64,000 nt of DNA, from NCBI RefSeq assembly GCF_022539665.2, contig NC_081332.1, forward strand, positions 248,001-312,000, read 5' to 3'. Under the pieces are notes generated by a model. It searched no databases, was not told the DNA's origin, and saw only the letters and a program-made list of their open reading frames with translations. This DNA comes from Daphnia carinata. Lineage: Eukaryota. This document shows positions 1 to 64,000 of the stretch, one piece after another. Each line of letters starts with the position of its first letter. The stretch's first letter is position 1. The translations under genes were made by a program, and so were the position numbers.

Positions 1-11214: not shown

Positions 11215-11712
11215 GAGACAGTGAAGCCAACGACAAACATTTTTCAACACTACCCTTTTCGTAGAAGCCACTCTTGTGACAAACGCGTTTTTTTTTTCAT
11301 TTCCACTGTGAAAGTTTTCAAGTGTATCGTAGAAACGTACCCCTTCTTTAAGTCAACGTTTGAACCATTTCTCCTATGACTGGCTCTACCTTGAAAGCTA
11401 AAACATATTAACTGTTCTCCCCCCTTATTTTGTCGCCTGCTTCTTTTCCTCCCCGAATACTACTTTGATACACGGTTTGGAACACTAAGTAACAACCTAT
11501 TTCTGTGGTTTAAGTTATGCTGTTTTCTTCTGAATCGGTTAACTTGTTTTACTCTGAGTGCAATTTCCCTAAGACGATTATCTCCCAGTGATCGGGCGGA
11601 TCGATTTGGATTTGGTTCATGTTTGAATTAAAATTGAGAACGATGCGATCGAACACTGCCCTTGCAGTGCGAGTTGGATCTAAATGTTGGAACAAAAACC
11701 TAATGCAGAAAC

Positions 11713-11785
11713 TGCCCCGAGTGAGGTTCGAACTCACGACCTCGAGATTATGAGACTCGCGCGCTGCCTACTGCGCTATCGAGGC
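11713..11785 (-). tRNA. tRNA-Met(CAT), unit 11
   Basis: Same as unit 1 copy. Confidence 0.95.
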
Positions 11786-11884
11786 ATTGTATTAATTAGA
11801 AAATTAATCATGTAAAACAGATCATTCTTTGGTAGGGTGCAGTAAAGACACAAGTGAGGTTATCATGGCAGACACAATATGTAA

Positions 11885-11957
11885 GCCCGGTTAGCTCAGT
11901 CGGTAGAGCGCGGGACTTTTAATCCTGAGGTCGAGGGTTCAAGTCCCTCATCGGGCG
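11885..11957 (+). tRNA. tRNA-Lys(TTT), unit 11
   Basis: Same as unit 1 copy. Confidence 0.95.
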
Positions 11958-12074
11958 ACATGAAATCATATTCTATAATTCAAATATTGTGCATACATGC
12001 CCAATGCTGGGAATGTTTATTGAAAAAAGGCTTACGGTTCATTGTTACTCGAGTAAAATTGTAATCAGTTTGTG

Positions 12075-12156
12075 GACGAGGTGACCGAGCGGTTAAGGTG
12101 ATGGACTGCTAATCCATTGTGCATTGCACGCGTGGGTTCGAATCCCATCTTCGTCG
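12075..12156 (+). tRNA. tRNA-Ser(GCT), unit 11
   Basis: Same as unit 1 copy. Confidence 0.95.
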
Positions 12157-12268
12157 TAATCATTTAGTCCTCCAATTGATACCGAAATTTATCGAATACT
12201 TACGAAATTATAATCGCAATAAAACCGTTGGTTTCTTCGTGAAACTTACAGGGTCGAACTTATATGAC

Positions 12269-12340
12269 GGTTCCATGGTGTAATGGTTAGCACTTCAGAC
12301 TCTGACTCTGACAATCTGAGTTCGATTCTCAGTAGGACCT
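12269..12340 (+). tRNA. tRNA-Gln(CTG), unit 11
   Basis: Same as unit 1 copy. Confidence 0.88.
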
Positions 12341-12847
12341 GAGACAGTGAAGCCAACGACAAACATTTTTCAACACTACCCTTTTCGTAGAAGCCACTCT
12401 TGTGACAAACGCGTTTTTTTTTTTCATTTCCACTGTGAAAGTTTTCAAGTGTATCGTAGAAACGTACCCCTTCTTTAAGTCAACGTTTGAACCATTTCTC
12501 CTGTGTCCTTGAGACTGGCTCTACCTTGAAAGCTAAAACATATTAACTGTTCTCCCCCCTTATTTTGTCGCCTGCTTCTTTTCCTCCCCGAATACTACTT
12601 TGATACACGGTTTGGAACACTAAGTAACAACCTATTTCTGTGGTTTAAGTTATGCTGTTTTCTTCTGAATCGGTTAACTTGTTTTACTCTGAGTGCAATT
12701 TCCCTAAGACGATTATCTCCCAGTGATCGGGCGGATCGATTTGGATTTGGTTCATGTTTGAATTAAAATTGAGAACGATGCGATCGAACACTGCCCTTGC
12801 AGTGCGAGTTGGATCTAAATGTTGGAACAAAAACCTAATGCAGAAAC

Positions 12848-12920
12848 TGCCCCGAGTGAGGTTCGAACTCACGACCTCGAGATTATGAGACTCGCGCGCT
12901 GCCTACTGCGCTATCGAGGC
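12848..12920 (-). tRNA. tRNA-Met(CAT), unit 12
   Basis: Same as unit 1 copy. Confidence 0.95.
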
Positions 12921-13019
12921 ATTGTATTAATTAGAAAATTAATCATGTAAAACAGATCATTCTTTGGTAGGGTGCAGTAAAGACACAAGTGAGGTTATCA
13001 TGGCAGACACAATATGTAA

Positions 13020-13092
13020 GCCCGGTTAGCTCAGTCGGTAGAGCGCGGGACTTTTAATCCTGAGGTCGAGGGTTCAAGTCCCTCATCGGGCG
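13020..13092 (+). tRNA. tRNA-Lys(TTT), unit 12
   Basis: Same as unit 1 copy. Confidence 0.95.
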
Positions 13093-13209
13093 ACATGAAA
13101 TCATATTCTATAATTCAAATATTGTGCATACATGCCCAATGCTGGGAATGTTTATTGAAAAAAGGCTTACGGTTCATTGTTACTCGAGTAAAATTGTAAT
13201 CAGTTGGCG

Positions 13210-13291
13210 GACGAGGTGACCGAGCGGTTAAGGTGATGGACTGCTAATCCATTGTGCATTGCACGCGTGGGTTCGAATCCCATCTTCGTCG
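13210..13291 (+). tRNA. tRNA-Ser(GCT), unit 12
   Basis: Same as unit 1 copy. Confidence 0.95.
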
Positions 13292-13403
13292 TGAACATTT
13301 AGTCCTCCAATTGATACCGAAATTTATCGAATACTTACGAAATTATAATCGCAATAAAACCGTTGGTTTCTTCGTGAAACTTACAGGGTCGAACTTATAT
13401 GAC

Positions 13404-13475
13404 GGTTCCATGGTGTAATGGTTAGCACTTCAGACTCTGACTCTGACAATCTGAGTTCGATTCTCAGTAGGACCT
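13404..13475 (+). tRNA. tRNA-Gln(CTG), unit 12
   Basis: Same as unit 1 copy. Confidence 0.88.
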
Positions 13476-13981
13476 GAGACAGTGAAGCCAACGACAAACA
13501 TTTTTCAACACTACCCTTTTCGTAGAAGCCACTCTTGTGACAAACGCGTTTTTTTTTTCATTTCCACTGTGAAAGTTTTCAAGTGTATCGTAGAAACGTA
13601 CCCCTTCTTTAAGTCAACGTTTGAACCATTTCTCCTGTGTCCTTGAGACTGGCTCTACCTTGAAAGCTAAAACATATTAACTGTTCTCCCCCCTTATTTT
13701 GTCGCCTGCTTCTTTTCCTCCCCGAATACTACTTTGATACACGGTTTGGAACACTAAGTAACAACCTATTTCTGTGGTTTAAGTTATGCTGTTTTCTTCT
13801 GAATCGGTTAACTTGTTTTACTCTGAGTGCAATTTCCCTAAGACGATTATCTCCCAGTGATCGGGCGGATCGATTTGGATTTGGTTCATGTTTGAATTAA
13901 AATTGAGAACGATGCGATCGAACACTGCCCTTGCAGTGCGAGTTGGATCTAAATGTTGGAACAAAAACCTAATGCAGAAAC

Positions 13982-14054
13982 TGCCCCGAGTGAGGTTCGA
14001 ACTCACGACCTCGAGATTATGAGACTCGCGCGCTGCCTACTGCGCTATCGAGGC
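13982..14054 (-). tRNA. tRNA-Met(CAT), unit 13
   Basis: Same as unit 1 copy. Confidence 0.95.
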
Positions 14055-14153
14055 ATTGTATTAATTAGAAAATTAATCATGTAAAACAGATCATTCTTTG
14101 GTAGGGTGCAGTAAAGACACAAGTGAGGTTATCATGGCAGACACAATATGTAA

Positions 14154-14226
14154 GCCCGGTTAGCTCAGTCGGTAGAGCGCGGGACTTTTAATCCTGAGGT
14201 CGAGGGTTCAAGTCCCTCATCGGGCG
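14154..14226 (+). tRNA. tRNA-Lys(TTT), unit 13
   Basis: Same as unit 1 copy. Confidence 0.95.
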
Positions 14227-14343
14227 ACATGAAATCATATTCTATAATTCAAATATTGTGCATACATGCCCAATGCTGGGAATGTTTATTGAAAAAAGGC
14301 TTACGGTTCATTGTTACTCGAGTAAAATTGTAATCAGTTTGTG

Positions 14344-14425
14344 GACGAAGTGACCGAGCGGTGAACGTGATGGACTACTAATCCATTGTGCATTGCACGC
14401 GTGGATTCGAATCCCATTTTCGTTG
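14344..14425 (+). pseudogene. tRNA-Ser pseudogene (anticodon ACT), unit 13
   Basis: About 7 substitutions versus consensus, including G34>A, B box GGATTCGAATCC (G53>A) and a D-stem mismatch. Confidence 0.8.
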
Positions 14426-14537
14426 TATTCATTTAATCCTCCAATTGATACCGAAATTTATCGAATACTTACGAAATTATAATCGCAATAAAACCGTTGG
14501 TTTCTTCGTGAAACTTACAGGGTCGAACTTATATGAC

Positions 14538-14609
14538 GGTTCTATGGTGTAATGGTTAGCACTTCAGACTCTGACTCTGACAATCTGAGTTCGATTCTCA
14601 GTAGGACCT
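14538..14609 (+). tRNA. tRNA-Gln(CTG), unit 13 (fully paired acceptor GGTTCTA/TAGGACC)
   Basis: T6 restores pairing with A67. Confidence 0.92.
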
Positions 14610-15116
14610 GAGACAGTGAAGCCAACGACAAACATTTTTCAACACTACCCTTTTCGTAGAAGCCACTCTTGTGACAAACGCGTTTTTTTTTTTCATTTCC
14701 ACTGTGAAAGTTTTCAAGTGTATCGTAGAAACGTACCCCTTCTTTAAGTCAACGTTTGAACCATTTCTCCTGTGTCCTTGAGACTGGCTCTACCTTGAAA
14801 GCTAAAACATATTAACTGTTCTCCCCCCTTATTTTGTCGCCTGCTTCTTTTCCTCCCCGAATACTACTTTGATACACGGTTTGGAACACTAAGTAACAAC
14901 CTATTTCTGTGGTTTAAGTTATGCTGTTTTCTTCTGAATCGGTTAACTTGTTTTACTCTGAGTGCAATTTCCCTAAGACGATTATCTCCCAGTGATCGGG
15001 CGGATCGATTTGGATTTGGTTCATGTTTGAATTAAAATTGAGAACGATGCGATCGAACACTGCCCTTGCAGTGCGAGTTGGATCTAAATGTTGGAACAAA
15101 AACCTAATGCAGAAAC

Positions 15117-15189
15117 TGCCCCGAGTGAGGTTCGAACTCACGACCTCGAGATTATGAGACTCGCGCGCTGCCTACTGCGCTATCGAGGC
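15117..15189 (-). tRNA. tRNA-Met(CAT), unit 14
   Basis: Same as unit 1 copy. Confidence 0.95.
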
Positions 15190-15288
15190 ATTGTATTAAT
15201 TAGAAAATTAATCATGTAAAACAGATCATTCTTTGGTAGGGTGCAGTAAAGACACAAGTGAGGTTATCATGGCAGACACAATATGTAA

Positions 15289-15361
15289 GCCCGGTTAGCT
15301 CAGTCGGTAGAGCGCGGGACTTTTAATCCTGAGGTCGAGGGTTCAAGTCCCTCATCGGGCG
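15289..15361 (+). tRNA. tRNA-Lys(TTT), unit 14
   Basis: Same as unit 1 copy. Confidence 0.95.
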
Positions 15362-15478
15362 ACATGAAATCATATTCAATAATTCAAATATTGTGCATAC
15401 ATGCCCAATGCTGGGAATGTTTATTGAAAAAAGGCTTACGGTTCATTGTTACTCGAGTAAAATTGTAATCAGTTGGTG

Positions 15479-15560
15479 GACGAGGTGACCGAGCGGTTAA
15501 GGTGATGGACTGCTAATCCATTGTGCATTGCACGCGTGGGTTCGAATCCCATCTTCGTCG
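15479..15560 (+). tRNA. tRNA-Ser(GCT), unit 14
   Basis: Same as unit 1 copy; this copy has TTTT just downstream. Confidence 0.95.
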
Positions 15561-15672
15561 TGAAATTTTAATCCTCCAATTGATACCGAAATTTATCGAA
15601 TACTTACGAAATTATAATCGCAATAAAACCGTTGGTTTCTTCGTGAAACTTACAGGGTCGAACTTATATGAC

Positions 15673-15744
15673 GGTTCCATGGTGTAATGGTTAGCACTTC
15701 AGACTCTGACTCTGACAATCTGAGTTCGATTCTCAGTAGGACCT
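15673..15744 (+). tRNA. tRNA-Gln(CTG), unit 14
   Basis: Same as unit 1 copy. Confidence 0.88.
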
Positions 15745-16249
15745 GAGACAGTGAAGCCAACGACAAACATTTTTCAACACTACCCTTTTCGTAGAAGCCA
15801 CTCTTGTGACAAACGCGTTTTTTTTTTCATTTCCACTGTGAAAGTTTTCAAGTGTATCGTAGAAACGTACCCCTTCTTTAAGTCAACGTTTGAACCATTT
15901 CTCCTGTGTCCTTGAGACTGGCTCTACCTTGAAAGCTAAAACATATTAACTGTTCTCCCCCTTATTTTGTCGCCTGCTTCTTTTCCTCCCCGAATACTAC
16001 TTTGATACACGGTTTGGAACACTAAGTAACAACCTATTTCTGTGGTTTAAGTTATGCTGTTTTCTTCTGAATCGGTTAACTTGTTTTACTCTGAGTGCAA
16101 TTTCCCTAAGACGATTATCTCCCAGTGATCGGGCGGATCGATTTGGATTTGGTTCATGTTTGAATTAAAATTGAGAACGATGCGATCGAACACTGCCCTT
16201 GCAGTGCGAGTTGGATCTAAATGTTGGAACAAAAACCTAATGCAGAAAC

Positions 16250-16322
16250 TGCCCCGAGTGAGGTTCGAACTCACGACCTCGAGATTATGAGACTCGCGCG
16301 CTGCCTACTGCGCTATCGAGGC
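16250..16322 (-). tRNA. tRNA-Met(CAT), unit 15
   Basis: Same as unit 1 copy. Confidence 0.95.
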
Positions 16323-16421
16323 ATTGTATTAATTAGAAAATTAATCATGTAAAACAGATCATTCTTTGGTAGGGTGCAGTAAAGACACAAGTGAGGTTAT
16401 CATGGCAGACACAATATGTAA

Positions 16422-16494
16422 GCCCGGTTAGCTCAGTCGGTAGAGCGCGGGACTTTTAATCCTGAGGTCGAGGGTTCAAGTCCCTCATCGGGCG
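16422..16494 (+). tRNA. tRNA-Lys(TTT), unit 15
   Basis: Same as unit 1 copy. Confidence 0.95.
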
Positions 16495-16611
16495 ACATGA
16501 AATCATATTCTATAATTCAAATATTGTGCATACATGCCCAATGCTGGGAATGTTTATTGAAAAAAGGCTTACGGTTCATTGTTACTCGAGTAAAATTGTA
16601 ATCAGTTTGCG

Positions 16612-16693
16612 GACGAGGTGACCGAGCGGTTAAGGTGATGGACTGCTAATCCATTGTGCATTGCACGCGTGGGTTCGAATCCCATCTTCGTCG
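16612..16693 (+). tRNA. tRNA-Ser(GCT), unit 15
   Basis: Same as unit 1 copy. Confidence 0.95.
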
Positions 16694-16805
16694 TGATCGT
16701 TTAATCCTCCAATTGATACCGAAATTTATCGAATACTTACGAAATTATAATCGCAATAAAACCGTTGGTTTCTTCGTGAAACTTACAGGGTCGAACTTAT
16801 ATGAC

Positions 16806-16877
16806 GGTTCTATGGTGTAATGGTTAGCACTTCAGACTCTGACTCTGACAATCTGAGTTCAAATCTCAGTAGGACCT
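16806..16877 (+). tRNA. tRNA-Gln(CTG), unit 15 (fully paired acceptor, T-loop TTCAAAT)
   Basis: GGTTCTA...GAGTTCAAATCTCAGTAGGACCT. Confidence 0.93.
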
Positions 16878-17384
16878 GAGACAGTGAAGCCAACGACAAA
16901 CATTTTTCAACACTACCCTTTTCGTAGAAGCCACTCTTGTGACAAACGCGTTTTTTTTTTTCATTTCCACTGTGAAAGTTTTCAAGTGTATCGTAGAAAC
17001 GTACCCCTTCTTTAAGTCAACGTTTGAACCATTTCTCCTGTGTCCTTGAGACTGGCTCTACCTTGAAAGCTAAAACATATTAACTGTTCTCCCCCCTTAT
17101 TTTGTCGCCTGCTTCTTTTCCTCCCCGAATACTACTTTGATACACGGTTTGGAACACTAAGTAACAACCTATTTCTGTGGTTTAAGTTATGCTGTTTTCT
17201 TCTGAATCGGTTAACTTGTTTTACTCTGAGTGCAATTTCCCTAAGACGATTATCTCCCAGTGATCGGGCGGATCGATTTGGATTTGGTTCATGTTTGAAT
17301 TAAAATTGAGAACGATGCGATCGAACACTGCCCTTGCAGTGCGAGTTGGATCTAAATGTTGGAACAAAAACCTAATGCAGAAAC

Positions 17385-17457
17385 TGCCCCGAGTGAGGTT
17401 CGAACTCACGACCTCGAGATTATGAGACTCGCGCGCTGCCTACTGCGCTATCGAGGC
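17385..17457 (-). tRNA. tRNA-Met(CAT), unit 16
   Basis: Same as unit 1 copy. Confidence 0.95.
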
Positions 17458-17556
17458 ATTGTATTAATTAGAAAATTAATCATGTAAAACAGATCATTCT
17501 TTGGTAGGGTGCAGTAAAGACACAAGTGAGGTTATCATGGCAGACACAATATGTAA

Positions 17557-17629
17557 GCCCGGTTAGCTCAGTCGGTAGAGCGCGGGACTTTTAATCCTGA
17601 GGTCGAGGGTTCAAGTCCCTCATCGGGCG
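17557..17629 (+). tRNA. tRNA-Lys(TTT), unit 16
   Basis: Same as unit 1 copy. Confidence 0.95.
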
Positions 17630-17746
17630 ACATGAAATCATATTCTATAATTCAAATATTGTGCATACATGCCCAATGCTGGGAATGTTTATTGAAAAAA
17701 GGCTTACGGTTCATTGTTACTCGAGTAAAATTGTAATCAGTTTGCG

Positions 17747-17828
17747 GACGAGGTGACCGAGCGGTTAAGGTGATGGACTGCTAATCCATTGTGCATTGCA
17801 CGCGTGGGTTCGAATCCCATCTTCGTCG
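17747..17828 (+). tRNA. tRNA-Ser(GCT), unit 16
   Basis: Same as unit 1 copy. Confidence 0.95.
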
Positions 17829-17940
17829 TGATCGTTTAATCCTCCAATTGATACCGAAATTTATCGAATACTTACGAAATTATAATCGCAATAAAACCGT
17901 TGGTTTCTTCGTGAAACTTACAGGGTCGAACTTATATGAC

Positions 17941-18012
17941 GGTTCCATGGTGTAATGGTTAGCACTTCAGACTCTGACTCTGACAATCTGAGTTCGATTC
18001 TCAGTAGGACCT
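17941..18012 (+). tRNA. tRNA-Gln(CTG), unit 16
   Basis: Same as unit 1 copy. Confidence 0.88.
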
Positions 18013-18521
18013 GAGACAGTGAAGCCAACGACAAACATTTTTCAACACTACCCTTTTCGTAGAAGCCACTCTTGTGACAAACGCGTTTTTTTTTTTTTCA
18101 TTTCCACTGTGAAAGTTTTCAAGTGTATCGTAGAAACTTACCCCTTCTTTAAGTCAACGTTTGAACCATTTCTCCTGTGTCCTTGAGACTGGCTCTACCT
18201 TGAAAGCTAAAACATATTAACTGTTCTCCCCCCTTATTTTGTCGCCTGCTTCTTTTCCTCCCCGAATACTACTTTGATACACGGTTTGGAACACTAAGTA
18301 ACAACCTATTTCTGTGGTTTAAGTTATGCTGTTTTCTTCTGAATCGGTTAACTTGTTTTACTCTGAGTGCAATTTCCCTAAGACGATTATCTCCCAGTGA
18401 TCGGGCGGATCGATTTGGATTTGGTTCATGTTTGAATTAAAATTGAGAACGATGCGATCGAACACTGCCCTTGCAGTGCGAGTTGGATCTAAATGTTGGA
18501 ACAAAAACCTAATGCAGAAAC

Positions 18522-18594
18522 TGCCCCGAGTGAGGTTCGAACTCACGACCTCGAGATTATGAGACTCGCGCGCTGCCTACTGCGCTATCGAGGC
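18522..18594 (-). tRNA. tRNA-Met(CAT), unit 17
   Basis: Same as unit 1 copy. Confidence 0.95.
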
Positions 18595-18693
18595 ATTGTA
18601 TTAATTAGAAAATTAATCATGTAAAACAGATCATTCTTTGGTAGGGTGCAGTAAAGACACAAGTGAGGTTATCATGGCAGACACAATATTTAA

Positions 18694-18766
18694 GCCCGGT
18701 TAGCTCAGTCGGTAGAGCGCGGGACTTTTAATCCTGAGGTCAAGGGTTCAAGTCCCTCATCGGGCG
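18694..18766 (+). tRNA. tRNA-Lys(TTT), unit 17 (A:C mismatch at the base of the T stem)
   Basis: CAAGGGTTCAAGTCCCTC. Confidence 0.85.
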
Positions 18767-18780
18767 ACATGAAATCATAT

Positions 18781-19075
18781 ACTCACCATCCGTTGGAGAT
18801 GATCGTCTTTCTCCATCCGATCGCTTTAGCCTTGGATGGTCGGAACATGCGGCCACGGGAAATAGCTCGGGCAGAGTAGTGGGGGCAGTCAGTCTTTTGG
18901 TGTTAATCAGTCCAGTTAGTCGATTTGTGTTGGTCTATGTGTTTTAACGTGCGCGCTTCTACCATTAGTGTATCCAGTTTTTCTCCCTTGTAATGTTATC
19001 TTCCTAGTGACATACTGTGTGTAGTTGGTTGATCGAAGCCCTCTAATAAACGTTTTTCCCAGATCACTCGTTACA
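18781..19075 (+). repeat. 5' LTR of element 1 (first 99 bp missing)
   Basis: Matches 26954-27248 with 6 substitutions in 295 bp; AATAAA; ends CGTTACA. Confidence 0.95.
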
Positions 19076-19087
19076 TGGTGGAGATGC
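19076..19087 (+). promoter_or_regulatory. Primer binding site, tRNA-Ala type
   Basis: TGGTGGAGATGC, complementary to the ...GCATCTCCACCA 3' end of eukaryotic tRNA-Ala. Confidence 0.85.
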
Positions 19088-19372
19088 AGGGTACACCTGC
19101 CTGCTAGAGCGAGGTAAGTCTTTTGGCGTTTTCGTGAAGGTAATAGTGGAGTAAGGAGCTAGGAGGCGGGTACTGTTGAGAGGTCCTTGGGAAGTGCGAC
19201 CAGCGGGTACGGTTACCTTAAATTGCTTGGGCATAGGACCACAGTTCCGGCCGAACTTCTTGCCCCTCTATTTTCCTCCACCGCCTGTGAAGACCTTGTT
19301 CTGTGGGTAAAATAGGTGTACGGGGGGAACCTTGAGACCGGAGAGTCGTAGGATTTCGGGTTAAGGGGGTAG

Positions 19373-20293
19373 ATGAATTTTGGTCAACTTAGGCAAAGTA
19401 AAAGGATAAGGGGGATAGCAGCCTCACCTGAGAGGGAGACTAGGGAGCACGTAGAACAAGGAAGGGAATTGGGGGTTAAGCCTAAAGCCCCGACGGGAGC
19501 CTGCGTAGACGCAGGGACTCAGACTTCGCCCACGATCGGCCATTCGGCTTCAAACCTTGGAGCTGAATCTCAGAAACCGGTCGGGAGCGTAGGTGCACAG
19601 ACTCAGGTTGTCTGTAATTACCAGAGGTTGCGAGAGCAACAGAAACCTCGGGATAGTGGGATAGGAGAGCAGACGGTAGTCGAGCCGGAGAGCACCGGTG
19701 AGGAAGTAGGTGGGAGAGAACATGCGTCAACGTACCCACTTTTCCTCGACAGTAAGTCGGCCAGTAGGGGCGAGTTAGTTGAGGGTGCAATAGAGGGAAC
19801 GGTCGCCGAATCCCTGCAGTGGGACTCGGGAGATTTGCGCGAGGTTTTGGCGGAACCGGGACCTTCAGAAGGAGAGGCTAGCGGAGACTTGGGCTCAAGC
19901 TTCCGGGGGGCAAGCTTCCGGGGTTGGAGAGGTCCTAACGATTCTTCGGGAGGTTCGCCTGTAGAGACTTCTAGTGACGAAGGGGAGACCAGCGGCGAAG
20001 TTGATAGTAGCACCGTCCCTTTCCCCTTACCACAGCTCGCAATGGACCAGCGGGCACCGGCCCCTCAGCTGAAGTATCGTTCTCCTCCAATTTTCTGCGG
20101 GAAAAAGGAGGAGGATGCGGCCGATTGGTTGGAGCGCTACGAGAGTACTGCTCAGTACAACCGCTGGGGGAATACCGAGAAGGCCGAAATTTTGGAATGC
20201 ATTTGGATGGAGCGGCTCGTAAGTGGTTTCTTTGCTCGGGCGCTCCCACGGATTGGGAGGATACTCCAGCGGTGGCAGCGGCACCGGGGGTAG
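19373..20293 (+). CDS. gag: Gag N-terminal part (frameshifted at ~20185 within the capsid domain)
   Basis: PPIFCGKKEEDAADWLERYESTAQYNRW retrotransposon capsid motif; the domain continues in the -1 frame (HLDGAARKWF). Confidence 0.8.
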   Translation: MNFGQLRQSKRIRGIAASPERETREHVEQGRELGVKPKAPTGACVDAGTQTSPTIGHSASNLGAESQKPVGSVGAQTQVVCNYQRLREQQKPRDSGIGEQTVVEPESTGEEVGGREHASTYPLFLDSKSASRGELVEGAIEGTVAESLQWDSGDLREVLAEPGPSEGEASGDLGSSFRGASFRGWRGPNDSSGGSPVETSSDEGETSGEVDSSTVPFPLPQLAMDQRAPAPQLKYRSPPIFCGKKEEDAADWLERYESTAQYNRWGNTEKAEILECIWMERLVSGFFARALPRIGRILQRWQRHRG

Positions 20294-23200
20294 CGGCTGT
20301 CCCGGCAGTGCCCGGATTGCGAACGAGATTCCTAGCGGAATTTCAGTCGCAGCATTATGGCCGCTATCAAGAAGCTAGACTGCGGCAGCGTAAGCAGGGC
20401 ATCGAGGAATCGGGAGTAGAATACTTTTACGACGTAATCGACTTATGTCGTAAGGTGGATCCGGGGATGTCTAAGGAGGCAAAAGTAGACTATCTGTTTA
20501 GGGGGCTGAAGCCCACCTTGCTGGAGAAGATTTGGATAGTTAGCCCCAAAACGTCCGCAGAATTTTTGGCAGCCCTAAAATTGCACTCCGAGGCCTCGGA
20601 ATTAGCTAATCGACCCGACTGGGCCATTAGCGTCCTGGGCGCTGCGAAGGGTGGGGCACCACCCAAGCAAGATACGAAAGACGAGTTACGCGACTTAGTG
20701 CTTGAGTTAAAGGCGGAACTCGCTGAATTGAAGCGGGCAGCGGAGAAGATGAATGACAAAAAGAGGGAGCCGGCGCGCAAGCAGCCGGATGGGGGACGCG
20801 ACGACCCGCAGGAGGATAGAAAGGGGAGCCGGAAGGACGACCGAAGAGACGGGTCGCGACCAGATGGGGCAAACCGTGAGAAGAAGGTCGAAAGTCGCGA
20901 AGCCCGAGACAGCGATAGCATGAGCGTCGGGATGGTCTCGACCGACGAGGACGAAGCCCAGGAACCAACGGTCCTACTTATAGACTCCTCTCGTTTAATT
21001 ACGGAAACTGTAACCTGTCAGGGAGTGGATATTCGGGCCGTAATCGACACAGGCGCCGTGATATCGGTGGCGTCTCCTGATTTACAGCAGAGGCTACGGA
21101 GAGAACGGGTAGAGTGGGATGGGCCGTCGGTGGTGATGGTAAATGGTCAGAAGGCCCCTCCGTTAGGGGCTATGGAGTTAGAGATCGAGCACCAGGGCAA
21201 AAAGGCCAGCGGTCAAGTACTAGTACTCGAGATGAGAGGCATCGAGTTGCTGCTAGGGAATGATTTCCTTAGCCAGTTTAAAAGATTGCAAATTAACTAT
21301 GATGCGGAACGCCCGGAGTTGTTGCTAGGGAGCCTAGTGGAAGAGTTGGCCGAAGAGGCGGAGCGCAGATCGAGACCGAAGATAGTAGCCAAGAAAGCTA
21401 GAATGCTCCCTCCCCGGGCCATCGTGCCCGTAGAGATTGAACCTGCGAATTTGGGGGAAGCAACTTGGATGATTGAGCCCTCTGAGCATCTCTCGCGGGT
21501 TAAGGGAGTTACCACTGGGAAGGTGCTAGTGTCGGCTGACCCCCTACTCGATCGCGTGCTCATCGTAAATTGGGCTAGCCGCCAAACGTACTTGCGGGAG
21601 GGCACGGTGTTGGGCCAGATGGAGATCGTCGATTCCACGGTGGTACCCATTGAGGGAGCTGGGCAGCAGAATGGAGAGGAAGGGGCGGCTACCCCGCTAA
21701 CGCCCGAGGAGGTCCATCCCGACTCTTCGGAGACGGGGCACATCCCCCGCGAAGCCTTTAGAAAACAAGTTTCGACAGACCTCCCTGCCGCTGAAACTGA
21801 AAAGCTGGTGGACGTACTCGAGGAGTTCAACACCTGTTTTGCGTTGAGAGATGGTGAACTAGGGATGTGCCGAGAGGCTGAGCACCGCATTAACACGGGG
21901 ACCGCAGCACCCGTTCATCAACCACCCTACAAAAGCGCGTGGAAAGAAAGGGCAATAGTCCAGGAACAGGTCGACCAAATGCTAAAAAAAGGGGTGATCG
22001 AGCGCTCCAGCAGCCCCTGGGCCTCGCCTGTGGTTCTCGTGAAGAAAAAGGATGGAAGCTGGCGGTTTTGTGTCGACTATCGTCGGCTGAACTCCATCTC
22101 AGTGAGGGACGTGTACCCTTTGCCGAGAATTGAGGAGACGCTGTCGCGTATGGGAAATGCCTGTATTTTTAGCACCATCGACCTTGAGAGCGGGTACTGG
22201 CAGGTACCCCTCCACGAGGCCGACAAAGAAAAGACCGCGTTCGTTACCCCCGACGGCCTGTACCAGTTCCTGGTAATGCCGTTTGGGCTAGCTTCAGCCC
22301 CCGGAACCTTCCAACGGATGATGGATTTAGTCCTGGCCGGACTCAGGTGGTCGATCTGCCTCGTCTACCTGGATGACATCATTATCTACGCTTCCGGAGT
22401 GAGAGAACATTTAAGCCGAGTCCGCCAAGTTCTGACCGCCTTACAAAGTGCGGGCTTAAAGATCAAGCTAGTCAAGTGCCAGTTTGGAGCCAGTGAGATC
22501 AAAGCTCTTGGCCACGTAATCAGTGGGCTAGGTGTCCGCCCTGATCCCGACAAAATTAATGCCATTGTCAACTTTCCCGTTCCTTCCTATTTCAATAAAC
22601 CGAGCGAAAGGTTGAAATGCGTACGTAGCTTCGTTGGGTTGTGTTCTTATTACCGTAGGTTTATCCCTCAGTTCGCCCAGTCAGCAAAGCCGCTTACGGA
22701 CCTGTTTAAAAAAGGAGGTTGTTTTGCGTGGGAAGCACCCCAGGAAGCGAGTTTCTTTTCTTTGAAGCAGGCGTTGACTCGAGCTGCAATTTTAGCCTAC
22801 CCCGATTTTGATAGGCCTTTTGAAATTCACCCTGACGCTTGTGACTACGGCCTAGGGGCCGTACTGCTACAACGCTTCGATAATGTGGAGAGGCCGTTGG
22901 CCTACGCGAGTCGACTACTGTCTAAAAGTGAAAGTAACTATTCCATCACCGAGAAGGAGTGCTTAGCCTTGGTGTGGGCCGTGAAGAAGTTTCGCAGTTA
23001 CATCTGGGGCATGGAAACTTTGGTGGTAACCGACCACCACGCTCTTTGTTGGTTGTTGACAAAGAAGGACTTAGCAGGGCGCCTAGCCCGTTGGAGGCTC
23101 CAGCTCCAAGAATTCTTGCTACGCATCGTTCATCGGAACGGGAGATTACATTCCGACGCGGACGCTCTCTCTCGTTACCCGACGGACTCTCCGCAAGAAC

Positions 23201-23412
23201 TAGACGAAGATTTGCAGTGCATGGTTGCTGCCCTGAGTGTCGACCTGGAAGGCAAAAGTACGTTACAGTGCGCCCAGAAAAATGAGTGGAAGCTTGTATT
23301 TGCTGAATTGGAAAAGGGGAAACCATACCCCCAATATCGTCTTAGGGATGGACTGCTATATCGTGCAAAAGTCATGGAGGACGGTCTTCTCTTACGTCTG
23401 TGTGTTCCCTAA
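20125..23412 (+). CDS. pol: Gag C-terminus + protease + reverse transcriptase + RNase H (premature TAA before integrase)
   Basis: VIDTGA protease; WRFCVDYRRLN, MPFGL, YLDD in RT; DACDYGLGAVL...EKECLA...TDH in RNase H. Confidence 0.95.
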   Translation: MVGALREYCSVQPLGEYREGRNFGMHLDGAARKWFLCSGAPTDWEDTPAVAAAPGVAAVPAVPGLRTRFLAEFQSQHYGRYQEARLRQRKQGIEESGVEYFYDVIDLCRKVDPGMSKEAKVDYLFRGLKPTLLEKIWIVSPKTSAEFLAALKLHSEASELANRPDWAISVLGAAKGGAPPKQDTKDELRDLVLELKAELAELKRAAEKMNDKKREPARKQPDGGRDDPQEDRKGSRKDDRRDGSRPDGANREKKVESREARDSDSMSVGMVSTDEDEAQEPTVLLIDSSRLITETVTCQGVDIRAVIDTGAVISVASPDLQQRLRRERVEWDGPSVVMVNGQKAPPLGAMELEIEHQGKKASGQVLVLEMRGIELLLGNDFLSQFKRLQINYDAERPELLLGSLVEELAEEAERRSRPKIVAKKARMLPPRAIVPVEIEPANLGEATWMIEPSEHLSRVKGVTTGKVLVSADPLLDRVLIVNWASRQTYLREGTVLGQMEIVDSTVVPIEGAGQQNGEEGAATPLTPEEVHPDSSETGHIPREAFRKQVSTDLPAAETEKLVDVLEEFNTCFALRDGELGMCREAEHRINTGTAAPVHQPPYKSAWKERAIVQEQVDQMLKKGVIERSSSPWASPVVLVKKKDGSWRFCVDYRRLNSISVRDVYPLPRIEETLSRMGNACIFSTIDLESGYWQVPLHEADKEKTAFVTPDGLYQFLVMPFGLASAPGTFQRMMDLVLAGLRWSICLVYLDDIIIYASGVREHLSRVRQVLTALQSAGLKIKLVKCQFGASEIKALGHVISGLGVRPDPDKINAIVNFPVPSYFNKPSERLKCVRSFVGLCSYYRRFIPQFAQSAKPLTDLFKKGGCFAWEAPQEASFFSLKQALTRAAILAYPDFDRPFEIHPDACDYGLGAVLLQRFDNVERPLAYASRLLSKSESNYSITEKECLALVWAVKKFRSYIWGMETLVVTDHHALCWLLTKKDLAGRLARWRLQLQEFLLRIVHRNGRLHSDADALSRYPTDSPQELDEDLQCMVAALSVDLEGKSTLQCAQKNEWKLVFAELEKGKPYPQYRLRDGLLYRAKVMEDGLLLRLCVP

Positions 23413-23427
23413 CCCTTCAGAGAAGAA

Positions 23428-26400
23428 GTGATGCGTGCTTGTCATCACGACATTACTGCTGGCCACTTGGGACTCACGCGGACACTACACAAGATCCAGG
23501 CCCGGTATTATTGGCCAGGCATGGGAGAGGATATCCGTGATTTCCTGCGGAAGTGTCGCGAGTGTCAATCGCGCAAGCCGGTATACCAGCGTCCGGCTGG
23601 ATTCATGGAAATCCAGCAAAGTGAGCGTCCCTTCGAGAGACTGGGGATGGACATTTTAGGTCCCTTCCCTCTGTCAAAAACCGGTAATACCAACATCATT
23701 GTTGCCGTTGACTACGTTACTAAGTGGGCAGAGACTAAAGCCCTGCCGAGAGCAGACGCCGCAGAGGTGGCTGACTTTTTGGTGAAAAATGTGTTGTTAC
23801 GGCATGGAGCCCCTCGTAAATTGACAACCGACCAAGGGCGCTGCTTTATGGCGGAGGTGACGCAGAAGGTGCTACAGGCGATGGAAACCAACCATACGCC
23901 CACCACAGCATACCGGCCCCAGGCGAATGGGTTGGTCGAGCGGCTAAATCATACTCTAGCCGATATGCTATCTATGTACGTTAGTGCGGATCACCGGGAT
24001 TGGGATGAATCCTTACCGTTTGTAACCTTCGCCTACAATACCAGCCGCCAGGAAAGCACGGGGAGGACCCCTTTTTACCTCGTCTATGGAAGGGAGGCTT
24101 TCCTCCCTATCGACGGTGCCTTGGGTTCCGACCCCAATCTTGTTCCTCCTCGCGACCGGGACCCCACGGAATGGGCCTTGGAAAGGTTACAACGAGCGCG
24201 TCAGGACGTACAGAGGCTGAGCGCTGCCGCACATAAAAAGCAGAAGGTGCGGTACGACGAGGGACGCCGAGAAGCCCCGACTTACCTGCCTGGTGAAGAG
24301 GTATTAATTTACAAACCGATCCGGAAGGTAGGGAAGTCGGAGAAGCTTCTGCATCGCTGGTTTGGGCCGTACACGGTTGTGCGCCAAACCACTCCCAGCA
24401 ACTATGAGGTCAAGCTCGGCAAGTCCCCAAGATCCGAAATTGTACATGTGGAACGGATCAAGCCTTTCGTCGACTATGTGAGTCCTAGGCCCCAGGTGCA
24501 AGTCACCAGTGCTATGGGCATCGGCGATCAACCAGGGGAGACTTCTCCGCGTCGCCGACCCCGGGCCCACACTGAAAACCGGGCACCCGAACAACCACCG
24601 GAGCAGCCACCGCTCGCGGAGTCCACCCTTCCGCGATCGGCCACCCCGCCCGATGGAGAGGGAGGTGGAGGCCTCCGACGTTCCGCGAGGATCCGGGCGG
24701 CCAGAAAAACATTCCTGTTGACCTTCCCGCTCCTGCTTATCCTCACGGTGATAGGGGAGTTTAAGCATGCCTCAACTAAAGAAGTAGTGGCTTATCAAGG
24801 AGTGATCTTTAAATCCGAGGGGGAAGTGTCGTTCTCCGACTCCGAATGGGTCGTGGCCACCGACCTTACGTTCGACCACCTGACAACCATGATGAAGACC
24901 TTACACGAGTGGCTCGAGGTGAAAGTGGATACTATGGCTAATCGTCATAATGGCCCTAGAGACAAATTTAAGCTGACGCTACAACAACATGTGAAGGGGA
25001 GGGCCCTAGTAGAGTTAGGGAAGTTACGGCGTTGTAGCCAACGTTTTAGTGACCTAAAAACAGCCGTTAACCTGCAAGCAGCGAGGCGGAAGCGAGGATT
25101 AATTGACGGAAGTGGTAAAGTACTCAATTGGCTCTTCGGAGTGTCCACGCAGGAGGACCTCGAACATGTCCATGGTCGCCTGGAAAAATTGTCCACGGAG
25201 ACTACCTCAATAGTGCATGCTTTGGAAATCCACGCATCTCTCATAAATGAGACATTGTGGGAAACGAAAGCAGTAGCTGATGCTGTGAATGAGCTACAGA
25301 CTGCTTTCGCGCAAATCGAGAGAGAAACCTGGATATTAGACCAAAAAATTGAAGGAGTCGCCCGAGAAATGGAGACATATTGGATAGCAATCACGAGAGT
25401 GGAGGATGCTTCTCGGCAGGTGGAGTCCGCCCTCGCCTGGCTTGATGAAGAACTGAACAGCTTTTCGGTTGGCATAGCTACTATGTCCATGGGGCGGCTT
25501 CCGGTTACTCTTTTTCCTCCATTACAAGTGCAAGCGGTGCTGAAGGAAATCAAGGCGGTTCTACCTCCAGGCTGGTCGTTGAGCCCATCCATCCAGAACG
25601 GGGATATCTGGAAGGTGTACACGGAAGCGAAAGTGGTTGTAGCCACCGTAGGTAACTACCTCCGCATTTTCATGCACTTACCCGTGTTCGAATTCCCTTT
25701 CAGATTTACGCTGTATGAGGTCATCAGCTTGCCGCGTCCCATCGGTAATGCCACGCTAGGTGCTCAGTTTGAGCCCCTTCCCCCATTTCTTGCCGTGGCC
25801 GGTGATAGTCAGGCTTTTGTGGAATTGTCGGTGTCCGACTCTGCCCGCTGTGTGACCTCCCCTACGTCCATCTGCCCAATCAGCCGAGCAGTAAATAGGA
25901 AACACCGGGAGCCAAGTTGCGCAATGGCGCTGTTTCTGAAGGACGAGGTGCGAAGCCGCCTTCACTGCAAAACTAAGCTTTCGCCCTGGAGAGGCCAACA
26001 AACGGTGTATCTAGGTCACCGTAGGTGGGGTTATTCCACGACACAAGAGATGACTATAACGTTCACCTGTCCACACGAACGCGGGAGACCGAACACCGTT
26101 ATTAAGAAAGAAGCGTTTGATGTCTTCGAGGTACCAATGTCGTGTTCTGCACATACGGACGATTGGATTTTTCAAGCAAGCTTCAGAAAAAATGTCAAAC
26201 ATGCACTCAGCAACAACACTCTACCGACTATGACGCAGCTCGAAAATTTGGGTCCACTTCTAACGGAGACTGCCGAAGAAGAAACTACATCGCCCGACGA
26301 AAAAAATGGTGCGCCTAAGAAGCTCCTACTATCGCGCCGCGCTAAGTTTCAGAGCCGCATTTCACTCATGGGTGAACACTTGCGCGTGATTGAAGAGGAA

Positions 26401-26619
26401 GAGAAAGCAAGAGTGGCTATGGAGTTCGACCGCTCCGTCGGGTTCCGATATCCCTACGAAATAGTTGTCGCGATAGCCGGGTTGTTGCTGGGCTTTGGGA
26501 CTTTGTTATTTTTCGGCCGGCGTGCATATCAGTTGTCGCTCGCCAGCGTTACCCAACGCATAGTCGATCTAGAAAGCCGACTAGCTGTACACGAGGCAGA
26601 TGTAGAAGGGCGACTGTAG
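23428..26619 (+). CDS. Integrase fused in frame to an F-like envelope glycoprotein
   Basis: HHCC zinc finger, D(ILGP)..D(QG)..E(R) catalytic triad and GPY motif. Then a hydrophobic signal segment (FLLTFPLLLILTVIG), furin site RRKR followed by fusion peptide GLIDGSGKVLNWLFG, heptads, a Cys-rich region and a C-terminal TM (IVVAIAGLLLGFGTLLFF). Confidence 0.92.
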   Translation: MMRACHHDITAGHLGLTRTLHKIQARYYWPGMGEDIRDFLRKCRECQSRKPVYQRPAGFMEIQQSERPFERLGMDILGPFPLSKTGNTNIIVAVDYVTKWAETKALPRADAAEVADFLVKNVLLRHGAPRKLTTDQGRCFMAEVTQKVLQAMETNHTPTTAYRPQANGLVERLNHTLADMLSMYVSADHRDWDESLPFVTFAYNTSRQESTGRTPFYLVYGREAFLPIDGALGSDPNLVPPRDRDPTEWALERLQRARQDVQRLSAAAHKKQKVRYDEGRREAPTYLPGEEVLIYKPIRKVGKSEKLLHRWFGPYTVVRQTTPSNYEVKLGKSPRSEIVHVERIKPFVDYVSPRPQVQVTSAMGIGDQPGETSPRRRPRAHTENRAPEQPPEQPPLAESTLPRSATPPDGEGGGGLRRSARIRAARKTFLLTFPLLLILTVIGEFKHASTKEVVAYQGVIFKSEGEVSFSDSEWVVATDLTFDHLTTMMKTLHEWLEVKVDTMANRHNGPRDKFKLTLQQHVKGRALVELGKLRRCSQRFSDLKTAVNLQAARRKRGLIDGSGKVLNWLFGVSTQEDLEHVHGRLEKLSTETTSIVHALEIHASLINETLWETKAVADAVNELQTAFAQIERETWILDQKIEGVAREMETYWIAITRVEDASRQVESALAWLDEELNSFSVGIATMSMGRLPVTLFPPLQVQAVLKEIKAVLPPGWSLSPSIQNGDIWKVYTEAKVVVATVGNYLRIFMHLPVFEFPFRFTLYEVISLPRPIGNATLGAQFEPLPPFLAVAGDSQAFVELSVSDSARCVTSPTSICPISRAVNRKHREPSCAMALFLKDEVRSRLHCKTKLSPWRGQQTVYLGHRRWGYSTTQEMTITFTCPHERGRPNTVIKKEAFDVFEVPMSCSAHTDDWIFQASFRKNVKHALSNNTLPTMTQLENLGPLLTETAEEETTSPDEKNGAPKKLLLSRRAKFQSRISLMGEHLRVIEEEEKARVAMEFDRSVGFRYPYEIVVAIAGLLLGFGTLLFFGRRAYQLSLASVTQRIVDLESRLAVHEADVEGRL

Positions 26620-26843
26620 TTCGACCCTCCAAATACAGAAAAACTTTGTTTAGTCTCGCTTCGTGTCGTTATTATTATGTTTACCCCTTTTATTCCCTTA
26701 TATGTAGTCTGCCCGATACTTGATGTGTAGTTTTTCTGCTGTTAAAGGTAGCGTCGTGCATTTGTTTTACGTCATGTAGGTCTAGGTCTTCGCCCGTCTA
26801 GTTTCTGCCCGCGGGACAATGCGATCGGGACGAGTCGCAGGCT

Positions 26844-26854
26844 GAGGAGGGGGA
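26844..26854 (+). promoter_or_regulatory. Polypurine tract of element 1
   Basis: GAGGAGGGGGA immediately before the TGT of the 3' LTR. Confidence 0.9.
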
Positions 26855-27248
26855 TGTAGCGAATGATTTCTTGCTAGTTCAAGAAACACGAGAGTGGCGT
26901 GGGAGAGAGCTTCCACGCCCGTTCTCACCCTCCGTTATGGCTGTAACGGAGAGACTCACCATCCGTTGGAGATGATCCTCTTTCTCCATCCGATCGCTTA
27001 AGCCTTGGATGGACGGAACATGCGGCCACGGGAAATAGCCCGGGCAGAGTAGTGGGGGCAGTCAGTCTTTTGGTGTTAATCAGTCCAGTTAGTCGATTTG
27101 TGTTGGTCTATGTGTTTTAACGTGCGCGCTTCTACCCTTAGTGTATCCAGTTTTTCTCCCTTGTAATGTTATCTTCCTAGTGACATACTGTGTGTAGTTG
27201 GTTGATCGAAGCCCTCTAATAAACGTTTTTCCCAGATCGCTCGTTACA
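26855..27248 (+). repeat. 3' LTR of element 1 (394 bp)
   Basis: TGTAGCGA...TCGTTACA imperfect inverted termini. Confidence 0.95.
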
Positions 27249-27355
27249 ATATTCTATAATTCAAATATTGTGCATACATGCCCAATGCTGGGAATGTTTA
27301 TTGAAAAAAGGCTTACGGTTCATTGTTACTCGAGTAAAATTGTAATCAGTTTGTG

Positions 27356-27437
27356 GACGAGGTGACCGAGCGGTTAAGGTGATGGACTGCTAATCCATTG
27401 TGCATTGCACGCGTGGGTTCGAATCCCATCTTCGTCG
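27356..27437 (+). tRNA. tRNA-Ser(GCT), unit 17 (between the two LTR elements)
   Basis: Same as consensus. Confidence 0.94.
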
Positions 27438-27551
27438 TGATCATTTAATCCTCCAATTGATACCGAAATTTATGGAATACTTACGAAATTATAATCGCAA
27501 TAAAACCGTTGGTTTCTTCGTGAAACTTACAGGGTCGAACTTATATTACAT

Positions 27552-27623
27552 GGTTACATGGTGTAATGGTTAGCACTTCAGACTTTGACTCTGAAAATCT
27601 GAGTTCGATTCTAAGTAGGACCT
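27552..27623 (+). pseudogene. Degenerate tRNA-Gln(TTG), unit 17
   Basis: GGTTACA 5' strand and CTAAG T-stem mismatches; loop CTTTGAC. Confidence 0.8.
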
Positions 27624-27662
27624 GAGACAGTGAAGCCAACGACAAACATTTTTGAACACTAC

Positions 27663-28415
27663 TGTAACGAAGCCGAATATACTACTTTAACTTTTTCTCG
27701 CTTTTGCTTCAGTAGTGAATACAAGTCTGGGCACGACAATTGCAACACTATGTACGCAGTGCAGCTGACCCAAATGAACACCTGCAGCTGACTCACGCAG
27801 ACGATACGCCCCAACACCACGCCACATCGAACGGCATCCTCTGATTGGCTGCACGCGTGAGTTACACAAGCTCCGCCCAATCACGCCACTTTTGCAAGAT
27901 GCAAAGTTTCGTGATGAACCCAGCTATTGATGAAGATCAGACAAGTAGTTGCAGCCGAGACAAGTAGTTGCAGCCGAGACAAGTAGTTGCCTTAAGCCTA
28001 TCTTCCTTGCCTTATTGAGTAGTATTGTGTCTTAGTTAATGTTTCCATACTTAAACCTTGAATAAAATCTCGTTCTCGTCCCAAGGTTTTCGGACATTGT
28101 TGTCCACTCTAAAGTGTCTGAACTCTTGTCGTGTACCGCTTGTGTAGAAGCCGAATTCCAAGTTCGCCTTGTGTCGTTTCTCTTCCATTCTTTCACTCGT
28201 GAGTTCACGGTAAGACCCCCTGGTTATTTGTTCTTTCTTTTAACTGTTTCCTCAAATGTTCCTTCTTATCTGTTACTCTCTTATCTTTTTAATTCTTGTA
28301 TCTTAGCTATAATAAACACAGACGTCATTGTGGGTAAAAACGCCTCTGAGTTCAATATCATTTTATTGTCTTAATTCCGTAAAGTTCATCTTCCCACACG
28401 GGAAGATGCTTTACA
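27663..28415 (+). repeat. 5' LTR of element 2 (~753 bp)
   Basis: TGTAA...TTACA termini; AATAAA; followed by PBS; 19-bp tandem AGACAAGTAGTTGCAGCCG x2.7 at 27939-27990. Confidence 0.85.
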
Positions 28416-28418
28416 TTA

Positions 28419-28431
28419 TGGTGGCAGCGGT
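28419..28431 (+). promoter_or_regulatory. Primer binding site, tRNA-Leu type
   Basis: TGGTGGCAGCGGT, complementary to the ...ACCGCTGCCACCA 3' end of tRNA-Leu(AAG/TAG). Confidence 0.85.
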
Positions 28432-28449
28432 TTCTCGAACTCAACCACA

Positions 28450-29244
28450 ATGACGGATGATGTTATTTCTGGCGGACATAGGATACCTCGCACGCCTGTA
28501 AGCACCCCCCTTGTTCCCCTAACGCCAGTGGTACAAATAACCGACGAAACAGTTGCTAAGTTAATTGATTTTGAGAAACTATCAGGTCGTTCTACGTCCA
28601 CGTTAGATAAGTTTCAGGGCTGTAAAGCGTCAGAAGCAGACACTGAGGCCGTTAAGAAATCTGCTTCCCCTGTTTTGAAACCTGAAGTGCAGACAGATAA
28701 TACTCAGTTACGTAAATTACGGTCGAATCCTGCTTATGAGGAAGTCGCTCCGTTCGTTAAACCCACCAATAAACAAACTGGTACACGTGCTAAGTCTACT
28801 GCCGCTTCCACTCAACGTCCACGATCGGTTTATGCTAAGTTCTTTTCTCGTCTTGCTCCTCCAAAATCACCTACGAAAAGCGAATCAAAGGCTAGTCTCC
28901 TCTCGAGTACTCTTTTAAGCTTCTTTCAAAAGAAAAGCCCAGTGAATGGACGATCACCTCAACTTGAGTCTCCATCACCTATACCACGAGATCCAGAGCA
29001 ATCCATCCACAGTATTTCCGACGCCGTCGAGTCCAATTCCGTCCCTGATATTAGCACTCAAGTGCCTGAAGGAGAGGGTGTTGGACTTCCAGTCACACGA
29101 CCCGAAAATTTGGGACCAGCTGAACCGGCTACTGAACGATTTCGGGCTGAGGGACCGCCCCCTGGGCAAACCGCAGTTGCTGACGGACGTGGAGACGCCG
29201 ACAATATTCCTGAAATACTTAGCTGTGATTCAGCGGGCAGATAA
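28450..29244 (+). CDS. Probable N-terminal, low-complexity part of element-2 Gag (separated by a frameshift at ~29240)
   Basis: 264-aa S/P/T-rich ORF starting just after the PBS; composition continues in the gag frame. Confidence 0.6.
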   Translation: MTDDVISGGHRIPRTPVSTPLVPLTPVVQITDETVAKLIDFEKLSGRSTSTLDKFQGCKASEADTEAVKKSASPVLKPEVQTDNTQLRKLRSNPAYEEVAPFVKPTNKQTGTRAKSTAASTQRPRSVYAKFFSRLAPPKSPTKSESKASLLSSTLLSFFQKKSPVNGRSPQLESPSPIPRDPEQSIHSISDAVESNSVPDISTQVPEGEGVGLPVTRPENLGPAEPATERFRAEGPPPGQTAVADGRGDADNIPEILSCDSAGR

Positions 29245-31234
29245 AGCGGACGACGCGGAAGGCGGATCAACAGGCGTCCGAGTTGACGACGTCCTTTACG
29301 ATGTATGCGAGGCAGTTTACGACGTTCCTGCTAGGACAGACGTACAGCATAGAGGAACTACAGACGCTCGTACCAGCGAACGACACGACCCTCTTCGGCT
29401 TTGTGCCGAGAGCGACGACGCAAATCAGCGAGGAGGAGAGGCGATACGAGTTTCTGATCCTGGAAACGTTCGAATTCTCGATCCACCTAGAGAAAACCTT
29501 GTTGGAATTCCAGCTGTCTCTTCTCACGGCAATACTAAACCTACTCTCGTTCATAAGAAAACTACAATCAATCACCAGCTTGGAATCACTGTTACCCGAA
29601 CTGATACTCCTCGGGAACAGATTGACCCACTTCCGGAGAGTGGCAAGACCGTGCCACAAGCAGCTATCGGCCATCGTCAAAGACCTCCTCGCCCAGACTG
29701 CCAAAGAATTGAAACAGTTGCTATCGTCCATTCGGGAAACCCAGGAAGTGCTGGAAATTACCCCAACTTGTCCGACATCATCACAGCAGAACGACAAGCG
29801 CAAGACAGAACGACTACGATTCCGAAACCGTCGATACCACTGACCGACAACAATATTGGCGAATTCCGGCCAGTTTCGAACCGCATTCCGGGCACCACGC
29901 AATCTCGCCATCAAAGGGCTCGAAACTCTCCTATAACTTTTTTTACCAACAATATGGCTTACTCTTATTCCCCTACCAGGGCAGCTACGGTAAACGATTT
30001 AAATGATTTACAAAACAACCAGCATAACTTTTCACGCTTACAATTACTTCCTCCCTTCTCCGGTAGTCCAATTACTCGCTTTGACTCTTGGCTAGAATCT
30101 TTTGAGAGTATAGTTGATGGGGCAAGATGGTCTGAAAGAAAGATTATTCAGATGATGCGAGCAAAATTAACGGATAACGCTTTTTCACTCATACAAACCT
30201 TAATTAAACAGCATCCATACGACTATGGCTCCATTAAAACGGCTTTGCTCGATCACTTTCACGGGGATCAAAATGTTGATGTATACATTAAGAAATTCAA
30301 TAAAGCTAAACGTAAACCTGGGGAAAAAATTGTAGATTATGCTCATCGTCTACAAGAAATTTTTAAAAAGGCATACCCTGATGGTTATATGGAAAAATCT
30401 TTCGCAGTTATTCTCATGCAGAAATTTATCGATGGATTGGATTCAAAATTGCAAGCTAAGGTCAGATATAAGGAATTCAAAGATTTTCACGAGCTCGTAG
30501 CAGCAACTCGCGTTTACGCCGTTCGGCTGGAAGCCTTGGAAACAGACACTGAGAGGCATGAATTTGTTAGGGCAATTGACGAGTCATTTAGCACAAAAAA
30601 TTCGGAATTAAAAGAACTTAAGCAAATGTTAAGTGACCAGAAAGGAATTGTAAGCAGAGCCGTTGCCAATATTCGCCATAGCCAAAAGCAAGGGGATAAT
30701 CCAAAGTCGGACAAAGATGAGATCAAGGATGTTCTTCACGAACTCATACAGGCTGTTAATCGACTCCAGCAAGATAGGAAAGATTACTCTGCGGCTACAC
30801 CAGGCACTCCTTATAGGAAACAAGTTTCATTCCAATTGAATAACGCCAATCAAGACAGAAACTGGAGGCCTCCCCAGCATCGTCCCAGTAACAATTATAA
30901 TAATAATAATAATTTTAATCCTAACCCTTACCAACACCAACCTTCTCGATTTCCAAACAGACCGACGCCAGTTGCGTCCTCTTCATCGAGGCCACCTAGC
31001 AATAATAATAATAACAGGTCAGATCAGCAGACCATAACGTGTAATTTTTGTGGTTACCGCGGTCACACTCAGTCCAATTGTCGTCAATTTCAGCGTCACA
31101 CTCTGGAACAAGCCCAGCCTCCAATCTGCTATTCCTGTCGAGAAATTGGGCATAAGTCTAATATTTGTCCAAAATATAGGAATTCGCAAAGACCTAATAT
31201 TCCAGGGCCCCCTCAACACCAGGGAAACCAGTAG
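28946..31234 (+). CDS. gag: Gag of element 2
   Basis: LPPFSGSPITRFDSWLESFE capsid motif; CNFCGYRGHTQSNC and CYSCREIGHKSNIC zinc knuckles. Confidence 0.92.
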   Translation: MDDHLNLSLHHLYHEIQSNPSTVFPTPSSPIPSLILALKCLKERVLDFQSHDPKIWDQLNRLLNDFGLRDRPLGKPQLLTDVETPTIFLKYLAVIQRADKADDAEGGSTGVRVDDVLYDVCEAVYDVPARTDVQHRGTTDARTSERHDPLRLCAESDDANQRGGEAIRVSDPGNVRILDPPRENLVGIPAVSSHGNTKPTLVHKKTTINHQLGITVTRTDTPREQIDPLPESGKTVPQAAIGHRQRPPRPDCQRIETVAIVHSGNPGSAGNYPNLSDIITAERQAQDRTTTIPKPSIPLTDNNIGEFRPVSNRIPGTTQSRHQRARNSPITFFTNNMAYSYSPTRAATVNDLNDLQNNQHNFSRLQLLPPFSGSPITRFDSWLESFESIVDGARWSERKIIQMMRAKLTDNAFSLIQTLIKQHPYDYGSIKTALLDHFHGDQNVDVYIKKFNKAKRKPGEKIVDYAHRLQEIFKKAYPDGYMEKSFAVILMQKFIDGLDSKLQAKVRYKEFKDFHELVAATRVYAVRLEALETDTERHEFVRAIDESFSTKNSELKELKQMLSDQKGIVSRAVANIRHSQKQGDNPKSDKDEIKDVLHELIQAVNRLQQDRKDYSAATPGTPYRKQVSFQLNNANQDRNWRPPQHRPSNNYNNNNNFNPNPYQHQPSRFPNRPTPVASSSSRPPSNNNNNRSDQQTITCNFCGYRGHTQSNCRQFQRHTLEQAQPPICYSCREIGHKSNICPKYRNSQRPNIPGPPQHQGNQ
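29283..29843 (+). CDS. Overlapping alternative-frame ORF inside gag (helical, Leu-rich; function unknown)
   Basis: Stop-free from 29241 to 29843, amphipathic composition. Confidence 0.5.
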   Translation: MTTSFTMYARQFTTFLLGQTYSIEELQTLVPANDTTLFGFVPRATTQISEEERRYEFLILETFEFSIHLEKTLLEFQLSLLTAILNLLSFIRKLQSITSLESLLPELILLGNRLTHFRRVARPCHKQLSAIVKDLLAQTAKELKQLLSSIRETQEVLEITPTCPTSSQQNDKRKTERLRFRNRRYH

Positions 31235-31262
31235 CTATGAACTGTAGCTTCGGGTCAGTTGA
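31222..31262 (+). promoter_or_regulatory. -1 ribosomal frameshift signal (G GGA AAC plus downstream stem/pseudoknot)
   Basis: Heptamer in the correct gag phase two codons before TAG; the -1 frame is open into pol. Confidence 0.8.
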
Positions 31263-34200
31263 TAACGAGCCTCATACTAAACCCCGACAAGTCGCAAAAT
31301 TAACCACTATTACGAATGAATCGACCCCTAGAATTCCATTGAAAATTTTTCAGATCCCGTTACAAGCACTATTTGATACAGGCGCGTCTAAAAGTATTAT
31401 CCATGAGAGATTATTTAATAAGTTACCCCCTAGAGGTCAGGTGATCTGCAGTCAGCTTGACTTCGATTTATATGATGTAGGGGAGAAAAAATTACATACG
31501 CTGGGAAGAGTTATTTTACCCGTACGATACGGAGAAACAGTTTTTGAGCAAGAATTTATTGTAACTAATGGTGTTTCTGAGGACTGTATCCTTGGATGGG
31601 ATGCAATCCAGAAGCACGGATTTCGGCTTGACGGAGAAGCCAGGAGCATTTACCTAGCGAGGGATGAGCAGGGATCAGCCATCTCTGAGGTACCCGACAT
31701 GGCAGTTACTACGGTCAAAAAGACGACGCTATTTCGTCAGACGTCGATAGTAATTGCAGCGGAAATGAAGGGTTCATTTCCGTATGTCCCACAAAATACA
31801 GCATTTATATTTACCCCAGCAAAAGATCTGCCAGCAGGCATTTATATCGAAGAATTTATCGGCAATGTATCGGGAGATGGAACTTATAAAATTTTGGTCG
31901 AGAATCATTCACTACATCAAATCAAAATTCCTAGAAACACTAAATTAGGCATAATTGACATAGTTGGAAGTGTTATCGGAAAAATTTCTTTAGCGAAATT
32001 AGAAGATAATCCTAAACCAGTAATTGAGCCAATTTTACTCACAGAAGTAGATTCCGAATTTCAAGAACCGCTTTCAAAATTATTAATCGACTTTCACGAC
32101 TTGTTCGCGTCCAAAGATTCAGAATTAGGAAACACCAACCTTATAAAACATACGATTGATACACAAGGACGAGGCCCCATTCGACAACGCCCATACAGAG
32201 TAACAAATAACCAAAGGAAATTATTAGATGATAAAATTCAAGAAATGCTTGATGCAGATGTAATTCAATATTCGCATTCCCCATGGGCTTCACCCGTGGT
32301 TTTAGTAGAAAAGAAGTGTGGAGAAGTAAGATTTTGTGTTGATTATAGAAAATTGAATAGCATTACGAAAAAAGATTCATTCCCTATGCCTAGAATAGAC
32401 GAAACATTAGACAAATTATATGGGAAGAAATTTTTCACAACTCTTGACTTAGCTTCAGGCTATTGGCAAATTCAAATTGATGATCCAGCTATTGAAAAAA
32501 CAGCGTTTGTGGTAGAAAACAACCTCTACGAGTTTAAACGTATGGCATTTGGCTTGTGAAATGCACCTGCCACATTCCAACGGCTAATGAATTACGTACT
32601 GAAAGACGTTTTGGGAAGTAAAGCATTAGTTTATTTGGATGATGTTATAATCTTTTCCGACACTTTCGAAGATCATTTACGTGATATTCGAGAAATTTTT
32701 GAATTATTACGAGATGCCAATCTGAAATTGAAACTCAAGAAATGCCAGTTTATTAAACGCTCAGTAAATTATCTAGGTCACGTAATATCGACCGATGGTA
32801 TTAAGCCTGATCCGAGCAAAATTGACAAAATAGTCAATTATAAAACACCGACTTCAGTCGACGAAATCAGATCATTTCTCGGATTAGCTGGATACTACAG
32901 AAGATTTATTAAAGATTTTGGATCGATTGCCAAACCGTTAACTCGTTTAACTCATAAAGATCTTAGCAGGAAGCCTTTTAGTTGGGGACCTGAGGAACAA
33001 GTTGCTTTCGAGAAATTGCGCAATTCTCTAGTAACGCCACCAGTTCTTGCTTACCCCAATTTCAATGAAAAATTTATCCTTTTCACCGATGCCTGCGATT
33101 ACGGCATTGGAGCAGTGCTATCTCAAATTCAAAATGGCCAGGAACATCCCATAGCCTACTCCAGTAGACAGTTAACAAAAGCAGAATCGAATTATAGTAC
33201 GACAGAGAAGGAAGCCTTAGCAGTCGTAGATGCCATTAAGCATTTTAGGCATTATCTATTGGATAAACCTTTTGAAATTATTAGTGACCACCGTCCCTTG
33301 CAATGGCTTAAAGAACAAAAAGATAATAATGGTAGATTAGGTAGATGGGCTATACTATTGGCCGCAACGAATTATGAATTAAAATATAGGCCGGGACGTG
33401 TCCACCAAAACGCGGATTGCCTGTCACGCTTAAAAGTAGCCAGTATCCAAACTGAAAGCAAAATTACCTTAATTTGCGAGAAACAATTGGAAGACGACCT
33501 TTGCATAGCCATTCGTAATTATTTGGATAACGGAGAACTCGAGGAATCTTTTCTTCAATCTAAGCCGGATTGGGTTAAAGAAATTGATTATTTCGAAGTT
33601 ATTGATGGTACACTTTACCGGCACGTGCTGCCACCTGCCGATAGCAAAAGAAACGAAACTAACCATCAGTTAGTCTTGCCTGCATCGTTACGCCATCTAG
33701 TGCTCAAGGAATTACATGACGCACCGATGGGCGGACATTTAGCTTTTTATAAAACCTATTTGAAAATAAAGAATCATTATTATTGGCCAAATATGAGAAA
33801 GGAAATTAAAGAATACTGCCAGGCTTGTGTGGTGTGCACCGCCAACACTTCTTCAACATATAGGGCAATATTGCACCCTCATGAAATAGCTAAAGCTCCT
33901 TTCCAAGTCATTGGGATGGACTTTTTGGGCCCAATTACGCCAATTTCACCCAATGGAAATAGTTTTATTTTAGTCATTACCGATTATTTTAGCCGGTGGG
34001 TAGAAGCTGTTGCGTTAAAAGACCAAACAGCACAGACGACAGCAGAATGTGTATATAAGACAATTATAGTTAGACATGGTATGCCTAAAGCTATTGTTTC
34101 GGACCGCGGATCTAATTTTACTTCTAAGTTATTTCGATCCTTTTGTAAAACATTAAATATTGAGCAAAGATTAACTACCGCCTATAATCCAGCTAGTAAT

Positions 34201-35274
34201 GGAGAAACTGAAAGATTTAATCGTACAATGACGACAATGTTGCGTAAAGAATTAGAAGACGGAGCGCACGGAAATTGGGAAAACATGCTGGGAGATGTTT
34301 TATTTGCTTACCGTAGTTCTGTCCACTCTTCGACATGTGAAACCCCGTATTATTTACTGCACGGTAGAGATCCCAATATACCCATTAATGAATTCCTTGA
34401 CGCTTCCCCAAAAACGTTTACCTCCGCATCAGATTACGTAGGTAACTTAGCTGATCGCTTGCGTTACAGTTTCCAGCGCGTCCGTGAGGAGAGCGAAAAA
34501 GCAAGGAAACGTCAGAGGGAACAATATAATAAAAGAGCGAATGTAAAACAGTATATGGTAGGTGATAGAGTATTATTAGATATTAGGGTAGTTAAAGAGG
34601 GCGATAGTAGGAAGTTTACCTCTAAATATAAAGGTCCTTATAGAGTTGTAAAAGTTTATTCCAATAATACAGTTGATATTGCTGATAATTCATACATCTG
34701 TCAACGAACTCACGTTAACCGTCTAAAACCCCTGTACGAAACAATGTTATGGAAAGACGAACATTGTCCCTCTATTGAGACGCCTTCGAAGTTCGAGAAT
34801 CGATTTCGTAAATCGATTTCCACCCAAACAATGGAAACTATGGAAAATATGGAGCTAACAACAAGCGAGTTGGAAAACATGGAATTGGAACCTTTGGAAT
34901 TGGAGAATGTGGATATGGAAGCAAGAGCCGCAGAAAACGCGGATGTGGAAAGTGCGGAACCCGAAACGGTGGAATTGGAGTCAGCGGAGTTACAAATGGC
35001 CGCCAACCAAAACAATAAACAACATTCTCCTTTAGTCAGCGAAACCCAAGGAATATATATTTCAGACGATAATAAGTCGGCTTTTGATGACATGTGCAAT
35101 AGCCCACTTAACACCACAATAATTCACGGAAACAACGCAGCTGCAATAATAAATCCTGAATCTGATGCTCGTCAGGTGGCGCCAGCCATCGATCAGCCTG
35201 AAGAATTGCCACCCCAAAATGCTACCGGACGCCCGCACAGAAATCGAAGACTACCAATGCGTTATAGAAATTAG
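31237..35274 (+). pseudogene. pol: Pol of element 2 (PR-RT-RH-IN) with an in-frame TGA at 32557-32559
   Basis: LFDTGA; VRFCVDYRKLN; MAFGL*NAPATFQR; YLDD; TDACDYGIG; HHCC; DFLGP/SDRG/ETER; GPY. Confidence 0.95.
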
Positions 35275-35416
35275 AAGCGTTTTTCCAAAACAAAGTCAAC
35301 GATCACATAACGAACGACGTGTATTTAACAGCAAGAAATTTTAAAAGGGACTTCACAACGTTGCTGACACTTGTTGAGTCGAGTTCACCAAAACCGCGCT
35401 CCAAATTTAAACTTCC

Positions 35417-35866
35417 GTGAAGATGGACCCGTGCGCCAACTCAATCAATCAGCAAACCCAGGCAGCTTCCGAGTGGCTAAGTGCCGAAGAGCAAGCCGGA
35501 AAAGCGATGGCACCAATGGTGGCCATCCCAATCTACGACGATTGGACTCCGGTGCCCGAAAAAACTACCACCGTCGTCAGCCAGACGCCTCGGTCCCCGG
35601 AGCTCGACGACATGGAATCGTGGGAGATGGAACGTCAACGTTACGAGCGCCGTGTGGAAGAACGTACGGCCGCGCTCACCCGTCAGCTGAACGCGGATCT
35701 CTTCGCCGAAGATTGGGGAGGCGCTGTCACCACCCTAAAGCTGATTTTAGACTTGATCCAGCTAAGCGCCACCCCCTCTTTTCAACTGGTCGCCCGACCA
35801 GTGGGACACTGGCCGGAAACGTCAGAGGCGCGATGGCCCCAACACTTCCCGTTGAACACACCATGA
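35417..35866 (+). CDS. Accessory ORF, 149 aa, unknown function (coiled-coil centre)
   Basis: GC-rich ATG-initiated ORF between AT-rich flanks; no recognised domain. Confidence 0.45.
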   Translation: MKMDPCANSINQQTQAASEWLSAEEQAGKAMAPMVAIPIYDDWTPVPEKTTTVVSQTPRSPELDDMESWEMERQRYERRVEERTAALTRQLNADLFAEDWGGAVTTLKLILDLIQLSATPSFQLVARPVGHWPETSEARWPQHFPLNTP

Positions 35867-36182
35867 AGAAAAGGAACGAAAAAAAGGACACCGACAACGA
35901 CGACAACCCCTTTTAGTTACTCTCACCCAGTAGGAACATGTGTTTATTCCCCTTAGAATAGAGCTCTATCCCAAACCATTTTGTTTTCCTCTTCGCATTA
36001 TATTCTCTACCTTAACAAACAATAAAATAAACACAGTAGGACGCAAACAAAATCTCCGCCGGCTTTTCATTATACGTAAGACAAAATTCAAAAGAAAAGA
36101 AAAGAAAAGTTTAAGGTAAAGGAAAAATAAGATAGGAAAAGAAAAGAAAAGCCAGCACATCGTTTAAGGGTATTTCAAAAAC

Positions 36183-36797
36183 AGCCGAGGCAAGGCTCGA
36201 ACATAAGACCCCGCGAGTATATAATAAATTTTAATTGTTCAGAAAAAAGACAACATTTCGACGAAGGGAATTTCGGCAGCCGAGCCGGGTTTCGAACCCG
36301 AGACTCCCGAGTGGTGTTCCGAGACTGAGTCGCTATGGCGTCTAGACATATGTCTACCCTAGCGTAAATATAAAAGCCATTTCAAACCAAACCGAAATAA
36401 AACATAAAATAGTCAATAATAATTCAATCACAGTAGCATAATTGCGAATATGATTAGCTCGCCTACTCTTGAGGGATCTGCCAGAAAATTTTTAGTTAAG
36501 ATCACAGAGTGATTTGAACCCGACACTTCCGAGCCGTGGTCGAGGGCTATACCATCTAGCCATATAACTATATGGAATACCAAATTCAATACCCAGAATT
36601 ATTAGAAAATTCGAAACAGGATCAATAAAAATTTTAATATCTATTGCCAATCAACCCACAGAATAGTAATTAGGGAATAGTTAACCTCACCAACTCCTGA
36701 GGAATCTACCAGTAAATTTTTAGTCAAGGTCACGGCGTGATTCGAAATTAAGACTCCCGAGTGACAGTCAGAAGCTATAGTATTATGCCACATAGCC
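36183..36797 (-). ncRNA. Three to four tandem tRNA-like Pol III cassettes inside element 2 (~225-bp period)
   Basis: Minus-strand B boxes (GGTTCGAAACC, GGTTCAAATC, TTTCGAATC), A box TGGCTAGATGG, duplicated spacers, downstream T runs. Confidence 0.6.
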
Positions 36798-37278
36798 AAC
36801 ACCCATACTCCGCATCCCTCTCAAGTTGATATACCCAATTTATCCATAATCAACCTTACTCTCTAGCAGAAGCACTGCACTTCGTCATTTCTTCTTTCAC
36901 TTTTTCTTCTTTCTCTATCCACAATTAATAAACAGTAGTAAAAAAAATTAACTGTAAAAGAAATGGAAGAAAAATGAACCGTGGTGCGCCACTGGAAGAA
37001 CGCTATCCGACTCCCCCCCCCACAGCAATAAATAAACCCCCCCCCCCCCCCCAAGCCAACGACAAAGAAAGCTGACACCTGTTGAAACAATCGGGTGACA
37101 CCTCAAGAGACTTAGTGTTGAACTCGAACTTTTAACAGAAAATAACGAATCTAAAAACTACGGAAGAAGGCTTGACTATATAAGTCAATACTTCTCGGAC
37201 GTCGGGACCACACTCGCAACTCATCAACGCTGCCGAACAGTAGCACCAAACTGAAAGCTGACCAATTCCCAATCTAAG

Positions 37279-37653
37279 ATGGCCGGAAACCACTTTCGCC
37301 AACCGCGTTTGCCCACTATCGAACGCGTTCGCCGTAGTCCTGGTACCAAAGACACCGTGGTGATTCAAGAAGCCACAAGCACCACTTCAACAAAAGAAGA
37401 AGTCGACCAGGCAATAAGCGCAGCCTGCGCAAACAATTCTATCAACAATCAACGTCCGTTCCGGAGGCGGCTGATGGATATGGAGCACCATCTACAGAAC
37501 CGATGGAGAGTAGCGCGGCTAACAAAAACTCGGACGGAAGAACTTGTCCAGTTAATCGAACAGCAAGAGTGGCAGAGGGCCACAGAAGTATTCGCATCAA
37601 TTCTCGACTTGGACCCAACAAGCCGCCGTCCACCATCGCAAGAAGAAAATTAA
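37279..37653 (+). CDS. Accessory ORF, 124 aa, unknown function
   Basis: ATG-initiated, helical composition, GC-richer than its flanks. Confidence 0.4.
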   Translation: MAGNHFRQPRLPTIERVRRSPGTKDTVVIQEATSTTSTKEEVDQAISAACANNSINNQRPFRRRLMDMEHHLQNRWRVARLTKTRTEELVQLIEQQEWQRATEVFASILDLDPTSRRPPSQEEN

Positions 37654-39022
37654 AAGGACTTTGATTTATATTTTTACACATCCACTCATGCCTGTATGTA
37701 TCTGTTCTTGCCCTTTACCGAATAAATTAGGCCGAAAACTAGCTATTCATGCTCTTGTTCATATATATCTATATATGAACTACCTCACAATCTAAAGTCA
37801 GGTAAAAGGAAGGGAAAGGGGTATAAGAAAAAAAAGACCCTATAAGCCGATACACAAAAACATATACCTACACTTAGAATAGAAAGATATCAAAGTAACT
37901 ACCCGCGTTAGCGTATGCCTTATTTTACAGTAAATTCTCTAAGTTCAGTTCTAAGTCTTGTTTTGTCTTTTTCTTTTTTTTGCGCCAGAATACTCCTTTT
38001 AACGTAGGTTTCCTTGAGATTCTTCCCTCTTAACAAAGTCTTCCCCTCTTTTCGTCCTCTCCTTGATCCCTCGCGCATATAGAATAAAATAAATCAATGG
38101 CCCATATATCTCATAAGCTTACAGACCTTTTTACATGAAATTTACGCCTATTTTACCCCAACCTCTTGTGTCTGCGACAAATGTCCCTTGTCTCGCACAA
38201 GCCGCTTTTTCTTTCTTCCCCAGATGTTCGTTCCCCTTTTTAGCGCCCTTTTATTTCCTTCTCTATACCATTTCTCATGTGTTGGACTTAGAAAATAAAA
38301 GCTAGTCTTCGCGTCGTTTCTATTATCAAAAAACAATGAATGATAACCTTGCGTAGTATAGCACCCTCATAGATGGATGAGTTATCTAGTTCTACTGAGG
38401 ATTCGAACGTCGAACATCCAGCATCACAGCTAATCGCTCTACCTTTTGAGCTGTTAGCACCTGTATTACGCCTTGCGTTGAGCTTAGGAAAAATACACCC
38501 TTCAAGCCTATCGAGCGCGCCCTTTTTTCCTTACTCGTGTTTCACTTGCCTTTTGCCTTATCTGTACCCGCCCTTTGTTGTACCTCAAAATGAAAATTGA
38601 CCATGTGTTTTTCCGTCGTTAAAATCATTTCATGCATCTTTTTATTCTCTTGCCTAAACGATACATTCTATCCATGATTTTTCTTTTGCATCATTGAGGT
38701 CATTCTTTCTTCTTTCTAATGACACCAATCACTACACAAAAATATTCACCCTTTATTCCGAATGAAGCGTATTTTCCATGCCCTATATGCGTATTTTTGC
38801 TCGCTCGCGACCATCGGCAATTGTCGAAAAGCCGACGGAAGATCGTTGACCTTTCTCCTTGCCGTCTTACATACTCCCCGCTTTTGCTTATTATTTTATC
38901 TTCTTTATTATTTTTCGCTATCTAGTTTTAAGAAACCCACATGACGTGATGTTATGCTTTTATCTTTATTATCCGATGCTGACTTTATCATGATGTTCAC
39001 CCTACGTTTCCATTTATAGAAA

Positions 39023-39899
39023 ATGTCGCTGCTTCCATTTATGCTGTTATTATGCCTTTATGGGTTACACCCGCAGGCATTTGAAACGACTGTATGCGAC
39101 TGTTCGGAAACATCGAAAATGGGAATTCTACAATTTTCCGATGCTAATTGTCAACCAATTGCGCCCGATGACAGAGCCGTTACGGTGAAATATGCAATTT
39201 ATAGTGAAGAACGTGCCGCAGCTAAATTTCCCGGTTATGTTTGCGCCCGATGGAAGAATATACGCCGCATCACAATGAACTTTTTCGGTCAATTGGTGAT
39301 AGTGCCGGATAAAATTCCAATTGATACGTCGCCCGCCGTGTGCAACGACATGATTAACCATAAACGATGTGATGATTATTGTATGACTTTTTCGGACGAT
39401 AAATATGTTTTTGATCGCGAACCTGAGATTTTTGGATATTGGTTGCAGACGATTGATTCCGAAATTATAAATTGTGTTCTCGAAAAAATCCAACTTTTTC
39501 AAGAACATGAAGACGGCGACTTTTCGACACCTATCGGAACGGCTTCTGCTACCACTGGAAATTTATCTCATAATCATTTGACATTGATCTGGGACAAAAC
39601 TTACACTCAAAAAACTAAAATGAGTACTCGATTGGTTGAAGATGGAATAGGCTCACTGGTCCGAATAGCAGCAGACGACACAACTTTCAGACTACAAGAC
39701 GATGCCAAACAACTTGATTTTCATTTAACTCCTATAAAACGCTGTGCCTCACTGCAAAACGAATGCACCAATAGAACTTCGTCGTTTGAGGTCATTGGCC
39801 AATCAAAACTCACCGTTTCGACGGCGGCCATCATGGAAAATTTAACAGCGCTTTTGGAGGCCCCAGAGCCATCTAGCGACGAAAATTTAAATGTACCCG
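39023..39899 (+). pseudogene. Truncated Cys-rich envelope-like glycoprotein (class III fusion-protein-like); frame runs on into array spacer to 40015
   Basis: Signal peptide MSLLPFMLLLCLYGL; VCDCS; GYVC...MNFFG; N-glycosylation sequons; no TM because it is truncated. Confidence 0.7.
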
Positions 39900-40096
39900 T
39901 ATGCTGTTTTCTTCTGAATCGGTTAACTTGTTTTACTCTGAGTGCAATTTCCCTAAGACGATTATCTCCCAGTGATCGGGCGGATCGATTTGGATTTGGT
40001 TCATGTTTGAATTAAAATTGAGAACGATGCGATCGAACACTGCCCTTGCAGTGCGAGTTGGATCTAAATGTTGGAACAAAAACCTAATGCAGAAAC

Positions 40097-40169
40097 TGCC
40101 CCGAGTGAGGTTCGAACTCACGACCTCGAGATTATGAGACTCGCGCTCTGCCTACTGCGCTATCGAGGC
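40097..40169 (-). tRNA. tRNA-Met(CAT), unit 18 (D-stem substitution)
   Basis: One change (CGCTCTG on the + strand). Confidence 0.8.
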
Positions 40170-40268
40170 ATTGTTTTAATTAGAAAATTAATCATGTAAA
40201 ACAGATCATTCTTTGGTAGGGTGCAGTAAAGACACAAGTGAGGTTATCATGGCAGACACAATATGTAA

Positions 40269-40341
40269 GCCCGGTTAGCTCAGCCGGTAGAGCGCAGGAC
40301 TTTTAATCCTGAGCTCGAGGGTTCAAGTCCCTCATCGGGCG
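40269..40341 (+). tRNA. tRNA-Lys(TTT), unit 18 variant
   Basis: Anticodon stem CAGGA/TCCTG; 3 substitutions. Confidence 0.85.
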
Positions 40342-40458
40342 ACATGAAATCATATTCTATAATTCAAATATTGTGCATACATGCCCAATGCTGGGAATGT
40401 TTATTGAAAAAAGGCTTACGGTTCATTGTTACTCGAGTAAAATTGTAATCAGTTTGCA

Positions 40459-40540
40459 GACGAGGTGACCGAGCGGTTAAGGTGATGGACTGCTAATCCA
40501 TTGTGTATTGCACGCGTGGGTTCGAATCCCATTTTCGTCG
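40459..40540 (+). tRNA. tRNA-Ser(GCT), unit 18 variant
   Basis: 2 substitutions, both giving G:U pairs. Confidence 0.85.
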
Positions 40541-40651
40541 AGATCATTTACTCCTCCAATTGATACCGAAATTTATCGAATACTTACGAAATTATAATCG
40601 CAATAAAACCGTTGATTTCTTCGTGAAACTTACAGGGTCGAACTTATATAC

Positions 40652-40723
40652 GGTTCCATGGTGTAATGGTTAGCACTTCAGACTTTGACTCTGACAATCT
40701 GAGTTCGATTCTCAGTGGAACCT
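40652..40723 (+). tRNA. tRNA-Gln(TTG), unit 18
   Basis: Same as the unit-5 allele; perfect acceptor stem. Confidence 0.92.
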
Positions 40724-41226
40724 AATACAGTGAAGCCAACGACAAACATTTTTCAACACTACCCTTTTCGTAGAAGCCACTCTTGTGACAAACGCGTTTT
40801 TTTTTTTTCATTTCCACTGTGAAAGTTTTCAAGTGTATCGTAGAAACTTACCCCTTCTTTAAGTCAACGTTTGAACCATTTCTCCTGTGTCCTTGAGCCT
40901 GGCTCTACCTGGAAAGCTAAAACATCTGTTCTCCCCCCTTATTTTGTCGCCTGCTTCTCTTCCTCCCCGAATACTACTTTGATACACGGTTTGGAACACT
41001 AAGTAACAACCTATTTCTGTGGTTTAAGTTATGCTGTTTTCTTCTGAATCGGTTAACTTGTTTTACTCTGAGTTCAATTTCCCTAAGACGATTATCTCCC
41101 AGTGATCGGGCGGATCGATTTGGATTTGGTTCATGTTTGAATTAAAATTGAGAACGATGCGATCGAACACTGCCCTTGCAGTGCCAGTTGGATCTAAATG
41201 TTGGAACAAAAACCTAATGCAGAGAC

Positions 41227-41299
41227 AGCCCCAAGTGAGGTTCTAACTCGACCTCGAAATTATGAGACTCGCTCGCTGCCTGATACTGCGCTTTCGAGG
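41227..41299 (-). pseudogene. Degenerate tRNA-Met, unit 19
   Basis: Multiple indels and substitutions; abuts non-array DNA at its 5' end. Confidence 0.85.
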
Positions 41300-41540
41300 G
41301 TAGCCGGAGAAATAGGACCTGGAGAAATAGGATCTGGAGAAATAGGACCCAATTTTCAAACATATTTTGAAGGGTCCTATTTCTCCATCATAATGGTCCT
41401 ATTTCTCAAGCATAAAACGACCTTTTAATAGGACCTGGAGAAATAGGACCCGGAGAAATAGGACCCAATTTTCAAACATATTTTGAAGGGTCCTATTTCT
41501 CCATCATAATGGTCCTATTTCTCAAGCATAAAACGACTGA
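41300..41540. repeat. Direct and inverted GGAGAAATAGGACC repeats; probable DNA-transposon terminus
   Basis: 15-bp tandem x3, inverted GGTCCTATTTCTC copies, and a ~115-bp block duplicated; no matching right end found. Confidence 0.6.
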
Positions 41541-43940
41541 TAATCGAACGAGCGTTTTTTGTCCGATAGTTTGGAAGAAAACCGAACGGCTTATACCGGT
41601 TTCTGCACTTCAAACACCGTTATCAATATGACTTCATTTTACTCCATCATAACTTTTTTTTCAATTAATATTCTTAATGTTTTTGCATGATTATATGCTA
41701 TATCAATAGCTTTTTAGAGCTCATTTAATAGAAAAGTAATTTTGTTTACACAGTATTAGGATTTTTGCATTTGACATTTTCTTACTGGTGTCTTCAAGCC
41801 TACCATCACCCGCTCTTTACTAATGTTGTTATTCATTCTTTTTACTTTTTTCTTCGTGCCTCGTTGAGGATTCTGGGGAGGGCGTATAAGTACCTCTTAA
41901 TACACGGGTAAATAAGAAAATTATTATATAAAATAATTTAAGAAACGTTAATTTAATAATAAAACACTGTTTGCCCTTGCCATAGTCATAGAAACCTGGT
42001 TGCTCCACGCTGTATGGTAAATGTTATACGGGTATGCTTTTTAAACGGCTAGTACATTTTAAACAACTTTTAAACCAACAAAACAAACAATGGCACCTTT
42101 TGCTATGAATTATTCTAACAATCTGCTTCTCCTAAAACAAATATTAAATATACTGCAGTTAGAGAAGAGTAGTGTGAAACAACGAGTGTCGAAACACACG
42201 AAATATTCTAACTCTTATTACTGAAAAGCGAGGATGAAATCAGGATTTTTTTTAAATTTTATATTTCATTTTGGGCTGAATACGTCAGAATCATTTTCAA
42301 ATATTGTACGTCAATTAACTCAAGGGAAATGAAATAATGAAAATGTCAGTGGAAATTGAATAACCCAAAAGCAAATTGCATGTTTTGTTAGGCTATGATT
42401 AAATTTCAGTCTTGAAGTCAACTAATTATTACCGTTGGAGACAGGTTCCGCAATAAATTGTCTAGTTTGCCTCTCGCCCCCTTTTGCGCCAACAGCTTGC
42501 AATTCTGACGAAGTTCCTCCACTAATTCTGAGGTTCTCTGTATGGTAATAGGAGATAAAGTTTACACATGTTTATGGAATGAAGTTAATTGACAGTATTG
42601 TAGTATTTTAAGATGATTACCTTTGCTCTCGACTCCAAAAGACGAATTCTGCGTCTACTACCATTTATTTGGGTCTATTTCTTTCTGGTGCTCAAACAAC
42701 CCCTGTATTTGGGCCGTGGAATCGGAACTTGCTCGCTCGCGGATTTTGATGCTTTCCAGAGATAACCCTTCAACGCTCGACATTGTGCACATAAATTCAT
42801 CTTTTCAGCAACAAAGGAGCATTTCATCGAACGTAAGACTCCATCTTTGTCCCACACGCATGACAATTTTGACGACATCTTGACAGTGTGCAGCGCGTAA
42901 TCAGCTACACTAATACAAGGCTTTTGTAATCCAAAGGCAACAATCATTGCAGACAGCTCTTCTATTGATGAAAAGGTCTCCGCAAGATCTTTGAGCGAGA
43001 TATTCCTGCCATTGAAGTAGTACAATACTATTGGGCCGTTCAGAACTTGCACGGTCCTCACTAACATGTTACCATGTGGTAACATATCCGGATTGGTGCA
43101 CAAAATTGTTTGATTGTGGTTATTAAACGACCACATCCATCCGTGCCCATCATCTGGTAATTTCACCATAAGTTAAAGTGATTGATAAAGTAGCAAAGTT
43201 TGTCTGAAACTCAGCATTTGTAGATTCCTCGGTAATAGGAATGGTTGCTTCATTAACTTCCATCACATCTTGATTGATATAACATGTAGCTGAAAGTAGA
43301 ATGAAATACTAATAATAATTGGAATTTAGTTAATAGTAAAAGTTTTACCATTGGCTGCTGTTGAGTTGTCATGTAACTGTTCTTCTACACTTGGATGACT
43401 CTTGTTCATTGCAAGGTTCTTGTAAAATAGCAACGATGTTCTCTACTGGTTTCTTGCTATGTTGTGCTGATATTCCATTATTGGTTTGGGAGCCTTCGTG
43501 GACTTCCATGACAGCTCTGTTCAATATATCATCTACTACACACCTAAATAGAACTTAAAATGACAATTAATTGTTTATCAAAATTACCAGTGGTCAGTTC
43601 TCATTGTTCTCTAGTGGCAGTCACGTTTTCCAATTGTTCTATCTGTGGTAGATTCATCATTTCAATTTCACTATCACCTGTACTTGCTTTTTGGTTATGC
43701 TGTAGTTTACTGGTTTTTGTTTTCCCCTTGTTCGTTCAACCTACTTGTGCACCTTTAGGTTTCAACGAACCCCCATTTGGTTCACAATGTAGCACTGGAA
43801 ATATAAAATGTGGTTTTCCATAATATTATTACACAATCTTCAAATTTGATAACACCATAAAATGAACATATACCTTTCCTCAGATTCTTACATGTTTCTT
43901 GTAGGATGTTTTGTAGTGGTGGTCTACTCGGCAAATCTAA

Positions 43941-45525
43941 TCTATACTAGGAGCCTGTCACATTGTGCTTTTGTTTTGATTGGCTGGCGTCAAATCCGCC
44001 GTCTGCTATAGTGAATTGGTGGAATGGGCATTTGGAAGACTAAACTGCGGGTGGAATTGCGGAATTAGACAATTTTCCGGTCTACGGGCTTGGCTTAAAA
44101 CGGGTGGGCAACGGCACGTAAGCTGACGGGCAGGGCATTTTATTATTATTATTCTAATTAATTATTTAAGTAGTTTAATTTAATTTAATTTGTTTATTTA
44201 TTATTTTTATTGGCCACTACGGCAAGCGTTTTGGCGGTCAGAGAGCGAGTCGATGGGCAACAACGGCGAGTTCTTGGCGAGCAAAGTAGGTTGACGGGCA
44301 GTGGTAAAAAGTAAGTGGACAGGCAGCTAAATGGGCCTTTTGACGGGCAGAGACTGTACAATAGGTCGGATAAATGCAATTTTTTAGTCTATGGGCTTGG
44401 CTTAAAACGGGTGGGCGCTACAATAGGTAACTGTACAGTGGAAGACGGGCAACTACAGCGGGTTTTTTGGTGGGTAAAGAGGGTTGACGGGCAGAGACTA
44501 TTCGAGAAAAAACGGGCAAAAGGCAAAAGTGGGTGGACGGCAACTACAGCGGGCGTTTTCTGGGCTGAGACTGTGAGGAAAAGACGGGCAAAAGTAAATG
44601 AAATGGTCAATGGGCCACTATAGCAGTCGTTTTGGCGGGCTGCGAATGGGGTGACGGGCAGAATGGGGGTCGATGGGCAGCGAGTGTGGGTCGACGGGCC
44701 GCGAGTGTGGGTCGACGGGCAGCAAGTGTGGGTCGACGGGCAGCGAGTGTGGGTCGACGGGCAGCGAGTGGGTCGACGGGCAATGAGTGGACCGACGGGC
44801 AGCGAGTGGGTCGACGGGCAGAGAGTGGGCCGACGGGCAGAAAGTGGGTCGACAGGCAATAACAGCGGGCTTCTTAGCGGGCAGAAGCAAAAAGTGGGTG
44901 GACAGACAACTATAGCGGGGACTTTGACGGGCAGAAATTGCAACAAAAGACGGACAAGTGCAAATAAAATATCGATGCTGTTTTGCGGGCCGTCGGGCAG
45001 AGAGTGGGCCGGCAGACAGACAGGGAATCAACTAGCAACAATGACAGGTTTCTTGGCGGGTAAAGTGGGTTGACGGGCAGAAGCAAATTGTAGGTAGACG
45101 GGCAACTGTAGCGGGTGTTTTGACGGGCGGAAACTGTGATAAAAGGACGGGCTAATGACAAAAAAGGTAGATGTGCCCAAGCAGGCGTTTTTGCGGGCAC
45201 AATGTGTTGAGGGGCAGAGTGTGGGTTGACGGGCAGAGAGGGGGTCGACGGGAAAAGAGTGGTTTGACGGGAAAAGAGTGGTTTGACGGGAAGAGAGGGG
45301 GTCGACGGATAACTTCAGCTGGGTTCTTGGCCGGCAGAAAAGTCAGGTGATGGACGGGCAGAAACAGGGAGTGGGTCGGCGGGCAAGAAAGGGGAACTCC
45401 TAATTTGTAATAAGAATTAGTAGTAGAAGGGAAAAACAATAAATGTGGATCGATTTTCTTAAAAATAGCGCTAATTACGCTAGCGCCACCTATACCCCGG
45501 CCCTGGACGGGCCCAACGTTACTAG
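43941..45525 (+). mobile_element. Non-autonomous Helitron
   Basis: A|TCTATACTA 5' end; GGCCC-tggac-GGGCC hairpin then CTAG|T 3' end; no TSD; removal restores a ~60-bp GT-AG intron. Confidence 0.85.
44640..45390. repeat. GC-rich minisatellite (19-21 bp, core GTGGGTCGACGGGCAG) inside the Helitron
   Basis: CAGCGAGTGTGGGTCGACGGG tandem at ~44678-44850, with degenerate copies on both sides. Confidence 0.9.
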
Positions 45526-45918
45526 TACAACAAAATAAGTTAGAAAATCTTTTAACATTCTGAAATATAGAGCTAGATTACCTTCAATTAAAAAACGTTT
45601 TGGAACTGCATCATCTCTAAGTCTCCAATTTTTATATGGATGGAAATATGGAATACTTTTAATATATTGACTCCTTTTACTACGTCGTTGGCATCAAAAT
45701 GACGACTGTATACTCGAGACGTTTTTGCCAATCGACTTGTTGGCATTACGCCTTGCCACTTGGTCAACGAGGACTTTGGAACTTTGAAGAAAGTTATTCC
45801 ATTTTCCTTCGTACTTCCTTTTGAATTAATTTCACAACCACTTACGTGACAACGATTCCCCGTTGCAGCCATTCTCACATGTTTCTAAATGTAGGACGCC
45901 ATTATTGTCGGGATATCT

Positions 45919-47972
45919 TAGTGTTGGCGACTATCTAAACCTCAAAACGATATATCGATATTTTTAGATAGATTTTAGATAGTCGACTTTTTTAGATAAT
46001 CACTGTATCGATACATTCCAAATAGATCCCCCATTTAACAACAGATGGCGTCTAGCGCAAATGAGAAAAAAACTATATATTATAATTTAACATTTTTCAC
46101 CTCTGCCCAGATTTGAACTCCGACGCTTCGTGTTACGAGCGACGACGTAATCCACACCGCTAAACCAGTAAGAAAAAATCGACACGGCACAAGTATGGTT
46201 TTCGTTGGCGAGTATCGATACAAATATCATGAAATACAATATTTTTATCGTCTGCTTTACTTTACAAGTCTTAACAGATGATTTTAGTTATACATATCAG
46301 GGTTGCCTTACGTAATAGAAAAGATTTTTGTAGAAATTTTTATTACATGAATATAAAATGTAGAGAAAATAATAATTTACCATTGTGCAAATGTATTTAT
46401 CGTCAGCATCTAAAAATATATATTTAACATTTTTTTAAAATGTCTCGCAGACGGATTCCAACTTCTGTACTTCGTATTACGAGCCCGGAATAGATCCACA
46501 ACGCTAACTCGTCACAATTTATGTGTGTCAGGCAATGAATCCAACGTGTGGTGCCGAGTATCGATACAAATTTCAGAAGCAACTGTTATTTACCGTCATC
46601 TGCATTATCCACAATGCTAAATAGAATACTATTTTGCTATGAAAATCTGTTATATTTATAAATTAAAACTCTTATTTTATTAGTACCGTACACGCCTCAG
46701 TTAACAGAGAGCAAGCATCCTAAATTGTTGTTACTCAGATACGTTTAAAATTTAATGTGTAGCAGATTGAAAAAATGCCCTAAAACAGATTTGAACTCGA
46801 GAATCCCGAATCCCAAGCGCAGTCCTTATCCACAGCGCTACTCCCTTATGATATTGTTTACAATGCTATGCATAATAATATTGTTACCGAGTATCGATAC
46901 AAATTGCAGACGAAATTCTAACATTGCTGTCGTCTGCAACGATTTAGATTGAAGATTTGTTTACTATTGATATCAGGGTTGCCACGCCAATTAATAGTAT
47001 TCTTGTACAGCAAGTTAACTATTAAAAACGTCACAATGTTTATATAGGACTGTTATGCAAAATATTTTGGAATTCCCGTTAGAAACCACCTAAAACATAT
47101 TCTTGAAACAATTAAAAATAGTGAAAAACTATTTCTCCGTTGAGGGTTGAACTCCGTACCTTAATGTTCTGAGTCACATCTTCTTCCACTTAACCATGAC
47201 GTTCTTGAAAAATGCGTAACCAGCAAGGTGGTATTGTTGTGGGATAGTATCCATACAAATTACAGACGAATATCTAATTTTATCGTCGTCTGCTCAGTTT
47301 TACGAAGCTTCGCAGTGAACTTTTTCAGTATTCAGGGGTGTTGCCATCAAATTTATCAGTGCTATAAGTTTCGTAATATATTATTATAAATATTTTTAAA
47401 AAAGACAAATGCTACCGCCTCTAAAAAACTTTTTTGTAAAAACATTCATGTAATTTTTCTCACACAACCAAAAATTGTGGAAAAGTTCATCAATTGGGCT
47501 TGAACCCAAGGATCTTGTGTCATGAACCTCGCCTTATAGCTCTGCGCCATCACACTTGATAAAATTAGAATCATAATCCATATGCATTTGAATAGTATCG
47601 ATACAAATCGACAACGGAAATCTAATATTTCAGTCGTCTGCTTGCATTTCAAAGCATAAACACATTATTTGCAACAATAAAATCGATAAAAACATGCATC
47701 CGTACCTAGCATTGAACTCGGAACTGTTATGCCGCAAGCGCTGTCTATAACCACAGCGCTATGACATGTATCATAGGAGACGATGGTTGCCGCATAAGGT
47801 TATTGCTTATAATTATCGATACAAACCCGACAAACTAACCCCTATCATTTGTGCAGTGCTATTTTTGGCCGGTAGATGGGGGTTATTAGATATTTTATCG
47901 ATAATCGTATCGTTATCTAAAAGTGGGCGTAGATAATTTGTATCTAGCAGAGCTAGATAATCGCCAACACTA
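45919..47972. mobile_element. Non-autonomous hAT-type DNA transposon (2054 bp)
   Basis: TIRs TAGTGTTGGCGA(C/T)TATCTA (18/19 match); 8-bp TSD GGATATCT at 45911-45918 and 47973-47980; no transposase ORF. Confidence 0.92.
46098..47822 (-). ncRNA. Array of six tRNA-like Pol III cassettes, each with an upstream GTATCGATAC palindrome
   Basis: Cassettes at ~46098-46169, 46441-46515, 46776-46849, 47133-47204, 47484-47558 and 47695-47768, each with A box, B box and T4-T7 terminator. Confidence 0.7.
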
Positions 47973-49985
47973 GGATATCTCTAAATCTACCCAACAGATG
48001 GCTCTTTACCGCTGCCAGCTCCTCCCACAAAATCGCTGAAATTTTAACCACGAGTCCCAGCATACCCGTATAGCATTTCCCATACAGCGTGGAACAACCA
48101 GGTTTCTATGATTCTGGTTATCCCCATAATAAAAATGACATGGGCCGCTGACGCAGAAATTTGTACTACCCTTCCCACGATTTTTTTGATACTTATTCTA
48201 CTTATACTGCCCCCAGGTGGAGGTTTTGATCACTACTTGAGCTTAAACAACAGCTTTCCAGCAGACGCCATTGTTTGTGGTATTTTTTGGCGTGTAGATT
48301 ATGATTGAAAATGTAGTTGCGTAACGAAAATAAAAATAGGCTAGGTTGTAAAGTTTTATCTACGGAGTGATGTGTGATAATGTTGAAGGAGTAGCAAGGT
48401 ACGTAATAAGGCACCAAGGTATATAATGATTAATTTTAATGGTTATCATTTAACAGGCAGTTTGGTAAATGGTAAAGGGGAAAACAAGTACTTGAAAGTA
48501 TCGTATAAACAAAGTTTTAAGAAAATGGAACCAAAAAATCAAGAGCCTGATAAAAAGCGAGGATCAAACTCACTCCTGAAGACATTTACAATTCTTGCTT
48601 ATTGACAAATATTCCAACTTGCAGCTTCTACAGTTCAAGATCACGATAGTAACATGGTTGGTGTTGACTGCAATAGTTCTAACAAAAAAATTGACACCAG
48701 AAATTGTTCTGCCAATCCTGAAGATCTGAAAGAGCGTCTAGCAGCTAAGCTATCATGGTTAAATTTCCTTTTTTTTCCTAAAGTAAGAGAAAGTGAAAGT
48801 ACTGCAAGTATACTTACAATTCATATGTATGTGCTAATCTTTTTGTTTAAGGAATGCAAACCTGCTTATGCCATTCAATTTCAGGGGAAAAGCAGGACTT
48901 TTCTGATAAACTGAAAATCCAACTTAAACGGAAGTTAGATAAGTTGGAGAAGAAGAAACTAAACAGGAAAAATAACAGATGCTAAGGTAAACTTTGAATT
49001 TTTACAAAAAAATTTTTTTAGATCTTCAAATAATTTTACTTTTCTGTATTATAACAGGTAAAAGAATACTAAGAGCAATAGGTTCAAAAAACAATGTGGA
49101 ATTGCTTGTGAGCTTGTCAAACCAATTAAGAAAGAGAATAAAATCAACATCACAAACGAGAAAGAAGTTGGTTGAATGCATCGACGAACAGGAAAAAAGA
49201 AAGGAACAACAACAGAAAAGGGATAAATCAACATTAAGAAAACGAAAAATGAAAAGAAAGCATAAACTGAATAAACTAGCGAAAAAAACAAACTTATCGT
49301 ATGAATTGCCGATATTGACATGGATGAGCTGACTCGTGTTCCATTATTTACAAGCCGTGTCATGATAGTTTTGTATAACAATACACTGGCATGCCTTCCA
49401 TGATCGTTGAATTTTTTTTTTTAAATTTCGGATTCATTTATAGAAGGTTAAGTGACATCGTTTATCACTGACGTACAAAAAAAAAGGTCGTTCCTGGTCG
49501 AAAATAATTAAAATGGATTTGTCATTATTAGTAGATTTGGTAACGCCAAGTGCAGAGCTTCTTTAAACTTTTCAGTGTTGTATGTGATGTTTAATTAGGT
49601 AATCAATGGCTCCTTGCAAATGTGCGTGAGGTGGAAAACAAGATACGGAGGACGCCAAAAATCCTTTATAAATGCGGGAAAAGTTCCTCTTCCTCTTTAA
49701 CAAAAGCCACGCCATAACTATTGAAATTTTATTCATAGATGTTTCTACGCAAGTTGTACATTTAAGTTTTGCTTAAACCATTTATTGCTTTGGTGGAAAG
49801 CGCTCCTACCCTACATAACAGACAGCTTTCACCGCCTGGCATAGTTATAGCAGTAGGGTTTGATTTTCATATAATTATTGGAATCTTTGTAACTGCGAAA
49901 AGAATTGAAAAAGTGATGAAGAAATAAATGGTATTTGAATCAAGAGTGAAATATAGTTTATATTTTGTCCTTGATTCAGATGATA

Positions 49986-50573
49986 ATGGTTTAATGGATA
50001 GTACTTCAGACTCTGACTCTGACAATCTGAGTTCAAATCTCAGTAGGACCTGAGACAGTGAAGCCAACGACAAACATTTTTCAACACTACCCTTTTCGTA
50101 GAAGCCACTCTTGTGACAAACGCGTTTTTTTTTCATTTCCACTGTGAAAGTTTTCAAGTGTATCGTAGAAACTTACCCCTTCTTTAAGTCAACGTTTGAA
50201 CCATTTCTCCTGTGTCCTTGAGACTGGCTCTACCTTGAAAGCTAAAACATATTAACTGTTCTCCCCCCTTATGTTGTCGCCTGCTTCTTTTCCTCCCCGA
50301 ATACTACTTTGATACACGGTGTGGAACATTAAGTAACAACCCATTTCTGTGGTTTAAGTTATGCTGTTTTCTTCTGAATCGGTTAAGTTGTGTTACTCTG
50401 AGTGCAATTTCCCTAAGACGATTATCTCCCAGTGATCGGGTGGATCGATTTGGATTTGGTTCATGTTTGAATTAAAATTGAGAACGATGCGATCGAACAC
50501 TGCCCTTGCAGTGCGAGTTGAATCTAAATGTTGGAACAAAAATCTCATGTAGAAACTGCCCCGAGTGAGGTTC
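49986..50573. repeat. Relic tRNA array unit (5'-damaged Gln(CTG) 49986-50051; 3' 17 nt of Met 50557-50573)
   Basis: Homology to the array unit. Confidence 0.93.
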
Positions 50574-53500
50574 CCTACACCAGCTGTCCAGTTTTGTCCA
50601 GCTTTACTGATCGTCAGCTGTGTTTCCGTCTGCAAGTGTTCAGTCTGTCCAGTTACTGGCCCGTCAGCTGTACCCCTACACCAGCTGTCCAGTTTGCCCA
50701 GCCTTACTGGCCCGTCAGCTGTGTCTTCCGTTATCAGATGTCCAGCCTGTCCAGCCCTACTGCCCAGTCAGCTGTCCAGCCTGCCCGACCTTGCTGGACC
50801 GCCATCTGGATCTTCCGTCATTGCCCGTCTAACCTCTCCAGCATTCCGTCGTCCGTCAACTGATCGTCCGGCCGGCCGGCAACCAGCAACATTCCGCGCA
50901 AGTTCAACAGTGCCAAGCGGAAGAAGGCGGACAAGTTACTGCGTAGCAAGAAAAGGATTGCTCAAGCCCTTCATCGCTTCCAGGTCCAGCAAGCGACTGC
51001 TTCCAACATTTCTACAGTTACTGCTGCTAGTACTTCTGAAGAACAAATTAGTGAATCGCGACCACATCTAGCTGACTTTGTGCCGCCATAGAATCCTAGA
51101 CAGGTCTTTTTTCACCCGTACGACCCGTGGCCCGTTTCACCCGTTGTTGACCCACCTACACCTCCGGCACAATCGGAATCCGAAGAGGACGATTTTATTC
51201 CGAGCCTCTCCGATTGTGAAGTCATAAGCGAAGTTGGACCCTCTTCAGAGGACGAAGCACATCGACCTGAACCGGTACCATCGTCGCCACGCCCCAGATT
51301 AGTTCGGATAAGAAACACCAAGACTGACGAAACGCGCTAGATCGGCCTTAGTCAACTTTTCCGCCCGGGTCCGCAAGATCGAATCGTCCGTCGTCGTCTG
51401 AATTAATTGATTCTGTGATCTAGTTTGTCATCTCCTTTGTAGGATGTCAACTCGACTCCGCCCCTCGTTGGTATCTGTTGTTTTGGTTCTTTCCGTCCGG
51501 TAAATACACTGCATCATGGCTCAAGCTATCGTACCTACTCTCAGTTCCATCGATGAAGAAAAAGAAGCATTGTCAGACGTGGAAACCATTGTTGATCCTA
51601 CCCGCCTCAAGAGGCTAAGGACTAATGGAAAGTTGGCTCATACTAAAGCGGATAAGAAGCTCTCGCAATCTATAAGAGTCGGTGAAGATCGTGACACTGT
51701 ACGAGCACTCCGCGCTAATTACGTTCCTGAGTTCGACAGCATAGAGAAGTGCCACGATCGATATGTCCAGTACAACACTCCCAATTGTAGCGCAGATGAA
51801 CTAGAGGGCGAGAGACAGTGGATACAAGCTGTTATCTATGACCACCAATCAACCTTGGCAGATTGTGTCGATTATGTAGCATGGACGAAGCCAAAATCGA
51901 GCTCTTCCGTACATTCAAGATCATCTTCACGACATTCCATTGTTTCGTCCCGACAAGCTAAAATTCACAAAGCTGAGCAAAGGGAGAAGGAAGCCGAACT
52001 GATGCTTCAACAAACCCTGGAAGAGACAACGCGTAGAGAAGAAGAGGATGCGAGATTAAGAGAGCTCGACGAATATAAGCGTCGCGTTGAGAGCGAAAGG
52101 AAACAGCGAGAGCTTCGAAACGAGATGGAACGACAACGATTAAGCGGTGCCATTATGCGACGACAATAGGCCGAACTTACCGCAGCTGAGCAGCCTGGGG
52201 CAACACGAGCTTTTTCCGTTACGAGCAATATGTCCAGGATAAGTGGTTGGTAGTTACGTTCAGCTACCACAGCCGCAGGTTTACCGAATATTGCTACGAC
52301 CTCCGCCGCTACTCAAGCCCCTACAGTGATCACACCGTTAGTAGGATCCACGTCTAGGATACCTACACCGACGAGACTCTTTGCCCAATCGATGGCGACT
52401 ACACCGCCCACACCATCAGTAGGGTTCTTGGGAAGAGTACGCAATCTCGCTAATAAAGTCTTCACGCCCGGCAGCTCTTTATCACGCTCGACGTCTATGC
52501 CACACATCCCTACGATTCCTGTTCAACCTCCGACCACGCTTCCACCTGGGAACGTTACCACCGATTTCTCTCGGAGACACTAACCAACCGAGTTCCTTGA
52601 GTTCAGCGCTTCCGAATAGCACAAACTTTGGGCCGGTCAACCTAGGTCCGTCGCACGGTCCGGGTTTGTCCGCGCGAGTTTCACCGTAACTACGCTCCCG
52701 AGTGGCTCCGGTTCGTCACACGGGCCAGCCACAACTACCACTACATATAGTTTGCCGTTATTCACGCCATCGATAAACTTCGAACAACAAGCAGCGTCGA
52801 CTTCATTTCCAGGCTACCAAGGAACACCCGCTCATCCGCCAACAGCGCAACATCCGCCTACCGTTTACACACCGGACGCTTGGATTCGTGCTCTTAACAC
52901 TCCGCCTGCCGTCACGAATCGCCCTGGTATCAAACCACCCCGGATGAAAGCGCCTACCTTCGATGGAGATCCCGGCAACTGGCCGATGTTCATACAGATA
53001 TTCAAGGTTTTTCTCCACGATGCCGTGAGTTCTGAGGCAGAACGCATCGCACATCTGTATGACACGCTAACACCGACCATTAGGAAGGACATCGGAGGAG
53101 CTCTTCTCAACCCGGGGCTTTACCAACATGCGCTAAACGAACTTCAACGGACATACGGAAACCCGCAAATTGTCTCCAAACCTGCACCTCATCTCTTCTC
53201 AAGCTGCGGCCGTTTAGAGACAACGACTTCAGTGCACCACGAGCTTTCTCAGCCGACCTTCACTCCGTGGTAGCAACTCTAAAATTAGGAGGATACGGAA
53301 TGGAGCTGTACAGTCACACTACGCTTTCACAATTAATCTCCAAACTTCCTCCAGCATTGAAGAGTCGATGGGGCGAGAAGAGTTGGGCAATGTAGCCCAC
53401 TCTCGCATCTAATGAAGACTTAGATCAATGGCTCAACGGAGTTGCAATGGCTGAACAATCTATCCGAGCGAGTTCGAACGAAACTCCTCATAGACAGCAC

Positions 53501-56500
53501 ATTAAACCATCGGAGGAGAACCATCGTACTCCACATAAACCGAACGTATTCAACACCACGTCCGTAACCCTCCCGAAACCGAACAACGACGAAGCAGCCT
53601 CTAGATGTCCGGTGTGCAACAGCAACCATCCACACCGCCTAAAGGACTGCAGAATAATTAGAGACATTCACATGGAGAAAATAGCGCAAATTGTAAGGAA
53701 GCCAACTTGTACCTTCGTTGCTTAGGCAGCGACCACCTTAGCAGAGCGTGCACCCGTACCGAACGTTGCTCGAAGTCCGACTGCGATGGAATCCATCACC
53801 CACTTCTGCACGGCGCTCCACGGCTCTACCCTCAAAGAACGAATCAAGGATCAACGACTACGGAATTCTGCGGTTCCGTCGCAACCAAATCGGCAGATAG
53901 CCGCACTCTACTACCGATTGTTCCTGTCATCCTAAAGGTCAACGGCAACGAGTATCCACTCTATGCGCTCCCTGACCCGGGAAGCGAAATATCCGTGATA
54001 AAGGGGAAGACTGCGGCTCTCATCAATCTACGAGACAAAGTCGAACGAATTGCAACGAGGACCTCGGCAAGGTTTATGGGTCGGTCATCAATACCTATGT
54101 CAGCTTGAAACACGCGCGCAAGCTGTCCCGAGAGGAGATCAATGCCGGACCCCTCGGTCGAACGTAGTATTGCCCTCATCATCCTGTCTTCAACCCGAAC
54201 AAGCCAGGAAAGTGTAGAGTTGTGTTTGATTTATCGGCGAAACCCAATGGAACATGTTTAAAACGACGCCCTTCTAAAGGGACCTGACCTCATGACAAAC
54301 CTGATCGGCGTGCTCCTCCGTTTCCGCCAACACGCTGTCCCACTCGTTGGCGACATCGAAAAGATGTTCCACCAGGTACGAGTAAGATCTACCGATGGGC
54401 CGGCCTTCCGTTTCATTTGGCGTGAACCGGGTAGCGCAAACACCCAGCAACAAGTTGTGAAGGACAGCGAAGATCCTAGCCCTTGCTACGTCAAATTTCA
54501 CGACACTTTTACGTAGACAACTGGCTAACGTCGTTCCCTTCCACAAGCAAGGCCATTTCGATTGCCCATCAACTGACTAGGGCGTTGAGGGCTGGTGGTT
54601 TTCCGTTAACCCAATGGGCCACTTCAAACGACACTGTACGGCAGGCAATTCCCGGCTAGCGAAAGGAAGGAGCCTCTGTCAACATGGATTTAGATGACGA
54701 CCCTATTGAACGAACCCTTGGGTTAGTTTGGGATTTTCGACGTGACGTCTTTGTGCTTGGTTGCAGAACCAGGAGGAAGAACTAAAAGGGATCTGCTGAA
54801 ATCCATCTTCAGCATCGTCGACCCCCTCGGCTTCCTGGCCCCTGTAGTCTTCCAAGCAAAGGTTCTCATGCAGGACATTTGGTGCCGTAAATTCGATTAG
54901 GATGACGAACTAACTCAAGATCTTATCGACCGTTGGATCCGCTGGACCGAAACATTGCCGTCACTCTCCAAACTCGTTCTCGAACGATGCATTTCTCCAC
55001 CGCGAAACGATTTTACAGCAATTCGAGCTACACATTTTTGGAGATGCGTCTGAATTAGGCTTCGCCGCCGTCGCATACGTTCGTTTCTTATTCAATGACC
55101 ACCCGGCCAGCGTCAAGTTCATCATCTCGAAGGCCAGAGTCGCCCCTTTGAAATTTCTGACGATTCCCCGCCTGGAACTCAACGCCGCTGTTCTAGCCGC
55201 ACGTCTCGGCACGCAAGTGTCCGTTGAACACGACCTCGCCTACGACCAGATCTCTTACTAGACCGACTCGACAACCGTCCTCAGCTGGATTAACTCCCGG
55301 AATTGTCGATTTAATCACTACGTCGGTAACCGGATCGGTGAGATATTTGAGACCACGACTCCCGATCAGTGGAATTACGTTCAAAGCGCGAACAATCCCC
55401 GCAGATGACGCCAGTCGCGGTCTAGATGCTTCCGAATTCACAATCGATCATCGATGGTTCTCTGGACCGCCCTCCCTTCGAGGATTAGACAACTGGTCCG
55501 AGCTTCAATCCCTTCCAGTAGTTGACGAAAGTTACCCGGAGTTCCGAGAGACGACGTGGGTTGGGGTAGTCCAGCGGGAAGTCGATGAAATTGACCAAAT
55601 TATCGAAAGGAAATCGAGACCGCAGATCATCTATAACACCGTCGCCTACCTCTTTCGTTTTATATGGAACGCGCGTCAGAGGGAACACAATCAACGAAGA
55701 ACGAATGGACTCTCTGCCGATGAGGTGCAAATGGGAAAATCTTTCATCCTCCAGCGGACAAAAGCGAACGTCTATCAGCCAGAGATGAACTATTTACGGG
55801 CCGGCCGCCCAATCGAAAAAGACTCAAAGCTGATTAAGTTGGCTCCATTTCTCGACCATCGAGGCTTCATGTGTCTCGGTTGCGAACCGACAAAGCGCCC
55901 CTACCAATCGATAGACGCCACTCAATCATTCTTCCCCGCTCTGAAAGGATGACACAGCTCATCCTTTGCAAGTAACACCGCGATCGGGGTCATCTTTCGG
56001 CCAGTGAGCTTCATCATGAGCCGCGTCGTCAGTTTTGGATTCCTAAAGGTCTCATCACGGCTCAACGAGTTCGCAATCTTTGCTACCTCTGCAGGAAACG
56101 AAGCACAAAGGGGACCACACCGATCATGGCTGCTCTTCCCGTTTGAAGGTTGGGTATCCCGCATTTACCCACACAGGAGTGGACTATTTCGGGCCTATCA
56201 ACGTTACTATTTTCCACCGAACGATTAAACGTTGGGGTTGCTTGTTTACATGCCTAACGTCAAGGTGTGTGCACCTCGAAATGGCGTACTCAATGGATAC
56301 CAGTTCATTTATTTCCGCTCTCGATCGCTTCCAAAATCGTCGAGGTGTACTCGCGTCCTATCATAGCGATAATGGGGCAAACTTCGTTGTTGCGCAAAGG
56401 GAATTGACCGAATGTCTCCAGAACTTGAACCAGGACGCCATCCTTCAACATCTAAACCGGCAACCGTCCAAATGGATGTTTAATCCGCCAGCTGCTCCCC

Positions 56501-57389
56501 ATTTCGGAGGTGTCTGGGAGCGAATGGTAAGGGCCGCCAAGATCACGTTACCAGCCGTTCTAGGAAACCAGGGCCTAACCGATGAAATCTTACTGACCGC
56601 CTTCACTTTAATTGAGAACATCCTTAACAGCCGCAAGCTTACTCCGATAAGCGACGACCCGAACGCTCCAGAATGTCTCACTTCTAACCATCTATTGCTT
56701 GGCCGCGCAACTCCTAATCTACCGCCCGACGTCTTTACCGAGGATGATTTAACCGCCAAGCAGAGGTGGCGCATCGCACAAGCAGTCGCAGACCAGTTCT
56801 GGCATTGCTGGATGAAAGAGGTACGTAAGCCTCACTGAACGAGAGAAATGGTACCAAGAGCATCCTAACCTCCAGGTCGGAGATATTGTCGTCATCAATG
56901 ATCCAGCCGGAGGAAGAGAATCGGTAACGAAGGGCGGAGCTTAGGGGTTCCGACTTCACTCGACCTCAGTCTCGACCACGCTAGCAAGTGAACAACATCT
57001 CAAACTCGTTTCGTCCCGTATTTCCGTCCTTAAATTGAACTTCGCACAAGCTCAACGTGTTCTTCCTTTGGCAAAGGTTTTGTGTCGCGTCTTCCCGAAA
57101 GTTTGTGTTGTTTCGCGACTACTTGCAGTGCTGTGTTTCTGACGACGCCCTAACTTTAACCTTTCTTTTCTTACACGAGACGCGTGGCTTGGCAGCCATT
57201 GCGTGTGGTTCTCGTGCAGATCCCCCCCCCCCCCCTTTTCGTGTGTATCTCCTTTCGCAACGTTCGGTGACAGGCAACCAACGGGCTTGTATCCGAATAC
57301 ATCGGCTACCCCGTGTTAAATCTCAACTTTTTTTTTTGACTAATCATTTTTCTTTTCTCTTCCTCGTACAACCGCGTGGAGAGGCAACA
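50574..57389 (+). mobile_element. Decayed BEL/Pao LTR retrotransposon (5' LTR lost; probable 3' LTR ~56921-57389)
   Basis: Gag PTFDGDPGNWPMF and three Cys/His knuckles ending HHPLLH; RT GPDL..LIGVLLRFR..GDIEKMFHQ and YVDN; RNase H FGDASELGFAAV; integrase GVDYFGP/SDNGANF/PHFGGVWERMV. Many stops and deletions. Purine tract at 56909-56920; ends CAACA. Confidence 0.9.
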
Positions 57390-57760
57390 CTCTGACTCTG
57401 ACAATCTGAGTTCAAATCTCAGTAGGACCTGACACAGTGAAACCAACGACAAACATTTTTCAACACTACCCTTTTCGTAGAAGCCACTCTTGTGAAAAAT
57501 CGGTTAACTTGTGTTACTCTGAGTGCAATTTCCTTTAAGACGATTATATCCCAGTGGTCGGGCGGATCAATTTGGATTTGGTTTATATTTGAATTAAAAT
57601 TTAGAACGATGCGATCGAACACTGCCCTTGCAGTGCGAGTTGAATCTAAATATTTTAACAAATATATTACGCAGAAACTGCCAGTAGGTGGTCCTAGTGA
57701 GGTTCGAACTCAGAACCCTTATTATTGATTATGAGACTGACGCGCTGCCTACCGCGCTTC
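57390..57760. pseudogene. Last, most degenerate array relic (3' half of tRNA-Gln 57390-57430; decayed tRNA-Met ~57678-57760)
   Basis: Homology to the unit with an internal spacer deletion. Confidence 0.88.
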
Positions 57761-58645
57761 TTCTATGACGTTGAGACTGGTTTTTAATTTGTTTTGTATT
57801 TATTTGCGTAGTCATTACTTAAAATATGTTTGGGGTATGGCAATGTTGGCACTGTTGACTGCCATTCTGGTATCGTAGCTCAATTTTGGAAATCCTGATT
57901 AGAAAAACGAAGAAATTGAATATATCAGCTATATTAAAAGATTAGCTAGAATTTTTTCATAAATATGTTTGTTAGTGTGTTAAAGTTAAAAACTAAAAAG
58001 CGTCAAACGAAATTTGAACAACGTTCATCTTTCTGGGTAGAAGTCGGGAGGAAGTCTAAGCAAACGGAATTAAAAGCGGTGTTGCGTCACTTTTTGGAGA
58101 GTATTCCTGAGAACGGGGTTGTTTTAAGTTATTTCTAACAATGTTTTACATTAGTTTTTTTCCCACACGCCTGTGTAAAACGGCGACGCAAAATTTGCGG
58201 AGGCTTGCTCTTATCTCAAAGGTTATGTGGAAGCTTCCCAGGAGGTCCATCACTGGTTTACGAAATAAATCAAAAGAGCCAAAAGCTAGATCAACGTGAC
58301 TAATATTATGATGAACCACGGACTTGTTTTATCTTTACCATCGATCTTTTGACGATAGGACCAAGACCTAATTCTAATTGTTTTGATCATTGGCTTTCAA
58401 TGTCAGTGAAAATAAAGATTTTTTTATTTTTATGTTTTGGCAATAGCTGGAAGTTGGGCCTCAAGTTTTAGACGTCGTTCACTTCAGGAGACATCTGTTT
58501 TCATAGCTAAATAAGGACGATGTTGTTTTAATAAATTCAGTTTAAAAAATCATATTCGTTATTCCATTCATTCATTGAGATACATTCAAATATAATTACA
58601 TTTTTTTTTCACTTGATTCTTTCCGGTTAATCGAACTCGATAATT

Positions 58646-61286
58646 TTATGCAGTAGGAATTCCAGCAGAATCACAATCATTCCTGAAATCCTGCTTCTCA
58701 TAGTCCTCCGTGGCATTTGCTTGTTCTTCACTCGTCTGTCCTACTTCACAATCACTATCATCCATTTCAGCGGTGATGAATCTAAGAAACAATAATAGTC
58801 GTACAATTATTTTTCAACCACTTAAAAAATGTTCATTTGTGCAAATTGTAAAGCTTATGCGTAACGTGCGTTTGGATTCCTATAACAAAGTTATATTTTT
58901 TTTATTTATTTCGTTTATTTTATTTTTCGTGTGATGTAATTTGTACTTTAAATGTATGTAATTTGTGTAATTTTTTTTTACTTTATTCATTTTCAATCTT
59001 GACAGTTCGCATCTCCTTGTTACATCGTATGCCTTGGAACAACCCTGCCACTAAACCTGACCTTATTCTTTTCAGCTTATTCAAATTTGATCTCAGAAAG
59101 AAAAGAAAAACATAAGAAAACTGTATGCAGAGAAGTTCGCAGTGACCCATTTTTACTTTTTTGAATCACACAACTAATATTGCAGTTAGAAACCAAACAG
59201 TAGCCCGAGTTATATTCCCCCCAACTCAGGGGTTTGTTCTTATTCCTGTTATTGAGCCAACCGTTTGTTGATTTTCGATTGATCTGTACTTTTCTTAATG
59301 GAATAAATTTTAACCTGATTTGCAAATTTCAAACTTCGGATAAATTAAGGTGTTTAACATGGAAGCCAACTCAAAATTTCCAAATGTAACCATAAAATAG
59401 CGAAAAATGATTATTCTAGATTCCAATTTCCGAATTCAAATTTTGAGCAGGCAATATCGAATAAAACCATACATTTTACTGCAATAAAAAGAGTTTAACA
59501 GGCAAACGCACACTGAGAATTGTTCTCCAGACATGGAAGCACGCAAGCCAAATAACTATTCCATATATTTTAAAGCAAGGCTGAAATTCAAATTTGCTTT
59601 TCCCATTTCCGCGTACAGGCGGCAAATCGGTTCTGGAAATGGGAGAGGCAAAACAGCGAATATTACACTAGTGGTGGGCGCTATAGAATCATAATTCCAC
59701 ATTGGAGTGTACAGACGGATGGAATTCATACATATGATTCGTGTTCTTTTTAAACCTACATTAACAACGCTTATCTGAGGCTAAGTTTAAAAAAACAATA
59801 TAAAACGTAAGGGATAACGAACCTAAAAGTTCGCGATAAAAGTTTGTCCCAAATGCACATCTTAAACACGATGAATTCCAAAAATTTCCGAATACTCAAA
59901 AGATTATTAAGCCAATTGGAGGAAACAATTTTTGATGTTATTAGACAGCTTTAGCAAAACTTGTCGATACGAAAACGGAAAAACTTTTTCAGTATATTTG
60001 TTTTGGATGATGTGTTCTTCAACTAATTTGGCCCACACTAGCGATTTGGACGAACGCACTAGTTACCAATGAGCCATCGGGAGGTAGGTTTCATATTAAG
60101 TTACGAACAGCATCCGCAAATTACAATCGTTTAAGAGTGCTTGGCCATCGCTTTTATCATCGTTCTTTTAGTGTGCTTTGACTGTTACTGGGTCCTAACT
60201 CTTTTGGCAGCTCGAGGCAAAACATTTGTTTCAAATGTTACGTGATACAGTTTGTCGTTTATGGTAGTAAACAACGCACAAGAAAAGAATCGTGAAGAGA
60301 AAAGCGCTGAAAAAAAAATTAGATCCAAAACGGTAGTCTACCTATCTTGTGCTATGGCGACAGATTTATCACTTTTTTGAAGCAAGTAATGCTCTTTACA
60401 ACAATACATATTCGTATTGAATAAAAGGTAACTATAGCTTCGGTCAAGAGGGTGATTGCATTTAAGCTATGTAATGGCTCATGGTTTCTCCTTGTATAAT
60501 CTACGTTGAACAGAAATGTATTTTACCTGTAAGGCTTTTTGTCCCCTCTCATGTCGCAAATCACGTTTGTAAGAGCCATTATATAATTTTTGGCTAAGGT
60601 TAATGTCTCGATCTTCGACAGCTTTCTTTCCACTTGGATGTGAGGAATCACAGTTCTTAACTCCTGTGCAGAAGGGAAACATCAGCAAACTTCATTGCGT
60701 ACCACTTGATCACAGTATAGCTTTAGTAGTAGCAAATACCTCAAACGCAGCATTCAGGCCATGCATTCGTAGACGCTCCCTTTCATTACTTTCCAGCCGC
60801 CGAAGATTTCGCTCCCTTGCTGTAGCCCCTTGTCGTTTCCTTTTGGACTCAACCGTTGAGCCTATATTACCAGTACTGATGTCATGCTTAGACGTTGGTA
60901 TTTGGCTTTGAGGTTGGTCAAGTTTACTTGGAATATTCGTCAACTTCTCAAACACAGCGGCTTCTAGGAAAAATGGAATTTCACGAGTTTAGATGCCACA
61001 CGGTGAAATTGTGGCTTGGATTATCATCTGGCCGTAAACAAAGCAACATTTTTAACAATATGGATGATTTAGTAGAAATTCTGAGTCACGATGACTGATA
61101 GGACATCTTACACTAATTACTCACATGCAACAAAGTGATAAACTTACTTCTTCCTTTCAGAGAGTCGTCCCTCGCTGCTGTGTTTGTCTCACTCTCCGAG
61201 TCCATTAACTCATCGTCGTCTGAGGTAGACTGACTTGATTCCCCGTCAAAAGCATTGAGGTAATTGTTTTTTCTCGCTTTCATCAT
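58646..61286 (-). CDS. dimm: bHLH transcription factor, dimmed/Mist1 (BHLHA15) family; exons 61286-61148, 60963-60740, 60663-60527, 58781-58646 (211 aa)
   Basis: [57 protein letters not shown]; all introns GT-AG with consistent phases 1/0/2; the last exon is inferred from acceptor and frame. Confidence 0.9.
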
Positions 61287-62972
61287 CTGTGGAAACAAAC
61301 CGTTAAGTCCAAAATGCAATCAGGCTCACATTTCTTTGTATTTGAAAGTAAAATAGGCATAGGAGAACTGCACTTGAGCGAACGTTTTAAGTTCTAAGTT
61401 TGCGACACTGACCTAAACGGCTATTTCGTATTGTTCTAGGGCTAGCCAAGTGTAGGTTGCTGTACAGCCCGACAAGCAAGTGCGTGCCTTTCACCATGGG
61501 ATGGTGGAAATGCCTGATGATCTTAGCGAAATTTTCTAGCACAACAGTGTAGCCTATGAGAGTATACATTTCAGCATTTGCGTCGAAAGTCGAACTGTAT
61601 TTCTCTGTCTGCATATTTCTTAGATCAAAAATTGATCATAAATTGCAGCAGTCTTTTTGCTCTCTGATTTGTAAGAAACGACGCATGCGTATTAAAAAAG
61701 ATACAGCTTAGCTTAGTGAAAAAATCGCATTTGTTCAGCAGTAGTCAGAGCCTACTGTTAATAATAAAATTTTTTTTTAAACGTACTGTATAAGTCGCTA
61801 ATTTTCACAAGCATGTTGATAGAATTGGAACTTACTCTGTAACAATAAGAACAATACGCCCCGCATTTGTTTAGCCAAAAGCCGTTGGAATAATTTATAT
61901 GACAATAGGGCCAATCGGACATGTGTCTTGCAGTTGTTTTAGTCAACTTTAATTTCAAAATAGAGGTGGAACTAACGTTTGTTCCTGATAGTTTTTTAGG
62001 AGATCTTCAACCATTTTTGATAACCTTCATTGCTTTTTTTATTCGTGTATTCAGTTTACTTTTTCAATCTTATTTTGTTCTACTTTTGTTGAATAACAAA
62101 CGTAGACTTGTAAAAACAAAAGTAGATTGCTGACACCATTGGCAGCTTGAACCAAAATTATTTGGTTTCAATAAATAATTTTGATTATTTTGAATTGAAA
62201 CATTACGTAGTTTTATATTCTATTGCGAGTTCCACATTAAATTGATAAACGACGGCAAAAATGACTTGTATCTAATAAGACATTCGTTAAGGCCTACGTA
62301 AAAATTTAAAATAAATCAGAGAATATAAATATTGTCAGAGGCAAATGTCTTCCCCTAGAGCAATGAGGACCGCACCCTCATCCGCGGGGCACGAACGGGC
62401 ATTTTTCAACCACTAAGTTGCCTGCCCCACTTTGAAACTTTCCGGTTTGGGAATTAGATCAGCATTTGTTAAACAATTCAAATGGAAGCTGAATTTTATC
62501 CATGCACAAGGAAAATAAAAAAAGAAACACCCTGTAATAACCAGTTGGTTGTCGCTGGCTCTCCACGCAATCTTGCAACAAGCAATTTTCCTTCGCTGCT
62601 TTGCGCGCAAACAGTGAAACAAAATAAAGCAAAAACCCAAAAATAAATTGGTAATTTTGAACTTTCTTTATCCAGGATGTCTTACAGTCAGGACAATAGT
62701 TTACACCGTAAGTTCGTGTTGCCAAAGAAAAGCGAGAAAATTTCTTGCAGAAGTAAAGTATAGTCTAGGAAAACTTGGAATAGTTAATTTTTAAAATAAC
62801 ATATCGAACATGAGTTAGTGGTAAACACCTAACATTCGCTCAAGACAGTGCTATCAATGAGCTATTAAATGTAACTTAATGAATCATTATCGGCTGTCTC
62901 TATCAAGGACCTAAATGCAATAGTAAACACCGGTAAACACACCAAGCATAGAGTGAACGCCATTTTACTTAC

Positions 62973-63069
62973 TTTTAATGTTAAGAATCCGGCTAAGATG
63001 CGTAAAACGGTGTTCAGGAGAGAGAAACCTGCTCCGAGCTGAACGCGAGAATATTGAGAAGCAAACTGA
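62973..63069 (-). promoter_or_regulatory. Possible non-coding first exon / initiator of the dimmed-like gene
   Basis: Minus-strand TCAGTT Inr-like motif near 63065 and a GTAAGT donor near 62970; the ATG at 61286 is directly preceded by an acceptor (TTTCCACAG). Confidence 0.35.
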
Positions 63070-64000
63070 ACCTCATTTCACCAGGTTATGGCAGCTTAGA
63101 CGCCAGGGAAAGGAGGCCGACCCTTACGAACCGCTATATCAACCACTGGAAAGGACGAAAGGACGACTTTTTTTTCATCTTCTTTTTTTTTCTTTCTTTT
63201 CATTAATTCGATTTCTTCGTTTTGCCCTTTCCAGTACATTTACTTTGGAGAAAGCAGTACGAAAAGAAAGGAAACGTTTCTCACTGTTCTACTATTCATG
63301 CTCATCAGAAATCAACCTCAATATCCATTATTCGTTAAAGAATCACTGGCTGTAAAGGTAGGTCGACTTAGTTGCGAGATTGATGAAAGTACGAAATATT
63401 ACTACTGCTATACAGAATGCTAAACATCCATACAGAAGTCTAAAATGACAAACAAAGCAAATTGAGTTTATCCGCCAAAAGACGTTTTCTTTACGTTTTT
63501 TTTTAGTTGAATGAATCGTTCATTTTCCATTGGTTTACTATTGACTTAGCTCTATGTTTCTTTTTTTAAAAATTCGAGAAACTTCACTTTCGTCTTCTGT
63601 TTTGGGTCGGCAAGCCACATTTTAAAAAATCTCGTGAATCTTGACTTGTAATCTTTTGATGGCTTCTGCTACCACAAACTTCTAGAGTACGTCCTTTGGA
63701 GTGAAACACATTCCAAAACATTTATTGGATTTTAAAATAAACGTAATATAGGGCAATTAAAAAGGGGGCTATTGCGTCATCTTGGCAGTTTATCTACTTT
63801 TAGAGAGAAAAAATAACACTATTGGCGTCCTAAACTGAAGGTGAACTTTAACAGGATTCATTTCGGAAAATAAAAATATATGCTGTTGGTTGACTGTAAA
63901 CGAAATAGGGTGAAAAAAAAAGCTTTCGATTTTGAACGGAGAAAATTTTGGGATGGAATGAAACATTTCAATAAGAACCCAGTTTCGTCAATTCATTCTA

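What the first reader, a model, noticed from the sequence alone, without database searches (positions are those of the whole stretch)
45919..47972. hAT-type transposon whose entire cargo is an array of six diverged tRNA-like Pol III genes
Seen: a 2054-bp element with 19-bp TIRs, an 8-bp TSD and no ORF. It holds six minus-strand units spaced 346, 333, 356, 348 and 218 bp apart. Each is a ~72-nt tRNA-shaped sequence with an A box (TAGCGCTGTGG / TGGCGCAGAG type), a B box (GAGTTCAAATC type) and a T4-T7 run at or shortly after the 3' end. The anticodon-equivalent loops differ: CTCGTAA, CTCGTAA, CTTGGGA, CTCAGAA, TTCATGA and CTTGCGG (CGT, CGT, TGG, CAG, CAT, TGC). Acceptor and anticodon stems pair poorly, so these are not ordinary tRNAs, and they are not copies of the neighbouring array tRNAs. 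Inference: promoter boxes and terminators are retained while the rest has diverged, which suggests selection for Pol III transcription or TFIIIC occupancy. Candidate roles are a mobile small-RNA cassette array (tRNA mimics, decoys or guide-like RNAs) or a portable chromatin barrier. I do not recognise this architecture from a described family.
Basis: partly seen in the sequence, partly recalled or inferred. Interest (0 to 1): 0.9.

Follow-up and report, generated by a model that had tools for sequence, protein, structure and literature searches.

The report
Water-flea transposon carrying Pol III array
A 2-kb non-coding cut-and-paste transposon, probably from a water flea, carries six old tandem copies of a tRNA-derived module that has lost the tRNA fold but kept the RNA polymerase III signals and a fixed upstream protein-binding motif, so it likely works as a protein-bound, transcribed cassette, although neither binding nor RNA has been shown.

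Summary
The element is real: 2054 bp, 19-bp TIRs (18/19), a perfect 8-bp TSD, no ORF. The same TIR sits on metagenome contig L002 ahead of a BED-finger, Hermes-like ORF whose best hits are Daphnia proteins, so this is a non-autonomous hAT. The six minus-strand units align without gaps across 71 tRNA positions; 10 of 11 invariant columns are canonical tRNA positions, while acceptor, D and anticodon stems pair at background level. Five of six have a T4+ run within 5 nt of the 3' end. All 8 TATCGATA sites of the window lie in the element; 3 are subterminal. The shared upstream DNA means tandem duplication, not SINE insertion. Best reading: a TFIIIC + BED-protein module kept for occupancy and short transcription. 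Whether selection acted on the transposon or on a captured host locus is open: no genome or RNA data were available.

The parts
45911..45918 (.). left target site duplication GGATATCT
45919..45937 (+). left TIR (19 bp; one change against the right TIR and against L001/L002)
45938..46050 (+). left subterminal region: GATA/CGATA repeats, TATCGATA at 45953 and 46006, AGATGGCG at 46043; first 94 bp 72% like the end that precedes the transposase ORF in L002
46099..46169 (-). unit 6 tRNA-like body (loop CTCGTAA); T7 run 26 nt downstream
46212..46255 (-). unit 6 upstream module: GCAGACGA (46248-46255) and TTTGTATCGATAC (46212-46224)
46443..46513 (-). unit 5 tRNA-like body (loop CTCGTAA; B box has C56G); T4 run 2 nt downstream
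46558..46603 (-). unit 5 upstream module: GCAGATGA and TTTGTATCGATAC (46558-46570)
46777..46847 (-). unit 4 tRNA-like body (loop CTTGGGA); T4 inside the 3' strand, T6 1 nt downstream
46891..46937 (-). unit 4 upstream module: GCAGACGA...TCGTCTGC dyad and TTTGTATCGATAC (46891-46903)
47133..47203 (-). unit 3 tRNA-like body (loop CTCAGAA); T5 run 4 nt downstream
47247..47293 (-). unit 3 upstream module: GCAGACGA dyad and a one-base variant of the motif, TTTGTATGGATAC (47247-47259)
47486..47556 (-). unit 2 tRNA-like body (loop TTCATGA); T4 run 1 nt downstream
47595..47641 (-). unit 2 upstream module: GCAGACGA and TTTGTATCGATAC (47595-47607)
47698..47768 (-). unit 1 tRNA-like body (loop CTTGCGG); T5 run 5 nt downstream
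47813..47825 (-). unit 1 upstream motif TTTGTATCGATAA (no GCAGACGA)
47880..47953 (-). right subterminal region: GATA/CGATA repeats, TATCGATA at 47896
47954..47972 (-). right TIR
47973..47980 (.). right target site duplication GGATATCT

Best explanation
This is a non-autonomous hAT transposon whose interior is six diverged tandem copies of one module (upstream TATCGATA motif, tRNA-derived A and B boxes, T run), likely kept because TFIIIC/Pol III and a BED-finger protein bind it, which would hold the element in open, insulated chromatin. Shown: ends, TSD, homology of the six modules including untranscribed upstream DNA, retention of boxes, motif and terminators, loss of the cloverleaf. Inferred: (1) a tRNA-derived Pol III unit came to lie about 55 bp downstream of a TATCGATA site, perhaps one taken from the element's own subterminal repeats, and the pair was duplicated; (2) TFIIIC binds the A/B boxes and Pol III makes 75-100-nt RNAs that stop at the T runs; (3) the TATCGATA site binds the family's BED-finger transposase or a host DREF/BEAF-type protein; (4) six such sites make a nucleosome-poor, barrier-like platform that keeps the ends accessible; (5) the RNA sequence itself matters little. 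The element would be moved in trans by a ZBED1/Hermes-like transposase like the one on L002.
For: Mean identity between units by segment: 13-bp motif 0.95, A box 0.71, B box 0.72, between boxes 0.44, leader 0.26, downstream 0.35. 10 of 11 invariant columns fall among 14 canonical tRNA positions of 71 (p 2e-8; position list recalled from standard tRNA numbering). Stems: acceptor 15 of 42, D 7 of 24, anticodon 13 of 30 cells paired, background 39%. Motif-to-T8 distance 64, 58, 63, 63, 64, 62 nt. TATCGATA 8 of 8 window sites in the element, shuffle mean 0.096, max 2 of 1000; 3 of the 8 are subterminal. T4+ within 5 nt in 5 of 6 units where 10.9% of positions would give one. Leave-one-out profiles find each unit at E 1e-10 to 1e-28 with the upstream DNA, and at 0.025 to 4e-10 with bodies alone. 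Partner: L001 and L002 share TIR and GATA-rich subterminal DNA; the L002 ORF has zf-BED (E 2.7e-8), 70% identity to Daphnia proteins, and its next exon is 69% identical over 51 aa to P0004, which matches Hermes transposase (E 7e-7). TATCGATA is the DREF site and holds the BEAF-32 site CGATA (PMC7471704 passages); Drosophila TFIIIC clusters with DREF and BEAF-32 at domain borders (PMC4226948 passages). Related interior DNA exists in run X1 on four listed contigs with 24-51 changed letters over 216-537 bp.
Against: Only one complete copy was seen; no genome was held, so copy number, conservation across copies and presence of units outside TIRs are untested. A non-autonomous DNA transposon needs no RNA to move. 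The X1 contigs cover interior pieces only and none listed reaches a TIR. Of the 16 listed differences inside the element none hits an invariant box base or the motif, but that is too few to count, is a selected subset (208 rows of the 4.1-kb stretch were not shown) and one changes position 32. A14 is lost in 4 of 6 A boxes; one B box has C56G; one motif copy is mutated. Three units have a T4-T6 run just before position 1, which would stop a transcript started further upstream. What DREF, BEAF and TFIIIC do together is known from Drosophila, not Daphnia; the binding site of this transposase is unknown. The units face away from the direction in which the transposase gene would be read.
Confidence: 0.45

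Rival explanations
1. Pack-type capture: the six modules are a host cluster of Pol III small-RNA genes with an upstream DREF-type element. Selection acted at the host locus, and the hAT ends later picked the cluster up as passive cargo.
For: The units are about 50% diverged from one another (0.41-0.59), far older than this insertion (TSD 8 of 8, TIR 18 of 19). The two autonomous-type ends found (L001, L002) show no unit in the stretches held. No X1 contig listed ties the interior to a TIR.
Against: The same palindrome is at both subterminal regions (3 sites), unit 1's motif lies 147 bp from the right end, and the array fills the element from end to end. The window's four real tRNA types show no TATCGATA. 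Rfam names no family for the units.
Confidence: 0.25
2. The RNAs are the product: six different short Pol III RNAs act as tRNA mimics, decoys or sources of small RNAs (like adenovirus VA RNAs or gammaherpesvirus TMERs, both recalled) that blunt host silencing or attract a tRNA-binding factor.
For: No indel in 71 columns across six units; terminators placed at tRNA length in 5 of 6; U33 invariant (1 of 49 non-box columns is invariant), Y32 and R37 kept in 6 of 6; bodies 49% GC against 35% for the element; a shared non-tRNA hairpin (positions 9-16 with 26-33) is paired in 38 of 48 cells and is the RNAalifold consensus.
Against: The hairpin is not significant: 27 of 400 column shuffles give as good a best helix and 91 of 500 pair shuffles reach its pairing. 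Folding z-scores of the six units run from -1.21 to +2.06. All-Y or all-R columns are 14 of 49, and two X1 contigs have A32 in unit 4. No complement over 12 nt in window 19000-64000.
Confidence: 0.2
3. No function: a tRNA gene or SINE head was captured, duplicated and decayed, or several SINEs inserted independently, and the motifs are leftovers.
For: Non-autonomous elements often carry inert internal repeats (established knowledge). This copy has some damaged motifs.
Against: Neutral decay cannot leave 103 of 114 canonical cells and a 95%-identical upstream 13-mer while leaders fall to 26%. Retroposition does not copy DNA 55-100 bp upstream of the start, yet that DNA is the most conserved part. 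The T run follows the tRNA head directly in 5 of 6, leaving no SINE body. The array could still have been functional once and be dead in this copy.
Confidence: 0.1

Closest known systems
Non-autonomous hAT elements (Ac/Ds type; partner ZBED1/Hermes-like)
   Same: Short TIRs, 8-bp TSD, subterminal repeats, no ORF; a TIR-sharing contig encodes a BED-finger, Hermes-like protein.
   Different: The interior is not a remnant of the transposase gene but an array of Pol III-type modules. The TIR start was not found in the five supplements of the D. pulex DNA-transposon survey (PMC2884549). Repbase and Dfam could not be searched.
TRIMp3 elements: Helenus, Ajax, Cassandra (PMC10886601; passages and section 20 read)
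   Same: Non-autonomous element that keeps a tRNA- or 5S-derived Pol III promoter while the tRNA function is lost.
   Different: They are LTR retrotransposons that need the transcript to replicate and have one promoter per LTR; this element moves as DNA and has six terminated units with an external motif.
tRNA-derived SINEs
   Same: A and B boxes kept, cloverleaf lost.
   Different: No body or tail; terminator directly after the head; conserved upstream DNA; tandem inside one TIR pair.
tDNA/ETC barriers and Drosophila architectural protein binding sites (PMC4226948; passages read)
   Same: TFIIIC boxes clustered with DREF/BEAF-32-type sites.
   Different: Those are fixed host loci shown by ChIP; here the pairing is a repeated module with fixed spacing on a mobile element, and no occupancy is shown.
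Dada transposons (PMC3706591, PMC8869645; passages read)
   Same: DNA transposons tied to tRNA/snRNA genes, present in Daphnia.
   Different: Dada inserts into RNA genes, has 6-7-bp TSDs and no TIRs; this element carries tRNA-like units and is not inserted in a tRNA gene.
VANDAL/VANC anti-silencing (PMC10398659; only the start of the abstract seen)
   Same: A transposon-encoded protein binds non-coding motifs of its own family to counter silencing: a model for step 3-4 of the best explanation.
   Different: Plant Mutator-like elements with a dedicated protein; no Pol III modules known to me; no such protein identified here.

Membership tests
hAT superfamily (non-autonomous) | short terminal inverted repeats | tested here: met
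   19 bp, 18 of 19 complementary
hAT superfamily (non-autonomous) | 8-bp target site duplication | tested here: met
   GGATATCT on both sides
hAT superfamily (non-autonomous) | subterminal repeats shared with an autonomous partner | tested here: met
   9-11 GATA/TATC words in the first 200 bp of both ends and of L001, L002; 72% over 94 bp to L001/L002
hAT superfamily (non-autonomous) | partner transposase with BED finger and RNase-H-like DDE domain | tested here: inconclusive
   L002 has zf-BED and an exon 69% like P0004, which matches Hermes; L002 ends before the catalytic residues and is not from the window's own assembly
hAT superfamily (non-autonomous) | several dispersed copies with their own TSDs | not testable with these tools
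   no genome; X1 shows interior relatives only
tRNA gene | cloverleaf with paired acceptor, D, anticodon and T stems | tested here: not met
   15 of 42, 7 of 24, 13 of 30, 17 of 30 cells paired, background 39%; ARAGORN and Rfam negative
type 2 Pol III transcription unit | A box and B box at tRNA-like spacing | tested here: met
   6 of 6 units; T8, G10, G15, G18, G53, T54, T55, A58, C61 invariant; A14 in 2 of 6, C56 in 5 of 6
type 2 Pol III transcription unit | T4+ terminator after the B box | tested here: met
   1-5 nt after position 72 in 5 of 6, 26 nt in the sixth
type 2 Pol III transcription unit | TFIIIC/Pol III occupancy and transcript | not testable with these tools
   needs ChIP and small-RNA data
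tRNA-derived SINE | tRNA-derived head with A/B boxes | tested here: met
   (profile of the window's real tRNAs hits 4 of 6 units, best E 6e-4)
tRNA-derived SINE | unrelated flanks upstream of each copy; body and 3' tail | tested here: not met
   upstream 13-mer 95% identical and upstream DNA raises leave-one-out scores; T run directly after the head
TRIMp3 (Helenus/Cassandra) | two LTRs with PBS and PPT, 4-5-bp TSD | tested here: not met
   ends are inverted repeats, 8-bp TSD, no near-identical direct repeats
Dada | insertion inside an RNA gene, 6-7-bp TSD, no TIRs | tested here: not met
   no tRNA or Rfam hit at either flank; 8-bp TSD and TIRs
chromatin barrier / insulator (TFIIIC + DREF/BEAF) | binding motifs present and clustered | tested here: met
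   6 B boxes and 8 TATCGATA in 2 kb
chromatin barrier / insulator (TFIIIC + DREF/BEAF) | blocks spread of silencing or enhancer action | not testable with these tools
   needs a reporter assay

The most novel reading that the evidence does not exclude
A hAT family has turned its own transposase-binding palindrome into the upstream element of a six-gene Pol III array. When transposase (or host DREF) binds, the array is switched on and gives the element a portable TFIIIC/BED insulator and a set of short non-tRNA RNAs that protect it from silencing. This would be a DNA transposon with a Pol III programme although it needs no RNA to move.
Probability: 0.2. Interest if true: 0.85.

Novelty: new variant of a known kind. 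Interest (0 to 1): 0.58.

Why it matters
Retroelements keep Pol III promoters because they replicate through RNA; a cut-and-paste element has no such need, so six maintained units ask for another reason. The fixed pairing of a DRE palindrome with A/B boxes is a compact natural construct for testing whether tDNA-type barriers help transposons escape silencing, and whether the DREF/BEAF site began as a hAT subterminal site. Daphnia has genomes, RNAi and genome editing (own knowledge), so the question can be tested. If the array is only captured host DNA, it would still point to an unannotated Pol III RNA family.

Tried and rejected
No whole genome was held, so copy number and cross-copy conservation were not measured. 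The look-up of sequencing runs listed 1 run (X1, DNA, share 0.06); no RNA holder listed. X1 was laid once; depth there is no copy number, and the complete list of differences for units 1-3 was not obtained. Collection scans: TIR in metagenome contigs 4 loci, of which L001 and L002 are related ends and L003, L004 match only the 19-mer; TIR in viral contigs 2 loci, 19-21-mer only; unit motifs in viral contigs 10 loci and 1 locus, none like a unit beyond the pattern; two patterns in prokaryote genomes, 0 hits each. Rfam at E<=10 gave 4 weak unrelated hits, all far below gathering. Profiles of the units found no further unit in the window or in the loci searched; next-best hits are the real tRNA-Met and tRNA-Lys genes. 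Alternative hairpin 9-16/26-33: inconclusive. Guide-like complementarity in window 19000-64000: best 11-12 nt. Tree of the six units: no starred branch, so no order of duplication. Matching each loop to its tRNA isotype could not be tested, as the window holds only Met, Lys, Ser and Gln genes. Ten full-text searches returned no description of a TIR element with a tRNA-like array in their listings; most listed papers were seen only as title and abstract start, the library lacks most subscription journals, and Repbase/Dfam were not searchable. PMC3845634 (passages) is not such a case. No support was found for a role of TATCGATA at Pol III genes or in Daphnia promoters.

Full report
The observation. 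Window 45919-47972 is bounded by 19-bp inverted repeats (18 of 19 complementary) and a perfect 8-bp duplication, GGATATCT. It has no coding frame over 74 codons and no second copy in the window. Six tRNA-shaped units lie on the minus strand with T8 at 47761, 47549, 47196, 46840, 46506 and 46162 (units 1-6). A post hoc A-box/B-box pattern finds 6 in the element against 0.008 on average in 1000 shuffles. ARAGORN and Rfam call none of them. They are 28-52% identical to the Met, Lys, Ser and Gln genes of the neighbouring array and 41-59% identical to each other.

Host and family. No genome was held. A frame 3 kb to the left is 86% identical over 47% of its length to a Daphnia carinata protein, so the host is probably a Daphnia species. 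A scan of metagenome contigs with the TIR gave 4 loci; L001 and L002 continue into GATA-rich subterminal DNA 72% like the left end over 94 bp, L003 and L004 match only the 19-mer. In L002 the end is followed by an ORF with a zf-BED domain (E 2.7e-8), 70% identical to three D. pulex/D. magna proteins. Its next exon is 69% identical over 51 aa to P0004, a D. pulicaria 'ZBED1-like' protein, which matches Hermes transposase at E 7e-7. L002 stops before the catalytic residues. The element is therefore a non-autonomous hAT; its units point towards the left end, opposite to the way the transposase gene would be read. The TIR start was not found in the supplements of the D. pulex DNA-transposon survey (PMC2884549; passages and supplement searches).

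What is conserved in the bodies. The six bodies align with no gap. Of 71 columns 11 are invariant, and 10 of these are canonical tRNA positions (T8, G10, G15, G18, T33, G53, T54, T55, A58, C61; hypergeometric p 2e-8; 103 of 114 canonical cells kept; the list of positions is recalled standard numbering). The stems are gone: acceptor 15 of 42, D 7 of 24, anticodon 13 of 30 cells paired at a background of 39%; the T stem (17 of 30) is kept mainly at the two pairs that are part of the B box. A T4-T6 run starts 1-5 nt after position 72 in 5 of 6 units, where 10.9% of positions would give one by chance; unit 6 has T7 26 nt downstream. Blemishes: A14 in only 2 of 6, C56G in unit 5, a T4 inside the 3' strand of unit 4, and T4-T6 runs just before position 1 in units 2, 3 and 6.

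Each body is preceded by TTTGTATCGATAC (one change in unit 1, one in unit 3), starting 64, 58, 63, 63, 64 and 62 nt before T8. Mean identity between units is 0.95 for this 13-mer, 0.37 just after it, 0.26 in the leader, 0.71 in the A box, 0.44 between boxes, 0.72 in the B box and 0.30-0.35 downstream. Five units also have GCAGA(C/T)GA 31-34 bp further up, in two as a dyad. All 8 TATCGATA words of the 64-kb window are in the element: 5 in modules and 3 subterminal; shuffles of the element give 0.096. Leave-one-out profiles recover each unit at E 1e-10 to 1e-28 when upstream DNA is included and at 0.025 to 4e-10 from bodies alone. So the unit of duplication was DNA with its upstream region. This rules out independent SINE retroposition, and the uneven conservation rules out plain neutral decay. 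TATCGATA is the DRE bound by the BED-finger protein DREF and contains the BEAF-32 site CGATA (PMC7471704, passages). In Drosophila TFIIIC clusters with DREF and BEAF-32 at domain borders (PMC4226948, passages). My searches found no paper that places a DRE upstream of Pol III genes or in Daphnia promoters.

Does the RNA matter? For: no indels, terminators at tRNA length, invariant T33 (1 of 49 non-box columns is invariant), Y32 and R37 in 6 of 6, higher GC, and a possible non-tRNA hairpin between positions 9-16 and 26-33, paired in 38 of 48 cells with 3 pairs changed on both sides. Against: 27 of 400 column shuffles give as good a best helix and 91 of 500 pair shuffles reach that pairing; folding z-scores are -1.21 to +2.06; 14 of 49 non-box columns are all-purine or all-pyrimidine; two X1 contigs have A at position 32 of unit 4; no complement over 12 nt in window 19000-64000. 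I read this as inconclusive, leaning to DNA-level selection.

Other copies. One DNA run, X1, holds related DNA. Four of its listed contigs cover 46451-46919, 46696-46911, 47010-47236 and 47231-47767 with 51, 24, 29 and 45 changed letters; two overlap on unit 4 and share only 9 listed differences from the window, so at least two further variants exist. One of them fits only as far as 46911 and then runs on for about 360 unlike bases, a hint of another arrangement of units. None of those listed reaches a TIR. The 16 differences listed inside the element miss the invariant box bases and the motif, but they are few and a selected subset, so I give them little weight. Flanks of the insertion are repetitive in X1.

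Mechanism. Most likely (0.45): a module of BED-protein site plus TFIIIC boxes plus terminator was amplified inside a hAT derivative and kept because occupancy, with short Pol III transcription, helps the element stay accessible in repeat-rich chromatin. Ends, homology and the conservation pattern are shown; binding, transcription and benefit are inferred. Transposases acting as transcriptional activators of their own copies is reported for plant elements (bioRxiv 10.64898/2026.08.24.746577, start of abstract and two passages), and a transposon-derived protein promotes a 7SL gene (PMC11893794, abstract); these are analogies only. Rivals: capture of a host small-RNA cluster (0.25), functional RNAs (0.2), no function (0.1).

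Comparison and novelty. It is a member of the non-autonomous hAT kind. It works, if at all, like a tDNA/ETC barrier or like the Pol III promoters of TRIMp3 elements (PMC10886601, passages and section 20), but it is not a TRIM, SINE, tRNA gene or Dada element (PMC3706591, PMC8869645, passages). Ten literature searches listed no TIR element with such an array; Repbase and Dfam were out of reach, so the family may be catalogued without this annotation. Unchecked notes of this scan describe tRNA-like units in another hAT, in Ginger-like elements and in Polintons of other genomes; I did not test them. They suggest a recurring theme and not a one-off; none of the notes shown mentions the upstream palindrome. 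Verdict: real, statistically strong anatomy, new variant of a known kind, function untested; interest 0.58.

Noticed in passing
window 374-18766, remnants at 27356-27623, 40096-40723, 49986-50044: Tandem tRNA array (Met minus; Lys, Ser, Gln plus), period about 1135 bp, 16 full units, broken up by transposons. Gln alternates between CTG and TTG anticodons; one Ser copy reads ACT (14344-14425).
   Followed up: no
window 931-1002 and copies: The Gln(CTG) genes carry a short direct repeat through the anticodon arm and score lower in Rfam (58 bits) than the TTG copies (66 bits).
   Followed up: no
window about 19400-26600: LTR-retrotransposon-like ORFs (gag, protease, RT, integrase by eye) with a long further coding stretch that looks env-like, inserted in the tRNA array; not scanned.
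   Followed up: no
window about 28900-35300 and 39020-40015: Second gypsy-like gag/pol set and a separate 331-aa frame; not scanned.
   Followed up: no
window about 51500-56840: Fragmented ORFs that look like a decayed BEL/Pao element (by eye).
   Followed up: no
window 41980-42038 and 48059-48117: 59-bp inverted match (91.5%) that brackets the hAT element, a 19-bp minisatellite region and a Daphnia-like coding frame; possibly the ends or inner repeats of an older host element.
   Followed up: partly
window 44636-45308: 19-bp G-rich minisatellite; part of this region is 100% identical to X1 contigs, whereas the hAT interior is only about 87-92% identical.
   Followed up: no
window 46298 and 46974: CAGGGTTGCC lies in the far upstream spacer of units 6 and 4, with a variant near 47335 for unit 3: a further partly kept motif.
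   Followed up: no
L001 688-1010: Left end of the same TIR family followed by what looks like a decayed start of the transposase frame.
   Followed up: partly
window 46696-46911 (X1 record 6): A related contig fits unit 4 up to just past its TATCGATA motif and then diverges, hinting at copies with other unit orders.
   Followed up: no
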